Below, piece after piece: positions 1-64,000 of a stretch of DNA of 64,000 nt (the stretch's first letter is position 1; each line of letters begins with the position of its first letter). A program made the position numbers and the translations under genes. Source of the stretch: an uncultured Bifidobacteriaceae bacterium (GTDB lineage Bacteria; Verrucomicrobiota; Verrucomicrobiia; Limisphaerales; UBA11358); contig CAZZPE010000007.1 in assembly GCA_964655855.1 (NCBI GenBank), positions 12,341-76,340 on the forward strand, in the 5' to 3' direction. The notes under the pieces were generated by a model. It was not told where the DNA came from, did no database searches, and worked only from the letters and a program-made list of their open reading frames with translations.

Positions 1-813
1 CTCCGGCGCGTCGTCCCATACCACGGCTTGGCCTGCATAATTCGGATCCACGTGAGCCGGGCAGCGGCCCATCATGCTGAAACATCCGTTGTCGGCCTTC
101 GTAAGGTGATGCAATTGCGAGTCCAGCGACGCCGTGAAGGATATGTTTCCAGGATGATCGCTGGTCAGCCGCACAATGATGGCCTGCGCCGGGTAGGAGG
201 CGAACACTTCGCGGGTGTAGCGAACGCCATCGCACATGAACTGCACGCGAATGATGCCTTGTTCAAGATCCAGTTCGCGCCGATAGTCCGTCACTTCGCT
301 GCTCATCGGAAAATCCATCTTCAAATCGCCGAGCGGTTGATAGCTTTCATTATATTTACCGTTCATGTAGCGCTCGACCTAGTGCTGGGCCTCCTTGTCA
401 TTGCCCACAAGCAGCAACCGGCGGATTTCCGGCAACGCCTTCAGTCCGTCAGGGTTAAGGTTGTCGTAGGGTTCGCCGGACCAGAGTGTGTCTTCGTTGA
501 GGTCGAACCGCTCGCTTGCCACGCCGCCCCAAACCATCGCGCCGAGCCGGCCATTGCCGATGGGCAAAGCCTCCGTCCAGCGCGAGGCGGGCTGTAAATA
601 GTTCAGTGTCAACTTACCGGCTCTTGCCGGGACTGCCGGCGAATCCAAGCACGTGAACGGGCCGGCCATGGCCGGCAGGCGCGAAAAGACTAGTCCCAAG
701 GTCGTGGCTGCGGATGCCTTCAGAAAACCGCGCCGGCTCCAGCCGGGATTTCCGGAACCGTAGAAATCACATGGCCCGGATCCCGCTTTCTCTTTGTAAC
801 TGTCGCTATTCAT
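1..813 (-). pseudogene. GH95-family alpha-L-fucosidase, 5' part (runs off the window at 1), interrupted by an in-frame TAG at 379-381
   Basis: ORF 379..813 has a Tat-type signal (SRRGFLKASAATTLGL) and GH95 N-terminal motifs (LPIGNGRLGAMVWGG, EDTLWSGEPY). My translation of the same frame below the stop reads VERYMNGKYNESYQPLGDLKMDFPMSSEVTDYRRELDLEQGIIRVQ, so family-like sequence continues without a frameshift. Confidence 0.6.
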
Positions 814-822
814 GGCTTGAAA

Positions 823-3800
823 TCAATGGGTGTCAGTCGCACGCAACACTACCGGCCCAAGCAGTCCGGATGGCAACAGTGAATCGCCGGGATGATAGGG
901 ATTATTGGTGGTCCACGTCAGGCGTTTTTCCAGCGGCAATGCAGAATCGGCGATGAGGCGGTTGACCCACGTGTTGACAACCCGAACTTCCAGCGTGTTC
1001 CGGCCCGGCTTCAATGCGCCGGTGACATCGAGCGCGTAAGGTTCTTTCCAGACGATGCCGAGGTCCTGTCCGTTGATTTTGACCGAGGCGAGCACCTCAA
1101 CTTTGCCGAGGTCGAGCATGATTGTCTCTCCCGGACGTAACGCTGGCATTTCAAATTCCTTGGTGTAAGTCGCCGAACCGGAGTAATCACGCACGCCGGC
1201 ATCCGGAAAATCCGTCCAGGAAACCAAATTGGTGAAAGTGACCTGTGCTGGCGCGCCCCATCCCGGCGTGAAGCGAACGTTCCACGGTCCGGTCAATGCC
1301 AGAAGTGTTGGCATGTCCGAGATGAGATTGGTTGTTGCCAGGGGTTGCGGCGTTGTCAGATTTTGCGCCTCCCGAAACACCACAAAGGCGGAAGCGTTTG
1401 CCTCCATTGTGAGCGGCACTTCGGTTCGGCCATTGATTTCGCGCCAGTTGCTGATTCCAGTTATCATTCCGGTGTCGGCGTCCCACCGCTCCGGAACGCG
1501 TCCCGCCACGCGGAACGCGGCGGTGACTTTTATGGCGCGAGGCTGGTGATTTGCCATAAAATAAATGTCGCTGTCTGCCGTCCGGCGGTGCGCATACAAG
1601 ATGTTCGTGACGGAGCTGTCACCGGTGATCTCAAAGTCGCGCGGCATGCCGATGGCCGCGAGCGCCTGCGCGGGTGTCATGCCCCACAGCATTCGCCCAG
1701 TTCCCGTCCAATGCCCGCCCGATGCCGGCAACGGGCCGCTGCCCCATAATTCGTCAGCGATTCGTCGCACTTCCTCATCGCCCGCTGCGCCGTCAGTCAG
1801 GGACGGCGACCCTGTGGGTTTGATCGGGCCAAGCACGGTGGCCCCGGCATTGACGAGCGCGCGGAGTCGTTTGGCGGCGGCGAGCGTCATCTGATTTCCA
1901 TCCGCAAGAATCAGCAGCCGGTAACTCATGCCGTCGGGCAGGACGATGAGCCCGTTTTTTACGCTCGCGCGCTTGATGAGCACTTCATCGCCGCAAACGT
2001 CGTAATCGTAGCCGGCGGGCGGCGCGGGCCGCATCCGCCAGGTGGCAATTTTGAGCGGCGTGTCGCTGCCTAGGTCATACAGAATATCGGCGACGGCATG
2101 ACCCTGACGCATGAGATAGGAAGAGCGCGCGAGTGAAGTCCAGAAACCGGCGCCGTCTTCCCACCAAGTGTTGTGCCGCTGATAAGGAACAAAAAATCTG
2201 TCCTGTGTGACACCAGGCAAACGGTCGTCCCATGGTTGATGAATATAGGCGAGCACGACGAACCGGTTGATTCCCAATGCCAGTGCCGCATCGGCGAACG
2301 GCTTCATCATTCCCGGATGGGCATCCGCGCGGCTGCCGGTGAACGATTCAGCGGCGGCGACGGGCTTGCCGTAAACGTGCGCCGCACTCGCGGTTTCCTT
2401 GCAGTCCATCGTGCCGTTGGGCTGGCTCATCCAGAACTCGCCCATCGGAATATCCGTCCAGCCTTTCGCTTGAATATTGTCGCTTGGCAGGCAGGTGGCG
2501 ATGCCGGGAGCCTCGGCCATTTCGGTCATTCCCTCAGCGTGGCAAAGGTTTTGGAATGTGCCGTAGTATTCCTCGCTCATCAGGTCGGCGATGGTTCGGC
2601 GGACATCGAACAGGAATTTATCCGATTGCTCGCGGCTGCCGACCACCCGGCCCATCATCGCTGGAAGAAAATTGCGCATGGAATAGCCGCGGCGTTTCTC
2701 GAACTGCGCCTCGAAACCCGGCGTCCAGTTCTGCGAACCGTGCTCCGCGCTGTCAATGTTGATGCCCGCAAGCTTCGCGCCTGGCACGCGGCGGACTTCA
2801 CGCAGAATGACGCCGACATAGTTTGTGAATTGAACCCGCGTGGCTTCAGCACTTAACTTGTCGGATTCGAGACCCAGGTTCTCCGGCCGGCCATGTTTTG
2901 TTCTGGCGCCGGTCGGCGTGTGGCCCAGTCGCAAAATCGTCCAGCTCCCCGGCGGCGCGTTCCACGTCAGTTTTCCATCCGCGCCGAGTTGTTTGGTGAG
3001 GTCGAGGATATTTGCCGGATCAATCACTTCTTTGCCGGAATAATCGGGCGTGCGGTCGGGATAGGAGAAGTCAACTACGTTGCCCGATTTCTTTTCCCAT
3101 TGGTCAATGCGCGCCTCGCCGTGCAACTCGACGCCGCCGATGACCAGATCGTCGTCATTCGCCAGGTAATTGTGTCCCCAGCCGTGGAAATTAAGCCGGA
3201 AGTATCGCGCGGTCGTCGCCGGAAACGCAACCGTCTGTGGCGTCCAACTATCCTGCAAGTAACCGGTGGCGGGCAATTCGCAGACAGAACGCCACACCTG
3301 GCCGTCGACACTCGCTTCCAGGCGGCCGATGGGCGGATTGAGCCGCATGTTCTGTCCGTAGAAATCATCTCTCCAAAACGTCGGCACCTGCGTGGCAATC
3401 ACGAGCGCTTTCGAGTTGAACCGGACCGAGTAAGTGAGGCTGCGCGCGGTGCATGGCCGGTCGTAATCGAGCTGAACCAACACCGGCCCTCCGTCAGTTG
3501 TTGGGTGGATGCGCGCCTTGGTTCTGTCGTCGGTGCTGAAAAGTTGCTCGAAATCAATTCCTGGCGGATTGCTCGTGTAAACCGGTTTTGGCAACGCCTC
3601 CGCTCCGCCGCCGGCGGGCGTCGGATAAGCGAGCACCGCAACGTCGCGATAATAGTTCAATTTGGCGGGTGGCTGCGGCAAAGCAATGGAAATGGAATGT
3701 CCGCCTTCAACCACCGTTTCGCTTGCGACGAGCCGCTGCATTCCCAGCGCTGGAGTAATCCACGGTCCGCCCGCGACATAACCGTCGCTCACGTTGACCT

Positions 3801-4161
3801 CCAGCGTAAGTCCAAGACGGGCGCATTCGGCGGAGGCGAAACGCAAGCGCGCCAGCCATTCCGGCGAGAGACTTTTCAACGCATCGGGACGGTCGGTGAA
3901 AACCTGTTCATAAATCACCACGCCGCCGAATCCGACCCGCTTGAGCGATTCCAAATCCTGGGTGATGCCGTGATCGGTGGTGACGGATTCGCCCCAAAAC
4001 CACCATGCCGCCGGCTTCGAAGCGCTCGGCGGAGAAATAAAATTCTGTTCCAAATAATCAGGGGCGTTGGTCACGACGCCGGCAGAACTTTTGATGTCTG
4101 CCACCGCCAGAATTGTCAGGCAGACGGCCGTGGTCAGCCAGCGATACAAATGGTTTTTCAT
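823..4161 (-). CDS. Large secreted glycoside hydrolase, GH106-like (alpha-L-rhamnosidase-type)
   Basis: 1112 aa with a signal peptide (MKNHLYRWLTTAVCLTILAVA). N-terminal motif PAAWWFWGESVTTDHGITQDLESLKRVGFGGVVIYEQ. C-terminal sugar-binding-like block VKINGQDLGIVWKEPYALDVTGALKPGRNTLEVRVVNTWVNRL. The family assignment is from remembered motif patterns only. Confidence 0.55.
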   Translation of the reverse strand: MKNHLYRWLTTAVCLTILAVADIKSSAGVVTNAPDYLEQNFISPPSASKPAAWWFWGESVTTDHGITQDLESLKRVGFGGVVIYEQVFTDRPDALKSLSPEWLARLRFASAECARLGLTLEVNVSDGYVAGGPWITPALGMQRLVASETVVEGGHSISIALPQPPAKLNYYRDVAVLAYPTPAGGGAEALPKPVYTSNPPGIDFEQLFSTDDRTKARIHPTTDGGPVLVQLDYDRPCTARSLTYSVRFNSKALVIATQVPTFWRDDFYGQNMRLNPPIGRLEASVDGQVWRSVCELPATGYLQDSWTPQTVAFPATTARYFRLNFHGWGHNYLANDDDLVIGGVELHGEARIDQWEKKSGNVVDFSYPDRTPDYSGKEVIDPANILDLTKQLGADGKLTWNAPPGSWTILRLGHTPTGARTKHGRPENLGLESDKLSAEATRVQFTNYVGVILREVRRVPGAKLAGINIDSAEHGSQNWTPGFEAQFEKRRGYSMRNFLPAMMGRVVGSREQSDKFLFDVRRTIADLMSEEYYGTFQNLCHAEGMTEMAEAPGIATCLPSDNIQAKGWTDIPMGEFWMSQPNGTMDCKETASAAHVYGKPVAAAESFTGSRADAHPGMMKPFADAALALGINRFVVLAYIHQPWDDRLPGVTQDRFFVPYQRHNTWWEDGAGFWTSLARSSYLMRQGHAVADILYDLGSDTPLKIATWRMRPAPPAGYDYDVCGDEVLIKRASVKNGLIVLPDGMSYRLLILADGNQMTLAAAKRLRALVNAGATVLGPIKPTGSPSLTDGAAGDEEVRRIADELWGSGPLPASGGHWTGTGRMLWGMTPAQALAAIGMPRDFEITGDSSVTNILYAHRRTADSDIYFMANHQPRAIKVTAAFRVAGRVPERWDADTGMITGISNWREINGRTEVPLTMEANASAFVVFREAQNLTTPQPLATTNLISDMPTLLALTGPWNVRFTPGWGAPAQVTFTNLVSWTDFPDAGVRDYSGSATYTKEFEMPALRPGETIMLDLGKVEVLASVKINGQDLGIVWKEPYALDVTGALKPGRNTLEVRVVNTWVNRLIADSALPLEKRLTWTTNNPYHPGDSLLPSGLLGPVVLRATDTH

Positions 4162-4177
4162 GTGAGCGTGGTGAATT

Positions 4178-7100
4178 TTATGGAACCTGAATGAAGTAAA
4201 ATTGATTTGGTGTTCCGTTTGCGACGGAACTGGTCATTTGAAAGTTGCCCAGCAAATCAAAATGGTTCGTGGCTAGGCGCGCCCAATTTGACAACGACAG
4301 GGAGATATTGGTCGAGGTCAGGACAAAGTAGTTGCTCGTCGCCAGTCCACCAGCGCCGGTGAAGATAAAATTGGTCGAGACCATTGCGGTGGTGGAGATG
4401 ACCGGCTTGAATGCCAGCAAATTCACTTGCCCGGGAACATTCGTGGCGAGGAGGTATTTGAAACCGGGAGGCATCACACCCATCGCTAGGCTGCCGGAAA
4501 GCGTGCCGGTGTAGGTGAACAAGGTATTCGTCCTGGCCACCGGTCCGCCGATGTTGGTCGCATTCAACGTGCCGCCGAGGGCGAGATTGCCTTTCACCAC
4601 GATGCGGTCGTTGTTGGTGCCAAGACCGAAACTGGAAACGGATCCCGCAGCCAGCGTGAGATTGTTGCTGACGGTCAGCGTGCCAGCCGTCGCGTTGTTG
4701 GTGCCAGGCGAAATTGTGCCGCCCGCGAGGACGGAGACCGGGCCGTTGATGACGCCGACGCCCGCCAGCGTGCCGCCGGCGACGGTGACGGTGTTGGTGT
4801 AAAGCGAACCGTTGACCTGCAACGTCCCATTGCTGATGGTCGTGGCGCCACTATTGGTGCAGTTGCCATTTAGCGTGAGTGTGCCAGCGCCGGCTTTGAT
4901 GATGGCAGTGGCGCCGGATGAACCGTCTGAGATCTGCCCGTTGAATGTGGAATCAAAGCCGAGCGCACCGATGACATAGGTGGTTAGATTCGCATAACTG
5001 GAGGCGCCGGAGATTTTTGTCGAGGCACCTCCCGACAACGCACCGAGTTGAACGGTGATCCCGCCGTTGCGATTGTAAAGGTTGCCAGTGCTGTTGCCGA
5101 GGTCAAACCACGCGTTGGAGCCGCCCAGCGTGCCGTAAAACCGGCATGGCGCGCCATTGCCCGGCGCCCAAGCGATGGTTCCAGCAAACTCGCTCCAATC
5201 ACCGGCGGGCGTGAAAACGCCCGAACAGGTCGAGTTCAAATACAACGTGCCGCCGCCCGTCAGCGGCGCGGCCGGCGAGACATTGCCGGAGCCGCTGATC
5301 GTCCAGGTGTTGCTGCCGGAATTAACAATCGGATTCGTGAACGAAATGGTGTCTTCATTCAGCGTGCCGCCGCCGGTAAGTTGAATGCTGTTGTTGTCGG
5401 CAGAGTATTGGTTGTTGATTTGCAAAGTTCCACCGGCCACCGCCAAACCGCCGTTGAAAATATTTGTTCCGGACAAGGCAACGGTGCCAGGCCCGAGAAT
5501 CGTGATGCCATTGGTGCCGGAAATCGCTCCCGCCAAAGTCAGCGTGCCGGTGGAGAGGTTGCTGACGTCTAAATCGCTGTTCAAAATAACCGGCGTGGAA
5601 ATCGTGTCGCCCTTGCCGGCGGCCAATTCCACCAGCAACGCCTCGCCGGGCGTGTCGTCAAACGTCAGCGCGCCGCCATTGCCGGTGAGGTTGAACGCGC
5701 CGCCGGATGCGCCGAGGCTCAAATCCCCGACCGTGATGGACTGGTTCAGATTGATCGTCTGGCCGGCGGCGATGGGCGAATTGACAATCGCCGTCGCCTG
5801 CGTGGAATTGGGAAAGGCGGTGCCGTTGCTCCAATTGGTGTTCACATTCCAGCCTTGCGCGGAAGTCGTTATGGCGTTGATCCAATAAATCGGCGGCGGC
5901 CCGGAAAATGGAATAGCGCTGGCTTCCGGCGAATAAATACTGTTGCCTCCCGTGCTTACGGCATAAACGACATAGAAGTAATTCGTTCCGTTCCGCAGGC
6001 CCGTGTCGGTGTAAGTCGTGTTGGTCGTGGCGGCCACCACGAACGTTTCATAGCCGCTGTTTGTGCCGCGCAGAATGACGTAATTCGTGGCGCCGATGAC
6101 TGGACTCCACCGCAGTGAAATTTGCGCGTTGCCCGGATAAGCGTTCAGGCTGGCCGGCGCAGCCGGCGGCGTGCTGACGATGGTGGAATTGCCCGAAACT
6201 CCGCCGGCGTTCATCGCGATGACCGTGTAGGAAAAAAGCGTGTTGGAACTCAATCCGCCATCGGTGTAGTTCGTCGTGGTCATGCTCAACACATAATTGG
6301 TCGGAAACGAAAACGGCCCGGCGGGACTGTTGCTGGCGCGGTAGAGAATATAGCCAACCGCGCCGCTCACCGGCGACCAGGTGACAAAGACCGACTGGTT
6401 CGTGCTGGTGACGGTGGTTTTAATGGAAACATTTGCCGGCGGCGTGGCGGGCGGTGGCGGAACCGGTTTGGCCGTGACCGCCGCCGAAGCGCCGCTGGTG
6501 CCACCGGCGCTGGTGGCTGTCACGAAATAGCTGTAAGTGCAACCCAAGGTTCCCGAAGCATCGGTGTAAGTGGTGTTGGTGGTCGTGTTGCTCAAGGTGA
6601 TATAAAAAGGAACATAGCCAAGCAGATTGACCACGGTGCCGCGCTGAACGGTGTAGTAATTTGCTCCTGGCGAAGCGCTCCACGCCAGCGTCACGGCGTT
6701 GTTGGTGCTGGTGACGGTCAAGCCAGTCGGTGTGGCTGGAGTCGAGGTGGAAAACCCCGATGAAGGAGTCACGCCACCGCTGGCCGGTGAGTTGGTGCTG
6801 CTGCCAACAGGGTTTGCCGACTGCACTTTGTAGTAATAAGTGGTGTTATTCGCAGCGCTGTTGTCAACATAAGTGGCGTTCTGTGGGCCGCTGCCGCAAA
6901 CCGGACCAGTCACCCCGTTCGTAATGGAAACATAACCAGTGCCGGAAGTAGTTGATCGAAGGATGTTATAGCTCGTTGCGCCGGGCGTGACCGGCCAGCT
7001 TAAGAGAACAGCGTTGTTGCCGGCATAAGCGGCAATCCCGGCCGGCGTCGGCGGCACATAGCCGGTGAGTTCGAGCCGGATATAGTCATACATGAATTGG

Positions 7101-9127
7101 TTGAAAAAGCTGGCCCCGCCAGCTTGCCGCAAAGTGATGACAATTGTGTTGGTGCCCGCGACCAGAATATTGCCGGGGAAATTGATGCGCTCGTCGGTGG
7201 CCGGGCCGTGATTCCCTTCACGAACGCTCGTGTCATCGCCAACCGGCGGACCATAGCCGGTCGTGGGGAATGAACTCGGCGAAGCGGTCATCCCGGAAAC
7301 GTTCGCCAGATTCTGGCCGTTGACGGTGAGAATCACCGCATCCGCGTCGTTGGCCGCCAGCGCGATATACAGCGACGCCGTGGAATTGGCCGCCGGAGCC
7401 GACGCCAGATTTAATGTGATGGTCGAACTGGTTGAAACCGAATTGCCGGCGAAGCTCGGCACGGATGACTGAACGTAATTCCAATCGGTGCTCCAGCGGC
7501 TTTGTCCGACGACATAGTTCAAACCATTTGGAAAGTCGAACGGAAACTCGAAGAACTTATCCCACACAGGACTTGGCGCGGTCGGGCTGGGGCCAACATC
7601 GCCCACATTGTAATCGTCGCCGTGCCGGAACTTGTCCGACTTGCGGTTTGGATAACCGATTTCAAAAACCGTCGGCCCCACGCGCGATGGCGTCCAAGTC
7701 ACCGTTCCTAAATTATTCGTCGCGCCGCCCGTGACCGTCACCGCAAACGGTGTCGCCGACACATTGAATAAAATCGGCGGGCTGCCACCGGTTTGATTTT
7801 GCGACAGGAAAGTTCCCTCCGCGCCCGGGCCGAAGGCATACAAGGTGTAATTATTCGTGGCGACGACATTTGGAATCGTGAAGTTTCCACCGGCATCCGT
7901 CTTGACCCAGAAATGCAACGGCTTCGCCCATTCCTGGAAATCGTAGTTGTTGACCACGGTGACGGGCTGGCGGACCACGCCCACCCACAAGTTCGAGGCG
8001 GAAGCATTCGGATTGCCGCTGTCGTTGATGACAATTTTTCCGGTCACGGTGCCGCGTTGCGATGCCGATGCGTAAACCGGATTGCTGAACCAACTGTAAG
8101 GCCACGCGGAAACTTCCGCCGCCGCCTGCGCCTGTGCATCAGCGAAGAGCGCGCGGGAAGTCTGCACCGGATCGGTGAGGGAGTTCGTGACTTTGTTGAA
8201 ATAAATGAAATAAGGACCGGAAGCGCGCGACCAGACTTCGCCGCTGCCATAACTATTGTCCAAGGGGAACGAATGGCTGCCGCCAATCATGTTGACCATC
8301 GGCGCGTCGGTGAGATCCGCGTTCAACGGTCCGCCGGCATCATATTCGGAACTGGCCTTGACATGCCAGATGCCGATGTTTTGCCCGACCACGCCGGCGG
8401 AGGCATCGCTAACGCTACTCCAGCCCCAAACCCACAACGAAATCAAATCCGTGATGCCTTTGTATTTGTCGTCGTAGGTTCCCTGCCGGATGCCGGTAGT
8501 CACCAGGGAATTTTCCCCGGGGGAATAAAACGCGGGCGTGTGGCTTTCGCCGATGCCAATCTCCCAATCCCGCGCGGCGTCCACGCTCTCCCAGTTGAAG
8601 TAAGGCGCAAAGTAAATGTTGTCACGCATCTCGCCGGTGCCCACCGCGCCATCCTGTGCACGGTGGCTCCAGACGGGCGTCACATAAAATCCCGGCGAGC
8701 CGCGCAGCATCGAATAATGGATGTCCACCGTGCCGTTTGTGGCAGAATCGCTGAACAAGTCCACTTCGGCGTAACTGCCGCTGTTCGTCACCGGCGAGTA
8801 GGCGAAGCTGCCCGAACCGAAACCGCCAAACTCCCAATAAAATGTTCCTCCGTTTTTGCCGCCGGCGAGCACCTGGTTCGTCACCGCGACGCCGCTGTTG
8901 TTGTAGGTGTAGTAAATCTGGTTGATGTTCGCATTGGCCTTGGTGATGACGATGGAAATTACGCCGTTGGCCATCGTCACCGTGCCGTTGCCGTTGTCCG
9001 TCACGGTGACGTCCGGCCCTGTGCCGCTGCCGCCGCCAGGGATATTGGCGTGAGCCGGCGCGGTGAGAACCACGCCGCACCACCACATCAGCAAGATGAC
9101 AGTGAAGGAAAATGTCTTTTTCATCAT
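4178..9127 (-). CDS. Giant secreted rhamnogalacturonan lyase (PL4-like) with four FN3-like modules and autotransporter-associated beta-strand repeats
   Basis: The ORF extends to 9196; the likely start is MMKKTF at 9127/9124, giving signal peptide MMKKTFSFTVILLMWWCGVVLTAPAHA. The N-terminal ~600 aa are RhgB-like (VTVTDNGNGTVTMANGVISIVITK, GGTFYWEFGG, HYSMLRGSPGFYV). Four modules carry the pattern xLxWxxxxGAxxYxxxR. The C-terminal ~550 aa hold G/T/N-rich GGTLTLxG...GTLQVNG repeats. Confidence 0.7.
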   Translation of the reverse strand: MMKKTFSFTVILLMWWCGVVLTAPAHANIPGGGSGTGPDVTVTDNGNGTVTMANGVISIVITKANANINQIYYTYNNSGVAVTNQVLAGGKNGGTFYWEFGGFGSGSFAYSPVTNSGSYAEVDLFSDSATNGTVDIHYSMLRGSPGFYVTPVWSHRAQDGAVGTGEMRDNIYFAPYFNWESVDAARDWEIGIGESHTPAFYSPGENSLVTTGIRQGTYDDKYKGITDLISLWVWGWSSVSDASAGVVGQNIGIWHVKASSEYDAGGPLNADLTDAPMVNMIGGSHSFPLDNSYGSGEVWSRASGPYFIYFNKVTNSLTDPVQTSRALFADAQAQAAAEVSAWPYSWFSNPVYASASQRGTVTGKIVINDSGNPNASASNLWVGVVRQPVTVVNNYDFQEWAKPLHFWVKTDAGGNFTIPNVVATNNYTLYAFGPGAEGTFLSQNQTGGSPPILFNVSATPFAVTVTGGATNNLGTVTWTPSRVGPTVFEIGYPNRKSDKFRHGDDYNVGDVGPSPTAPSPVWDKFFEFPFDFPNGLNYVVGQSRWSTDWNYVQSSVPSFAGNSVSTSSTITLNLASAPAANSTASLYIALAANDADAVILTVNGQNLANVSGMTASPSSFPTTGYGPPVGDDTSVREGNHGPATDERINFPGNILVAGTNTIVITLRQAGGASFFNQFMYDYIRLELTGYVPPTPAGIAAYAGNNAVLLSWPVTPGATSYNILRSTTSGTGYVSITNGVTGPVCGSGPQNATYVDNSAANNTTYYYKVQSANPVGSSTNSPASGGVTPSSGFSTSTPATPTGLTVTSTNNAVTLAWSASPGANYYTVQRGTVVNLLGYVPFYITLSNTTTNTTYTDASGTLGCTYSYFVTATSAGGTSGASAAVTAKPVPPPPATPPANVSIKTTVTSTNQSVFVTWSPVSGAVGYILYRASNSPAGPFSFPTNYVLSMTTTNYTDGGLSSNTLFSYTVIAMNAGGVSGNSTIVSTPPAAPASLNAYPGNAQISLRWSPVIGATNYVILRGTNSGYETFVVAATTNTTYTDTGLRNGTNYFYVVYAVSTGGNSIYSPEASAIPFSGPPPIYWINAITTSAQGWNVNTNWSNGTAFPNSTQATAIVNSPIAAGQTINLNQSITVGDLSLGASGGAFNLTGNGGALTFDDTPGEALLVELAAGKGDTISTPVILNSDLDVSNLSTGTLTLAGAISGTNGITILGPGTVALSGTNIFNGGLAVAGGTLQINNQYSADNNSIQLTGGGTLNEDTISFTNPIVNSGSNTWTISGSGNVSPAAPLTGGGTLYLNSTCSGVFTPAGDWSEFAGTIAWAPGNGAPCRFYGTLGGSNAWFDLGNSTGNLYNRNGGITVQLGALSGGASTKISGASSYANLTTYVIGALGFDSTFNGQISDGSSGATAIIKAGAGTLTLNGNCTNSGATTISNGTLQVNGSLYTNTVTVAGGTLAGVGVINGPVSVLAGGTISPGTNNATAGTLTVSNNLTLAAGSVSSFGLGTNNDRIVVKGNLALGGTLNATNIGGPVARTNTLFTYTGTLSGSLAMGVMPPGFKYLLATNVPGQVNLLAFKPVISTTAMVSTNFIFTGAGGLATSNYFVLTSTNISLSLSNWARLATNHFDLLGNFQMTSSVANGTPNQFYFIQVP

Positions 9128-9215
9128 GAAATAGTGAAGCATGCTATTTTTTCCGGCCGTTTTGAATCTCGCAAATTCTGGTGACACGTCGTTCACCCAA
9201 AAGTAATGTCTGGGT

Positions 9216-11939
9216 TTATATCGCCAGTTTTACGCGCCTGGCTTTCCCGGAATAGCGAATCTCGAGATCCGCCTTTTCGCTCGGTTCGATTCCCACGCCG
9301 TGGCCTGGCTCGACCAGCACCACCCGAAACATGCGTTCGTTCAACATGCCCGGAAACCGCCCCTCCCGTTTGCCGAGGGTGATCGTTTTGGTTTTGTCGT
9401 TCCAAGTGAACAGAATGGTTGTGTATTCGCCTTTTTCGTAGTTGTCGTTCACTCCTTCGTCCTCATAGAGCGTGAACTTGCCGTTCGAGCCGGGATAAAT
9501 TCTCAATTCAATGGGGCTGGCCGGTTTCTGGCCGGTGTATTGTTCCTCCGGCCCGAGCGGAAGAATGGAACCAGCGCGAACATGCAGCGGAATTTGTCCG
9601 AGCGGCGCGGCGGCTTTCACCGTTTGTCCGCCCGCCATCTTTTCTCCCGTCCAGAAATCAATCCAGCCGCCGTCGTTCTTCGGCAGATACACAGGCCAAT
9701 TCGTCGCGCTGCCTTCCAACACCGGCGAAACCAGAAAGGCCGGCCCGAACATATATTCATACTTCTGGTCGAGGGCCGTTGCATCGCCGGGGAAATCCAT
9801 GACGAGCGGACGCATCAAGGTTGAGCCGTCAAACGTCACCCGCGCCGCCTGACTGTAAATGTAAGGCAACAACCGATAGCGCAAATCCAAGTAACGATGC
9901 GCCTGATCCTCCACGTTGGTGCCAAAGCGCCAGAACTCGGTGTCCGTCCGGTAGCCATGCACACGCTGAAGCGGACAGAACGTCGCATATTCAAACCAGC
10001 GGATAAAAAGCTCCTGATAGCCCGCGTCCGTGTATTGGCCGGACGGACGGAAAAATCCGCCACAGTCGGTCGTCCAATACGGCAACCCGGCAGCCATGTA
10101 ATCCAGGCCGGCGGGAATCTGGCGGCGCAGCGTTTCCCAGTCACTGCCGATGTCGCCCGACCAGGTCGCCGCCGCGTAACGCTGTTCACCGGAAAAGGCA
10201 CTGCGGGTCAGGATGAAAACGCGCTTGTCGGGTGCATCCCGACGCTGGCCCTCGTAAACTGTCTTTGTGACGAATAGCGGATAGATGTCGCGCACTTTTT
10301 CACCGGGTCCGAGAAATGTCCGGCGACCGGCCACATCGTCATTCTCGGGTTCCGTCGCATCCTGCCACCACGCATCAATGCCGAGCGAAAGCAACCCCTT
10401 GCTGAAGTTGCTCCAGTAAAGCGCGGCTGCGTCCGGATTGAAGAAATCCACCCATTGCGTGCCGGGGATGAAATAATTCCCGGCGACGAACTGTTTTCCG
10501 ACCTCGGAGTTCGTGCCGATTTTCGACCAGACCGAAACCATGAGCCGCGCGCCCACCCCATGAAGCTCACGCACCATCGCGGCGGGATCGGGATAAAACT
10601 TCTCGTCGAACCGCATCGCGTTCCAGCCATATCTGCCCCAGTATTGCCAATCCTGGACAATTAGATCCATCGGCAAACCGCGCCGGCGAAATTCGGCGGC
10701 GGTGTCGAGGATTTCCTGCTGCGATTTGAAACGTTCGCGGCAATGGATGTAACCGTAGGTCCATTCCGGCATCAACGGCGCCGGGCCGGTGAGTTTACGA
10801 TAGGCGCCAATCACCTCGTCCGCGTTGCCGGCGAAGACGACGTAATCAATGGCATCAGCCACAGGGGAGCGCAATACGGTTTCATCCTGTGCGGGGCGGA
10901 AGAAAATCACCGGCTGGTCATTGTTCTCGCCGCTGACTTTGACGGTGTGCTCGCCGGTCGCAAGGTCCATGTGCCAGCTGGTCGTCGGCGGCAGCCAGTG
11001 ATTGATGAAGTCAATCACGGGTTTCCCGTCCACTTCGACATACCAGCGTCGCGCCATCTTCTGGCCGATGTCCAGCATGAAGGCGTAACGGCCCGCCTGC
11101 GGCACGGAGAATCGTCCGGTGAATTCGCCCGGCTTGCGCGTCTCCTTTTTTGCGCCCTCGGTGGTGGTGACTTCAACCACTGTCGCCTTGCCCCCGGCTT
11201 CGCCGGCCGTCAGATTGATTTTCTCATCGGCGGGATTCAATTCCGTCAAACCGTAATTGTGCCAGAGCAATCCATAGCCTTTGCTCGACAGCAAAAAGGG
11301 GATTGAAATCTGGGAATTGACCTGCGTCAACCGGCGCGGCAGGTCGCGGATATCAAGCTGGCCGTCCTGAAACTGGCCGGAACCGAACAGGTGTTCGTCT
11401 GGAGGTGAAAGAAAGGCTTCCGTGACCGCCAATGTCGGCTCATCTTGAACGGACGACGGCTGGATCGAACGCGCGCCCGGTTTTTCCGCCAGGAGCAGTT
11501 TGCCGCTTGCATCCTGAAAGTTGAGCGCACCGGTGCTCCGATCCACGACCACTTTCATTTTGGCGGTGGAAACCGTGATTGAACCTCGTGATTCCTCAAG
11601 CTCGAACTTGGGAGCAGGAACTTTTTCAGTGAGCAAGAGACTCGGCGACTCCGGCGTCTCTCCATCACTGACGCGAATGCGAACGGCGTTGTCGGCGAGA
11701 GGACGGATGATCAGCCGATTTTTTTGAAGCGCGATTTCCACTTCGGTGTCGTGTCTGGCCACGATCTTTACGCCTGATTCCCCGGCGCCAGCGCTCAAGC
11801 AGATAAGCATTGCCCAAACGAAACCAACGGCAACGCAACAGGGAAATTGCAAAGGCAAGTGTGGTGTGAAATTCTTGCCGAGCATTGCCGGATCCGGCTT
11901 TGCCAAAGGCGTGTTGATCAAATTAAATGAGCGTTCCAT
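9216..11939 (-). CDS. GH31 alpha-xylosidase/alpha-glucosidase with a PA14-like insert
   Basis: 907 aa with GH31 motifs (DAWWQDATEPE, WSGDIGSDWETLRRQI, RVFILTRSAF). Signal-like segment CCVAVGFVWAMLICLSAGA. An alternative start (M19) lies at 11885. Confidence 0.8.
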   Translation of the reverse strand: MERSFNLINTPLAKPDPAMLGKNFTPHLPLQFPCCVAVGFVWAMLICLSAGAGESGVKIVARHDTEVEIALQKNRLIIRPLADNAVRIRVSDGETPESPSLLLTEKVPAPKFELEESRGSITVSTAKMKVVVDRSTGALNFQDASGKLLLAEKPGARSIQPSSVQDEPTLAVTEAFLSPPDEHLFGSGQFQDGQLDIRDLPRRLTQVNSQISIPFLLSSKGYGLLWHNYGLTELNPADEKINLTAGEAGGKATVVEVTTTEGAKKETRKPGEFTGRFSVPQAGRYAFMLDIGQKMARRWYVEVDGKPVIDFINHWLPPTTSWHMDLATGEHTVKVSGENNDQPVIFFRPAQDETVLRSPVADAIDYVVFAGNADEVIGAYRKLTGPAPLMPEWTYGYIHCRERFKSQQEILDTAAEFRRRGLPMDLIVQDWQYWGRYGWNAMRFDEKFYPDPAAMVRELHGVGARLMVSVWSKIGTNSEVGKQFVAGNYFIPGTQWVDFFNPDAAALYWSNFSKGLLSLGIDAWWQDATEPENDDVAGRRTFLGPGEKVRDIYPLFVTKTVYEGQRRDAPDKRVFILTRSAFSGEQRYAAATWSGDIGSDWETLRRQIPAGLDYMAAGLPYWTTDCGGFFRPSGQYTDAGYQELFIRWFEYATFCPLQRVHGYRTDTEFWRFGTNVEDQAHRYLDLRYRLLPYIYSQAARVTFDGSTLMRPLVMDFPGDATALDQKYEYMFGPAFLVSPVLEGSATNWPVYLPKNDGGWIDFWTGEKMAGGQTVKAAAPLGQIPLHVRAGSILPLGPEEQYTGQKPASPIELRIYPGSNGKFTLYEDEGVNDNYEKGEYTTILFTWNDKTKTITLGKREGRFPGMLNERMFRVVLVEPGHGVGIEPSEKADLEIRYSGKARRVKLAI

Positions 11940-11943
11940 TTTA

Positions 11944-12237
11944 TTACAAGTTCGATGAGTGCCGTTTCCCGTTGATGGTGCCGCAACCGGTCAACATGGC
12001 GCCGGATTCGATTTGCACCATGTTGCCGTGATCGGTGGTGACGGATTCGCCCCAAAACCACCATGCCGTCAGCTTGGATGCGCCCGGCGGCGCAATAAAA
12101 TTGCGTTCCAATGGATCGGTGGCATGGGTCACTATGTCGCCAAAAACGCAGGGAGCTGCTGTTATCAAGATGGCCATACATGCAGCGGAAGTCAGCCAAC
12201 TGCGCAACCGGCTACTCATGCCAATGGATAGTTTCAC
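11944..12237 (-). pseudogene. Truncated N-terminal remnant of a paralog of the GH106-like gene at 823..4161
   Basis: The 97-aa ORF reads ERNFIAPPGASKLTAWWFWGESVTTDHG, against EQNFISPPSASKPAAWWFWGESVTTDHG in the full gene. There is a 44-bp exact DNA identity (12025-12068 = 3967-4010), and homology stops abruptly at 12024/12025. ATGA overlap with the upstream gene stop. Confidence 0.7.
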
Positions 12238-14474
12238 AAATTACCTCCATTCTTGCTGGCCGAATTTGTCATGAAGCGGGCGCTGCCGGTGACGGGATCA
12301 ATTTCAATGGGCAGGCCCGGCTTCATTCCCGGCCGCTTGTGGCCGATGGCCGTCAACCAGGCATCTTTCCAAACGGTCTGGTCTTTCTGGTCCTGGTGTA
12401 GAATGTCTTCTCCATTCGGATAGCGGGACATCAATTCGTCAATGCTTCCGGCCGTCGCGGCGTCTTTTGCACCCTGGTAAAGCAGGATTTGTTGCGCCAT
12501 GAGCCAATGGCCCAAGTCGCCCGGATGGATGCCGTCACGGGTCAAAGCAAAAGTCACGTTTGTCTCGCGCTCGGCGGCCAGATATTGCTTCATTGGAAAA
12601 TGCAAGTCCGCCACGTCCCATCCGTTGGTGCGTTGGGCAATGAGCCAAGCGGAGTAACGGTCCAGCACCTCGGCGTAGCCCGGATGTCCGCCTTTGGCCT
12701 CGTCAAAAACCGGCGGGGTGACGTGAATGATCCTGACGCCGGATTTTTCAACTTGTGAGTGCAGCCATTCGATTCCGTCCTGAAACAGCTTGAACCGGGT
12801 TTCGTCGAACGGCTGATAAATTCCGTCGTTCATGCCGTAACAGGCAAAAACCAAATCAGGTTTGGTCTTGTCGAGCACACGCGCCAGCCGCTCATGCAAA
12901 TCGGGACGCGGAAATTTTCCACCCGCGTGCCCCGGCTCGGAAAGGCCCGAAACGGTTTCGCTCGGCAGCCCAACGTTGATGAATTCCATCTTGCGATCCG
13001 GAAACCGCGCATGTTCATACGCCGCGACATCTTCCACATATTGACCCGCATAAGTGATGCTGTCGCCGAGGAACACAACCCGCTTGATATTCGGTGCAAA
13101 TAAACTGGTTTCAATGGGCTTCGGCACTTTCATCGCAGGGATTTTCAGTGTGTCGCCATCAACTGTGAGGGCGATGACTGTGTCCACCGGCTTGCGATCA
13201 TTTTCGGGAACAGAAATTTCCAGCCCGGCATCCGATTGTTTCACGTCAGCCTTGCCACCGTCGAGCACGCGACTGCTCAAAACTTTCAATGGCAGTGGCG
13301 GGAATTTCAGCGTCGCGCCGGCCCACTTCAAAATATGAAGGTAAATCGTTCTGTCGCGTCGCGTCGAACCGCCATAATCGCCGGGCTTGAACGGCCCGCC
13401 GCGCGTGCCGTAAATGCTTTCGCCGTTCGTCGCCAGCCATTGCCCCATTGCGAGCAACGGTTTGGCTTGTTCATCCGGAATGACGCCCAAAGAATCCGGG
13501 CCGACATCGAGCAAAAGGTTGCCGTCGCCGGTCGCGCAATTGACCAGCGTCCGCAAAGCCTCTTCGACTGACTTCACTTTGCCATCGGGCCGATACGACC
13601 AGCCGCCATGCTTCACGGTGATGAGGGTGATGCAAGATTCCCAAGGCCGCGTGTCATTGTAGCTGCCAAGCTTTTGTTCGGGCGTGTCGAAATCACCACG
13701 CGATTCCGGCGGATTGTTGGTGGCGCGCAGCGCGGCAAGACGGTTGTTGATGACGATTTGCGGCTGAAGCGATTTGATGAGCGTCCACGTTTCGGGAATC
13801 CTCCAGAACGCCAACGGATCGCCGCGACCGTAGCTGTCGAACCACAAAACATCCACCCGCCCGTAGTTCGTCAGCAACTCGCTCAACTGGCCATTCATGT
13901 AGTCAACATACTTTTCGTTATCGCCAATGCCGTAATCCGGCTCGTGCCAATCTCGCGGCGAATAATAAATACCGAAACGCAACCCTTCAGCGTGACAAGC
14001 CTCGGCCAATTCCTTCACCACGTCGCGATGAAACGGCGTGTGCATGATGGAATAATCCGTGAGCTTCGTGTCCCACATGCAAAAGCCGCCGTGATGCTTC
14101 GCGGTGAAGACCAGATATTTCATCCCGGCTGCCTTTGCGAGCCGCACCCACGCCTTCGCGTCAAAGTTGGTCGGATTGAAATTTTTGTAAAGATTGTCAT
14201 AAACCGGATCCGCAACGTAACCAGCCGGATCGCTTCCATTGTCCAATGGTCGCGAGCCATTGCGCGACCAACTGATTTCTGTGCCGGCGACACTCGACAT
14301 GTCCCAGTGGATGAACATCCCGAACCGCGCTTCGCGCCACCAAGCCGTGCGGGCGTCGCGTTGCGCCGGCGTTTCGGGAAAGTCATTCGTGGCTGCAAGA
14401 CTTGAAAATGACACAAGCACAAACGCCGCAGCGATAATCACAGTCCGTGTCATGGAAAACTTTTTTTGGTTCAT
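12234..14474 (-). CDS. GH29 alpha-L-fucosidase fused to a C-terminal SGNH/GDSL hydrolase domain
   Basis: GH29 motifs: WWREARFGMFIHWD, KYLVFTAKHHGGFCMWDT, GRVDVLWFD. SGNH blocks in the C-terminal ~290 aa: VVFLGDSITYAG, FACYGMNDG, DGIHPGDLGH. A signal peptide is present. Confidence 0.8.
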   Translation of the reverse strand: MNQKKFSMTRTVIIAAAFVLVSFSSLAATNDFPETPAQRDARTAWWREARFGMFIHWDMSSVAGTEISWSRNGSRPLDNGSDPAGYVADPVYDNLYKNFNPTNFDAKAWVRLAKAAGMKYLVFTAKHHGGFCMWDTKLTDYSIMHTPFHRDVVKELAEACHAEGLRFGIYYSPRDWHEPDYGIGDNEKYVDYMNGQLSELLTNYGRVDVLWFDSYGRGDPLAFWRIPETWTLIKSLQPQIVINNRLAALRATNNPPESRGDFDTPEQKLGSYNDTRPWESCITLITVKHGGWSYRPDGKVKSVEEALRTLVNCATGDGNLLLDVGPDSLGVIPDEQAKPLLAMGQWLATNGESIYGTRGGPFKPGDYGGSTRRDRTIYLHILKWAGATLKFPPLPLKVLSSRVLDGGKADVKQSDAGLEISVPENDRKPVDTVIALTVDGDTLKIPAMKVPKPIETSLFAPNIKRVVFLGDSITYAGQYVEDVAAYEHARFPDRKMEFINVGLPSETVSGLSEPGHAGGKFPRPDLHERLARVLDKTKPDLVFACYGMNDGIYQPFDETRFKLFQDGIEWLHSQVEKSGVRIIHVTPPVFDEAKGGHPGYAEVLDRYSAWLIAQRTNGWDVADLHFPMKQYLAAERETNVTFALTRDGIHPGDLGHWLMAQQILLYQGAKDAATAGSIDELMSRYPNGEDILHQDQKDQTVWKDAWLTAIGHKRPGMKPGLPIEIDPVTGSARFMTNSASKNGGNL

Positions 14475-14508
14475 TTTGCGATAGAAGAAAGTTTTTTGCT
14501 TTTTAGTT

Positions 14509-15630
14509 TTATTTCAAATTGATTTTCATCACATAGCTCTCGGGTGTTTCGCCGCCGTTAAGATTAAATCCCGATGCGCCGTAAAAATACGCCGGCCTGC
14601 CATTGAGCATCAAAATGCCGGGACGCTCAAACTTGAAATCTCGCCCGTAAAGTTTGCGCACTTTGGACAAGTCCACATTCTTGGCGTAGTTCGTCGAATG
14701 CAGGAAGCCAATCTCAGCATCCGCCAGCGCGAAGTTGGTTGGCGTATCCGAACGCCACAAAAGACCGGCACCGGGAATGCCCGTGTGTGTGCCATAATTG
14801 TCGTCGGTCAGCAGGCAGATTTTTTTGTCCCAGATGAACGCGGTCGCGTCTTCAATCTTTGCCTTGTTTTCCGTGCACCAATGGTCACCGATGCGATAAG
14901 GTCCTTCCGGCTGGTCCGCCACGGCGTAGGCGTAGGCGTAGCTGAGAATCTGGCCGTTATGTTTTCCACCGTGAAAATAAATGTAATATTTTCCGCCATA
15001 AGCCAGAAATGTCGGGTTGGTGCATTGCCAATCGCCAAATGACCAGTGGTTCGTGTCGGACGACGGCATGAAGAGCGGATGGTCAGCCGTGAGATTTTTC
15101 CACGGCCCATCGGGTGAATCGGCGACGCACAGGCCGATGTAATTCGGCGTTATGCCCGCGGCTAAAAACGCACTCGGCCGGCGATCAAAAGAAATGTAGA
15201 GCAGCAAATATTTGTCCCCCACGCGTTCAATCGCCGGATTGTGAATGGTGTTGTTCCAGAGCGCGTCCGGCTGCGCGGAAACTGCGACGTCATGAAATTT
15301 GAACGGCCCCTCCGGTCTGTCACCGACATAATGGGCGATCTCGCAATGCGTCCGCCAGCCGTCCATTTTGTAAATCTTGGGCCAGCGCGAGCAGTAGAGA
15401 TGAATTTTGCCATCCGGCCCGGCAATCGGCGAGGTGCACCAGACATAATAATCCGGCTCGCTGACGGCGACCCCGACCCATTCCATGGATTTGGCCAGTT
15501 CGGAAACCCGGGTGACCGGCGGCGTTCGTTTTGAGTCGGGAGATGTTGTGAAAGTCTGCACATTCGTGGACGCAGCGATAACAGAAGCAGCCGTCAGGAC
15601 CAGCACGCAGAAAAGAGCTTCTGTTTTCAT
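14509..15630 (-). CDS. Secreted beta-propeller glycoside hydrolase (GH43-like, clan GH-F type)
   Basis: The ORF extends to 15672; the likely start is MKTEALFCVLVLTAASVIAAS at 15630. Blade-like motifs: NPAIERVGDKYLLLY, GGKYYIYFHGG, KICLLTDDNYG. The family call is tentative. Confidence 0.45.
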   Translation of the reverse strand: MKTEALFCVLVLTAASVIAASTNVQTFTTSPDSKRTPPVTRVSELAKSMEWVGVAVSEPDYYVWCTSPIAGPDGKIHLYCSRWPKIYKMDGWRTHCEIAHYVGDRPEGPFKFHDVAVSAQPDALWNNTIHNPAIERVGDKYLLLYISFDRRPSAFLAAGITPNYIGLCVADSPDGPWKNLTADHPLFMPSSDTNHWSFGDWQCTNPTFLAYGGKYYIYFHGGKHNGQILSYAYAYAVADQPEGPYRIGDHWCTENKAKIEDATAFIWDKKICLLTDDNYGTHTGIPGAGLLWRSDTPTNFALADAEIGFLHSTNYAKNVDLSKVRKLYGRDFKFERPGILMLNGRPAYFYGASGFNLNGGETPESYVMKINLK

Positions 15631-15706
15631 CGGTAAAGAAAAATACATCGGCGGCGAGATGCTGTCTTGCAATTATGTTCAGCGAAGGATATTGAACATT
15701 TTACCC

Positions 15707-16735
15707 ATGACGGTTGAACCCATCTATCGGGCTGGCCGGACGCAGTTGCGAATTGACACCTGCGCGCCGCAGTTTGCCGCCATGCGCGGCGGAAAAATCA
15801 AGCTGCACGCGCTGACCAGGGGGCATTACCCCGGCATTTTTCTCAAGCCCGCCGAACTGCCGGGCATCAACAGCATCGGCTTTTGGAACGGCACCAGCAC
15901 CCAGGATTGGGGGCTTGAACCGCACCGGAATGAAGGCATCGAAATCGTTTTTCTGGAAACCGGCGCGATGGCATTTTCCGTCGAGGCGAAGCCATTTCAA
16001 CTTCGTGCCGGCCATTTCACGGTGACCCGCCCGTGGCAGTTGCACCGGCTCGGCGCGCCGAACATCGGGCCGGGAAAACTCCACTGGCTCATCCTCGATG
16101 TCGGTGTGCGTCGCCCGAATCAGGATTGGCGCTGGCCGCGTTGGCTCACGCTGACCGCCGCCGACCGGGGCGAGCTGACACGAAAACTGCGGCAAAACGA
16201 GAATCCGGTCTGGGATTCCTCGCCCGAAATTGCCGCCGCCTTTCGCGGGTTGTCCGACGGCGTGCTGCGCTGGCGCGAGCCGCACATCGAATCGCGGATG
16301 CTCGTCCTGCTGAACCAGCTTCTCCTTGGCATTCTTACCGCCCTCACCGAACAGCAAAAGCAGCGCAACCCCGACCTCATTTCGCGCCAGCGCACGGTGG
16401 AATTATTTCTACGCGACCTCGCCGCGAACGCCGCCAGCAGCAGCCAGCCTTGGACGCTGCAAAAAATGGCGGCGCACTGCGGCATGGGCATCACCGTGTT
16501 TTCAAAATACTGCCGCGCACTTGTGAACAACGGCCCGGTCGAATACTTGAACCGCTGCCGGCTCAACCGCGCCGCGCAGCAGCTCGATGAAAATCCGGAA
16601 CTGCCGGTGACAGAAATCGGCTTGCAGAACGGCTTCAATTCCAGTCAATACTTCGCCACGGTGTTTCGCCGGCGTTTCAAGCAAACGCCCCGCGCTTACC
16701 GGGGAAACCGGAAGCGCCCGGCACAGGCCTTTTGA
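15707..16735 (+). CDS. AraC-family transcriptional regulator (cupin-like sensor plus HTH)
   Basis: ATG at 15707 (MTVEPIY), chosen because the longer ORF from 15485 overlaps the divergent GH gene. C-terminal AraC HTH motif: LQNGFNSSQYFATVFRRRFKQTPRAYR. Divergent from the CAZyme cluster. Confidence 0.8.
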   Translation: MTVEPIYRAGRTQLRIDTCAPQFAAMRGGKIKLHALTRGHYPGIFLKPAELPGINSIGFWNGTSTQDWGLEPHRNEGIEIVFLETGAMAFSVEAKPFQLRAGHFTVTRPWQLHRLGAPNIGPGKLHWLILDVGVRRPNQDWRWPRWLTLTAADRGELTRKLRQNENPVWDSSPEIAAAFRGLSDGVLRWREPHIESRMLVLLNQLLLGILTALTEQQKQRNPDLISRQRTVELFLRDLAANAASSSQPWTLQKMAAHCGMGITVFSKYCRALVNNGPVEYLNRCRLNRAAQQLDENPELPVTEIGLQNGFNSSQYFATVFRRRFKQTPRAYRGNRKRPAQAF

Positions 16736-16834
16736 GACGGCTTTCCCCAAAGCGCGTCCATTGGCGTCACCCGCTCAACATTCATTTATTTGTGAAATGT
16801 AAAGCCTGCGGAGCTTGTCCCATTTGGCCGGCAA

Positions 16835-16864
16835 CCCGCGGTTGAAACCGCGGGCTGTTTTCTT
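16835..16864 (+). terminator. Rho-independent terminator candidate after the AraC gene
   Basis: Stem cccgcgg / loop ttgaaa / ccgcggg, followed by ctgttttctt. Confidence 0.55.
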
Positions 16865-16934
16865 GCGCCTCGACGAGGCGGCGATTGTGCCAATGTCAAT
16901 TGAAACTGTTCCGCCGGCAGAAATTGCAATTTTA

Positions 16935-17744
16935 TCACGCCGCTTGCCGCCGGATTGCGCCATCCGCCTCCATTCTGGCGACGAGCGGGAAAACGTCGCG
17001 TTGCAGGCAGAACGCCACGTCGTCGCGCAGTTCTGGAATTGCCAGCAGCCGCCGTGCGTTCGTGGAAGTCTGAAACGCGCCCGCCACATCCGCCTTTGCC
17101 TGCGCCCACGCGCGCCGGGCGATTTCTGCTGAATCAGATGTTTTGGCAGGGACGGCGCGCTGCGCCGTCCGGTTATCGCAGCGCGATGACCCTGCCTCCA
17201 GCAATTCGCACAGCGCGCCCGCCGCCAGCGCGTCCTCCAGTGCCGCGTCTTCGTGCGTGCCGGCGCAGACGAGCAGCACCTCCGCCGGCTGAAGCTTTCT
17301 GATGAATTCCGCCGTCGCGCCGAGATTCAAAAAGGAACCGGCCAGAACCGTCTTTGCGCCCGCGCAGGCGCGCAAGGCGCGGGTGCCGTTCGTCGTGGTG
17401 GAAACAATCGTCCGGCCGCGCACCATTTCGGGCGTGCATTCGCGCGGCGAATTGCCGAGGTCAAAATCAATTCCGCCGGTCTGCGCGGCACGGATTTTCA
17501 CGCCGCCCCGCTCGCCACCGAGTAAAATGGTTTCTGCTTTCCGCTTTCCGCTTTCCGCTTTCTTGAAAGCCAGCGCCTCGGCGATTTCGCTGACCGGAAC
17601 GACGGCCGTCGCGCCGTTGTGGAGCGCGGTCACAATCGTGCTCGTGGCGCGCAGCACGTCGAACACGACGCAGCACGTTTCGCGCAAATCGCGCCGGGCG
17701 AGCGCGGGCAGTTCCGCCGGCGTCAGGATGGTTTCAATTTTCAT
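16935..17744 (-). CDS. comB: 2-phosphosulfolactate phosphatase family protein
   Basis: ComB motifs: CVVFDVLRATSTIVTALHNGA, LLGGERGG, FDLGNSPRE. Contains an in-frame heptamer repeat at 17531-17564. Confidence 0.75.
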   Translation of the reverse strand: MKIETILTPAELPALARRDLRETCCVVFDVLRATSTIVTALHNGATAVVPVSEIAEALAFKKAESGKRKAETILLGGERGGVKIRAAQTGGIDFDLGNSPRECTPEMVRGRTIVSTTTNGTRALRACAGAKTVLAGSFLNLGATAEFIRKLQPAEVLLVCAGTHEDAALEDALAAGALCELLEAGSSRCDNRTAQRAVPAKTSDSAEIARRAWAQAKADVAGAFQTSTNARRLLAIPELRDDVAFCLQRDVFPLVARMEADGAIRRQAA

Positions 17745-17761
17745 TGTTTCTCACGCAAAAG

Positions 17762-18649
17762 CTATTTCATTTTCGTCCTCATGTAATGGAAAAGATATTG
17801 CTGGGCGTAACCGGCGTGCGGCCCGAAGTGCGTGGCGGCAAATTGGCGGAGGCGTTTTTCCGTGGGGCGGCGGCGCGGAAAATAAAGCTGCCGCAGCGCG
17901 CGCCCAATCCACACATCCACCGGAAACGCGGCGTCGAAGCCGCAGGCGAACAGCAGCACGCAATCGGCGATTTTTCCGCCGACGCCGCGCAGTCGCATCA
18001 ATTCCGCGCGAGCTTCGGAACAATTCAGTTCGCGGATTTTTTCCAAATCCAGTCTGCCTTCGGCGACCTGCCGCGCGGCGGCGAGCAGGTGCGGCGCGCG
18101 AAAGCCCATTTTGCAGGCCCGCAGTTCGGCTTCGGTCGCGGCGGCGATTTTATCCGGTGGTGGAAATGCGAATTGTAGAGTTCGGCCTGTGGCCGAATCG
18201 GGTCGAGCCGCAGGCTCGACGCTACAACAATTGATTGGTTCCCCGAACCGCTCGCAAAGCAGGCCGATGATTTGCCGGATTTGGACGATTTGCTTGGTTG
18301 AGGACAAAATGAACGACGCGAGGCATTCCCACGGTTCCTGCCGCAGCAGGCGCAATCCGCGGCATGCGGCGACGGCGTTTCTCATCGGCTCGTCGTCGGG
18401 AAAAGTTTTGAGCACGGCGGGCATATCCGTTTCGGTCTGGAGAAAATCGCGGAGCCATTGCCAGTCGGCAACCGGCGCGGCGGTTTCGGCGCGGATGCCG
18501 CCGGGTGTCTGGGTGAGCCGGACAAAATGTTTTCCGACGATGCCTTCCCAGGAATCCCCATTTTGCCGCCAGCGGAAAACCTGGCCGGAGTCGAGCGTCG
18601 CGGCCAAATCGTAATCGCGGACGCGCAGGAGGATTTCCGTCGCGGCCAT
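17762..18649 (-). CDS. ogg: 8-oxoguanine DNA glycosylase / HhH-GPD family
   Basis: N-terminal LDSGQVFRW (OGG_N-like). HhH-GPD motif LRGVGGKIADCVLLFACGFDAAFPVDVWI. Confidence 0.75.
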   Translation of the reverse strand: MAATEILLRVRDYDLAATLDSGQVFRWRQNGDSWEGIVGKHFVRLTQTPGGIRAETAAPVADWQWLRDFLQTETDMPAVLKTFPDDEPMRNAVAACRGLRLLRQEPWECLASFILSSTKQIVQIRQIIGLLCERFGEPINCCSVEPAARPDSATGRTLQFAFPPPDKIAAATEAELRACKMGFRAPHLLAAARQVAEGRLDLEKIRELNCSEARAELMRLRGVGGKIADCVLLFACGFDAAFPVDVWIGRALRQLYFPRRRPTEKRLRQFAATHFGPHAGYAQQYLFHYMRTKMK

Positions 18650-20881
18650 TTATTTCAAGTTGTAGCACGCCCAAAGATGGACGCGGTGGAACACGCGGTC
18701 GCCGATTTTCACGTCCTGCTCGCCGAGGTCGGAGACGGAGGCAAATTCCTGCGCGATGCGCGGCGGCAGCAAGTCCGGCGCCGGCGCAATGCGGGCCACC
18801 GGCTCATGCGCCAGCCATTTCCAAACCCAGCCGCTTTCCAGTTTGTAAAGGCCGGCCTCGGAGACGAAAATGGCGCTCTGGCCCTGGCGCCGGGCGCGGT
18901 AGTTGTATTCCGACCAGAAATAAAACTGGTTCTCCGGCTCGTCCGAATCCGCGGAATAAACCAGCGGGCCGGATTTCAGCGCGTCGCGCGCCTGCGGAAT
19001 GTAAAATGAATACAGCCCGGTGATGCCGTAATGCCCGGCGATGATGAAGGCGGGCCGGCCTTCGGCGGCGAGTTTTTCGCGTGCATTTTCGACGAGCGTG
19101 GCGGCCACGTCCCACGCGCGCACGCGGCGCAGCGGGTCAATCTCACCGGGCAGCGGCTGTCCGGCAATTCGGGAGACGAGGTTGCTTTGATACATGATGG
19201 CGATGGCGAAAATGCCCAGCGCCACGCCGGCGGCGAAAAACGGCTTCGCGGCGCGGCGGCGCTCGTTCCAATAAACCACCATCAGGCAGAACATCGGCAG
19301 CACGGCGGGCGCAATCCAGTTCGGCAAAATGCGCGAGTGAAACGACCAGAGGAAATGGCCGATGAAAACCGGCGCGCCCATGCAGAAAAAATAGAGCCAA
19401 AGCGGGCGCTCGCGGCGGAATTTCCAGAAGCCGATCATCGCCCAGATTGCGCCGGCGAAGAAAACGGGATTGAGCAGCGCGAATTCCTGAAAGATGAAAT
19501 CCCAGAAGTAGCGCAGCGTCGGATGCCACTGGCCGTGGAGTCCGGCGTTGCCGGCGACGTGCGTGGCCGTGATCCAGCCGTGCCGCGAATTCCAGATGAC
19601 GACGGGCAGCGTGCAAATCAGGAAAACCGCCAGCGCGAGCCACGGGCCGGGCCTTCGCAACTGAATCCGCGCCGGCGGATGGAGCGCGAGGAAAATGCCG
19701 AAACAGACGATCAGGTAAAGCGCGTTGTATTTGCAAAGGAAGCCGAGTCCCATCGCCAGACCGACGATGAGCCAGTCGCGCGTTTTGCCGTCCGGCTGCA
19801 CCGCGCGCCAGCCCGCGACCAGCGCCCAGGTCCAGCAGAGGACCAGCGGCGGATCAATCGTCATCAAAATCGTGCCGATGCCGAGCAGCGGCGTGGCGGT
19901 GGCGGCGAGCAGCAGACAGAACGACGGGCGCGCGCCGATTTCGCGGGCCAGAAAACGGAGGAGCAGCAGGCTCGTGATGGCGGCGAACAGCGGCGAGAAA
20001 TAGCGGACGCCGAATTGCGTGTCGCCAAAAATCGAGGTGCCGGCGAACTGGATAAACGCGATGCCCGGCGGCTTGCTGTAATACGACAGCGCGGGATGCT
20101 TGGACCAAATCCACTGATACGCCTCGTCCTGGCTCAATTCGATGGCGCCGCTGGCGAGATAAATCCAGCGTCCGACAAGCATGGCGATGATTAAAATGGT
20201 GCCGAGGCGAAGCCACTCCAATTCGGAGTTGGGAGTCGGGAGTTGGGAGTTGGGGGATTCCGCATTCCGCACTCCGCGTTCCGCATTGACGAGCGATGGC
20301 AATTGCACGTGCCAGAGCGGGAACCATTTTTTTCCGATCCAGTTCCACGCGGCCTGCAATCCAATCACCCCCGCCGCCGCGTAGCCCGCGCCCAGAACCG
20401 CGCCGGCCAGAACGTCGCCCGGATAATGCACGCCGACATAGACGCGCGAGAAGGAGACGGCCAGCGCCATCGGCAGCATGAACCGCCAGCTTTTGGGATA
20501 AAACAGGAACGCGACCATCGTGGCGGAAAACCAGTTGGCGGCGTGCGCCGACGGCATGGAGCCGGAGGCGGTGCAGCCGAGACGCGCGATGGCATCCGTC
20601 AGCGCCATGCACGGCCGAGGCCGGGCGACGGCGTGTTTGATGATGTTGATGACGAGCGCGTTGCCGAGCAGGGAGACAAAGGCCATCGTCAGCGCGCACA
20701 GCCGGGCGCGGGTGCTGCAAAAAAGCGCCGCGACAAAACCGATGAAGACGGCGAGAACGAACCACCGCATTACATCGCCGCCACCGCTCAAAACCGGCAT
20801 GAGCCGGTCGAAGAGCGGGTTGCCCAATGACCGGTTCATGAAATGAAACAGACTTGTGTCGAGTGTTTGCAGCCAATGCAT
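18650..20881 (-). CDS. Fusion protein: N-terminal PAP2 phosphatase plus GT39/ArnT-like (GT-C) glycosyltransferase
   Basis: PAP2 motifs: KHAVARPRP, SMPSAHAANWF, SRVYVGVHYPGDVLAG. The rest is a polytopic PMT_2/ArnT-like region (DEAYQWIWSKHPALSYYSKPPG...). The linker is encoded by a heptamer repeat element at 20219-20286. Confidence 0.7.
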   Translation of the reverse strand: MHWLQTLDTSLFHFMNRSLGNPLFDRLMPVLSGGGDVMRWFVLAVFIGFVAALFCSTRARLCALTMAFVSLLGNALVINIIKHAVARPRPCMALTDAIARLGCTASGSMPSAHAANWFSATMVAFLFYPKSWRFMLPMALAVSFSRVYVGVHYPGDVLAGAVLGAGYAAAGVIGLQAAWNWIGKKWFPLWHVQLPSLVNAERGVRNAESPNSQLPTPNSELEWLRLGTILIIAMLVGRWIYLASGAIELSQDEAYQWIWSKHPALSYYSKPPGIAFIQFAGTSIFGDTQFGVRYFSPLFAAITSLLLLRFLAREIGARPSFCLLLAATATPLLGIGTILMTIDPPLVLCWTWALVAGWRAVQPDGKTRDWLIVGLAMGLGFLCKYNALYLIVCFGIFLALHPPARIQLRRPGPWLALAVFLICTLPVVIWNSRHGWITATHVAGNAGLHGQWHPTLRYFWDFIFQEFALLNPVFFAGAIWAMIGFWKFRRERPLWLYFFCMGAPVFIGHFLWSFHSRILPNWIAPAVLPMFCLMVVYWNERRRAAKPFFAAGVALGIFAIAIMYQSNLVSRIAGQPLPGEIDPLRRVRAWDVAATLVENAREKLAAEGRPAFIIAGHYGITGLYSFYIPQARDALKSGPLVYSADSDEPENQFYFWSEYNYRARRQGQSAIFVSEAGLYKLESGWVWKWLAHEPVARIAPAPDLLPPRIAQEFASVSDLGEQDVKIGDRVFHRVHLWACYNLK

Positions 20882-20941
20882 CGCCGCCAGTGTAGCGGGA
20901 AACGCGAGGTTGAAAACTCAATTGCGCCGGGGACGCCGCGG

Positions 20942-21703
20942 TCAGCGCGCCGGGGCGGACGGCGGGAAATTGATCTGCTCCTTCACTTCGTAGCGGAACA
21001 TGCGTTTCTGCATCCAGCGCACAGCGAAGAGATCGTGGACGGTGATGAACAGCCGGTTCAGCACGCCGTAGTGGCTCCGGCCCTTGAAGCGCGCGTGATG
21101 GCTGATCGGAATTTCCGTGACGACAAATCCCTCGATCCGGAAGAGCGTCGGGAGAAAACGGTGCATGCCCTTGAAAAATTTCAGCCGCGCCGCGCATTCG
21201 CGCCGGAAAATCCGGTAGCCGCAGGCGGAGTCGCTGACGGTTTCGCGGGTGAAACGGTTGCGGGTCCCGTTGGCGATTTTGGACGAAAGCCGGCGGAGGA
21301 GCGAATCGCCCTGCGCGCGGGCCTGGACGCGCGAACCGCACACGCAGTCGCATTTGCCGGACTGGATGGCCTCCAGAAATCGCGGCAGCTCGCGCGGATG
21401 ATTTTGCAGGTCGGCGTCCAGCGTGGCGATGAAACGGCCCCTGGCGGATTGGACGCCGGCCCACAGCGCCGCCGACTGGCCGCAATTCCGGTCCAGCCGC
21501 ACCGCGCGGATTTTGGGATCGGCGGCGCCAAGCGTCTGGAGGATTTTCCACGAGCCGTCGGTGCTGCAATCGTCCGCGATGACGATTTCGTGGGTGACGT
21601 TGAGCGGTGCCATCGCCTCGCGGATGGCGGTCACGAGCGGAACCAAATTCCCCTGCTCGTTGAAGCAGGGGATCACGATGCTCAAAACGGGTGGTTCAAT
21701 CAT
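20942..21703 (-). CDS. GT2 polyprenol-phosphate glycosyltransferase (ArnC/DPM1-like)
   Basis: LSIVIPCFNEQGNL, ADDCSTDGS and LDADLQNHP motifs; C-terminal membrane-associated tail. Confidence 0.8.
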   Translation of the reverse strand: MIEPPVLSIVIPCFNEQGNLVPLVTAIREAMAPLNVTHEIVIADDCSTDGSWKILQTLGAADPKIRAVRLDRNCGQSAALWAGVQSARGRFIATLDADLQNHPRELPRFLEAIQSGKCDCVCGSRVQARAQGDSLLRRLSSKIANGTRNRFTRETVSDSACGYRIFRRECAARLKFFKGMHRFLPTLFRIEGFVVTEIPISHHARFKGRSHYGVLNRLFITVHDLFAVRWMQKRMFRYEVKEQINFPPSAPAR

Positions 21704-21808
21704 GCGGTTCCGGCTTCAATGTATCATGGGGAAGCGCACGGGGAAGTCTTTTTGCCGTATGCGGCCGGCATCGCCAGAGGTCAATGAAGAATGCAGGATT
21801 GGGAAAAA

Positions 21809-22639
21809 TCATTCCGGCCTGGTGGCGTGCGCCTGCAGCCAGAGCAGGTCCGGGTCGTCCGGTGCGACGGAGATGAACTTGTAATTTTCGGTGGCGACGC
21901 CTGACTGCTGTGGGAATTGGGTGTCCGGGCTTAACCACCGGTGCAGTTCCGCATGACCGTCGGCAAAAGTGACCGGCCCGCCGCCTCCGTGATAATTTGC
22001 CGCAATCTCCACCATTGTCGCATTGACCATGGTGACGCCGAAAAAACCGTCGTCCACGCTGTCGTCGCGTTCATCAATGAAAACAAAAGCGTCGCTGGCG
22101 GACAGCTTGCCAAGGTCGGTTGTCTTTCGGATAAATTGAAACGCCGTGTCGAGCGGGCGGTTCGTGTAGCCCATCCAGCCGTTCATGGCCACCGTGCGCG
22201 CCAGCGGAAAAAGGCCATTGCCTTCCTTGACCATGACGCGGCTGGCCGGGCAATGAAAAATCGCGGCGGATTTGACATACTCTCCCAGCGACGACCATTG
22301 CGGGTTCAGGAAAAGGTCGGTGTTGGTGTTGTCCGGATTGTCGGCCATGGTGGCGTCTTCCCAGCCCGTCGTCCAGTTCAGCGAGCAGCGCGCCATGCCG
22401 TTGGAACCGGCCTCCTGCCACCAGTTGTTGCCCGGAATGAAATCATCGTGGTCGTTCACATACATCTGCCACGCAAGCTGCAACTGTGTCAGGTTTCCAA
22501 GACACTGGATTGTCTTCGCGCGTGATTGGGCCTTGGAAAGAACCGGCAGCAGCAGCGCCGCCAGGATGGCGATGATGGCGATGACGACCAGCAGTTCGAG
22601 GAGAGTGAAACCCGCTTGAAATCGTTTTCTCGTTTTCAT
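21809..22639 (-). CDS. Prepilin-type N-terminal cleavage/methylation domain protein (DUF1559-like, H-X9-DG)
   Basis: N-terminus [24 protein letters not shown]-terminal [13 protein letters not shown] fits H-X9-DG. Confidence 0.8.
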
Positions 22640-22654
22640 GCGGGCCGGACGCGC

Positions 22655-23185
22655 TCAATAAACCACAACGGAGCGCACCGGCAGGCCCTTTAATTTTTCG
22701 CGGCCGTTCAGGAATTTCAACTCGATGAGAAAGGTGACCTCCAAAATCTGCGCGCCGAGTTTCTTCATCAGTTCCACCGCGGCGGCGGAGGTGCCGCCGG
22801 TGGCGAGCAGATCGTCAATCAGCAGCACGCGGGCGCCGGGCTTGAGCGCGTCAGTGTGCATCGCGACGGTGGCGTGGCCGTATTCCAGCGCGTAATCCTG
22901 CTCGATGGTTTTGTAAGGCAGCTTGCCCTTTTTGCGGACGGGCACGAAGCCGGCGTGCAGCTTGGTGGCGGCGGCGGCGGCGAAAATAAACCCGCGCGCG
23001 TCAATGCCCACAACCGCGTCCACCATGCCGGGCTTGAAATTTTCCGTGAGCAGCTCTATCGAGCCGGCAAACAGCCGCGCGCCGGCCAGCACGGGCGTGA
23101 TGTCCTTGAACTGGATTCCGGGTTTCGGGAAATCCGGGACGTTGCGGATGGCGTGTTCAATTTCAGCGGCGGTGACGGGGGGCAT
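22655..23185 (-). CDS. apt: Adenine phosphoribosyltransferase
   Basis: 176 aa. FKDITPVL motif, PRPP-binding loop [13 protein letters not shown]. Confidence 0.9.
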
Positions 23186-23269
23186 AGAATCAATATTGGT
23201 TTCTGGACGTGGTTGCGAAATGGGGCCGGGAAATGACTAATGACGAAGCGCTAATGCCTAAAGAATGAT

Positions 23270-23385
23270 GAAATCCGAATGACGAATGGCGGGAAATGCC
23301 AGACATCCGGCATTCGTCATTCGTCATTGGGGTTTCTTTAGTCATTCGGATTTAGTCATTCGACATTCCGCGTTCCGGTGCATGG
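23270..23385. repeat. Heptamer-repeat / inverted-repeat element between rpoD and apt
   Basis: gaatgac gaatggc ... cattcgt cattcgt cattggg form an inverted repeat, with an inner hairpin aatgcc/ggcatt. This is followed by tagtcattcggat ttagtcattcgac attccgc gttccgg. Confidence 0.6.
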
Positions 23386-23387
23386 TT

Positions 23388-24368
23388 TCATTCTTCCTTC
23401 TTTTTGGAGGCTTCGAGTTTTTCAATCATCTTCCGCAGCTTGTGCAGGGCGAGATTCTGGATTTGCCGGACGCGTTCGCGCGTGACGCCGAATTTCACGC
23501 CGACTTCCTCCAGGGTTTTTTCCGCGCCGCCATCGAGGCCGAAGCGGAAGCGGAGAATCATCGCTTCGCGCGGGTCGAGGTGCTTGACCATGTCCTGCAA
23601 CATGTCGGTGACGGTTTTGTCCTCCAGGTTGTCGTAGGGCGAGGTGGCGTTTTCATCCTCAACCACGTCGGAAAAATTGTTCGAGTCGTCGTCGCCGATG
23701 GGCGCGTCGAGCGACGCGGGGCGGACGGCGGCCAGGCGCATCTGGCGGACGCGGGCGGCGGTCATGCTGAGTTCGTCGGCCAGCTCCTCGTCGGTCGCCT
23801 CGCGGCCCAGCTCCTCCTGCAATTTCATCCCGACCCGGCGCATCTTGGAAATCTTGTCCACCAGATGCACCGGCAGGCGGATGGTTTTGGACTGGTTGGC
23901 CAGCGCGCGTTTGATGGATTGTTTGATCCACCACGAGCCGTAGGTGGAAAGCTTGCCGCCCTTTTTCGGGTCAAACCGCTCGACGGCCTTCATCAACCCG
24001 ATGTTGCCTTCGCTGATCAAATCCAGCAGCGGCAGGCCGATGCCCTCGTAATCGCGCGCGATTTTCACGACGAGCCGGAGATTGGCCTTGATCATCTGCT
24101 CGCGCGCCTTCTTGTCGCCCCGTTTGATTCGCGCGGCCAGGACAATTTCCTCCTGCGGCGTGAGCAGCTTCACCTGGCCGATTTCGCGCAGGTAAAGCTT
24201 GATGGCCGTGTCGCCGTCGTAACGCTCGGGTTCCCGCGGGATGAATGTCGTGGTGTCGCCCTCGGCGGGCCTGGCTGCGGCGGGCGGCAACGGTTCCGGG
24301 GCCGGAGCGGAGGGTTTTCCGCGCCGTTGAACTTTGACCGCTTTGGATTTTCGCGTCTTCACCGCCAT
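23388..24368 (-). CDS. rpoD: RNA polymerase sigma-70 factor (RpoD/SigA-like)
   Basis: Region 2: DLISEGNIGLMKAVERFDPKKGGKLSTYGSWWIKQSI. Region 4: TLEEVGVKFGVTRERVRQIQNLAL. Confidence 0.85.
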   Translation of the reverse strand: MAVKTRKSKAVKVQRRGKPSAPAPEPLPPAAARPAEGDTTTFIPREPERYDGDTAIKLYLREIGQVKLLTPQEEIVLAARIKRGDKKAREQMIKANLRLVVKIARDYEGIGLPLLDLISEGNIGLMKAVERFDPKKGGKLSTYGSWWIKQSIKRALANQSKTIRLPVHLVDKISKMRRVGMKLQEELGREATDEELADELSMTAARVRQMRLAAVRPASLDAPIGDDDSNNFSDVVEDENATSPYDNLEDKTVTDMLQDMVKHLDPREAMILRFRFGLDGGAEKTLEEVGVKFGVTRERVRQIQNLALHKLRKMIEKLEASKKKEE

Positions 24369-24435
24369 AACCGGCGGAAACTAAAGCGTGAAAAATGCGC
24401 GCCCGCAAGAAAATTAAGAATGCATCAATGCAGCG

Positions 24436-24468
24436 GTCACAGAACCGCACCGTGACATCATAAGCCAT
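24436..24468 (-). pseudogene. ~30-bp remnant of a four-helix-bundle (23S rRNA IVS protein family) gene
   Basis: 24436-24463 matches 26877-26904 at 27 of 28 positions (gtcRcagaaccgcaccgtgacatcataa). It encodes YDVTVRFCDR, as in the intact gene 26322..26981. Confidence 0.5.
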
Positions 24469-25361
24469 CAGGTTTCATTTTCTGCAAGTTCTTCGTTCGT
24501 TCCGCTTGGCCGCATTCCCAGGATTTCCTGCGCCGCCGCCTCATCCTCGGCCGGGACATAAATGCGCCGGAGTCCTTCGGCCTTCAAGCCCTCTTCCGGA
24601 TCCGGCTGGGCGCCATCAAATGACACCCCGATGTCTGCGGCGAGCAGGCGCTCAACCCAGTGTTGGGCTTCCGCCGCCGGGAATTCGCCCAGGCAGCAGG
24701 GCGGCGGTGGTTCCACATCCGCCAGTTCCTTGGCCGTCAGGCGCGACTTGTCGAACAACTCCGTGACCGGCCCGCCACCGGGATGGGCATCGGGTTTGTC
24801 CGTGGCGAATGCCGCACACCAATAACCGGCTCCCCCCGACGATGTGAACGTTTTTCCGTTGGGCAGCCGGATGGGTTGCCTCTGGATGATCCAGGTGCCT
24901 TGCACCCGGTTGGCATCGAGAAACCGGCCTTGATACAAAATCGGCGGGCCGGGCAATTCCTGCTGCAAATCCATTCCCTGATCCACCAAGGATTCCCGCA
25001 ACGTCTTGCGGCTGCCATCCTCCTCAATGACGTAGCCCACCGGCATCTGTTTGGTCAGTTCAAAATTGGGGAAGGCAAAATATCCGCCCACCGTGCCCAC
25101 GCCCGGCATTCCAGCCGGCGCATCCTCTGTGACCGATCCCGCAAAATGCGACGTCCACCCTTGTTTTAATTCCAGCGTGAAGGTGACCGGACCGAAACCG
25201 GGACGATTCCCGCGCGGGCCATAACCGTAACAGCCGCGCCAGACGCCGGTAACTTTCTTGCGCGTGGCCATTGGCCCGCCCAACGACTGGCCGTCCACCG
25301 GACAGATCGTCACGTCATTTGGAAATTGTTTGCCGCAATATGGACAACGGTTCATAGGCAC
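24468..25361 (-). CDS. Hypothetical protein with an N-terminal zinc ribbon
   Basis: CPYCGKQFPNDVTICPVDG at the N-terminus. No other recognisable motif. Codon usage is coding-like. Confidence 0.5.
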   Translation of the reverse strand: MPMNRCPYCGKQFPNDVTICPVDGQSLGGPMATRKKVTGVWRGCYGYGPRGNRPGFGPVTFTLELKQGWTSHFAGSVTEDAPAGMPGVGTVGGYFAFPNFELTKQMPVGYVIEEDGSRKTLRESLVDQGMDLQQELPGPPILYQGRFLDANRVQGTWIIQRQPIRLPNGKTFTSSGGAGYWCAAFATDKPDAHPGGGPVTELFDKSRLTAKELADVEPPPPCCLGEFPAAEAQHWVERLLAADIGVSFDGAQPDPEEGLKAEGLRRIYVPAEDEAAAQEILGMRPSGTNEELAENET

Positions 25362-25382
25362 AAATGTTTTCCGATATTAACC

Positions 25383-26303
25383 TCAGCCTTCAGCCTTTGC
25401 TTCCCGCTCCGCCACCAGCATGTCGCCCTGATACTCCACACGGAATCCGTGCTCTGCCAGATGCAGACAACGGTCCAGGTCAATGATGGCCCGGCAGATG
25501 TCGCTGTCGGTGGAATTTCTGGCCACCGTCAGGATTTCGTCCGCGCTGCTCAGGCGCCGGCCGGCGGCACTTCGGGGATAGGCGCCGGGCGCATATTTGG
25601 GCGAGAAATAAAAGCCGGCATACTTGGGCGTCTTCCGCACCCGGTCGTAGATGCGGTTCTTGAACCGGAAGAAGCGGTTCACCGCGTTGGGCCGCGCCGC
25701 CACGGTTACATTCCCGCCGATGTTCTCGTGGCAACAGGTGCGGCACATCACCCGTCGGGCACCCGAGACGATGGCGTAATCCAGCGCGCCGTCCGACACG
25801 GCCCCGCACGCGCCGAAGAACACCACCGCCGTTGGCTGAACCTTAAGTTGCGGGTCGAAAATGTTGTCCGGCACGAAGCTGAAATTCCCGGGCAGTCTGC
25901 CCAGTCTCATGGCCCGGTAACTTTGAAAATAGCGCGGGTCAATGTCCGTGGCGATGACTTTGGCGCGCGGCAATCGTGCGGCCAGGTGGCAAGCATGGCG
26001 TCCGAACACGCAGGCGGGATTGACGATGGTCGTCTCACCGCCAGAACCCGCCAGCAACCGGACGATGATGTCCTTCAGGTGCGCATCACGGTGCTTGCGG
26101 TAGAATTCCCCCCGGAACGAGGTATAGGGAAATAGATGGCTGGGAAAACCGGGAAAGCGTTGGTTCCATCGCGCGGACAGCGGGCCGGCGTGACGTTGCA
26201 TTCCGTTTTCCTCGGCGGACCGCGCCACGATGTTCCCATGCCGGAACTCGTCAAGGAGTCCGGCCAACGCTTCCAAGGCCAATTCAGACTGAACAGGTGT
26301 CAT
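25383..26303 (-). CDS. Hypothetical protein, weakly Rossmann/methyltransferase-like
   Basis: TIVNPACVFGRHACHLAARLPRAKVIATDID loosely resembles SAM-MTase motifs I/II. The assignment is weak. Confidence 0.35.
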   Translation of the reverse strand: MTPVQSELALEALAGLLDEFRHGNIVARSAEENGMQRHAGPLSARWNQRFPGFPSHLFPYTSFRGEFYRKHRDAHLKDIIVRLLAGSGGETTIVNPACVFGRHACHLAARLPRAKVIATDIDPRYFQSYRAMRLGRLPGNFSFVPDNIFDPQLKVQPTAVVFFGACGAVSDGALDYAIVSGARRVMCRTCCHENIGGNVTVAARPNAVNRFFRFKNRIYDRVRKTPKYAGFYFSPKYAPGAYPRSAAGRRLSSADEILTVARNSTDSDICRAIIDLDRCLHLAEHGFRVEYQGDMLVAEREAKAEG

Positions 26304-26321
26304 GCGACATTTGAAAACTTT

Positions 26322-26981
26322 TCAACTTTCGATGACCGCCGTGCCTGCTCGCCGCTGGCAGCGTTTCCGGTAGAGCCGTTCCGTGAAACCGCCTTCTTTT
26401 TCAAAGGCAGCCGCCTGCGCCGCCACCTGACGGCTCAACAAACTGCTGGCCACCATGATGAGCGCCAGGGCGCCGTTGGCCGCTATCTCTGGATAGGTGG
26501 GCTGTGTGGACACTGTGGACTGGATGGACTTTTGTTTTTCGCCTCGTCCACCCTGGCCGGTCCGTCCACTCCGTCCATTTTGTCCATGCACCGCCTCCAC
26601 CCAGGCCGCCACGTCATCTGCTGTGGCGGGACGCCGTGCTATCAGATCAGCCCGGCGCGCGTCCTCGCGCGGCCACTGCGGCAGCCCGCGTTGCCGCAGA
26701 AAATCTTCATAATCCAGACGCAGCTCCTCCAGGCTGGCGCGGGCCACGTTCGTGAGCTTGAGTTCCATTTTCTTGGACGTGCCGCTGGCCTGGCTGCCCT
26801 CGGCAATGTTCTGCACGCCCGACCGCGCCGCCTGCACCATCTGGTCGTGGGTGCGGCTGCGCGGAGAAATGTAACGGTCGCAGAACCGCACCGTGACATC
26901 ATAAACCAATTGTGCCACCTGAAAGCTTTTCAACTTCCGATAACCGCCGTGCAGGGGAATCAATTTTTCTGTGTCATTCAT
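26322..26981 (-). CDS. Four-helix-bundle protein (23S rRNA intervening-sequence protein family), long form with suffix domain
   Basis: YRKLKSFQVAQLVYDVTVRFCDRY, QMVQAARSGVQNIAEG and LEELRLDYEDFLRQRGL motifs. The internal linker (about 26500-26590) is built from short tandem repeats (tgtggacac tgtggactg; gtccac/gtccat units). Confidence 0.7.
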   Translation of the reverse strand: MNDTEKLIPLHGGYRKLKSFQVAQLVYDVTVRFCDRYISPRSRTHDQMVQAARSGVQNIAEGSQASGTSKKMELKLTNVARASLEELRLDYEDFLRQRGLPQWPREDARRADLIARRPATADDVAAWVEAVHGQNGRSGRTGQGGRGEKQKSIQSTVSTQPTYPEIAANGALALIMVASSLLSRQVAAQAAAFEKEGGFTERLYRKRCQRRAGTAVIES

Positions 26982-27041
26982 CTATCAGCGCGAAAATGCA
27001 TCCGGCAGAAAGTAGAAGTGGTTGTCACATGCCAAAAGCTT

Positions 27042-29444
27042 CTATTTTCCTGCAATGAGCCGCCGAAAATGAGCTTCTGTCTTCGGTCGCATCGCAATGA
27101 TGTCGTTCTCCAGTTTTTCGATTTTCAAATACTGTGCATCAACCACTTTTTGTCCATCTTCGGTCGGTTTGCTATCTATCAGAGTTTGCACCCGGTCGCA
27201 CGTTCTTACGTATTGATCGCAGGTGTTCACAATGACTCGAACATCATTTTCAATATCTTGTGGCAAATAGATTTTGTTAAGTTCAAAAGTCTGCCAGAAT
27301 TGGTTCACATCAGTTTGAAAGATCTGTTGCCTAGCCCGCAGTTTCTCCATGTTCTTGTCCTCGATAAGAAGGGCGCAATCTTGGTATGAGCCTATAATTT
27401 TAAGGTAGCATGGCCAGATTGCTGATGCCGCCGTCGCCGCTCTTTCCAAATATTTGGCCGACACTCCAGTGCTTGGGTTCGGCCTTAAATGGTCAACCCT
27501 TTTGCATTTAGGACAGGTCACGCTAATTGCTGTTGCCTGTGTCAGAAAAATAAATCCGCAGTGAGAGCACTTGTGTCCCATCTTGCCGTCAAATACTGGC
27601 GCAATGGAAGCAGTTAAAAAATCCCATGCAGAATCGGGAAGCAACAAGAATTCAAATTCCACTTTTTTTCCCGACGTCAATTCAATATAGCCCTTGCCAT
27701 AGCGCTCACTCTCCTTTTCATGGACTTCAAAATTTGGCTTAAATCTCAAAACTTGCTGCCACTCGTGCATGTCCTCGTCGGCTTCGATATTTACTACGGC
27801 TTGCTTTTGGCCAATATTTAACTCTGATGAAACAGGCACAATTCCGCTCCCTTTTATCAGCTCATCTGGCTTGAGCGCCACTGCTACTCGGCGAATTCTC
27901 ACTACCTTGCTTCCAAAATTTACCGCTTTGATGGTAAGAAGCCCCTGCCTTGTATTGGTATTTTCCAATGCCAAACTTGCCGTAACTTCCAATTTGCTGC
28001 CATGATTTGTGCGTTCTGTTCCGCGTCTCGGATTGAGGGTTTGCTTTTTGAATTTCCGTTCTTCGTAGATTAGAAACCTGTTTAACCTTGAAAGTTGCTG
28101 ATTACCCAATTCGTTCAATGAAGTGATTGCGTGCGGCAATTTCAATTTCTTTGAAGCAAAGGCATAAAGGTCAGAATCGGCGAATCCCAGCGATTTTGAC
28201 CTTGGCCAAATTCCTTTTAGTTGTGCAGTTCGGAATTTTTCGGGGTCAGCGTTCCGTAGTCTTGAATTCTTGCTGGCACGCCATTGGCGAAGATAACTAA
28301 TACCCGCCTCCGCCTTCTCTCGGGGAAGTTCTTTATAGGTTGTGAGGCCAAATTCCGCATTAAAGTCTCCCCAAACCCTTGCGTATGCCTTGCCCGTGTT
28401 GCCGCCAGAGACAGTAAGGCGCTCGACAATTTCGTCAACAATTTGCCTTAACTGCCTGGCTGTTTCAGGAGCAATGTGCTGTGGCCCGGGCGAGAACACG
28501 ACCCGCCGTGATGCAGTAGATTTTGTCCCGATCACGATGTCACCTGAACCGGAATGCACAATCTGAACATGGCTTGAATGCTCATTAAGCGCAGGCACCG
28601 TTTTTAGCGGAGTGCCTGTTTCTACACGTTGCAAGGCGGCTTGCTCGGCAGCAGCTTTCCACTGACATAGAAGGGGCGCTGTATATCGCGCCTCGTCGTT
28701 GTCGATAAGCTTTGCGCAGTTTTGGCAGAGCCAGATGCCATTTTGGATTGAAGAGCGATCTACTTGAGACATGCTCGCGTCGTAGCGCGGTCCGCCATGT
28801 GCCGCAGCAGCGATATGTGCCGCGACCCCGACATTGATTGCCTTTCTCGGATTTGTGTGGGGTCCGGTCGTGGGGCATTTGCACGACGGATTTGAACATA
28901 GGAATCCGACGCGCTTTGCCAAGATGTCTTTAACTTTTTGCTGGAAGTCATCTCGCGTATCTCTATCTAGAACGATCTCCTTCTTTGTGGCCGCCTGCCA
29001 ACCCGGTATCCCTGGAGAGTCCAACCGTAGCGTATTTCCGCTTCGGCAAGCTTCCAAGAGCTTTGCATACTCCTGCTCGTTGTTCGGAAGGCGCCAGTTG
29101 ATGTAAAGGAATTGTGCCAGGGAGCCTTTGATTGGAGCGTCGTCAAGCCGCAACGGAATGAAACGGCGGTCCTTATTCAGCGGGTCACGAAACCTGAACG
29201 TGCCCAATTCCAATTGTGCCCAATCAGACCCAAACGCATTTTCCGACATGCAAAGCACCAACACACGCGATCGTTCTAGCGCTTCCTCAATCTTCGCTGG
29301 GATGCTATCCCCAGGTTTGATTTGCTCCTCGTCCAGCCACACGCGCACGCCGTCCTTCTTCAAACGCGCGGCCAGTTCGCGCACCACTGGCTTATCCTTC
29401 GTGCTGTGACTCAAGAAAACATCGAATTGGTATTCGTCTGGCAT
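27042..29444 (-). CDS. TIR domain - HNH nuclease - large uncharacterised C-terminal region (800 aa)
   Basis: aa 6-118 is TIR (FDVFLSHSTKDK, VLVLCMSENAFGSDWAQLELG). aa 183-250 is an HNH/His-Me finger (CSNPSCKC, VAAHIAAAAHGGPRYD, NGIWLCQNCAKLIDND). aa 626-647 is a C4 zinc ribbon (CSHC...CPKC). The DNA is visibly AT-richer than its flanks. Confidence 0.8.
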   Translation of the reverse strand: MPDEYQFDVFLSHSTKDKPVVRELAARLKKDGVRVWLDEEQIKPGDSIPAKIEEALERSRVLVLCMSENAFGSDWAQLELGTFRFRDPLNKDRRFIPLRLDDAPIKGSLAQFLYINWRLPNNEQEYAKLLEACRSGNTLRLDSPGIPGWQAATKKEIVLDRDTRDDFQQKVKDILAKRVGFLCSNPSCKCPTTGPHTNPRKAINVGVAAHIAAAAHGGPRYDASMSQVDRSSIQNGIWLCQNCAKLIDNDEARYTAPLLCQWKAAAEQAALQRVETGTPLKTVPALNEHSSHVQIVHSGSGDIVIGTKSTASRRVVFSPGPQHIAPETARQLRQIVDEIVERLTVSGGNTGKAYARVWGDFNAEFGLTTYKELPREKAEAGISYLRQWRASKNSRLRNADPEKFRTAQLKGIWPRSKSLGFADSDLYAFASKKLKLPHAITSLNELGNQQLSRLNRFLIYEERKFKKQTLNPRRGTERTNHGSKLEVTASLALENTNTRQGLLTIKAVNFGSKVVRIRRVAVALKPDELIKGSGIVPVSSELNIGQKQAVVNIEADEDMHEWQQVLRFKPNFEVHEKESERYGKGYIELTSGKKVEFEFLLLPDSAWDFLTASIAPVFDGKMGHKCSHCGFIFLTQATAISVTCPKCKRVDHLRPNPSTGVSAKYLERAATAASAIWPCYLKIIGSYQDCALLIEDKNMEKLRARQQIFQTDVNQFWQTFELNKIYLPQDIENDVRVIVNTCDQYVRTCDRVQTLIDSKPTEDGQKVVDAQYLKIEKLENDIIAMRPKTEAHFRRLIAGK
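28695..28898 (-). other. HNH nuclease-coding segment of 27042..29444
   Basis: aa 183-250: Cys pairs CxxxxCxC and CxxC bracket AHI...GG...N. Confidence 0.7.
29091..29429 (-). other. TIR domain-coding segment of 27042..29444
   Basis: aa 6-118, including the candidate catalytic Glu79 in SDWAQLE. Confidence 0.75.
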
Positions 29445-29456
29445 TGATTTGTTCTG

Positions 29457-30434
29457 CTAGGACGCCTTTTTCAAAAACACATTGTCGCGGTGGAATGCGA
29501 GAAATTCCCGTTGCGGTTCGGCAAAGCTGCCGACGTTGACGACGCGATCCGTGATGATGCCCATTTTGTTCATGGATTCTTCGTGAGCCACCGGTGAGAT
29601 AAGCAATTCGCCGCCGTTTTCAAAGGAAATAAAGCCGCGGTCAAACAGGTGGTCTATGGTCGGCGTCAGCAGCAGGCCGTTGCCCGCAAACAGCCGCTCG
29701 CGGTTGTCTGATTCCCGCCACGGTTTGATATGGCTGGCAATCAAATGTTCGGGCCGGTCCACCCGCGTGACGCGACAGAAATGTTCGATGCGCGCGACAT
29801 TTTGACGGAACAAGCCCTGTCCGCGCCGGGCTTTGATGAGCGCCTGCTTTTCGGTGTCGGGCAACTGGCGGTCGGCGGAAATCTGCTCACACTCGTGCTC
29901 TTCCCATTCCACGATGCCGCGCAATTCCGGCAGCGGCGTCTCCGCCGTTTCGGAAATCTGGACGCCCTGAATGATTCCCAGCAATTCCGGCGAGGCGAGT
30001 TGCGCGACGACCAGCGCCATTGGCCGCTGGATTTGCGCGAGATAGACGCCTTGGTTGCCGTAGCCATTGGCGCGAATGGGCGAATAGCGTTCGGGCAACG
30101 TTGGCGCGATGGCGTGCATGTGTTGCGTAGGCAGAATCGGCTCGGTGAATTTCTGGAAATCAATATCTACCCTCCAGCCAACTTCGTTCCATGCCTGTCC
30201 GATGTGACCGAATTCATCCGGTCGCGGCGAGGTGTAACAATGCGTGCGAGCCATGCCGAAGCCTTGAACCGCGCCATCGGCAAAGGAATAAACAATGTCG
30301 CCGGGCGCGACTTCGCGCATAGTTTCGTAAAACGGATTGGTTTGGTCGTTGCGCTTGCGCTTGGGCGACCAAATGTATTTTCCGAAGAACTCATGTCGGA
30401 AGGTCTGACTGTGATTGACCCACCAGAAGTTCAT
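29457..30434 (-). CDS. Putative modification-dependent (type IV-like) restriction endonuclease: N-terminal PUA/EVE-like reader domain plus C-terminal HNH_2 nuclease
   Basis: The likely start is MNFWWVNHSQ at 30434 (the ORF extends to 30464). The C-terminus RRGQGLFRQNVARIEHFCRVTRV...LIASHIKPW...NGLLLTPTIDHLFDRGFISF matches the HNH_2 pattern. N-domain: IWSPK...PGDIVYSF..GAVQGFGMA. It lies 12 bp upstream of the TIR gene. Confidence 0.7.
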   Translation of the reverse strand: MNFWWVNHSQTFRHEFFGKYIWSPKRKRNDQTNPFYETMREVAPGDIVYSFADGAVQGFGMARTHCYTSPRPDEFGHIGQAWNEVGWRVDIDFQKFTEPILPTQHMHAIAPTLPERYSPIRANGYGNQGVYLAQIQRPMALVVAQLASPELLGIIQGVQISETAETPLPELRGIVEWEEHECEQISADRQLPDTEKQALIKARRGQGLFRQNVARIEHFCRVTRVDRPEHLIASHIKPWRESDNRERLFAGNGLLLTPTIDHLFDRGFISFENGGELLISPVAHEESMNKMGIITDRVVNVGSFAEPQREFLAFHRDNVFLKKAS

Positions 30435-30649
30435 TTCATTTGTGGTCCCCTGACATCCGCACAACTGCCGATGGAGCCTTTGCCAAGGTCAAACGCCCGG
30501 ACGGTTTCAGTTGCCGCCGGTTCCGCTTTTTCCTTCGGGATGTTGTCTTGCATATCCAGGTTCCTGGATTTTGAGGCCGTCAAGAGGACCGGCCCGCCTG
30601 TTTGATTGTCCGGCGATGCTACGCCTGTGTCCCCGGTCCGGCAATGGCT

Positions 30650-30727
30650 TTTTTGTGGCAGAGGGCATCCGTGGGCGAGGGGAGTTGCGGGATGTCGGAG
30701 CCGAACTCACGTCGGCTGCCACGAAAT
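30650..30727. repeat. Solo copy of the head of the 99-bp repeat unit
   Basis: ttgtggcagagggcatccgtgggcgaggggagttgcgggatgtcggagccgaactcacgtcggctgccacgaaat is near-identical to 30886-30957. Confidence 0.8.
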
Positions 30728-30739
30728 GAGGTCACTGCA

Positions 30740-30850
30740 AAACCCCTGTAGCGGCGCTCTGTGAGCGCTGAAAGGAAGTAAATTTTCGAGAAAATCACGG
30801 CGGTCACAGACCGCCGCTACAAGAACCGCCGCTACAAGAACAGGGCGGGT
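30740..30850. repeat. REP-like inverted repeat plus a 15-bp tandem duplication
   Basis: ctgtagcggcgctctgtga (~30747-30765) pairs with tcacagaccgccgctacaa (~30796-30814) as an imperfect inverted repeat. It is followed by ccgccgctacaagaa x2. Confidence 0.6.
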
Positions 30851-30911
30851 TTTGGAGAGGTCTCATTTTGTGTTCTTTGGCTTATTTGTGGCAGAGGGCA
30901 TCCATGAGCGA

Positions 30912-31306
30912 GGGGGGTTGCTGGATGTCGGAGCCGAACTCACGTCGGCTGCCACGAAATCATCAAAACCCGCCATTTTCAAGGTTCGGGCGCATTTCAG
31001 GCCGGGAAACGGGAGTTGCGGGATGTCGGAGCCGAACTCACGTCGGCTGCTACGAAATCATCAAAACCCGCCATTTTCGAGGTTTGGGGCGCATTTCAGG
31101 CCGGGAAATGGGAGTTGCTGGATGTCGGAGCCGAACTCACGTCGGCTGCCACGAAATCATCAAAACCCGCCATTTTCAAGGTTTGGGGCGCATTTCAGGC
31201 CGGGAAACGGGAGTTGCGGCTGTCGGAGCCGAACTCACGTCGGCTGCCACGAAATCATCAAAAACCCGCCATTTTCGAGGTTTGGGCGCATTTCAGGCCG
31301 GGAAAC
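30912..31306. repeat. Tandem array, 4 copies of a ~99-bp unit
   Basis: The core gatgtcggagccgaactcacgtcggctgc starts at 30924, 31022 and 31121; a 5'-variant copy (ctgtcggagcc...) sits at ~31219. Units are near-identical throughout, with no unique spacers. Each unit has a small hairpin (agccga...tcggct). Confidence 0.85.
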
Positions 31307-31309
31307 GGC

Positions 31310-31605
31310 ATTTCATCAATTTGGATTGCGTCCAAACAATGTCGGTTTGTCCTTTCACCCATTCGTTCTGCCTTTCCGGCGGGGCGTTTGACTCCTTCAT
31401 CAAATCGTCGTGTCCCGGCATCAAGTCGTTGTGCCTCCAACGGGCATCGCTTTGATTTTCCGTCAATTCGTTCAACCTTGGAACAACATCGTCTTGTCCC
31501 TGCATCAAATCGTTTTGCCTCTGAACAATATCGGTTTGTCCTTTCATCAAATCGTTTTGCCTTGAAACAATATCGTTTTGCCCCAACGCAAGACCGGATT
31601 GCCTG
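31310..31605. repeat. Array of ~13 degenerate 21-bp repeats (alternating 42-bp pattern) upstream of FN3 gene A
   Basis: Plus-strand units are of the type aacaatatcggtttgtccttt / catcaaatcgttttgcctctg. All six frames are open across it. Confidence 0.85.
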
Positions 31606-31687
31606 GCGGGGCGCCGCCGCCGGCCATGGACCGCCGCCACAAGCCCGGCCCGTGAGATTAGAAGCTTGAAAATAAATGAAAAAAACG

Positions 31688-31717
31688 TTGACAGGTTTCA
31701 TGGTGTTTGCCATTAAT
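31688..31717 (+). promoter_or_regulatory. Sigma-70-like promoter candidate for FN3 gene A
   Basis: TTGACA at 31688-31693, a 17-18 nt spacer, then cattaat. A 5'-UTR hairpin gccggac/gtccggc and a purine-rich RBS region lie before the ATG at 31792. Confidence 0.4.
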
Positions 31718-31791
31718 CCCCCTGCACGCATGATTAGCCGGACACCTCCGTCCGGCCGGTTATTTTCTGAAGGGGAAAGAAGCAATGGTGA

Positions 31792-32412
31792 ATGAAAAAG
31801 AAAGTAATCCGTGTCGCACTGTCATTTGCGACCTTCTCTGATAATGACGCAAACAGCCTCGCGATCCTGGTGATTGTGTGCCTCAAAAACAACCTGCTGT
31901 ATCCCAACCTTCCCGTGGCCATCGCTGCAATGACGCTGTTGCAGACGAAGTTTCAGGACGCCATCACCGCGGCGGCGCAGGGTGGAAAGCTGCTGACAGC
32001 CGCAAAAAACGAGGCGCGGGAAGCCTTGATATCCGCCCTGCGCCAGACGGCGGGGTATGTCCAAAGCCTGGCCCCGACGCTGACCGTCTCGCAGGTGTTG
32101 TCGTCGGGCTTTGACGTGGCCAATGCCAGCTCCACCCCGTCGCCGCTGGATCAGCCGGTGTTCTCGCTGGACAATTCCATGACCACCCAACTGGGGGTGG
32201 GCCTGTCGGTGGTGCCGAATGCCAAGGCGTATCAGATGCAATTCTCCACCGGCACGGGCGCATGGCTGGAGGCGGGCATTTTTCCGAACACGAAGGGCAT
32301 CGTCCTGACGAATCTCACTCCGGGCACCATCTATAATGTGCGCATCCGCGCGGTGGGCGGCTCCACGCAATACAGCCCCTGGAGCGCCACCGTGTCCAAA
32401 ATGGCCACCTGA
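31792..32412 (+). CDS. Hypothetical protein with a C-terminal fibronectin type III domain (paralog A)
   Basis: 206 aa. FN3 motif LTNLTPGTIYNVRIRAVGGSTQYSPWS. Clearly homologous over its full length to 47180..47842 (LSSGF/LSSGY, TGTGAW, GGST blocks). Confidence 0.7.
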   Translation: MKKKVIRVALSFATFSDNDANSLAILVIVCLKNNLLYPNLPVAIAAMTLLQTKFQDAITAAAQGGKLLTAAKNEAREALISALRQTAGYVQSLAPTLTVSQVLSSGFDVANASSTPSPLDQPVFSLDNSMTTQLGVGLSVVPNAKAYQMQFSTGTGAWLEAGIFPNTKGIVLTNLTPGTIYNVRIRAVGGSTQYSPWSATVSKMAT

Positions 32413-32626
32413 CTTGCATCGGCCGGTCCTTGCGGGGATGACCACCCATTTGGCAGGGGCATCGCGCTGCGATGATCCTGGTGGCATCCCGCAAGGGAAG
32501 CCGTCCCACATTCTGCGGGCTGGTAGGGATCAGGGACGCAGACCGGGCGACGGCAAAAGGTCGGAGCGTGCATTCCTTCGGAAAAACCCGACCACCCGCC
32601 GCCCGGAACAATTTTAACACAACCCG

Positions 32627-32662
32627 CGCCGGAATGAAAAATCGTTCCGGCGATTTTATTTT
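32627..32662 (+). terminator. Rho-independent terminator candidate
   Basis: Stem cgccggaa ... ttccggcg, followed by attttattttc. Confidence 0.6.
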
Positions 32663-32703
32663 CGCCCGCAGGGCTGCATTGCCGCGCCCCGCCTGAAAAT
32701 CAA

Positions 32704-33405
32704 CTATCTCCGGCTGTCGCGCGCGAGGGTGAGATAATAAAGCAGCGTCAGGATGCTGCTGACCAGCGCGGCGACGTAGGTAAGCGCGGCGGCGTTCAGA
32801 ACCTTGCTGACGCCCGCGCGTTCGTGTTCGTGGACAAGGCCGAGCCGGAATAATTGCTCCTTCGCGCGGCGGCTGGCGTCGTATTCCACCGGCAGCGTGA
32901 CCAGTTGAAACAGGGTGATGACGGAAAATGTCGCAATAATGATCCACAGCGCCACTCCCAATATGTTCATGAACATCCCCACGAACAAAATTCCCATGTA
33001 AGCCATGCTGGCGAATTGCGTCACCGGCGCAAGGGCCATCCGGACATTGAACAATCCGTAGGCCGCCTGATGCTGGAGCGCGTGGCCGGATTCATGCGCC
33101 GCCACGCCGACGGCGGCGACCGACTGCCCGTGAAAATTTTCGGACGACAGGAACAGCGCGCGCTTCATCGGGTCGTAGTGGTCGCTCAAATGGCCGGAAA
33201 TTTCCTCCACCGGCACGTTCACAAGCCCGGCGTGGTCCAGAATTTCGCGCGCCGCCTCCGCGCCCGTCATGCCGGAGTCCACCGCCACCTTGCTGTATTT
33301 GCCGAAGGCGCGCCACAGCTTGACCTGCGCCCAGATGCCGAGCAGCAAGCCGGGAATCAAAAACAAAAAATACAAACCAATCGAATGAAACGAATTGTAA
33401 ATCAT
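32704..33405 (-). CDS. Membrane zinc metallopeptidase (YugP / Zn_peptidase_2-like)
   Basis: Likely start MIYNSFHS at 33405. HESGHALQH zinc motif; SDHYDPMKRALFLS. Confidence 0.75.
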   Translation of the reverse strand: MIYNSFHSIGLYFLFLIPGLLLGIWAQVKLWRAFGKYSKVAVDSGMTGAEAAREILDHAGLVNVPVEEISGHLSDHYDPMKRALFLSSENFHGQSVAAVGVAAHESGHALQHQAAYGLFNVRMALAPVTQFASMAYMGILFVGMFMNILGVALWIIIATFSVITLFQLVTLPVEYDASRRAKEQLFRLGLVHEHERAGVSKVLNAAALTYVAALVSSILTLLYYLTLARDSRR

Positions 33406-33534
33406 AAAATCAAAACAATGGACAGCGCGTTCGCCGTTTTTACTCAACGGAACGCGCCGTCCTTGCCGGAGTAGAGCATAAATCGGGTTGCTGCGCAAGA
33501 TTTGGCCGAAATGTCGAAATCAGATGCAGGAAGC

Positions 33535-33860
33535 TTTTACCGCAGATTTCGCAGATGGCGCAGATTTCTTTTCTGCGCAAATTGGCGCAGGCGGTGCTGG
33601 TTTTGGTTTATTGAGTAGCAGCGGACGTGAGTCCGCTCATTATTCCGGCGGGGGAGAAGTTTGAGCCGACTCACGTCGGCTGCTACACATTCCGAATGGG
33701 AAGTTTTATCCGCAGATTTCGCGGAAGACGCAGATTTCTTTTCGGCGTAAATCGGCGCAGGCGGTGCTGGTCTGGTTTATTGAGTAGCAGCGGACGTGAG
33801 TCCGCTCATTATTCAAACCGGAGAAGATGGAGCGAACTGACGTTCGCTGCCACGATGGAA
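33535..33860. repeat. Two ~110-bp direct repeats (period ~170 bp) with embedded REP-like hairpins
   Basis: ccgcagatttcgc.ga.g.cgcagatttcttttc.gcg.aaat.ggcgcaggcggtgctggt...ttattgagtagcagcggacgtgagtccgctcattattc occurs at ~33535-33645 and ~33704-33815. Hairpins gagccgactcacgtcggctgc and ggagcgaactgacgttcgctgcc are also present. Confidence 0.8.
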
Positions 33861-33945
33861 CGTGTCGGCGCTGTGCGCCGATTCGTTCGAACCACAGGCT
33901 CGACACTACACCTTTCGGCTGCGCGACAACGCAGCCCTGCCATTA

Positions 33946-35070
33946 TCAGATCTCCAGCACTTTCTCAAACCGCGTCAGGTTGCGCGCGCCGTTGCCGGTG
34001 ACGAGCGCGACATCCTCCAGCCGCACGCCGCCGATTTCGGGATAGTAAAGCCCCGGCTCGACGGTCACGACGTGGCCGGGCCGCAGCCGGCCCGCCGAGG
34101 TCGCGCCCAGCCGCGGCGCCTCGTGGACTTCCAGGCCGAGTCCGTGGCCGGTGCCGTGAAAAAAGCCCTCCATCCGCCCGTCGTGCCGTCCGGTTTTGTA
34201 GCCCTGCCGGACAAAAAATTCCTGCACGGCCTTGTGAACCTCCGCCGTCGGCACGTTGGCGCGAATTTTCTCAAAGCCGATTTTTTGCCCGTGCCAGACG
34301 GTGTCGTAAAGTTTCCTCACCGCCTCGCCCGCGTGTCCGCGCACGACGGTGCGGGTGATGTCGCCAAAGTAGCCGGTTTTTTGCGAGCGCGGAAAGATGT
34401 CAATGACGACCGGCTCGTTGGCGCGCAGCGGGCCGTGGCCGCGCTCGTGCGGATCGCAGGCCTGCCGGCCGCCGGCGACGATGGTGTTCGCCGCCAGGCC
34501 GTGCGCCTGCAGGATCGCGCAGTCAATCACCGAGCGCAGTTTTTCCGACGTGAGCGTGAGGCCGTGGTAAATGAGCCGGCGGTTGCGGCCGATTTTGGAG
34601 CGGCGCAGGACTTCCATGCCCTCGGCCATGCCGACCTCGGCCATCGTCAGCGCGGCGGAGATTTTCCGGACCTCGTCGGCGGACTTGATTTCGCGCTTCG
34701 GGAAAACGGCGGCGCGCGGCTTGAGCTTGACGCCGAGTTTTTTCAATTCCTTCGCCAGACCCAGCGGGAAATTGTCCGGCACCACGGCGCGGCGGATTTT
34801 CTGCTCGCGCAAAATCTGCCGGATGACGCGCGCGAAGCCGGGCGATTTGACGCCGTCGCGCCGGAGTTTTTGCTGGCAGGCGCTCAACGACACGGCGTGG
34901 CAGTGCGGCGCATTGGCGCGGGCGCGGTCAATCTCCAGGTCGCTCATCACGAGCAGCGGGCGCCCGCCGAAGTTGAGGTAGATGAACGGGTCGGGCACGA
35001 ACAGGCCGGTGGCGTAAAGCATGTTCGCGTCACGCTCGCTGTCGGCGACGATGAGCAGGGTTTCTGACAT
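33946..35070 (-). CDS. Xaa-Pro aminopeptidase (M24B family)
   Basis: M24 metal-binding motifs: VVIDIFPRSQKTGYFGDITRT, HGTGHGLGLEVHE, VVTVEPGLY. Confidence 0.85.
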   Translation of the reverse strand: MSETLLIVADSERDANMLYATGLFVPDPFIYLNFGGRPLLVMSDLEIDRARANAPHCHAVSLSACQQKLRRDGVKSPGFARVIRQILREQKIRRAVVPDNFPLGLAKELKKLGVKLKPRAAVFPKREIKSADEVRKISAALTMAEVGMAEGMEVLRRSKIGRNRRLIYHGLTLTSEKLRSVIDCAILQAHGLAANTIVAGGRQACDPHERGHGPLRANEPVVIDIFPRSQKTGYFGDITRTVVRGHAGEAVRKLYDTVWHGQKIGFEKIRANVPTAEVHKAVQEFFVRQGYKTGRHDGRMEGFFHGTGHGLGLEVHEAPRLGATSAGRLRPGHVVTVEPGLYYPEIGGVRLEDVALVTGNGARNLTRFEKVLEI

Positions 35071-35152
35071 TTTTGAATCCGCGAATTGCGCGAATTTCCA
35101 CGAATTAACTGTTAATTTTCATCCGCGTCAATTCGCGAAATTCGCGGATGAA
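35071..35152. repeat. REP-like inverted repeat element
   Basis: atccgcgaattgcgcgaatttc ... caattcgcgaaattcgcggatg. Confidence 0.6.
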
Positions 35153-35154
35153 GT

Positions 35155-35778
35155 TCAAGTTCCAAACAGCCGGTCGCCCGCGTCACCCAGGCCGGGCAGG
35201 ATATAGCCTTTTTCGTTCAACTGCCGGTCCAAGGCGGCGGTGAAAATCGGCACGCGCGGATAATTCTGCCGAACGCGGCGGATGCCTTCCGGCGCGGCAA
35301 CCAGATTCACCAGGCGGATGTGTTTGGCGCCCTGTTCGACCAGCAAATCCAGCGCGGCGACCGCGCTGCCGCCGGTCGCCAGCATCGGGTCAATCAAAAC
35401 CACCTCAAACCGGCCCAGGTTTTTCGGAAAGCTTTTGTGGTAAAACATCGCGCGCAGGGTGGTTTCCTCGCGCTTGAGGCCGATGAAGCCGACGCGCGCG
35501 TGCGGGATGAGCTGCAAAATGGAATCCAGCATTCCCAGTCCGGCGCGGAGGACGGGCACAAGGACGACTTCGCGTTCCAGGCGGAATCCGCGCGCGGATT
35601 CGAGCGGCGTCCGGACGGAGATTTTTTTCACGCCGAAGGAGCGCGTCGCCTCGTAAATCATCAGCGCCGCGATTTCGCCGAGCAGGCGGCGGAACTCCTG
35701 CGGCTGCGTCCGCCGGTCGCGCAACCGGGCGAGGTTGTGTTGCACCAGGGGATGCGCGATGACCGTGACGCCGTTCAT
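35155..35778 (-). CDS. upp: Uracil phosphoribosyltransferase
   Basis: VLIDPMLATGGS PRPP loop; C-terminal GYILPGLGDAGDRLFGT. Confidence 0.9.
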   Translation of the reverse strand: MNGVTVIAHPLVQHNLARLRDRRTQPQEFRRLLGEIAALMIYEATRSFGVKKISVRTPLESARGFRLEREVVLVPVLRAGLGMLDSILQLIPHARVGFIGLKREETTLRAMFYHKSFPKNLGRFEVVLIDPMLATGGSAVAALDLLVEQGAKHIRLVNLVAAPEGIRRVRQNYPRVPIFTAALDRQLNEKGYILPGLGDAGDRLFGT

Positions 35779-35783
35779 TTAAT

Positions 35784-36947
35784 TCAAGGCGCCTGCCAGA
35801 GAAAATAGAGCGCGCCGGCCTGCAATTTGGGGATGTCCATGCCGAGGTCGAGCTTGATGTCGTGCGACTTGCTGCTCTGGCCGAGCATCGAAAGAAAATT
35901 GGAAAGGTCGTAGCGCTCGCGGTATTCGATCAAATTGGCCTTGTGGCCGCTGTTGGCAATTTTCTCGGCGCGGTCCACGGCGGCGTCGAAATCGCCCAGC
36001 TCGTCCACCAGGCCGAGCTGCAATGCCTTCGCGCCTGAAACCACCCGCCCATCCGCAAATTTCATCCAGTCGGGCGCGAGCGCGCGGCCCTCGTTTTTGT
36101 TTTTTTCATGCGCGGCGCCGCGGCCTTCGGCGACGATGTTGGTGAATTGTCCGTAAGTTTCCATGATAAGATCCTGCACCAGTTGATGTTCGTCGGCGGG
36201 AATCTCGTTCGTCTCGCGCATCCCGCTCAACATATCCTTGTGGATGCCGCTTTTATAGACATCCGGCGCGACGCCGATCTTGTCCATGAGGCCGCGATAA
36301 TTCAGCCCTTCCATGATGACGCCGATGCTGGCGGTGAGGGTCAGATCGTCCGCGACAATCCAGCGGCTCGGCGCGGAAATGTAATAACCGCCGCTCGCCG
36401 CCAGGCTGCCCATCGAGCAGATCACCGGTTTTCCATCAGGCCCGGCCTGAAATTTCGCGAACAATTTGTTGATTTGATCCGACGCCATGACTTCGCCGCC
36501 AGGCGAATCCACTTTCAGGATGACGGCTTTGACGCGGGCGTCGTCCTTCGCGCGGTCCAGTTGCGCCTTGATCACGTCCACCATGCTGTTGCCCGCCGGG
36601 TCGGCCTCATGGCTGGTGATGATGCCGTCCACCTCGATGACGGCGATTTTGGCGCGCGCGTCATTGTCTTCCAGCACGCATTCCTCCAGCTTCGGGCCGA
36701 TGTCGCGCGCGGAGCCGGTTTTGAAGCCGCGATTGAGGCCGCCGCCAATGGCGTGCGAAATGGCCTGCGCAAAATTTCCCAGCAGGCTGAAACCCAGCAG
36801 CACGAGCAGGATGATGGCAAAAACCATCCAGCCCCGGCTCCGGCGCGGCTTGGTCGGCGGCGGCGGCGCGATGACCGGTGGCGGTGTGACTGAAGGCGGC
36901 GGTGAAGACGGCGGCACTGCCTCCTGCGAAAAGGGCGTTGTTTCCAT
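35784..36947 (-). CDS. sppA: Signal peptide peptidase SppA (S49, 36K type)
   Basis: N-terminal TM segment, then VKAVILKVDSPGG and GSLAASGGYYISAP motifs. Confidence 0.85.
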   Translation of the reverse strand: METTPFSQEAVPPSSPPPSVTPPPVIAPPPPTKPRRSRGWMVFAIILLVLLGFSLLGNFAQAISHAIGGGLNRGFKTGSARDIGPKLEECVLEDNDARAKIAVIEVDGIITSHEADPAGNSMVDVIKAQLDRAKDDARVKAVILKVDSPGGEVMASDQINKLFAKFQAGPDGKPVICSMGSLAASGGYYISAPSRWIVADDLTLTASIGVIMEGLNYRGLMDKIGVAPDVYKSGIHKDMLSGMRETNEIPADEHQLVQDLIMETYGQFTNIVAEGRGAAHEKNKNEGRALAPDWMKFADGRVVSGAKALQLGLVDELGDFDAAVDRAEKIANSGHKANLIEYRERYDLSNFLSMLGQSSKSHDIKLDLGMDIPKLQAGALYFLWQAP

Positions 36948-37154
36948 AGCGCCTGCAAACTACCGCAAAGCCGGTGGGCGGGCAAGTTGGTTCGGAAACA
37001 AAACCCTGCCGCTCCGGGGCGTGGCATCCGAACGCGGCGCGGGAAGACGGCTCGAGCAAGGTCGGAGGGGTGTTCCATTCCGCGCAACTTTTCCCCTCCG
37101 CCGGAGTTTGTAACAATGAACCTTGAAATCAACATTTTCCAATCGGAGGGAATC

Positions 37155-37709
37155 ATGCGAAAAATTTGCGTCGTTTTAATTGCCATCGTCTGCTCGCTGG
37201 CCTCGGCCGGTCGCGCGCAGGACACCAACGCGCTCAAGACCGAGATCGGGATTTTTGAGTCGCAAACCGGGGTGGTCATCATCAAGGGCTTCGGCCAGGT
37301 CGGCTCGGTTTCCACCGGCGGCGCCGTCATTTCCGTGCGCTGCAAGGAGTCCACGAGCCTGGCCACCGGCCGCAAGGATTATGGCATCTCCGTCGAAATC
37401 GAGGCGAACCAGTGGCAGGGGCGGGCCATCGTGGATTATGACGAACTGGATGCGTTGCTCAACGGCATGGACAGCCTTGGCAAAATGACCTACGGCGTGA
37501 CGGCGCTGCCGGGGTTTGATGCGGCCTTCACCACGAAGTCCGGTTTGCAATTCATCGCCTACGGCAACAAGCAGCAGGGCGGCATCCGGACTTTCCTGCA
37601 ATACGACGACGGCCCCCGGGTTTCCCTCGCGTCCGACCAGTGGGTCCAACTGGTGAATCTCATCGGGCAGGCGCGGGCGACGCTGGATTCGTTAAGAGCG
37701 TCCAAGTGA
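37155..37709 (+). CDS. Hypothetical secreted protein
   Basis: ATG at 37155 preceded by ggaggg. Signal peptide MRKICVVLIAIVCSLASAGRA. No family recognised. Confidence 0.55.
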   Translation: MRKICVVLIAIVCSLASAGRAQDTNALKTEIGIFESQTGVVIIKGFGQVGSVSTGGAVISVRCKESTSLATGRKDYGISVEIEANQWQGRAIVDYDELDALLNGMDSLGKMTYGVTALPGFDAAFTTKSGLQFIAYGNKQQGGIRTFLQYDDGPRVSLASDQWVQLVNLIGQARATLDSLRASK

Positions 37710-39302
37710 CTTTTGCAGCACCGTGTCGCGCTGCGCCCAGGCGGGGTTCGCGGACGGGTAATCCAGATTGTAGTTCAGCCCGCGGCTTTCGGGCCGCTGC
37801 AACGCGCAGTGGATGATCAGCTCCGCCACGGTGGCGATATTGCGCAGCTCCAGCAAATCGCCCGTTACGGTGAAATTCCAGTAATACTCGCGAATTTCCT
37901 CCTGTAGATTGGCGATGCGCTTCTGGGCGCGCGCCAGCCGCTTGTTCGTCCGCACGATGCCGACGTAATCCCACATCAGCCGCCGGATTTCGTCCCAGTT
38001 GTGCGTGACGACGACGAGTTCGTCCGCGTTGGTCGCATTGCCCGACTGCCAGAGCGGGATTTTCAAATCCACCTTTTCCGGCGGGGCTGAAATGATTTTC
38101 TCCGCCGCACGGTGCGCGCAAACCAGCGCCTCCAGCAGCGAATTGCTCGCCAGCCGGTTCGCGCCGTGCAGGCCGGTGCAGGCCACCTCGCCGACGGCAA
38201 ACAGCCCCGCGATGTCCGTCTCGCCGTCCACGTTCGTCACCACGCCGCCGCACTGGAAATGCGCCGACGGCACCACCGGAATCGGCTCCTTGGTGATGTC
38301 AATGCCGTAGCGCAGGCACGTCTGGTAAATGTTCGGAAACCGTTCGATGAGAAATTTCGCGGGCTTGTGCGTGATGTCCAGCCACACGTGCTCCGCGCCG
38401 CTTTTTTTCATCTCCCGGTCAATCGCGCGGGCGACGATGTCGCGCGGCGCCAGCGATTTCATCGGATGAACCGCGTCCATGAATTCCTCGTCGGCGAGCG
38501 TTTTCAGCACGCCGCCCTCGCCGCGCACCGCCTCGCTGATGAGAAACGATTTCGCCCGGGGATGATACAGGCACGTCGGATGAAACTGCACGAACTCCAT
38601 GTTCGCAATCGCCGCGCCCGCGCGATACGCCATCGCCACGCCGTCGCCGGTCGCGATGTCCGGGTTCGTCGTGTAAAGGTAGACCTTGCCGCAGCCGCCC
38701 GTGGCCAGCAGCGTCACCGGCGCGGCGAAGGTCCAGACGCGGCCCGATTTTTTGTCGAAAACGTAGGCACCGAGGCAGCGGTTGCCGTCGTCCAAGCCGA
38801 CTTTCCGGCTTGTGATCAGATCAATCGCGATGTGATTCTCAAAAATCTGGATGTTCGGCTGTTTCGAAATCGCGTTGAGCAGCGCGCGCTCCACTTCGCG
38901 CCCGGTCATGTCCTTCGCGTGCAAAATGCGCCGCATCGAGTGGCCGCCTTCGCGCCCGAGATCCAGTTCCTTTCCGCCGTCCTCGCTGGGCGCATCGCGC
39001 TCGGAAAACTGCATTCCCAGCTCGATCAATTCCTGAATCCGCGCCGGGCCTTCCTCGACGATGGTGCGGACGACGCTTTCCTTGCAAAGCCCCGCGCCCG
39101 CCGTGAGCGTGTCGCGCACGTGCAGCTCGAACGAATCCTCCTTGCTCGTCACCGACGCGATGCCGCCCTGCGCATAATTCGTGTTCGACTCCGCGCGGTC
39201 CTTTTTTGTGACGATGGCCACGCGCCCGTGCGGCGCGACCTTCAGCGCGAATGACAGCCCCGCGATGCCGCTGCCGAGAACGAGATAGTCGAATTGTTTC
39301 AT
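37692..39302 (-). CDS. nadB: L-aspartate oxidase
   Basis: FAD motif DYLVLGSGIAGL; RHAEGG-like HSMRRILHA; GLHGANRLASNSLLE. The ORF extends to 39323, but a start at 39302 (MKQFDYL) avoids overlap with panC. Confidence 0.9.
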   Translation of the reverse strand: MKQFDYLVLGSGIAGLSFALKVAPHGRVAIVTKKDRAESNTNYAQGGIASVTSKEDSFELHVRDTLTAGAGLCKESVVRTIVEEGPARIQELIELGMQFSERDAPSEDGGKELDLGREGGHSMRRILHAKDMTGREVERALLNAISKQPNIQIFENHIAIDLITSRKVGLDDGNRCLGAYVFDKKSGRVWTFAAPVTLLATGGCGKVYLYTTNPDIATGDGVAMAYRAGAAIANMEFVQFHPTCLYHPRAKSFLISEAVRGEGGVLKTLADEEFMDAVHPMKSLAPRDIVARAIDREMKKSGAEHVWLDITHKPAKFLIERFPNIYQTCLRYGIDITKEPIPVVPSAHFQCGGVVTNVDGETDIAGLFAVGEVACTGLHGANRLASNSLLEALVCAHRAAEKIISAPPEKVDLKIPLWQSGNATNADELVVVTHNWDEIRRLMWDYVGIVRTNKRLARAQKRIANLQEEIREYYWNFTVTGDLLELRNIATVAELIIHCALQRPESRGLNYNLDYPSANPAWAQRDTVLQKSLGRS

Positions 39303-39303
39303 T

Positions 39304-40209
39304 TCAAAGCCTTGCGTTGTCAATCAACCGCGTTTTGCCGACGAACACCGCCAGCGCCATGTGGGTGCCGCGTTTTACCCGGGCGACCGGAGTCAGCGTT
39401 TCGGGATCGAAAAATTCCACGTAGTCCAGCCGGGCCTGCGGAGATGCGGTGAAAAATTCCTTCAGGTCGGCCTTCAGGCGCGCGGCGGAAACGGGTTTTT
39501 TTGCCACCGCTGCCTTCACCGCCTGCAATGCGTGAAACAAAATCACCGCCTGCGCCCGCTGTTCCGCGTCGAGAAATTTGTTCCGCGAACTCATCGCCAG
39601 CCCGTCCGGTTCCCGCAGCGTCGGCGCGACGATGATTTTCACCGGGAAATTCAAGTCGGCGACCATGCGCCGGATGATGGCCGCCTGCTGGAAATCTTTC
39701 TGGCCGAACACCGCCACGTCCGGCAGCACGAGGTTGAACAGCTTGGCCACCACCGTCGTCACGCCGCGAAAATGCACGGGCCGTGCCGCGCCTTCCATGG
39801 TTCGCGACAGTTTTTCCTCGACGACGTAAGTGCTGAAGTTTTGGAGTGCGCCGACATGTCGGCGCTTTGAAAGCGGTGACATGTCACCGCAATCCAAAGT
39901 CGAATACATTTCCCCGTCGTTTGGTGTGAACACCGCGTCCACGCCGGCTTCGCGGCACAATTTCAAATCGCGTTTCAGGTCGCGAGGATATTTGGCAAGG
40001 TCTTCCGTCGGCGCGAACTGCGTCGGGTTGACATAAATGCTGACGACAACCTTGCCGTTTTTGCCGGCGCGCCGGCGCGCCTCGCGCACGAGGCTCAAAT
40101 GGCCGGCGTGCAAATAGCCCATTGTCGGCACAAAACCGACGCGAAGGCCACGGCGCTTCAGTGACATCGCAAATTGCTGCATGGCGGCCGCGCTTGAAAT
40201 GACTCGCAT
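39304..40209 (-). CDS. panC: Pantoate--beta-alanine ligase
   Basis: VPTMGYLHAGHLSL, RPVHFRGVTTVVAKLFN and FGQKDFQQ motifs. Carries an in-frame palindromic insert at about 39839-39899. Confidence 0.9.
   Translation of the reverse strand: MRVISSAAAMQQFAMSLKRRGLRVGFVPTMGYLHAGHLSLVREARRRAGKNGKVVVSIYVNPTQFAPTEDLAKYPRDLKRDLKLCREAGVDAVFTPNDGEMYSTLDCGDMSPLSKRRHVGALQNFSTYVVEEKLSRTMEGAARPVHFRGVTTVVAKLFNLVLPDVAVFGQKDFQQAAIIRRMVADLNFPVKIIVAPTLREPDGLAMSSRNKFLDAEQRAQAVILFHALQAVKAAVAKKPVSAARLKADLKEFFTASPQARLDYVEFFDPETLTPVARVKRGTHMALAVFVGKTRLIDNARL
39839..39899. repeat. Double 18-bp perfect palindrome (REP-like) inside panC
   Basis: gcgccgacatgtcggcgc (39848-39865) and gcggtgacatgtcaccgc (39873-39890), flanked by tttgga / tccaaa. 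Confidence 0.85.
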
Positions 40210-40244
40210 GGAGCCATGCTAGCCGGAATCCGCCGCGATTTCAC

Positions 40245-40282
40245 GAAAGAAAAAGCCGCGCCGGAAAGCAACGGCGCGGCTT
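40245..40282 (-). terminator. Rho-independent terminator candidate after the glutaredoxin-like gene
   Basis: On the minus strand: agccgcgcc gttgctttcc ggcgcggct, followed by ttttctttcg. Confidence 0.65.
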
Positions 40283-40304
40283 CTGTCCCCACCTCAAATT
40301 CAGT

Positions 40305-40631
40305 TCAAGTCTCGACGAACAAATGCGTATGCTTGCCGCACGACTGGTTGGTCGGCGCTTCGGGCACGCGGTCGTTCGGCTGAACGATGCCGTTCGCCAG
40401 CATCCAAGCCTCCACTTCCTCGCCGCTGACGTCGGGAAGCATCTGGCCGTTGATTTCGACGCACGGGCTTAACGGCTGGCCGGTCTTCAGGATCATTTCC
40501 TGCCGCTGCGCGGGATCGTTGATGACATCGCGGTCCTCGAACGGCAGATCGTATTTCCGCAGCACGGCGCGGACGCCGTTGCTCCAGCCGCAGGTCGGTT
40601 TCAAGTAGGCGATGATTTTCGGTTTTTCCAT
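40305..40631 (-). CDS. Glutaredoxin-like thioredoxin-fold protein
   Basis: Start MEKPKIIAYLKPTCGWSNGV at 40631. The longer ORF to 40937 overlaps tgt and is rejected. Confidence 0.65.
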   Translation of the reverse strand: MEKPKIIAYLKPTCGWSNGVRAVLRKYDLPFEDRDVINDPAQRQEMILKTGQPLSPCVEINGQMLPDVSGEEVEAWMLANGIVQPNDRVPEAPTNQSCGKHTHLFVET

Positions 40632-40699
40632 ATGTTTGCAAATATTGTCTTTGCGATGGCAATAAACTGCCATAACACGGGGCGGATGCAAGCGGAATT

Positions 40700-41842
40700 T
40701 TAACGCTCCGTTTTCTGCCGGCGCTGGGCGAGGACTTTTTGCGACGGCGTGTAGTTGGCGATGAACTTGCGGTGAAATTCCGAGAAGGTTCCGCCGGCAA
40801 TCGCCGCGCGCACTTCGGTCATGATTTTCAGGAACAAATGCGAGTTGTGGACGCTCACCATGCGCAGGCCGAGAATTTCGTTCGCCCGCACCAGATGCCG
40901 GAGATACGCGCGCGTGAAATGGCGGCATGCAAAACATTCGCAGCCTTCCTCGATCGGCCCGAAATCCGTTTTGTAGGCGGTGCCCTTGAGCGCGAACGCG
41001 CCGGTGTGCGTGACCGCCGTGCCGGTGCGCGCGATGCGCGTCGGCAGCACGCAGTCGAACATGTCCACGCCGCGCGCAATCAACTCGACCATCTGCGCCG
41101 GCGTGCCGAGTCCCATCGCGTAGCGCGCCTTGTTCGCCGGCAGATGCGGCTCGGTGATTTCGATGGCCTTCATCATCTCTGGTTCCGGCTCGCCGACGCT
41201 CACGCCGCCGATGGCGTAGCCGTCAAAATCCATCGCGACGAGCGCCCTGGCGCATTCCTCGCGCAGTTCGGCGTTGGAACCGCCCTGGACGATGCCGAAA
41301 ACTTTTTGTCCGTCGGCGCGGGGCTGTTCGCGGCATTCGCCCGCCCAGCGGATGGTGCGTTCGACGGCGAGGCGCTGCTCCCTGGCCGGCGCGTCGTGAG
41401 GCGGGCATTCGTCAAAAACCATCGCGATGTCCGAGCCGAGAACGCGCTGGATTTCCATCGCCTCCTTCGGGCCGAGAAACAAAAGCGAGCCGTCGAGGTG
41501 CGAGCGGAATTCGACGCCGTGCGGCTTGATTTTCCGGATTTTCGCCAGGCTGAAAACCTGGAAGCCGCCGCTGTCGGTGAGGATCGGCTTTTCCCAGTTC
41601 ATGAATTTGTGCAGGCCGCCGGCGGCGGAAATAATTTCAAGTCCGGGTCGCAGGTTGAGATGGTAGGTGTTGCCGAGGATGATTTGCGTGCCCATCTCGC
41701 GAAGCTCGCGCGGGTCGAGCGCCTTGACGCTGGCCTGCGTGCCGACGGGCATGAACACCGGCGTCTCGACGACGCCGTGCGCGGTGGTCAATTTTCCGAG
41801 GCGCGCTTTGGTTTGCGGATCGGTTTTGAGCAGTTCAAACAT
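40700..41842 (-). CDS. tgt: Queuine tRNA-ribosyltransferase (tRNA-guanine transglycosylase)
   Basis: ILGNTYHL, LTDSGGFQV, FGIVQGG and zinc site CxCxxC...H (CECFACRHFTRAYLRH). Confidence 0.92.
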   Translation of the reverse strand: MFELLKTDPQTKARLGKLTTAHGVVETPVFMPVGTQASVKALDPRELREMGTQIILGNTYHLNLRPGLEIISAAGGLHKFMNWEKPILTDSGGFQVFSLAKIRKIKPHGVEFRSHLDGSLLFLGPKEAMEIQRVLGSDIAMVFDECPPHDAPAREQRLAVERTIRWAGECREQPRADGQKVFGIVQGGSNAELREECARALVAMDFDGYAIGGVSVGEPEPEMMKAIEITEPHLPANKARYAMGLGTPAQMVELIARGVDMFDCVLPTRIARTGTAVTHTGAFALKGTAYKTDFGPIEEGCECFACRHFTRAYLRHLVRANEILGLRMVSVHNSHLFLKIMTEVRAAIAGGTFSEFHRKFIANYTPSQKVLAQRRQKTER

Positions 41843-41907
41843 TCTGCAAAGGGTTGATCAAAATGGCCCGGTTGAACATGAAATTTTCAAGTGAGGCTGC
41901 GCCCCGT

Positions 41908-42573
41908 TCACGGACTGCCCGTCAAACAGGGCAAAAGCCGGGCTTCAAACAAAAGTGTCCACCACCAGACCAGCAGCACGCCGCCGCGCAGATAGAATGA
42001 AACCGCCAGAAATCCCATGACGATCCGGCCGGCCAGGAGCGCCGCCAGCGGCAGCGACGGAATTGGCGTCGGGAGCGACCGGATTTTCATTGCCAGAAGG
42101 CAGACCCCGAACAGGACGGTCAGGCTGATGGCCGCCCGACGATTTTTGAACAGTCGCATGAGCCAGGCAAACGGGGCGAAGAGCAGAAACAACTGATTGA
42201 AAGCCAGTGCAAACAGCACCTGGGCAAACCACCGTTTGAGGTTGGTCGGATATTCCTCCGGCAATTTCAACCGGAGCGACGGATCCAGCCACAGGTGAAA
42301 CACTACTGCCGCGCCGATTCCAATCAAAGTTGCCGCGAGGAATAATTTTGGTTCCGGCTTGAGAACAAAGACCGGATGATGGGTGTATGGCTCGTGCCAC
42401 GCAAAGACAAAACTCCAGAGGACGATGCCGCAAAGAAAAATCGCACCCTCCAGATACCAGATTGGAGCGGACCGGCCGGTCCAGAGCGAAATGCGCGGAT
42501 AACAAGCCAGCGCCGAGGCCAGGGCGGCAATGGCCGCCAGATTCAACACCTTGGGTTGGAGGAGATGGCGCAC
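41908..42573 (-). CDS. Hypothetical polytopic membrane protein
   Basis: About 6 hydrophobic segments. No catalytic motif recognised. Confidence 0.5.
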   Translation of the reverse strand: MRHLLQPKVLNLAAIAALASALACYPRISLWTGRSAPIWYLEGAIFLCGIVLWSFVFAWHEPYTHHPVFVLKPEPKLFLAATLIGIGAAVVFHLWLDPSLRLKLPEEYPTNLKRWFAQVLFALAFNQLFLLFAPFAWLMRLFKNRRAAISLTVLFGVCLLAMKIRSLPTPIPSLPLAALLAGRIVMGFLAVSFYLRGGVLLVWWWTLLFEARLLPCLTGSP

Positions 42574-42602
42574 GTTTTGCCGACCGGCACAGCAGGACGA
42601 TT

Positions 42603-43124
42603 CTATGGATGAAGCTCGACAAACGAAACATCCACCAGCAGGTCGGCGGCGATTTTTTCCAGATCCCTTTTCAGCGCGGCGAGGTCGCAGCTTTCGGGCA
42701 GTTGCAGGCGCGCGCCGGCCTTGAACAGGGTTTCGCCGGACATCGGCGCGCTTGACACCTCGCTGGAAAACTCCTCGACGTTCACGCCCGCCCGCGCGAG
42801 CGCGCTGGTGATTTCGCGGACGATGCCCGGCCGGTCGCTGCCGACGATTTCCAGCCTCGTCTGGCGGCCCGGCGTTGACGGAGCCGGTTTGGGGTCGGGC
42901 TGGACGACGACGTTCAGCCCCGGAATTTTTTGAAGCGCGGCCAGCAGCGGCGCTTTTTCCGCCGCCGGAATTTCAATCCGCAAAATTCCGGCAAATTCGC
43001 CGCCGAGCCGGCACATGCGGCTTTCGAGCCAGTTGCCGCCGTGGCCGGCCACGGCGCGCGCGACGGATTCGACCAGCCCGGTGCGGTCCGGGCCGATGAG
43101 GGTGATCACCAGTGGGATTTGCAT
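42603..43124 (-). CDS. ACT-domain protein (glycine cleavage system regulator GcvR-like)
   Basis: Two ACT-like halves: VITLIGPDRTGLVESVARAV and LEIVGSDRPGIVREITSAL. The likely start is MQIPLV at 43124. Confidence 0.6.
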   Translation of the reverse strand: MQIPLVITLIGPDRTGLVESVARAVAGHGGNWLESRMCRLGGEFAGILRIEIPAAEKAPLLAALQKIPGLNVVVQPDPKPAPSTPGRQTRLEIVGSDRPGIVREITSALARAGVNVEEFSSEVSSAPMSGETLFKAGARLQLPESCDLAALKRDLEKIAADLLVDVSFVELHP

Positions 43125-43304
43125 GGGGGCTTGGTAGCGGTTTCCGGCCCGGCTGGCAAGCGATTCCACCATTGGCAAACATCAGTTGCGGTGAATTTGA
43201 CGATTCGTGAGGCTGAAATCGTTCGTAATTCCGGCTTTAATTGCATTTTTTGCTTTTCAGATCCGCTTATCTGTGCTAAAGTGGCAGACAACGAAAGGCT
43301 GATT

Positions 43305-43889
43305 ATGATGCTTGAATACGCGCTGGAAAAATTTCCGTTTTCCGCCAGGTTGCGGGACGGCACGGCGGTCATTGTGCGTCCGCTGGCCAAACGGGACGCC
43401 GGTCGCCTGCACAAATTCTTCCTCGCCGTGCCCGAGGAGGAGCGGTTGTTCATCAAGCAGCCGATTTTTGAGGGCGCACTTTTCAAGCAGTGGTGCCAGC
43501 ATCCCGATTTCGAGCACAATCTGCCGCTGATCATGCTGCATGGCGACCGGATCATCGGCGAGGCGACGCTGCACCAGCGGCTCGGCGGCTGGAAGCGGCA
43601 CATCGGATTGATCACCGTGCTGACGCATCCGAACTACCGCGGGCGCGACGTGGCCAGGATGCTGGTGGAGGAGCAGGTTGAAATTGCGCGGAACATGGGG
43701 TTGCGCCGGCTCGAGGCCGAGCTGAACGGCGAACGCAAGGTCGCCATCCGCGCGCTGGAGCAAATCGGGTTCGAGCACCTGATGAAACTGGAGGAGTATG
43801 TGCTCGACATGAAGGCCGTCATGCACGACTACGTCCTCATGGGCATGGATTTGCGGACGAGCGAGGAATACGCGGGCGTCGGCGGCTAA
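43305..43889 (+). CDS. GNAT-family N-acetyltransferase
   Basis: Start MMLEYALEKF at 43305. VLTHPNYRGRDVARMLVEEQV acetyl-CoA-binding-like motif. Confidence 0.65.
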   Translation: MMLEYALEKFPFSARLRDGTAVIVRPLAKRDAGRLHKFFLAVPEEERLFIKQPIFEGALFKQWCQHPDFEHNLPLIMLHGDRIIGEATLHQRLGGWKRHIGLITVLTHPNYRGRDVARMLVEEQVEIARNMGLRRLEAELNGERKVAIRALEQIGFEHLMKLEEYVLDMKAVMHDYVLMGMDLRTSEEYAGVGG

Positions 43890-43892
43890 AGC

Positions 43893-44297
43893 TCAGGCCT
43901 GGCTGGTGATCTTGCGCCAGTCCACCTTGTGCATGCTTGCATAAATGGCGAAGGCTTTTTCGTTTTGAATCAGCACCGCGCGCACGACGCTCGAGTCGTC
44001 GGCGCGGCCCAAATCCAGAATGCTTTCGGGGATGAACCCCATTTTTTTGTGCGCGTAAAGCAGCGCGAACACCGCCTGTGCGACGGTGACGTAGGGCAAA
44101 TCCTTGTAGCTGCCTTCCACCGCGTCCTCCACCGCGTCGGCGAGAAATCCGAGCTGGTTCACGAGGTGCGGAAATTTCGGCGCGTTGATCTGGGTGAACG
44201 CGAGCTTCCACTGGGGCAGCTGGCGCAGGATTTTTTCGGCGATGGCGGGTGTGACGCTGGCCGCACCGCTGTTGACGAATTTTGCGATTTCGGGCAT
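43893..44297 (-). CDS. Hypothetical protein (DUF1232/YkvA-like motif)
   Basis: FIPESILDLGRADDSSVV resembles the DUF1232 signature. Weak call. Confidence 0.4.
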   Translation of the reverse strand: MPEIAKFVNSGAASVTPAIAEKILRQLPQWKLAFTQINAPKFPHLVNQLGFLADAVEDAVEGSYKDLPYVTVAQAVFALLYAHKKMGFIPESILDLGRADDSSVVRAVLIQNEKAFAIYASMHKVDWRKITSQA

Positions 44298-44394
44298 GGC
44301 GACCGCAATCTATGAAAAACCCCGCGCCTGTCAAAGCGAAATCGCCATGACAAATCGCGTTTTCATCCGTCCGGCTTCCTGCTAGAAATGGGGC

Positions 44395-45276
44395 GTGCAA
44401 GATTTAATCGCCAAGGCCGGGACGCTGCTGGAAGCCCTGCCGTATATCCAGAAATTCAGCGGTGCGACCTTCGTCGTCAAATACGGCGGCAGCTTCATGG
44501 ACTCGCCCGACGAAACCGTCCGCACCGGCGTCGCGCGCGACGTCGTGTTTCTCGAAGCCGTCGAGATCAATCCCGTCGTCGTCCACGGCGGCGGCAAGGC
44601 CATCACCCGCGCCATGGAAAAGGCCGGATTGAAGGCGAATTTCATCCAGGGCCAGCGCGTCACCGACGAGTCCACGGTGGAAATCGTGGACAAAGTTTTG
44701 ACCGGCGAGATCAATCCGGAAATCGTCAGAACCATCAATGCGCTCGGCGGCCAGGCCGTGGGCTTCGCCGGGCGGGACATTTTCAAGTGCCGCAAGCTCT
44801 GGCTGGACGACCGGGAAAATCCCGGCAAAAAAATTGACATCGGCTACGTCGGCGAAGTCATCGAGGTCAACGTCGCGCCGCTCAAGGAATCCATGTGGTG
44901 CGGCTTCACGCCGGTCATCAGCCCGACCGCGCGCGGCGAGGACGGCAAAATTTACAACTGCAACGCCGACGTGGCCGCCGCAATGTGTGCCATCGCGCTC
45001 AACGCCAAACGGCTCGTGTTCATGTCCGACGTGCCCGGCTTGATGCGCGACCCGAAAGCCCCGGACACGCTCATCGCGCATCTGAAAACCGGCGAGGTTC
45101 CCGGACTGAAATCCGCCGGCATCGTGGACAAGGGCATGATTCCCAAGGTGGACAGCGCCGTCGCCGCCATCAAATCCGGCGTGGAAAAGGTTTCCTTCGT
45201 GGACGGCCGGGTGCCGCACGCCGTGATGCTCGAAATCTTCACCGACAAGGGCGTCGGCACGGAAATCGTGTTGTAA
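44395..45276 (+). CDS. argB: Acetylglutamate kinase
   Basis: FVVKYGGS, VVVHGGG and NADVAAAMCAIAL motifs. Confidence 0.92.
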   Translation: MQDLIAKAGTLLEALPYIQKFSGATFVVKYGGSFMDSPDETVRTGVARDVVFLEAVEINPVVVHGGGKAITRAMEKAGLKANFIQGQRVTDESTVEIVDKVLTGEINPEIVRTINALGGQAVGFAGRDIFKCRKLWLDDRENPGKKIDIGYVGEVIEVNVAPLKESMWCGFTPVISPTARGEDGKIYNCNADVAAAMCAIALNAKRLVFMSDVPGLMRDPKAPDTLIAHLKTGEVPGLKSAGIVDKGMIPKVDSAVAAIKSGVEKVSFVDGRVPHAVMLEIFTDKGVGTEIVL

Positions 45277-45277
45277 T

Positions 45278-45693
45278 TTCCGATTGGCGATTGCGGATTG
45301 CGGATTTGTATGAACCCGGGCGAATTAAAACAGCGGACGAAAGATTTTGGCAAGCGCGTCATCAAGATGATTGAAGCCTTGCCCAAAAACACCACGACGA
45401 CCGTCATTGGCCGCCAATTGCTGCGAAGCGCGACTTCGGTTGGTGCGAATTACCGGGCGGTTTGCCGCGCCAAGTCGCGTGCCGATTTCGTTGCGAAGCC
45501 CGGAATCGTTGAGGAAGAATGCGACGAATCACTTTACTGGATTGAAATGCTGGTCGAAACAAATCAAATAAAGCCGGCGTTGGTTTCAAATTTGGCAAAA
45601 GAGGGCGAGGAAATACTTGCCATTGTCGTCACATCCGCTAAAACCGCACGAATGAAAAACAATCCGCAATCCGCAATCGCCAATCCGAAATGA
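45278..45693 (+). mobile_element. Inverted-repeat-flanked four-helix-bundle gene cassette inserted between argB and argD
   Basis: Left arm 45278-45306 (ttccgattggcgattgcggattgcggatt) and right arm 45660-45688 are inverted repeats sharing a 25-bp perfect core. The whole cassette fills the argB-argD spacer. Confidence 0.45.
45310..45693 (+). CDS. Four-helix-bundle protein (23S rRNA intervening-sequence protein family), short form
   Basis: IGRQLLRSATSVGANYRAVCRAKSRADF and ECDESLYWIEML motifs. The C-terminal tail NNPQSAIANPK is encoded by the right heptamer repeat. Its TGA overlaps the argD ATG (ATGA at 45690-45693). Confidence 0.75.
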   Translation: MNPGELKQRTKDFGKRVIKMIEALPKNTTTTVIGRQLLRSATSVGANYRAVCRAKSRADFVAKPGIVEEECDESLYWIEMLVETNQIKPALVSNLAKEGEEILAIVVTSAKTARMKNNPQSAIANPK

Positions 45694-46979
45694 AAAACAT
45701 TGTTTCAACGCCGCCGCCGATTGTGCGGAATGACTACGAATCCATCCGCGAGCTCTTCGCGAAAAATGTCGTGCCGAGCTACGGCCGCTTTGAACTCGTG
45801 TTGAGTCACGGCGCGGGCAGCTACGTTTTTGACGTCGCCGGCAAACGCTATCTCGATCTCGGTGGCGGCATCGCCGTAAACTGTCTCGGTCACGCGCATC
45901 CGGCCATCACCGGGGCGCTCGTCGAACAGTCCAAGAAACTCATCCACGTCTCGAACCTGTATTTCACCGAGCCGCAGGGCCGGCTGGCCGCCGAAATCGT
46001 CAAACGCACTGGCGCGGGCAAGGTCTTTTTTTGCAACAGCGGCGCGGAGGCGAACGAGGGGCTTTTCAAGCTGGCTCGGAAATTTGGCCACGACGAAGGC
46101 CGGTTTGAAATCCTGACGGCGACAAATTCCTTTCATGGCCGGACGATGGCCGGCATCGCCGCCACTGGTCAGGACAAGGTGAAAAAAGGGTTTGAGCCGG
46201 CGACACCGGGTTTCCGGCACATTCCTTTCAACGATCTGGCGGCGGCGCGGGCGGCGATTTCGCCGGCGACCGTGGCCATTTTGATCGAAGGCGTGCAGGG
46301 CGAAGGCGGCGTCACGCCCGCCACGCCGGAGTATTTGCTCGGACTGCGGCGGTTGTGCGACGAGAAAAAACTGCTGCTGCTCATGGACGAAGTGCAGTGC
46401 GGCTATTTCCGGACGGGAAAATTCCAGAGCTTCCAGCGGATTCTCGAAACTGCCAATCCGCAATCCGAATTCCTGCCCGACGGCGTTTCCATGGCCAAGT
46501 CGCTCGGCGGCGGATTTCCCATTGGTGCGTTCTGGGTGCGCGCGCCGTATGCGGATTTGTTGGGCGCCGGCACGCACGGCACGACCTACGGCGGCACGCC
46601 GCTGGCCTGCGCCGTCGCGCTGAAAATCTTTGAAGTCGTCGAGCGCGAGCGGCTGGATGAAAACGCCCGCAAGCTCGGCGAGTGGCTGAAAAGGGAATTG
46701 GAGCGGCTCGCAAAAGATTGTCCCGGCGTCGTCAAAAACGCGCGCGGCCTCGGCTTCATGCTCGGACTTGAACTGGTGGAAAAGGAAAAAATTCCGGCGT
46801 TTGCCCCCGGCGACAAACCGGCGTCCATTCAAATGACCCACCGGCTGCAACAGGCCGGCGTGCTGGTGATTCCCGCCGGCGCGCAGGTGATCCGCCTGCT
46901 GCCGCCGCTGAATTTGAAGCCGCAGGAAGCCGGCGAAGGCATTGCCAAGATCGAGGAAATCGTCAAATCGCTCGCCTGA
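45690..46979 (+). CDS. argD: Acetylornithine aminotransferase
   Basis: Class III aminotransferase motifs: FCNSGAEANE, LLLMDEVQCG, SMAKSLGGGFPIGA. Contains an aatccgc-type repeat at 46451-46473. Confidence 0.9.
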   Translation: MKNIVSTPPPIVRNDYESIRELFAKNVVPSYGRFELVLSHGAGSYVFDVAGKRYLDLGGGIAVNCLGHAHPAITGALVEQSKKLIHVSNLYFTEPQGRLAAEIVKRTGAGKVFFCNSGAEANEGLFKLARKFGHDEGRFEILTATNSFHGRTMAGIAATGQDKVKKGFEPATPGFRHIPFNDLAAARAAISPATVAILIEGVQGEGGVTPATPEYLLGLRRLCDEKKLLLLMDEVQCGYFRTGKFQSFQRILETANPQSEFLPDGVSMAKSLGGGFPIGAFWVRAPYADLLGAGTHGTTYGGTPLACAVALKIFEVVERERLDENARKLGEWLKRELERLAKDCPGVVKNARGLGFMLGLELVEKEKIPAFAPGDKPASIQMTHRLQQAGVLVIPAGAQVIRLLPPLNLKPQEAGEGIAKIEEIVKSLA

Positions 46980-47081
46980 ACCAAAAGCTGGGGGCGTTTA
47001 AGCGGTGGGCACAGATTAACACGTTCTTTTTTTTATTCCGATTTTGGAATAGAACTCCTTGTGTTTGGTTCCCTGCAACAA

Positions 47082-47114
47082 AAAAAGGCCGGGACGGTTT
47101 CCCGTTCCGGCCTC
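47082..47114 (-). terminator. Rho-independent terminator after FN3 gene B
   Basis: On the minus strand: ggccggaacgg gaaa ccgtcccggcc, followed by ttttttt. Confidence 0.75.
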
Positions 47115-47179
47115 ATTTGCCGAATCCCATTTGAGCTTTCAGAATTTCAGCATTTGCCATGGTGGCCGTCCGCAAGGAC

Positions 47180-47842
47180 TCAGTCCACAATTTTGGAGCC
47201 GGGCATGGACCAGTCGCTTTGGCCGGTGCTGCCGCCCAGCGCGCGCGCCCGCACCTGATACACCGTGCCGGTGGTCAGGCCCGCCAGCGTGATGGTGCGC
47301 GCCTGCGTGGAAAACATGGCCGTTGTCCATGCGCCGGTGCCGGTGCAAGTCTGCACCTCGTAACCCACCGCGTTGGTGATCGGCGTCAGATGCACATCCA
47401 GTTGCGTGGAGATGTCGTTGTCTATGCCCGTGATGGACGGCGCGTCCAGCGGCGACTGCGCGCGGTTGGTGCTGGCCGCCTGGTAGCCGGAGGAGAGCAG
47501 CATTGGCAAATTTGTGCGTGCCACCGTTTGGACGTAAAAACCATTGGCGTCCAGGCCTTCAAACGCAACCGCCAGCGCGGCGTTTTTCTCCGCCGTCTGC
47601 GGGGTTCCGGCATCCACGGCGGCTGCGATGGCCGCCTGCAGGGAATTCATGCGCGTGGTCATGTCCACGGGCAATGTCGGATCGGGCGGCACCGGCGGCG
47701 CCAGCGGCACCGGCGGTTTGGGGAACGCCGCGTTGCCCGTCATGCATTTGATGATCCAGGCCATGATTGACACCACCATGGACGCCGGCATTTTTTTGTA
47801 GCCCAGGCTGACGCGGTTGTTTTTTGTGTTTGATGTGTTCAT
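47180..47842 (-). CDS. Hypothetical protein with a C-terminal fibronectin type III domain (paralog B)
   Basis: 220 aa. LAGLTTGTVYQVRARALGGSTGQSDWS. Homologous to 31792..32412. Confidence 0.7.
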   Translation of the reverse strand: MNTSNTKNNRVSLGYKKMPASMVVSIMAWIIKCMTGNAAFPKPPVPLAPPVPPDPTLPVDMTTRMNSLQAAIAAAVDAGTPQTAEKNAALAVAFEGLDANGFYVQTVARTNLPMLLSSGYQAASTNRAQSPLDAPSITGIDNDISTQLDVHLTPITNAVGYEVQTCTGTGAWTTAMFSTQARTITLAGLTTGTVYQVRARALGGSTGQSDWSMPGSKIVD

Positions 47843-48224
47843 TTTCCTTCAACTTTCGTTTGTGGTTGTGAGGCCCGGCAATGCCGGCGTGGTCTGGCAG
47901 CGGCGGCTTGAACCGTCGTTGTTTTCCAGCCATTGATCAGCGCGCATGCATCAGGCAACGCTGCGACCGTTTTGCCAGGGTCTCCTGTTCAATGTCACCA
48001 GGCCGTCTGGAGGAAACCATCCGGCTTCGCGCCGGCCCAGGGTGACACCACATCGTAAAGCAAACCGAATGCCAAGTTCTAATCCAGATTATTTATCAAT
48101 AGGTGTAATTCTTTATCTAAAACACAAAACGCGCATAACTTATTTATTGCCAACCACTTGCCGGTGCAAATTGTTTTGGGGCGCGGGATCGGGGTTGTTC
48201 CTGTCTACGGGAAAAAACCGGCTC

Positions 48225-48525
48225 TGGGACGGTAATATGTGCCTCTGATACGGGAATATCCGCCTCTGATATTACCGTCTTTGAGGCAGTTCTTGCCGTC
48301 TTGGACACGGATATTACCGTCCCGGCCAACGAGATTATCGCCTCCGTCTGTGATATTCCCGTCTCAATCATCGGGATTCCCGTCTCGGACTCCGATATTG
48401 CCGTCTCGGTCAACGAGATTATCATCTTCGTCTCTGATATTACCGTCCCGGTTATTGAGATTTCCGTCTTTGCCTTGGGAATTCCCGTCTCGGTCATCGA
48501 GATTCGCCTCTCAATGTCACAATTT
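48225..48525. repeat. Array of ~12-13 21-bp repeats upstream of FN3 gene B
   Basis: Plus-strand units: gatattaccgtcccggccaac / gagattatcgcctccgtctgt ... The conserved core is GAnATTnCCGTC, which is GACGGnAATnTC in the gene orientation. Confidence 0.85.
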
Positions 48526-48769
48526 CCATTTTTATGGAAAAAGCGGGCAAAAAGGGCGCCCCGCAGCCAAAATCGGCGCGAACGCAGTGCCGACCGGAAA
48601 TGCGAAACACATGAAACACGCGGGCGCTTTGACCGCTGATTGCGCGGATTTCTGTTTTCCGGTTTGTCATTCTTGTGTGCCTTTTTGTGGCGATTAAGTC
48701 TGGCCACCCGGTTTGCCTGTTGTGTATGGCCGGTCTTTCAATCCGCCTCTTGAACAACCCCACTTCCGC

Positions 48770-49546
48770 CTAAAAATTCAAGTTAAGGAACTTTCGGCGC
48801 GCTTCATTGCGGTTCTCCGCGCCAAGTTTTTTATAAATGCTGTGAAGATGGACATGCACGGTGTTCGGCGAAATTTTAAGCAGGCAGGCTATGTCCTTGT
48901 CACAGCGGTTGGAGCAGACCTGGAGCATGACTTGCTGTTCCCGCGCGGTTAAACCCCACGAGAACACGTTTTCGCCAAGCGTATGCAGCCATTGGACGAT
49001 CGTTTTCTCCGAGTGCGCGCATAGCGCTGGAAAGCCCTCCAACGCCTTTTTGACCGCCGAAATGGTGTCCGAAGGCGAACTGGGCTTGACCACGTAACCC
49101 GACGCGCCGGCTATCATGGAGGAAATGAAACTGTCGGTGTCCGTTCGCGCCGAGAACATCACCACCGGCAAGTCAGGCAGCAATGCCTTGATTTTTTTGG
49201 TGCATTCAATCCCCGTCATTTCGGGCATGGTAATATCCATCAAAACGGCGCGGGGCGGGACTTGTTTGATGCAGTCAATGGCCAGATTGCCGTCCAGATA
49301 ACTGTCCAGCGTCCAATCGGCGGCCAGCACCTTGAAAGTCTGGCGCATGGCGGCATGAATGCTCGGATCATCATCCACCAGCGCGATGTGAATTGCCTGG
49401 CCGGAGGGCGCAGACTGGCGCTGGCCCGCAAGTTTCGCGGCAACCGCCGCTGGCGTTGATGGCCTTGCCAGGGATTTTGCCGGAACCAGTGCAGACGATG
49501 GCCTGCCTGATTTCGTCGCAGCGTCAAATGTTACGCGCGATCCCAT
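48770..49546 (-). CDS. Response regulator, REC plus LuxR/FixJ-type HTH
   Basis: Likely start MGSRVTF at 49546. REC: IALVDDDPSIH, VLMDITMPEMTG. HTH: LTAREQQVMLQV...IACLLKISPNTVHVHLHSIYKKLG. No histidine kinase lies adjacent. Confidence 0.8.
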   Translation of the reverse strand: MGSRVTFDAATKSGRPSSALVPAKSLARPSTPAAVAAKLAGQRQSAPSGQAIHIALVDDDPSIHAAMRQTFKVLAADWTLDSYLDGNLAIDCIKQVPPRAVLMDITMPEMTGIECTKKIKALLPDLPVVMFSARTDTDSFISSMIAGASGYVVKPSSPSDTISAVKKALEGFPALCAHSEKTIVQWLHTLGENVFSWGLTAREQQVMLQVCSNRCDKDIACLLKISPNTVHVHLHSIYKKLGAENRNEARRKFLNLNF

Positions 49547-49783
49547 GACTTCAGAGGTTTTCCATTGGTGAATCCGGATAAATTCAATTTGACAAAAGCA
49601 TGTTCCATGCCCTGCCGATCCAATCGTTTGATAAATCCAAGACCATTGGGGCGGCAAGAGCAAGGGGAAAACGGGCTGTTTTCCCGCTAAAATGGTCTAA
49701 ACTATGTCTAACCCTTTTATTGTTCAAAAAACGTTTGCTTATTCAAAGGCGCTTATGATTTACTGGCATCAATCGGCAAGGCC

Positions 49784-51148
49784 ATGTGGCGGGACCGATG
49801 GGAGTGGCATCTGACGGATATGCACGGAGCAATTGGAATTTGTCAAGACGCGCGGAAGCACAAGGAGCGAGAGGATGGATTTTGCCCACGATGGATCGCG
49901 CTGGTGCCGAAATCTAACCAACATTCGTCCACGGTTAGTTGCCGAGTCCGCGCTCAATTAATTTCTTCGCTTAGGCTCATATTCATTGTTCAACTTCTCT
50001 TCTGTTCAACCTATCTTTTTGCCGCGGATGCTGTAAGCCTGAGCGGATATTTCACTGTTCTTACACAGGATGGACTTCATAAGCCTTTACCTCAACTATG
50101 CAGCAGCAATGAGTTTCAGGTTTTGGTTTGCCGTGATGGTCGCTGGGCCATTAATGTGCGTTCATTGGCAAAGGAAGACGATATCTCTTATTTAACATTT
50201 GACGGTAAGGATACGTATTCTGTTCATTACCAGAATTCAATTATGGGAATGACAAATGGTCAGCCTGACATTATTGCGACCGAGCCATTTACAAATCATA
50301 TCAATCGCGCGTCGATAAGCGCAGGCGGTTATCCATTTAACGTTTCAGACCCACAAGGCAGGGCACAAGTATTATGGCTTGCGTTTGATGCGGGCTCGTA
50401 TCTTCATGACCATCCACAGAAATCAATGCCTCTCCCATGGGCATATGTAAGATGGAACTTGGCCGCCTATGGATTCCGAATGGAGTATGAGTTAAGTGAG
50501 AATGCGCCCAACGCTATTCGAAGCTTGAAATTTATCAGGTCAACGGCGCTCGACCTGCCTGATAATGAGGAATTTGATCGTCCCGAACTTGACAATATCA
50601 ACAGGTCTGTATTCGAGAAGACGCTTGAACAACGCAAGAAGGAGTTGCCGGATGGTTTTGTAGAAGGGATTTTTCGGGGTTCCGAAAGCACGAACTATCA
50701 CAGCATGGAACTTCCTCTTGCATTTGCTTTCAAAGTTTTTAACCCGCATTATAAAAAGGATGATTTTTCTCGGAAATACGAAGGAATTGTTACTAATGTA
50801 GCGGAGGCAGATTCATTAAACTTCTCCCTTCCTCCAATCCAATCTGAACTTCGTGTTAAGGACGAACGCAGGAGATATAAAAGTGCCGCTAAGATAGAAA
50901 CTGAAGTGGATTATCGCTTAAAGCCGGCAGAGAATTGGCTATCGAAGGATGCGTTAGCTTCGCAACAGTTTGAAGCTGTTATACATGACCCGGTATCGGA
51001 CAGGAAACGATACCTTGGCAAACTGGACAAAGAGTTAATTGTAAAGATTGCCCTTCTAATTTCCACAGTTTTACCCATTATAATATTTATCATTATCCGC
51101 TTCAAACCCAAATTACCTCCATCAAAAAAATGGTATACAATACAATAG
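49784..51148 (+). CDS. Hypothetical membrane-anchored protein (no recognised family)
   Basis: Internal signal/anchor LISSLRLIFIVQLLFCSTYLFAADA and a C-terminal TM segment IALLISTVLPIIIFIIIRF. AT-rich codon usage. The start is uncertain (49784 or 49820). Confidence 0.5.
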   Translation: MWRDRWEWHLTDMHGAIGICQDARKHKEREDGFCPRWIALVPKSNQHSSTVSCRVRAQLISSLRLIFIVQLLFCSTYLFAADAVSLSGYFTVLTQDGLHKPLPQLCSSNEFQVLVCRDGRWAINVRSLAKEDDISYLTFDGKDTYSVHYQNSIMGMTNGQPDIIATEPFTNHINRASISAGGYPFNVSDPQGRAQVLWLAFDAGSYLHDHPQKSMPLPWAYVRWNLAAYGFRMEYELSENAPNAIRSLKFIRSTALDLPDNEEFDRPELDNINRSVFEKTLEQRKKELPDGFVEGIFRGSESTNYHSMELPLAFAFKVFNPHYKKDDFSRKYEGIVTNVAEADSLNFSLPPIQSELRVKDERRRYKSAAKIETEVDYRLKPAENWLSKDALASQQFEAVIHDPVSDRKRYLGKLDKELIVKIALLISTVLPIIIFIIIRFKPKLPPSKKWYTIQ

Positions 51149-51217
51149 CGTTAGAATAAGAATTTGAATGGAAGCAACAAAACAAACAAAACAAACAACA
51201 CAACAACAAAAAAGTAT

Positions 51218-51538
51218 ATGAAATTAAAAATGAAATGCGTAAAGACAGCGATTACCATTATGTGCGTTATTGCCGTGTCAGCGCCGTTGGCGCGGGCATT
51301 TACATATTACGATTGCCTTGCGGACTCGAGCACCGGCAGTCGTCCCTGCAAGCAGCCCACAGAAGGCAACCCCGATTGTTCTGGAAAAGCATGCGATTGG
51401 ATAAATGAATTCGACGATTGCCAAACCGTTAAGTTCGTATCGGTGTGCCTTTCGTGTGATACTGATATTACGACTGTAGTCATCGGGACGTGTCAAAAGG
51501 GTGGAGATGGTAGCTGTTATTGCTGGCCTGTAATGTAA
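51218..51538 (+). CDS. Small secreted cysteine-rich protein (10 Cys in an ~85-aa mature part)
   Basis: Start MKLKMKCVKTAITIMCVIAVSAPLARA (signal peptide). Mature sequence FTYYDC...C...C...C...C...C..C...C...CYCWPVM. Preceded by an A/C-rich leader. Confidence 0.55.
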   Translation: MKLKMKCVKTAITIMCVIAVSAPLARAFTYYDCLADSSTGSRPCKQPTEGNPDCSGKACDWINEFDDCQTVKFVSVCLSCDTDITTVVIGTCQKGGDGSCYCWPVM

Positions 51539-51714
51539 CTGTATTTGCAGCCAATAATTTCATGGTTGCTATCATAACGCTATTCTGCCGACAGGGCGGA
51601 TTAATAAGTTATTAAGGCCAACCTCGCTGTTATGCTGTCGTGAATCATAACAGCGAGAGTTGGTCTGTATTAAATTATTTCCAGGCAACACCCCAAAAGT
51701 TTTCGAGGGTGATT

Positions 51715-52200
51715 ATGAGGAAAATTATGCAATCAACACCTGTTCAATTTTTCCTGCGGTCAGCAGGTATATTGCTGTTGATTACAGCGTTCGCAAAGTT
51801 GGGAAGTAGTTTTGGCAGCGCTAAATACTTGGAGAGTTTAGATCCTTTGCTGTCAATTTCATTTCGACACCTTTTTAGGATTGTCGGAATGGTCGAGTTG
51901 GGCGTTGCGTTCATATGTTTTTTTGGAAAGCCGACAAGCATGAGAGCCTCTTTTGTGGCGTGGCTGGCTACAGCCTTTGCTCTGTATCGCTTTGGATTGT
52001 GGTGGATTGATTATCACAAACCATGTAGTTGTTTGGGAAATCTAACAGACGCTATCCATCTATCACCAGAAGCTGCAGACGCAGTTATGAAAATAATTTT
52101 GGCGTATCTGCTCATCGGCAGCTATGTAACCCTCTTCTGGCGCTGGCGGCAGCGCAGGCAATTGGCATCTGGCATTTCGGAGGTGGGAGCTAGTAGTTAG
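51715..52200 (+). CDS. MauE/DoxX-like redox-associated membrane protein (copy 1)
   Basis: Four hydrophobic segments and a HKPCSCLGN motif (MauE-like CxC). Paralog of 55502..56110. The family call is from a remembered pattern. Confidence 0.5.
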   Translation: MRKIMQSTPVQFFLRSAGILLLITAFAKLGSSFGSAKYLESLDPLLSISFRHLFRIVGMVELGVAFICFFGKPTSMRASFVAWLATAFALYRFGLWWIDYHKPCSCLGNLTDAIHLSPEAADAVMKIILAYLLIGSYVTLFWRWRQRRQLASGISEVGASS

Positions 52201-53724
52201 ATGCCGGTCTTTTGTGCTATGAATTGGCGTGGCGGCATCATTCAAATTGGCGGCCAGCGCGAGTCGGCTCTTGTTTCAATGAACTTATATTTGAGTCGGC
52301 TCAAGACGGGCGTGTTACGAACTGGAAGGTTTTTTCAGCTAATACAAGTTGCGTTGCCATTGGCAATCGTTGTCGTTTGTTTGTTTGGATATATGTTGGA
52401 TCGCTATTGTGGCATTTTTCGCGATTTGGAATCGGTGTTGCCATCGGTTCAATGGATGCTGTTGGTTTGCCTCGCTGCCTGGTGCGGCACGTTTCTTTTT
52501 CTGACGTTCAACCTGAATGATCTGTTACTGATTGCACTGCTTGTCATCGCGGTGGCCGCGTTTTTCATCGGCTATGCAGTATCTCAACCGGCGATGGATG
52601 CCATCATTCTTTTGGCGGGCGTGACGTTGGGAAAGGGGGTGCGCTTCGCTCTGATGGAAGATGGAAGATGGAAGATAAAAGATGGGGCGGAGAAAGAAGT
52701 CAGAAGTCAAAAGTCAGCAGTCAGATTATTTCTAATTGGGTTGGTTGCTTTGCTGGCGTTTGCGTCATGGTGGCATTTGGATGTGGCGCAACACTTTTAT
52801 CCCGCCGGTGTGCGCTGGACCGGGCTTTGGGATAATCCAAATATTTACGGAATGTTGATGGGAGCGGGGGTGATGCTCGCAATAGGGTTGATTGCAGCAA
52901 AGCAAAAAGCAGAAAGCGGAAAGCTGAAACTATTGCGCTCTTTGCGCTCTTTTGTGGCTATCAAATCCGCAATCCGCAATCCGCAATCCGCAATTCTCTT
53001 CATTGCGGTTTTGATGATGGGGGTGGGATTGTTGTTCAGTTACAGCCGGGGTGCATGGGTGGGGACGGCGGTTGGTTTGCTTTATCTGGCAAAGGTGCAT
53101 GGCAGGTTCAAATGGCGGTCTCTGAAAGTATTTCTGCTTTCTGCTTTCTGTTTTTTGGTTTTGATCTTTGGCGTTTGCTTTTTCTGGAATTCCACATCGG
53201 ACACAGGCCCGTGGTATCTCAAGCGCATGGATTTAAGCCGCGCATCGGCGCAACACCGGGTGTCCGCTTGGCGCGGCGCGGTTCAAATGATGCGGGATCA
53301 TCCGTTTGGCGTCGGCTGGAACAAGGCGGTTGAAACTTACGACAAGAATTATTCGCCGCCAGAAGACGGCGCGGCAGCGATTACCACGAATGATTATTTG
53401 ATGCTGGGAACGCAATTAGGGTTTCCGGGGTTGGTTTGTTTCGTCACTTACGTTGCGCTGTGCTTTCGCAAGTGCGGAGCGCTGAGTGCGGAGTGCGGAA
53501 TTAAAGAACTCCGAACTCCGAACTCCGAATTCCGAATTAAGACGGCTTGTCGCGCCGGTGCTTTAACCATGCTGGTGGCGTTTTGGTTTGATGGAGGATT
53601 GTTCAAGCTGGCAACGGCAGCGGTGTTCTGGATTTTGCTGGAATTGGGAACGGAAATTCAAAAACAGCCCGCCTTCACCTTGTTTCGGCGCGGTTGCGCC
53701 GAAGCTACAACGACAGCGGAATAG
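52201..53724 (+). CDS. O-antigen ligase / Wzy_C family polytopic membrane protein
   Basis: FSYSRGAWVGTAVGLLYL and HRVSAWRGAVQMMRDHPFGVGWN motifs. Its loops are encoded by tandem heptamer repeats. The start is uncertain. Confidence 0.7.
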   Translation: MPVFCAMNWRGGIIQIGGQRESALVSMNLYLSRLKTGVLRTGRFFQLIQVALPLAIVVVCLFGYMLDRYCGIFRDLESVLPSVQWMLLVCLAAWCGTFLFLTFNLNDLLLIALLVIAVAAFFIGYAVSQPAMDAIILLAGVTLGKGVRFALMEDGRWKIKDGAEKEVRSQKSAVRLFLIGLVALLAFASWWHLDVAQHFYPAGVRWTGLWDNPNIYGMLMGAGVMLAIGLIAAKQKAESGKLKLLRSLRSFVAIKSAIRNPQSAILFIAVLMMGVGLLFSYSRGAWVGTAVGLLYLAKVHGRFKWRSLKVFLLSAFCFLVLIFGVCFFWNSTSDTGPWYLKRMDLSRASAQHRVSAWRGAVQMMRDHPFGVGWNKAVETYDKNYSPPEDGAAAITTNDYLMLGTQLGFPGLVCFVTYVALCFRKCGALSAECGIKELRTPNSEFRIKTACRAGALTMLVAFWFDGGLFKLATAAVFWILLELGTEIQKQPAFTLFRRGCAEATTTAE

Positions 53725-53731
53725 CGGAGAA

Positions 53732-55489
53732 ATGAACATGAACACTGGACAAAAAATAGATCGTTACCTTCGGCTCTTTCCGGGCATTTGGATTGTTCTC
53801 AGTGTCATGGTTTTCCTGACGGCGCGCATCGTATGGTGCCGACCTCATTCGCCACACCATATCCAACAACTGGCAAAAGACTTCTCGTCAATTGATGCGT
53901 TTCGGGATCCTCCGGTTGTCAATCACGCCGGAACTTTGATTGGAATGGTTCACAATACCCCGCAGGGAATGGGCGTCTTTATTGCAAACATTCCAGCCAA
54001 AACGGAACAAACAATATGCGAGGCAAAAGAAGCGGATGTAGTTGGCGATCCCCATGTGTTCGGATGGTCGTCCGATGACAGCACTTTTGCTTATCGGTGG
54101 AACATTAACTTGCATTTTGTGAACACCAATGCAGTGGAATGTCCCGGTGCAATACCAACCCCTTATCTCAAGTCGTTCACATGGTTGTCGCCGGACAGTT
54201 GTGCCTACATTGACAGCAGCACAAACGCTGACAGTGATACACAGTTAGCAATTGCCAAACAGATTAATGGAAGATGGCAGGAAACCGCCTCGTGGCCGCT
54301 GACGGCAACCAATGGAACGCCGCGCTCGCTGCTCGCAATGGGGTCTAATGCGGTTGTCTGGTATGCAGGCAATTCAATCTGGCGAATGGACCTTTCAACG
54401 GGTGAAATCAAGCCCTTGTATTCAACTCCACCCAAATGCGCAATCAGCAGCCTTTCCTACTCGAAGGACACCGGACAATTCCTGTTTATTGAGACCACAA
54501 ATCGCGCCCGCACGGTCTCACTGTTCGCCTTTTCAAACGGCTCAAAGGTTTTGAAAAGAACCGGCAAAACACTTATAAGCGATGCCCAATGGATCAACAA
54601 AGGGAAAGGATACGCGTATTTGATTCCCGCCGGGGATAATGCATCACTGTTCATTCAGGCCGGGGATGGCCAAGTGAAAAGAACGTTTTTTTCCGATGGC
54701 CAAATCGCTGGAATATTTTGCGACGGGGAAAGTCCGAACGTGTATGCTCTCGCGTCCTATACAAATGAGGCGCCAAGCATTTGGCTATGCAATACGGCAT
54801 CCGGAGATGCCCAGTGCTTGCTTTCTCCGTGGGGCTTTGCGGCTTTCCCAGTTTGTTTTCAACCGGCATTGGTTGATTACGCTCCAATGCCTGACAAACA
54901 CGAGGAAAGATTCGTTCTGATTCCTCCCGCGAATTTTTCGCGTCATAAGAAATATCCGCTGGTCATCGGTATGCAAGGATATGATTGGATGAATGTTGCC
55001 CACGCAACCTATTCACAAGCAATTGCAAATCGTGGCGCTTTCGTGGCTTTGACCGGTTATCATTTTACGCGAGAGACGCCCGAAGCCCTGATAGCTTATA
55101 CCAACAATGTCCTGGCAGTCTATAATCAACTGGCGAAAAATCCAAATGTGGACACCAACCGGGTCTATCTTTTTGCGTTCAGTTTAAGCACCATCGTTGT
55201 TAACCATTTGATTGACGACTACCCGCGCCGATGGCGTGGTGTCATGCTATTTGGCCCAACGGCCGGCCTGCCGACACCAAAAGCGGGACGGTTCCCTCCC
55301 ATATTGGTAACCGCTGGCTCGGATGAAGAGTGGTTATGGAAACAATTCCCGGCTTATCAGGAAAAACTGGCACAGGCCGGAATCTCCATGGAATGGTTCG
55401 TTCATTCCGATGAGGGTCATATAGAGCGGTCTCAAAACACCATGTATCAGCGGACATTGTTGATGGGGAAAATGATTTTTGGCGATTGA
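53732..55489 (+). CDS. Membrane-anchored beta-propeller plus alpha/beta-hydrolase (S9 prolyl-oligopeptidase-like) protein
   Basis: ATG at 53732 after ggaga. N-terminal anchor GIWIVLSVMVFLTARIVW. C-terminus YPLVIGMQGY, LFAFSLST (nucleophile-elbow-like, not canonical GxSxG), GSDEEW, SDEGHI. Confidence 0.55.
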   Translation: MNMNTGQKIDRYLRLFPGIWIVLSVMVFLTARIVWCRPHSPHHIQQLAKDFSSIDAFRDPPVVNHAGTLIGMVHNTPQGMGVFIANIPAKTEQTICEAKEADVVGDPHVFGWSSDDSTFAYRWNINLHFVNTNAVECPGAIPTPYLKSFTWLSPDSCAYIDSSTNADSDTQLAIAKQINGRWQETASWPLTATNGTPRSLLAMGSNAVVWYAGNSIWRMDLSTGEIKPLYSTPPKCAISSLSYSKDTGQFLFIETTNRARTVSLFAFSNGSKVLKRTGKTLISDAQWINKGKGYAYLIPAGDNASLFIQAGDGQVKRTFFSDGQIAGIFCDGESPNVYALASYTNEAPSIWLCNTASGDAQCLLSPWGFAAFPVCFQPALVDYAPMPDKHEERFVLIPPANFSRHKKYPLVIGMQGYDWMNVAHATYSQAIANRGAFVALTGYHFTRETPEALIAYTNNVLAVYNQLAKNPNVDTNRVYLFAFSLSTIVVNHLIDDYPRRWRGVMLFGPTAGLPTPKAGRFPPILVTAGSDEEWLWKQFPAYQEKLAQAGISMEWFVHSDEGHIERSQNTMYQRTLLMGKMIFGD

Positions 55490-55501
55490 CACACCTCTAA
55501 C

Positions 55502-56110
55502 ATGACAACTACCCCCATTGCCATTCCGAAGGTCAAGGCCATAAACGGCGCGGCGCTATTCAGCATGTCGCGCGCCAGCTTGTTCGTGCTTTTAGCCGGG
55601 ACAATTCTCACATTTACCGGGATGGGTGCAATTTCCGGCGGTCTAGCCAAAGATCAACTGCTGGATTTGGCTGACCCTATTTTTAGCCTTTCGTTTCGAG
55701 GCCTGATGCTGGCTTTCGGAACAGCAGAAATGCTTGCCGCCTTTCTTTGCCTGTTCACGGACATGAGAACATTGAGTTTGGGGCTTGTCGCCTGGCTATC
55801 CGGCAATTTTATGGTTTATCGAATTGGATTGTGGAGCATGGGCTGGCACCATTCTTGTGGCTTCCTGATTGATCCGCTCGGGCTTTCATTGACAACCACC
55901 GATATCATCTTCAGTGTGTCTTCGACTTTTCTGCTTGTCGGCAGCGTTGCCACGCTTTGGCATGAGCGCCGGACGCTTCAAGCGGTAACATTTCTCAAAA
56001 TATCCTGCATTTCATGCGGCGGACACATTGAATTTCCCACCGCAGCCGTCGGGCAAAAAATCCAATGCCCGCACTGCGCAAAAAACATCACGCTGTTGAG
56101 TCCGGCTTGA
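55502..56110 (+). CDS. MauE/DoxX-like membrane protein (copy 2) with a C-terminal zinc ribbon
   Basis: Homologous to 51715..52200 (ADPIFSLSFRGL, YRIGLW, HHSCGFL), plus CISCGGHIEF...CPHCAKN. Confidence 0.5.
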   Translation: MTTTPIAIPKVKAINGAALFSMSRASLFVLLAGTILTFTGMGAISGGLAKDQLLDLADPIFSLSFRGLMLAFGTAEMLAAFLCLFTDMRTLSLGLVAWLSGNFMVYRIGLWSMGWHHSCGFLIDPLGLSLTTTDIIFSVSSTFLLVGSVATLWHERRTLQAVTFLKISCISCGGHIEFPTAAVGQKIQCPHCAKNITLLSPA

Positions 56111-56205
56111 AACATCCCTGCCTTAATTTCGGGGGCCGTGAATTTTTTGTGGCGCGAAGACAGTAAATCGTGAATCGTAAGCCCCGTGCCGATTTATGAA
56201 ATAAC

Positions 56206-56829
56206 ATGACGCCCGCCGCCCACAGGCATCTGGCCAAAAGCGACCCGGTGATGCGGCGGCTCATCCGCGAGCACGGGCCATGCGACCTTGTGCCGGAGAA
56301 GCGCCGTCCGCCATTCCAGTCGCTTGTGCTGGCCGTGGCGCACCAGCAGCTCAATGGCACGGCGGCAAACACGATTCTGACCCGGTTCAAAAAACTTTTC
56401 CCCGGCCGGAAATTCCCGCACCCGGAGGATTTGGCGAAGGTGACGGACGCGCAAATCCGCGCGTGCGGGTTTTCGTTCGCCAAGATCAAATCCATCCGCG
56501 ACATCGCGGAAAAAACGCTGTCCGGCGTTGTGCCGTCGTCACGGCGGATTGTAAAATTGAGCGATGACGAAATTGTCGCGCGGCTGACGGAGGTTTGCGG
56601 CGTGGGGCGCTGGACGGTGGAGATGCTGCTGATTTTCCAGCTTGGCCGGCCTGATGTTTTGCCGGCGGGCGATTTCGGCGTGCGCACCGGTTTTCGCATC
56701 GCCTACAAAAAACGCGGGCTGCCGGATCCGAAGGAGCTGCTCGCGTTCGGCGAAAAATGGAGGCCGCACCGGACGACCGCCGCGTGGTTTCTCTGGTGCG
56801 CGGCGGACGCGGCGAAGGAAAAGAAGTGA
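56206..56829 (+). CDS. DNA-3-methyladenine glycosylase II (AlkA-like, HhH-GPD)
   Basis: LTEVCGVGRWTVEMLLIFQLGRPDVLPAGDFGVR. Confidence 0.8.
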   Translation: MTPAAHRHLAKSDPVMRRLIREHGPCDLVPEKRRPPFQSLVLAVAHQQLNGTAANTILTRFKKLFPGRKFPHPEDLAKVTDAQIRACGFSFAKIKSIRDIAEKTLSGVVPSSRRIVKLSDDEIVARLTEVCGVGRWTVEMLLIFQLGRPDVLPAGDFGVRTGFRIAYKKRGLPDPKELLAFGEKWRPHRTTAAWFLWCAADAAKEKK

Positions 56830-56892
56830 CTCCGGGGCGCATTTTGGCTACAAAATTCCCTTTGGGCGAAAATTCCCAGAAGCTTTTGGCTT

Positions 56893-57789
56893 ATGAAACA
56901 TTTGTTGTCGTTGGAAAAATTGCCGGTTGCGGACTTTGAAACAATCCTGCGTGACACCGCCGTTTTCAAACGCGAACGCGGCCACCACAAAAAGCAGCCG
57001 CTGGCCGGGCAAACATGGGCGCTGATGTTTTCCAAGCAGTCCACGCGCACGCGGCTGTCGTTCGAGGTCGGCATCCGCGAACTGGGCGGGCAGCCGATGT
57101 TTTTGAGCGCGGCGGACATCCAGTTGGGCCGCGGCGAGCCGATCAAGGACACGGCACGCGTCATGGGCCGGATGGTTCACGGCGCCGTCATCCGCACGTT
57201 CGCGCAGCGCGATGTGGAGCAGTTTGCCGAATTTTCAAAAATCCCGACCATCAACGCGTTGACCGATGACGAGCATCCGTGCCAGATTCTCGCGGACGTT
57301 TTCACGTTTCGGGAACAGCGCGGCTCGATCAAAGGCAAAACCGTCGCGTTCATCGGCGATGGCGCGTGCAATGTGGCGAACTCGTGGATCTGGGCGGCGG
57401 GGAAACTCGGCTTTGAACTGCGCATCGCGTCGCCGAAAAAATTCCAGCCGTCGCCGGAATTGCTGAAGCGCGCCGGTGAAAATGTTTCCGTCACGTCAGA
57501 CATCCAGGCTGCCGCGCGCGGCGCGGATTTGCTCTACACCGACGTGTGGATTTCGATGGGCAAGGAGGCCGAGGCGAAGGAGCGCGTCCAGATTTTGACC
57601 GGTTACCAGATCAACGCCGCGCTCGTGAAGCTGGCCAAACCTGATGCGCTGGTGATGCACTGCCTGCCGGCGTATCGCGGCAAGGAGATTGACGAGGAAA
57701 CTTTGGAAGCCCATGCCGGCACGATTTTCGAGGAGGCGGAAAACCGGCTCCATGTGCAGAAGGCGATCATGAACTGGGCGGTGTCCTGA
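56893..57789 (+). CDS. argF: Ornithine carbamoyltransferase
   Basis: SKQSTRTRLSFE, HPCQILAD and HCLPAYRG motifs. Confidence 0.92.
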   Translation: MKHLLSLEKLPVADFETILRDTAVFKRERGHHKKQPLAGQTWALMFSKQSTRTRLSFEVGIRELGGQPMFLSAADIQLGRGEPIKDTARVMGRMVHGAVIRTFAQRDVEQFAEFSKIPTINALTDDEHPCQILADVFTFREQRGSIKGKTVAFIGDGACNVANSWIWAAGKLGFELRIASPKKFQPSPELLKRAGENVSVTSDIQAAARGADLLYTDVWISMGKEAEAKERVQILTGYQINAALVKLAKPDALVMHCLPAYRGKEIDEETLEAHAGTIFEEAENRLHVQKAIMNWAVS

Positions 57790-57824
57790 ATTGCCACAAA
57801 GGCAAGGGCACGCAGAGGAAAACT

Positions 57825-58655
57825 TCAGGACTCTGTGTCTCTGTGGCCAAACCCAGCCGCATACATCCGCAGATATTTCAGCGCGACCTTAAAATCCTTC
57901 GGCAGCGGCGCGGAAATGACCAGCATTTCGCCGGTGACGGGATGCGGCAGGCTGAATTTCTCCGCGTGCAGCGCGGCGCGCGAAATTAGCGGGCGCTCCT
58001 CGCGGCCGGGCTTGAGCCGGTAGTCGCGTTTCAGACGCGAGAGCCAGAGCGGCTTGCCGCCGTAAAGCCCGTCGCCGGCAATTGGAAATCCCGCGTGGCG
58101 CAGATGGACGCGAATCTGGTGCGTGCGTTCGATGAACGGCAGGCAGCGCAGCAGCGTCCAGCCGGAAAACCGTTCCACCACTTCAAATTGAGTCTTCGAT
58201 TTCTTGCCGTCCGTCGGGTCCACGCACATCAGGCCGGTTTTCAGCGGATGCGGCGAGAGCCTGGCGTCCACCTCGAATTTTTCCTCTTGCGGACTGCCGT
58301 GCGCGAGGACGGTGTATTTTTTGAGCGGTTTGCCGGAGCCGAACAAATCCGCGAGCGCGACAAGCGCCGGTTTGTTTTTTGCCAGCAGCATCACGCCGCT
58401 GGCTTCAAAGTCGGGCCGGTGCGCGTTGCTCAAATAAACCAGATTGCGTTCGCGCGCCCACGGCTTGCCGTCGGCGATGCCGGCGTGCAGCAGCGCCATG
58501 AGGCTGGGCCGCTGCGGGTCGTTGCGGTCGGGTGAGGTCAGCAGGCCGGCAGGCTTGTCGAGCGCGAGCAGGTGCTCGTCCTCGAAAAGGACGGGGATTT
58601 CCCAGAACTCGCGGGTGGCGGGCGAGGACAGCTTGATGGCTCCGGCGGTTTTCAA
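57825..58655 (-). CDS. RluA-family RNA pseudouridine synthase
   Basis: HRPDFEASGVMLLAK and RTHQIRVHL motifs. Confidence 0.8.
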   Translation of the reverse strand: MKTAGAIKLSSPATREFWEIPVLFEDEHLLALDKPAGLLTSPDRNDPQRPSLMALLHAGIADGKPWARERNLVYLSNAHRPDFEASGVMLLAKNKPALVALADLFGSGKPLKKYTVLAHGSPQEEKFEVDARLSPHPLKTGLMCVDPTDGKKSKTQFEVVERFSGWTLLRCLPFIERTHQIRVHLRHAGFPIAGDGLYGGKPLWLSRLKRDYRLKPGREERPLISRAALHAEKFSLPHPVTGEMLVISAPLPKDFKVALKYLRMYAAGFGHRDTES

Positions 58656-58707
58656 TCGTCGTCAGTTTGTTGGTCGCAATCGCCGCCGGATTGATTGCGA
58701 CCGGGAT

Positions 58708-60363
58708 TTATTTTGTGCCGGTGGCGGCTTGCTGTTTGTAAACCGGCGTGTTGCGCAGCTCGCGGCCGGCCTCGGTCTGGACCCACTCGTTGAACGCTTC
58801 GTTTTCCCGCGCGCGCCGCAGGCTGGCGGTAAATTGGGGCAGGTCGGTGCTCACGGCGGCCTGATTCACGGGCGTTCGGGACTGGACATAGACGATGAAG
58901 CCGCCGTCCTCGGTTTCCATGAAAGGGCTGGCGTGGCCGGCCGGGATGCTCGCAACAAGCCGCAGAAACTGGCTCAATTCGACGTGGTCGCCGAGTTCCG
59001 GCAAATCGCGGGTTGCCAGGGAAAACGCCGGCAGCGATTCCGGTTGGAGGCCGGCGGCGATGCAGGCCGCCGCGAAATTGTGTCCGGACATCAGTTGGCC
59101 GGCCAGTGCGGGGGCGAAATTTGTCCCGGCGCGCTGCGCAATCACCGTCGCCTGCATCGTCCGGTAATCCTGCATCACGCGGTCCCGAATCTGGTCAAGC
59201 GGGGGAATTTCGCTGGGCAGTTGCTTGTTGAGCGCAATCACAAAATCAGAGGAGGCGCCGTGGATCGGGCCGGCAAGCGGATCGTCGGGTGTCAGCGCGA
59301 AGGCGGATTTGATGAGCACTTGCAGCGCGGGGGAAGAATCCGGCCCGTAGGCGCTTGAGAACGGCGGCGTGAGCTGCACGGTCAGTCCCTTTTGCTTTGC
59401 GACCGTGGCGAGGTTGTCCGACTGCGCCGGGGTCACGTTGAAAACCGCGGTGGCAAATTCATTCGCCTGCGCCCGTGCGTCGGCCAGCGCGCGCTTGTGG
59501 ATTTCGGCATCCCGAAATTTGGATTTGGCGGCCTCGGGCGTCTTGGCGTCGGGGAAATAATCCGGGCCAAAATATTTGTAATCCGCGTCCACCATCGCGT
59601 TGAGGTTCGACTTGGCCAGTTCCGATTCGGCCTGCGCCAGATAATTCGTGAGGTTGAATTCGACGTAATTGATCCGCACGCGGTCGGGCAGGCGGTAGTA
59701 AGCCATGTTGTTCGAGTAGAATTGCGAGATGACGGCGGGCGTGATCGCGACCTGCGAGACGAAATTCGACGCCGGGAAGAAAACGATTTGCGCGGACACT
59801 TCCTGATGCTCCCGCTGGTAGGCGGCGGCGGCTTCCTGCGGCGTGACGAGGCTGCCGGTCAGTCCCATCGTCTGGATCAATTGCTGGATGACAACGTCAT
59901 CACGGGCAAAACGTTCAAAATCCTCGGCGGTCAGCCCCTTTGGCTGCAACACCTTGCTGACAAAGGTGTCAATCGGGATGGACTGGCCGTTGCGTCCGAG
60001 CGAACGGAGCATTTCGTCCGCCGCCGCCGCCGCCGCCTCGTCGCTGACGGAAACGCCCAAGGCGGCCGCCTTTTTTGTGAGCATCAGGCGGAGATAAATC
60101 TGTTCATCCATGTCCTGGTTCTTGACGGTGCTGTCCGGCCATTCGTTGTTGTGGAACCAGTAAAACAGGTAGAACTCATTGCGGGCGCTGGCGTAATCCT
60201 GCGCCGTGACTTTCTGGCCGTAAAGCGTGCCATAGCCGCCGCCGCCCCCCACGCCGCCATTGCGCGACACCGGGGCGATGTTCCACCCGATAAATGAAAT
60301 AATTGTGAGAGCGGCAATGACCCACCAGAGCCACTTCGAATGTCGGCGAATTGTCCCAATCAT
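58708..60363 (-). CDS. PpiD/SurA-like periplasmic chaperone / peptidyl-prolyl isomerase
   Basis: Likely start MIGTIRRHSKWLWWVIAALTIISFIGW (N-terminal anchor) at 60363. SurA_N-like region follows. Typical PpiD size. Confidence 0.6.
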   Translation of the reverse strand: MIGTIRRHSKWLWWVIAALTIISFIGWNIAPVSRNGGVGGGGGYGTLYGQKVTAQDYASARNEFYLFYWFHNNEWPDSTVKNQDMDEQIYLRLMLTKKAAALGVSVSDEAAAAAADEMLRSLGRNGQSIPIDTFVSKVLQPKGLTAEDFERFARDDVVIQQLIQTMGLTGSLVTPQEAAAAYQREHQEVSAQIVFFPASNFVSQVAITPAVISQFYSNNMAYYRLPDRVRINYVEFNLTNYLAQAESELAKSNLNAMVDADYKYFGPDYFPDAKTPEAAKSKFRDAEIHKRALADARAQANEFATAVFNVTPAQSDNLATVAKQKGLTVQLTPPFSSAYGPDSSPALQVLIKSAFALTPDDPLAGPIHGASSDFVIALNKQLPSEIPPLDQIRDRVMQDYRTMQATVIAQRAGTNFAPALAGQLMSGHNFAAACIAAGLQPESLPAFSLATRDLPELGDHVELSQFLRLVASIPAGHASPFMETEDGGFIVYVQSRTPVNQAAVSTDLPQFTASLRRARENEAFNEWVQTEAGRELRNTPVYKQQAATGTK

Positions 60364-60491
60364 AGTAAAAAAATGGAACGCCAAGAGTAACCAGCCGGCG
60401 GGAACAAGGCAAATGGAATTTCAGGTTCAGAGTTCCGCGTTCAAGGTTCACCGTTGAACCGCAAAAACTTTGAACCTTGAGCCTTGAACCG

Positions 60492-61478
60492 TCATTTCAG
60501 CCACTTTGCCACGTCCGCCGCCGCGTAGGTGATCAAAATGTCCGCGCCCGCGCGCCGCATCGCCAGCAAGCTTTCCAGCGTCACCGCGCGCTCGTCAATC
60601 CAGCCCCGCGCCGCCGCCGCCTTGATCATCGCGTGCTCGCCGCTCACCGCGTAGGCCGCCGTCGGATAACCAAACTCCGTTTTCACGCGATGAATCAAAT
60701 CCAGATACGCCAGCGCTGGCTTGACCATCACGATGTCCGCGCCTTCCTGGATGTCGAGGGCGACTTCGCGCAATGCCTCGTTCGCGTTCGCCGCGTCCAT
60801 CTGGTAACTGCGCCGGTCGCCGAACTTCGGCGCGGATTCGGCGGCCTCGCGGAACGGCCCGTAAAACGCCGACGCAAACTTCGCCGCGTAACTCATGATC
60901 GGCGTGTCAATGAAACCGCCCTTGTCCAGCGCTGCGCGGATCGCCGCCACCCGGCCGTCCATCATGTCGCTCGGCGCAATGATGTCCGCGCCCGCCTCGG
61001 CATGGCTCGCCGCCGTTTGCGCGAGCAGCTTCAACGATGGGTCGTTCAAAATTTTCCCGCTGTGAACAATTCCGCAATGGCCGTGCTCCATGTATTCGCA
61101 CAGGCACACGTCGGTGACGACCAGCAGCGACGGCAGTTCCTTTTTCAACAAGCGCACCGTCTGCTGGACAATGCCGTTCCTGACACAGGCACCGGAGGCC
61201 TTCGCGTCCTTGGTGTCCGGAATGCCAAAGAGCAGGACGGCGGGAACGCCGAGCGCATGGGCGCGCGCGGCCTCGCGCAGGACTTCATCCGGCGAAAGCT
61301 GGAAGACACCGGGCATGGCGTCAATTTCGCGGCGCAATTTTTTGCCGGCGCGGGCGAACAGCGGCAGGACGAGCTGCTCCACGCTCAAGCGCGTTTCGCA
61401 GACGAGCCGCCGCAACGCGGGCGACTGACGCAGCCGGCGCGGGCGGGACACGGGAAATCCGGGCAAATTCATGGACAC
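60492..61478 (-). CDS. hemB: Porphobilinogen synthase (delta-aminolevulinate dehydratase)
   Basis: RPRRLR, DVCLCEYMEHGHCG, PSDMMDGRV, VKPALAYLD and YAVSGEHAM motifs. Confidence 0.92.
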   Translation of the reverse strand: MSMNLPGFPVSRPRRLRQSPALRRLVCETRLSVEQLVLPLFARAGKKLRREIDAMPGVFQLSPDEVLREAARAHALGVPAVLLFGIPDTKDAKASGACVRNGIVQQTVRLLKKELPSLLVVTDVCLCEYMEHGHCGIVHSGKILNDPSLKLLAQTAASHAEAGADIIAPSDMMDGRVAAIRAALDKGGFIDTPIMSYAAKFASAFYGPFREAAESAPKFGDRRSYQMDAANANEALREVALDIQEGADIVMVKPALAYLDLIHRVKTEFGYPTAAYAVSGEHAMIKAAAARGWIDERAVTLESLLAMRRAGADILITYAAADVAKWLK

Positions 61479-61560
61479 AGTCTAGGTTTTGGCAGGCGCG
61501 GGCAAAAGCGGAAAGTGCGAACGGATTTCCAGCCACAGATGCACACGGATGAAACACGGA

Positions 61561-62214
61561 TTACGGAATTGCGAGGCGGTTGATGGCGAGACCGGTGTTT
61601 TGGACTACTTGTTGCAAACGTTGAAGGCTGACCATTTCCACGCTGCCATCGACAAGACCAATGTTGCCACATTCTCCATGAAACGAATCTGCCCAAGTAA
61701 TGGGAACGTTCGGCGAAAGTTCCAACAGACCGGATTCGACATGAACACCACCGCTTGTAAAGTTGTCATCTCCGGAGAGAAACATTTGCGAATGGCCTTT
61801 TTCAGCATCCATGCCGACGAAGTAACTGATGTTTTTGGCGGAAAACCGAGTTTTGAAATCTGTGGCGGCAACCCGGTCTGTGTCCGCCGGACAATGCAAA
61901 ACCTTCGGGTTGTAAAGTTCGTTGCTCATCACAAGAAAAGTGGCCAAGGCATTGCTCCCATTGTTCAATTCCAATGTGCCTCCATCTGTCACCGAAACTT
62001 GCATCGGAAATCTTCCGTTGTGGTCGCCAGCCCAAATAGAATAAGCCAGACCAACTTCCTTAAGATTCCTCATGCACCTGGTTCTCATTGTTGGGCCCGG
62101 GCCGGAAGTAGCCGGTAAGAGCAATGCCGCCAGAATAAACAGCACGGCAATAACCACCAGCACCTCCACCAGCGTGAGCGCGGCGGTCTTCTGACGGGAA
62201 GCGCGCAGGTTCAT
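61561..62214 (-). CDS. Prepilin-type N-terminal cleavage/methylation domain protein (H-X9-DG)
   Basis: [35 protein letters not shown] fits H-X9-DG. Confidence 0.75.
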   Translation of the reverse strand: MNLRASRQKTAALTLVEVLVVIAVLFILAALLLPATSGPGPTMRTRCMRNLKEVGLAYSIWAGDHNGRFPMQVSVTDGGTLELNNGSNALATFLVMSNELYNPKVLHCPADTDRVAATDFKTRFSAKNISYFVGMDAEKGHSQMFLSGDDNFTSGGVHVESGLLELSPNVPITWADSFHGECGNIGLVDGSVEMVSLQRLQQVVQNTGLAINRLAIP

Positions 62215-62268
62215 ATTTCCGACTCTGCTCCCGGCCCGAAATTTTGTCCAGCCAAAGTTGGACGGGAT

Positions 62269-63570
62269 TCAGATGACGGTGCCGTGCGGGATGACGGCGT
62301 TTTTGGGGATGATGACGATGCCGTCGCGGATGTAATAAAGCGCGTGGTCCACCGATTCGGGCTTGCCGGCGGGCGAGATGGTCACGTTGTTCCCGATGCG
62401 CGCATTTTTGTCAATGATGGCGGTCTCGATCCTGCAGTTCATGCCGATGCCGATGCGCGGCTGGTTGTCGCGCTCGTGCTGCACCACCGATTCCTGCGAT
62501 TCGTAATAGTCGTTGCCGAGGAGGACGACGCGGTTCAATTGCGTGCCGGCTTCGACGATGGTGCGCAGGCCGACGATGGTGTGGGTGATGCGGGCGTTGT
62601 TGATGATGCAGCCGTCGGAGATGACGGCGTGGTCAATCTGTGCGCCGTTGATTTTGGAGCCGGGCAGGAAGCGCGGCCGGCTGAAGATGGGCGAGTTCAT
62701 GTCGAAGAAGTTGAACCGCGGCAGCTCGGAGACGAGGTCGAGGTTCGCCTCGAAAAAGGAGCGGATGGTGCCGATGTCCTCCCAGTAGCCCTGGAAGACG
62801 TAGGAGAAAACGCGGCGCGCGGGGATGGCCTGGGGGATGATGTGCTTGCCGAAATCGGACAGGGTGTTGTCGAGCAGTTCGCAGATGAGCTTGCGGTTGA
62901 AGACGTAGATGCCCATGGAGGCGAGAAATGATTCGCCGGGCGGGATTTCCAGTTTCGTTTGCAGGTCGGGTTGCAGCTTCAGGGAATCCAGCGCGGCGTC
63001 ACCGGGCTTTTCGACAAAGCGCGTGATGCGGTAGTCCTCGGCGATTTGCATGATGCCGAGCGACTGCGCCGCGTGCCGCCCGACGGGAATGGTCGCGACG
63101 GTGATGTCCGCGCCGGTTTCGGTGTGCTGTGCGATGAGCGGGCGGAAATCCATCCGATACAACTGGTCGCCGCTCAGAATCACGAGGTGGTCGAAGTCGT
63201 GGCTCAAGAAGTGGACGAGGTTCTTGCGGACGGCGTCGGCGGTGCCTTCATACCAGGAGTTGTTGGTGAGGGTCTGCTGCGCGGCGAGGATTTCCACGAA
63301 GCCGGTGGTGAACTGGTCGAATTTATACGTCCTCGAAATATGGCTGTGAAGCGAGGCGGAGTTGAACTGCGTCAGGATATAGACGCGCCGGAAGCGGGAA
63401 TTGATGCAGTTGGAAATGGGGATGTCCACCAGCCGGTATTTGCCGGCGAGAGGCACGGCGGGCTTGGCGCGGTCCTTGGTGAGCGGGAAGAGCCGCTTGC
63501 CCTGTCCGCCGCCCATGATGACGCACAGGACCCGGCTGGTGTTGAGTGATTGGCGTCCGGTTTGTGGCAT
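62269..63570 (-). CDS. glgC: Glucose-1-phosphate adenylyltransferase
   Basis: Likely start MPQTGRQ at 63570. VIMGGGQGKRLFPLT, PAVPLAGKYRLVDIPISN and the left-handed beta-helix C-terminus. Confidence 0.9.
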   Translation of the reverse strand: MPQTGRQSLNTSRVLCVIMGGGQGKRLFPLTKDRAKPAVPLAGKYRLVDIPISNCINSRFRRVYILTQFNSASLHSHISRTYKFDQFTTGFVEILAAQQTLTNNSWYEGTADAVRKNLVHFLSHDFDHLVILSGDQLYRMDFRPLIAQHTETGADITVATIPVGRHAAQSLGIMQIAEDYRITRFVEKPGDAALDSLKLQPDLQTKLEIPPGESFLASMGIYVFNRKLICELLDNTLSDFGKHIIPQAIPARRVFSYVFQGYWEDIGTIRSFFEANLDLVSELPRFNFFDMNSPIFSRPRFLPGSKINGAQIDHAVISDGCIINNARITHTIVGLRTIVEAGTQLNRVVLLGNDYYESQESVVQHERDNQPRIGIGMNCRIETAIIDKNARIGNNVTISPAGKPESVDHALYYIRDGIVIIPKNAVIPHGTVI

Positions 63571-63708
63571 AAAATATTCGGTTGAAGTTTTTCTGGAAGA
63601 TAACGCCGGAACCGTCCTTTCGGCAAGCAACGGATTTGTGAATTGACCTATTTCAAAAATTCAGGGACGCTGCCAGCGAAACCCGCAACAAACATCAAAT
63701 CAACAAAA

Positions 63709-64000
63709 CTATGAAAAAACGACTCACCAACGTCAACCCGCTCAAACTTGGAATTACGCTTGGAGTTATTTACGGCGTCATGGCGCTCATCATTATGGTT
63801 CCTATTTTTCTCATCGTGACATTGGTCGGCGCCGCCGGTGCGAAAACGGGCAATCAGGCGCTTCCCGCCATTTTCTCCGGCGTCTTCGTTATTTTTCTGC
63901 CGGTCATTTACGCCGTGCTGGGATTTATTGGCGGAGTGATTGCCGCCTTCATTTACAACCTGGTTGCCAAATGGACCGGCGGAGTTGAGTTCACCACGGA
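63709..64000 (+). CDS. Hypothetical membrane protein, 5' partial (runs off the window)
   Basis: My translation from the ATG at 63709 reads MKKRLTNVNPLKLGITLGVIYGVMALIIMVPIFLIVTLVGAAG..., open to the window end. Not in the supplied track because no stop is reached. Confidence 0.5.

Follow-up and report, generated by a model that had tools for sequence, protein, structure and literature searches.

In many bacteria the gene clusters for surface antigens are swapped, and O-antigen and capsule clusters sit between conserved genes, as in E. coli, where the O-antigen cluster lies between galF and gnd. MauE acts in the maturation of the Cys-rich small subunit of methylamine dehydrogenase. It has been described as a replacement for DsbB, with a CXC motif as its active site (bioRxiv 10.64898/2026.03.05.709764), while PglL/PilO-type O-oligosaccharyltransferases are encoded beside their target proteins (PMC3643930). 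Replacement flexible genomic islands, including O-chain or "glycotype" islands, have been reported in aquatic bacteria (Lopez-Perez, Martin-Cuadrado and Rodriguez-Valera 2014, PMC4033161).

The locus described here lies in a window of 64,000 nucleotides (the whole stretch of DNA analysed) from one peat-soil Verrucomicrobia species of an uncultured lineage. It resembles the replacement islands (PMC4033161) in its fixed chromosomal position, in genes that differ or diverge strongly while serving a similar function, in sharp boundaries against near-identical flanks, in the coexistence of versions within one population, in a G+C content below that of the host, and in having no mobility genes; in both, the versions would be exchanged by homologous recombination. 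Unlike those islands, it carries a compact six-gene module around a Cys-rich exported protein instead of a polysaccharide pathway, it is a recent insertion at the junction of a biosynthetic operon, and its host is an uncultured peat verrucomicrobium in which exposure of the product and selection by phages are putative. Our main new result is a strain-variable six-gene operon between near-identical flanks.

Gene content of the interval

The features of the locus are given in Table 1. The genes lie where the preliminary description placed them. It had also called the regulator an orphan; there is no kinase gene within the interval 46980-56205.

Table 1. Features of the arg cluster and of the interval between argD and the alkA-like gene (window coordinates).
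Feature	Coordinates	Strand	Evidence or remark
argB (acetylglutamate kinase)	44395..45276	+	TIGR00761 E=6e-64; also in relatives
Small 23S_rRNA_IVP-family gene	45298..45693	+	PF05635 E=6e-15; between argB and argD
argD (acetylornithine transaminase)	45690..46979	+	TIGR00707 E=1e-124; left flank of insertion
Whole inserted interval, 9,226 bp	46980..56205	none	argD-alkA spacing in relatives
FN3 gene intrinsic terminator	47082..47117	-	G+C-rich hairpin, then T run on minus strand
FN3-domain gene B, 220 aa	47180..47842	-	weak, sub-threshold fn3 match
Degenerate 21-bp tandem array, 42/84-bp super-period	48206..48504	none	repeat analysis
LuxR/NarL-type response regulator (receiver + GerE)	48770..49546	-	PF00072 E=2e-21, PF00196 E=1e-12
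Conserved promoter/leader region	49640..49903	+	alignment; left anchor of variable cassette
p454, tentatively LolA/LolB-like	49904..51148	+	signal peptide, beta-rich domain, C-terminal membrane helix
p124, small secreted Cys-rich protein	51218..51538	+	signal peptide; missed by gene callers
p186, MauE-family membrane protein with CXC motif (CSC)	51640..52200	+	PF07291
p507, polytopic Wzy_C (O-antigen ligase/polymerase-like) membrane protein	52201..53724	+	PF04932 E=6.5e-21
p583, membrane-anchored beta-propeller + alpha/beta-hydrolase, S9 prolyl-oligopeptidase fold	53738..55489	+	
p202, MauE-like four-helix membrane protein, C-terminal CxxC...CxxC zinc ribbon	55502..56110	+	
alkA-like HhH-GPD glycosylase gene	56206..56829	+	PF00730 E=5.6e-16; right flank
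argF (ornithine carbamoyltransferase)	56893..57789	+	TIGR00658 E=5e-110

The six plus-strand genes occupy 49.8-56.1 kb of the window and diverge from the response regulator, which is 95-98% identical in the compared strains L098-L100. The core of the leader (49817-49869) is invariant in five copies, and the leader as a whole gave no RNA-fold signal and no Rfam match. The mechanical ORF of p454 starts at 49784, within the leader, and its true start is likely the GTG at 49904. This protein has 211 distant homologues and no Pfam match, and LolA matches (E=3e-5) tentatively suggest a LolA-like fold, which is weakly supported, the structure model having a mean pLDDT of 66.7. The p124 precursor has 106 residues and 12 cysteines, two of them within the signal peptide. 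We found no homologue of p124 in Pfam or the PDB; L098, L099 and L100 each have a counterpart with 9-11 cysteines directly behind their LolA-like gene.

The MauE-family match of p186 (E=1.8e-6) scores 28.7 bits, just above the cut-off of 27. As in MauE-centred disulfide formation, a MauE protein with the CXC motif stands beside a small, many-Cys protein with a signal peptide in all four alleles. In contrast to MauE systems, the operon, whose MauE activity is putative, contains neither further mau genes nor a thioredoxin partner of the MauD type. It also has a second MauE-like paralogue, p202, with a zinc ribbon (weak matches), no CXC and 33% identity to p186; the 3′ end of p202 anchors the variable cassette on the right. 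The p583 model (pLDDT 88.5) matches DPP-IV and acylaminoacyl peptidases in Foldseek searches (E about 6e-24), and its Ser482 and His561 are invariant. For p507, the WaaL, Wzy and O-OTase roles are indistinguishable by sequence. The position of this Wzy_C-family gene near a candidate exported target recalls the PglL/PilO systems (PMC3643930). Unlike those systems, p507 gave no match to the PglL_A motif (PF15864), and glycan-synthesis genes are missing nearby.

Allelic diversity among strains

We compared the window with three strains (L098, L099 and L100) that have near-identical flanks, some of them from the same metagenome; since their kinship is judged from flanks of 0.5-4 kb that are 95-100% identical, some of these "strains" could be sister species. 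The argD, FN3, regulator and alkA products share 95-100% amino-acid identity with those of the window. Between alleles, in contrast, identity is 56-76% for the Wzy_C protein, 44-62% for the MauE-like zinc-ribbon protein, 28-44% for the MauE protein and 27-34% for the S9-fold hydrolase, while the LolA-like proteins are about 20% identical or do not match and similarity between the Cys-rich proteins is undetectable. Alleles are nearer to proteins of other lineages than to one another: for the S9-fold protein, identity to foreign proteins is 71% and 49%, compared with 27-28% between alleles. At the left edge, near 49,900, identity falls from >95% to <50% within one or two bins of 100 or 200 bp, and on the right it is regained over 200-600 bp, near 55,950 or near 52,900, the latter being an internal recombination breakpoint within the Wzy_C gene p507 in L100. 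Three of the alleles come from a single metagenome, Ga0181529, and one allele carries a tandem duplication of the Cys-rich gene.

From about 49,900 to 55,950, the inner 6 kb of the island consists of very divergent alleles in which the same six roles are kept. Because divergent operons with the same roles, sharp breakpoints and conserved flanks occur together, we regard the interval as most probably a replacement-type flexible genomic island inside the arg cluster, with an envelope operon exchanged among strains, and not as a classic mobile element. Alleles would be exchanged through homologous recombination, anchored on the left in the regulator and leader, on the right in the 3′ end of the last gene and alkA, and sometimes inside the Wzy_C gene.

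The same allele pattern could be produced by a peptide-based strain-recognition, signalling or bacteriocin-like system instead of a surface-structure locus, a reading that we consider unlikely but not negligible. The Cys-rich exported protein would then be the active molecule, the membrane proteins would mature, export, protect against or sense it, the conserved LuxR-type regulator would respond, and each allele would define a specificity group, as happens with pherotypes or at bacteriocin/immunity loci. It is consistent with this that the most divergent pair is the small secreted protein and its neighbour while the regulator is conserved, that maturation typically involves partners such as a disulfide oxidase and a protein of peptidase fold, and that the duplicated Cys-rich gene and several alleles coexisting in one sample were found. 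However, the operon lacks a histidine kinase, an ABC exporter and any immunity gene that could be recognised, known RiPP, bacteriocin and defence families were all unmatched, the protein of about 80-125 residues after removal of the signal peptide is big for a pheromone, and it is not obvious what a Wzy_C protein would do there.

Insertion at the argD-alkA junction

We compared 80 loci from related species-level genomes. The alkA-like gene and argD are both present in 75 of them (Limisphaerales species with argD 77-86% identical), and in every one of these alkA directly follows argD, with argF and rluA next on contigs of sufficient length. Between the argD stop and the alkA start these relatives have -4 to 935 bp, and 32 of them have at most 13 bp (ten with an ATGA or GTGA overlap), against 9,226 bp in the window. 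None of the island genes occurs within 10 kb of argD in any of the related loci. In the closest relatives (L005, L040 and L080; arg proteins 82-97% identical) the spacer measures 6-9 bp, and the codons flanking it in L005 are the same as those in the window. Since all 75 relatives keep argD and alkA adjacent with no island genes nearby, the data support 46980-56205 as a lineage-specific insertion into a formerly coupled junction. The 9.2-kb block entered a spacer of the 6-9-bp type in the ancestor of the window's species.

The ancestral order is argB-argD-alkA-argF, with argB as the conserved left portion of the cluster and the alkA-like glycosylase gene an old member of it, not a passenger. 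The IVP-family gene between argB and argD (GC3 0.57), which is present at the arg cluster in only five related loci (L020, L025, L039, L048 and L065), is a small insertion separate from the block. The earlier proposal of an insertion into an ancestral arg operon is upheld by the synteny of the 75 species, the block being missing at this site in every one. The island is no one-off; its core is a hypervariable cassette exchanged among strains. We found no intermediate state between the empty junction and the full block; the FN3 cassette and the operon arrived either jointly or in two events, and the source could be the same genome or a donor. Because the operon points towards alkA-argF with 95 bp between and no strong terminator, these genes may now be read through from the island.

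Composition and signs of mobility

The G+C content drops to 0.42-0.53 over 48-56 kb, compared with about 0.60 in the rest of the window, and GC3 is 0.42-0.57 in the six operon genes against 0.73 +/- 0.09 in 21 long ORFs elsewhere in the window. The "AT-richer island" of the preliminary description thus holds for the six-gene operon, which lies below host values in both G+C and GC3, but not for the FN3 gene, which is host-like (G+C 0.63, GC3 0.81), while the regulator is intermediate (GC3 0.67). The island is a composite that is AT-rich in part only, and its block consists of two modules: on the left, about 1.8 kb of host-like G+C with the 21-bp array and the FN3 gene, and on the right the regulator, the conserved leader and the low-G+C envelope operon.

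FN3 gene B has an fn3 match (E=0.0013, 19.3 bits) under the Pfam cut-off of 25 and belongs to a large, well-conserved family in the clade, with 424 homologues, the best 120 of which are 65-83% identical, its own cluster aside; it is 42% identical to a paralogue at 31792-32412. Its terminator, which also faces the end of argD, is conserved in nucleotide sequence downstream of FN3 orthologues in L094-L096. The array, whose leftmost units are inverted, lies about 360 bp upstream of the gene, and every FN3 homologue examined has a comparable array on its upstream side. FN3 orthologues (72-81% identical) occur in three unrelated contexts, each with the 21-bp array upstream. The array and the FN3 gene are a widespread cassette found at differing places in different genomes of the clade.

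Parts of the right module recur at other loci in other Verrucomicrobia, most commonly as the S9-fold gene paired with a MauE-like gene or a MauE gene paired with a Wzy_C gene, and in other species prepilin-like (N_methyl) genes adjoin the module. The G+C content of these modules is also usually under that of their flanks, and because homologous modules in relatives have the same bias, low G+C by itself is no proof of foreign origin. In one genome (L088 versus L070) the arg junction is undisturbed and the module sits on a different contig.

A classic mobile element (an integrative element, transposon or prophage remnant) that entered by site-specific recombination or transposition and has since lost its machinery appears improbable to us. 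In its favour, the interval is an insertion of atypical composition, one copy of a homologous module elsewhere (L091) has a phage-type integrase on one side and a TrwC relaxase on the other, and arg-cluster junctions in relatives contain small genes of selfish appearance, among them DUF559 and IVP. Against it, domain searches of the interval found no integrase, transposase, relaxase or other recombinase, there is no tRNA gene in 46980-56205, neither direct nor inverted terminal repeats of the interval exceed chance, and no relatives of the island were found among viral contigs; a diverse inside between conserved flanks also suits homologous recombination better. The longest word common to the two borders is 8 nt, a length expected by chance (300 shuffles), and with the domain searches this bears out the initial impression that there is no integrase, flanking direct repeat or att-like repeat.

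An alternative in which the clade's ancestor already carried the block, with relatives losing it from the arg cluster and the window keeping the old state, is close to refuted: related modules and FN3 cassettes elsewhere in clade genomes do indicate that the genes are not foreign to the clade, but the block is missing in 75/75 related species, the three closest among them with their 6-9 bp spacers, and a clean 9.2-kb loss would not repeatedly restore the overlapping or <=13 bp arrangement of 32/75. Hardly credible too is a metagenome assembly or binning artefact, in which fragments of different organisms were joined to give the island or its allele diversity, since even though every sequence is metagenome-assembled and hypervariable regions misassemble easily, junctions of the window type, 99.2-100% identical, are present in independent assemblies of at least 5 metagenomes from different projects, and the variant contigs each span both flanks, or one flank and the entire operon, with intact reading frames, a common gene order and the same breakpoints.

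Possible role of the exchanged operon

We return to the replacement-type island. Like O-antigen and capsule clusters, it combines low G+C, a Wzy_C-family protein and extreme allele diversity between conserved flanks, and it has a conserved element just upstream of the first operon gene that by position is like the JUMPstart/ops element of O-antigen clusters, although the leader showed no similarity to JUMPstart. Unlike these clusters, the operon measures only about 6 kb and lacks glycosyltransferases, genes for sugar-nucleotide synthesis and a Wzx flippase, and because these are missing the analogy is one of population behaviour, not of biochemistry. The operon would make and handle a small disulfide-rich exported protein whose cysteines the MauE protein with the CXC motif would oxidise, and the LolA-like, S9-fold and Wzy_C proteins would carry, trim, attach or glycosylate an envelope product. 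Judging from the predicted proteins, the product is probably a disulfide-rich surface or secreted one under diversifying selection, and the diversity of alleles in this peat-soil lineage would be kept by selection on a putatively exposed structure, through phages, predators or strain recognition.

Insertion into the arginine biosynthesis cluster

In the window, argD is separated from a gene encoding an AlkA-like HhH-GPD glycosylase by an island of 9,226 bp (46980-56205), which carries an FN3-domain gene, a degenerate 21-bp array, an orphan LuxR/NarL-type response regulator gene and an operon of six genes, p454, p124, p186, p507, p583 and p202 (see the table of features). The preliminary description had interpreted this interval as an AT-richer insertion that split an ancestral arg operon, and the arg and alkA genes were all found at the coordinates it had named. 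The lower G+C that it reported was recovered from 48 to 56 kb, where G+C drops to 0.42-0.53 in a window of about 60%, and was not recovered for the FN3 gene, which has a host-like GC3 of 0.81. The six operon genes have GC3 values of 0.42-0.57 and the regulator has an intermediate value of 0.67, compared with 0.73 +/- 0.09 for 21 long ORFs from the rest of the window, so that the island is real but heterogeneous in composition.

The closest relatives of the window are Limisphaerales (Verrucomicrobiota) MAGs from peat, bog and soil. When we scanned for ArgD with one genome per species, we obtained 80 loci (ArgD 77-86% identical), onto which all window proteins were mapped. The alkA-like gene follows argD in 75 of the 75 loci that have both, and argF, usually with rluA, comes next wherever the contig suffices. 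In these 75 species the stop codon of argD and the start codon of alkA lie -4 to 935 bp apart; the spacing is 13 bp or less in 32, ten of which show an ATGA/GTGA overlap of the two genes; in the closest relatives (L005, L040 and L080) the spacer is 6-9 bp, and the flanking codons of L005 are those of the window. No island gene was mapped within 10 kb of argD in any relative. Since the relatives keep argB-argD-alkA-argF with coupled junctions and without island genes, we regard this order as ancestral, and the window interval is, to judge from gene order, a lineage-specific insertion, as had been proposed. Its junctions were seen again at 99.2-100% identity in independent assemblies of different projects, which shows that the island is not an assembly artefact.

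The junctions of the arg cluster are permissive across the whole clade. Gaps range from 35 to 3,966 bp between argB and argD and from 3 to 5,671 bp between argF and rluA, and the cluster junctions have repeatedly acquired small genes. A DUF559 gene (Vsr-like endonuclease fold, 137-164 aa, Pfam E=1e-29) lies in the argD-alkA spacer of six species (L006, L022, L025, L033, L049 and L081), a lipoprotein gene in that of two (L024 and L068) and a zinc-ribbon ORF in that of one (L029). The window insert is about ten times bigger than any other at this junction and is of the same general kind; the relatives' inserts share with it only two words of 21-24 nt and one 30-codon tblastx match.

Three further observations concern the cluster. 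A gene of the 23S_rRNA_IVP family (four-helix bundle, GC3 0.57) overlaps the start of argD and occurs in only five related loci, and thus represents a second, smaller insertion. The AlkA-like gene is conserved in the cluster throughout the clade and often overlaps the argD stop, a stable tie of a DNA-repair-type gene to arginine biosynthesis genes. Finally, a conspecific contig (L001) is 99.2% identical to the window from 42622 onward and only 86% identical at the tgt gene just upstream, a drop that marks another recombination boundary near the arg cluster.

As a result of the insertion, argD now precedes a convergent gene with a bidirectional-looking terminator, while alkA-argF follows the island operon, which has the same orientation, after a spacer of 95 bp that holds no strong terminator. 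Either read-through from the island operon or a new promoter within this spacer would probably drive the transcription of alkA-argF.

Features of the island, its surroundings and related loci (window positions unless a contig is named)
Feature	Position	Strand	Remark
TIR/HNH low-G+C patch	27042-30464	-	just upstream of FN3 gene A cassette
Four tandem copies of a 99-bp unit	30913-31308		directly before FN3 gene A array
21-bp array of FN3 gene A	31404-31584
FN3 gene A	31792-32412	+	paralogue of FN3 gene B
86%-identical stretch across tgt	40228-41843		versus L001 5303-6919
argB	44395-45276
23S_rRNA_IVP-family gene	45298-45693
argD	45690-46979
FN3 gene terminator	47082-47117
FN3 gene B	47180-47842	-	island
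21-bp array of FN3 gene B	48206-48504
LuxR/NarL-type response regulator	48770-49546	-
Six operon genes	49.8-56.1 kb	+
Leader core	49817-49869		53 nt
A/C-rich leader	51160-51217		before Cys-rich gene
HhH-GPD (AlkA-like) gene	56206-56829
argF	56893-57789		then convergent rluA-family gene
Leader copy	L098 457-582
Leader copies	L099 4099-4290, 4536-4652
Leader copy	L100 581-724
21-bp array	L094 9403-9657		upstream of FN3 gene at 10001
21-bp array	L095 9388-9640		upstream of FN3 gene at 10001
A/C-rich leader	L095 9950-9999		before FN3 orthologue
21-bp array	L096 9538-9737		upstream of FN3 gene at 10001
21-bp array	L079 7135-7323		gene 7523-8239 (+)
21-bp array	L072 5147-5308		gene 4978-4256 (-)
Phage-type integrase gene	L091 6022-7083
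TrwC relaxase gene	L091 14994-17480
Wzy_C-hydrolase fusion gene	L092 12395-15304		969 aa
S9-fold gene with LamG insert	L098 5051-7558		835 aa

Absence of mobile element machinery

Searches of the island proteins against Pfam, NCBIfam, PHROGs and PADLOC revealed no integrase, transposase or relaxase domain, and there is no tRNA in the window. Att-like repeats, which the preliminary description had thought worth looking for at the island borders, did not materialize: between 46940-47240 and 56040-56260 the longest common word is 8 nt, which is the chance level in shuffled sequences. No terminal repeats were found either, a region-wide repeat search returning only the 21-bp array and chance pairs, so the initial impression that integrase and flanking direct repeats are both absent was sound. 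No further copies of the noncoding pieces of the island occur in the rest of the window or in 96 loci, and we found no relatives of the FN3 gene or the S9-fold gene (p583) on viral contigs. In defence-system and phage libraries the six operon proteins had no informative match, and the FN3 gene matched tail-protein families via its FN3 domain alone. Unlike an ICE, a prophage or a transposon, the island thus lacks integrase, transposase and relaxase genes, repeats and a tRNA target, and it is no mobile element of the usual sort.

Divergent operon alleles between conserved flanks

When metagenomes were scanned with p454, three contigs (L098, L099 and L100) matched only its first 42-78 residues. 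The regulator and alkA are 95% and 97% identical to those of the window in L099, and 95-98% and 100% in L098 and L100; argD (97%) and the FN3 gene (99.5%) were compared in L099 only, and the species identity of the three contigs is taken from these flanks alone. Between the flanks, each variant operon keeps the same six roles though the genes differ, as shown in the table of allele identities. The variable parts of all alleles have a G+C of 46-48%.

Pairwise identity between alleles of the six operon products
Product	Identity	Remark
Membrane-anchored beta-rich protein	20-23% or undetectable
Signal-peptide protein with 9-12 Cys	no similarity detectable	tandem duplicate in L100
MauE-family protein	28-44%
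Wzy_C protein	56-76%
S9-fold protein	27-34%	extra lectin-like domain in L098
MauE-like protein with zinc ribbon	44-62%

The breaks are sharp: at the left edge, about 49,900, nucleotide identity to the window falls from more than 95% to less than 50% within one or two bins of 100 or 200 bp in all three contigs. At the right edge it is regained over 200-600 bp; this edge lies at about 55,950 for L098 and L099. For L100 the recovery is at about 52,900, inside the Wzy_C gene and via a graded zone of 86-92%, which indicates that this contig is a mosaic whose last two genes are common with the window. A single metagenome (Ga0181529) holds the window type (contig L097) together with L098 and L100.

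The left anchor is a conserved leader, the 53-nt core of which is invariant in five copies, two of them being a duplication in L099. Short ORFs from other contigs (P0102, P0172 and P0182) contain more divergent copies, with peptide identities of 61-75%, which suggest further alleles or related loci with the same leader. The long ORF of p454 starts within the leader by accident, GTG 49904 being the probable start codon. We had also considered the first 44 codons of p454 as a REP/MITE-like repeat, since short unrelated ORFs matched them at 61-80%, but they proved to be the leader common to the alleles. A structured RNA was ruled out by a fold z-score of +1.1, and there was no Rfam match at the gathering threshold in the window, nor at E<=1 in 46.9-50.1 kb.

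Replacement flexible genomic islands occupy one site in all strains, where different genes of equivalent function are exchanged by homologous recombination; exposed structures are what they typically involve (PMC4033161). In L098, L099 and L100 the cassette lies at one location, with flanks 95-100% identical, and its divergent genes have equivalent roles. We conclude that the operon core is a replacement cassette and that the island, lodged in an operon junction of an uncultured soil lineage, adds a new member to the replacement islands. The alleles are nearer to other lineages' proteins than to one another, a pattern that fits old allelic lineages passed around; the S9-fold protein, for instance, shares 71% and 49% identity with foreign proteins versus only 27-28% between alleles. 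Divergence is steepest in the small protein and its neighbour, which fits selection on a recognised surface or a specific interaction. The population pattern of the island is one already known; the cargo module is uncharacterised and its function is a prediction.

Parts of the module recur in other Verrucomicrobia, at unrelated loci and in variable order. The commonest recurring sets are an S9-fold gene with a MauE-like gene and a MauE gene with a Wzy_C gene, often with prepilin-like (N_methyl/DUF1559) genes and sometimes with a LuxR/GerE-type regulator gene. In most of these loci the G+C of the module is likewise below that of its surroundings, so low G+C is a trait of the module family and does not prove that the donor was distant. 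One genome carries the module on one contig (L088) and an intact arg junction on another (L070). In L091, genes for a phage-type integrase and a TrwC relaxase bracket a homologous module, which adjoins a GTPase-type defence cluster and thus belongs to a mobile or highly variable region of that genome.

Predicted functions of the operon proteins

All six operon products have a signal peptide or membrane helices and are predicted to be envelope proteins. The model of p583 (pLDDT 88.5) comprises an N-terminal membrane helix, a beta-propeller and an alpha/beta-hydrolase domain, and its fold matches DPP-IV, acylaminoacyl peptidases and prolyl oligopeptidases with E of about 6e-24. Ser482 and His561 are invariant in 30 homologues and in the divergent alleles, with an acidic residue near 529-530, as expected for the Ser-Asp-His triad of S9 prolyl oligopeptidases. 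Because its sequence has no match to Pfam Peptidase_S9, p583 is a distant S9 member at best. In L098 the corresponding protein carries an inserted Laminin_G_3/LamG domain. The p186 protein matches MauE (PF07291) at 28.7 bits (cut-off 27), and all four alleles have a CXC motif (CSC, CGC, CRC and CAC). MauE can stand in for DsbB, with CXC as the active site (bioRxiv 10.64898/2026.03.05.709764). The p202 protein is a MauE-like paralogue with a C-terminal zinc ribbon, and neither it nor its alleles have the CXC motif.

The gene just before that of p186 encodes p124, which is small, exported and rich in Cys; the remaining alleles likewise have a Cys-rich gene beside the MauE gene or close by. The A/C-rich leader of p124 resembles that upstream of an FN3 orthologue. 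Both leaders are purine-poor, of the ACAAACAA type and without Shine-Dalgarno sequence, and directly precede the start codons of the Cys-rich gene in the window and of the FN3 orthologue in L095; they are possibly a translation-initiation signature of well-expressed genes in the clade.

The Wzy_C domain of p507 was detected with E=6.5e-21. PglL-type O-oligosaccharyltransferases are recognised by a Wzy_C domain together with a PglL_A motif (PF15864) (PMC3643930); p507 differs from them in that PglL_A had no match at E<=0.01. O-antigen and capsule clusters contain glycosyltransferases, sugar-nucleotide genes and a Wzx flippase or ABC exporter; the operon differs from them, as it encodes no glycosyltransferase, epimerase or flippase domains and only Wzy_C was found. 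In L092, Wzy_C is fused to an S9/alpha-beta-hydrolase part, seen through weak, faint Pfam matches only; a protein of this kind argues that the Wzy_C and hydrolase components are functionally connected. The p454 protein is tentatively LolA/LolB-like, as it matches LolA in Foldseek with E=3e-5 and a target TM-score of about 0.55, with a model mean pLDDT of only 66.7. A PDB sequence search gave nothing for p454, p583 and p124, and two chance-level matches for p507 (E about 0.8).

On our best reading, the operon would oxidise and handle a small disulfide-rich protein bound for the envelope or the medium, under the control of the adjacent regulator, and would possibly trim, attach or glycosylate it. 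A more specific and rather speculative proposal, which we consider improbable as it stands, is an undescribed system of the Verrucomicrobia by which a small, disulfide-rich protein specific to the strain would be matured and then displayed or released, with the alleles as recognition or specificity groups. In it the MauE protein would act as oxidase, the S9-fold protein as processing enzyme, the LolA-like protein as carrier and the Wzy_C protein as transferase, the orphan LuxR-type regulator and the conserved leader would control it, and the specificity groups could serve in kin discrimination, in pheromone- or bacteriocin-like action, or as a phage-receptor decoy. That the operon is instead a strain-specific signalling or bacteriocin-like peptide system is also improbable; no gene for a kinase, an exporter or immunity was found in its support.

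The FN3 cassette and its 21-bp array

The FN3 gene belongs to a family of 424 homologues, the best 120 of which are 65-83% identical when its own cluster is set aside. Three orthologues on long contigs (L094, L095 and L096) lie in three unrelated neighbourhoods. At the nucleotide level, the cassettes become similar about 25 nt ahead of the start codon, and the similarity takes in the terminator hairpin; the upstream region is excluded from it. Each of the FN3-family genes examined, two in the window and three orthologues, is preceded at a distance of about 200-400 bp by a degenerate 21-bp tandem array. The arrays agree in period but not in unit sequence, and a super-period of 42, 63, 84 or 105 bp is frequent. 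The array of FN3 gene B has inverted units at its left end and one A/T-rich patch per 21 bp; such arrays are possible phased protein-binding sites or curved DNA. Since the orthologues sit elsewhere, each with its array, the left 1.8 kb of the island is a copy of a clade-native, place-changing cassette, and the 21-bp array ahead of this gene may point to relocating cassettes of a new type.

Similar arrays are found about 170-200 bp upstream of a gene of 238-240 aa located between argB and argD in L079 and L072, the proteins of which have a common C-terminal motif, W-P-x-x-D-x-A-N-A-x-[IV]-R. This gene has no Pfam match, and its being an FN3 homologue was ruled out (no match at E=3.2), which means that the array-plus-gene layout is not bound to one gene family. 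Beside FN3 gene A, the array is preceded by tandem copies of a 99-bp unit (94% matches). The neighbouring patch, a second one of low G+C (0.45-0.51), resembles a defence-type island: it encodes an 800-aa TIR protein (PF13676, E=1.5e-28) beside a 335-aa HNH-endonuclease protein.

Implications

A coupled junction within a biosynthetic operon can thus be broken by a big island without mobile-element machinery, as a result of which the downstream arg gene may now be under foreign control. The island documents a replacement-type hypervariable locus in uncultured soil and peat Verrucomicrobia, with at least four alleles, three of them in one sample, and extends a population-genomic pattern known mainly from marine isolates. 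Its cargo is a recurrent six-gene envelope module without characterised counterpart, in which a CXC MauE occurs together with an exported protein rich in Cys, a combination on which the newly proposed MauE disulfide pathway can be put to a concrete test.
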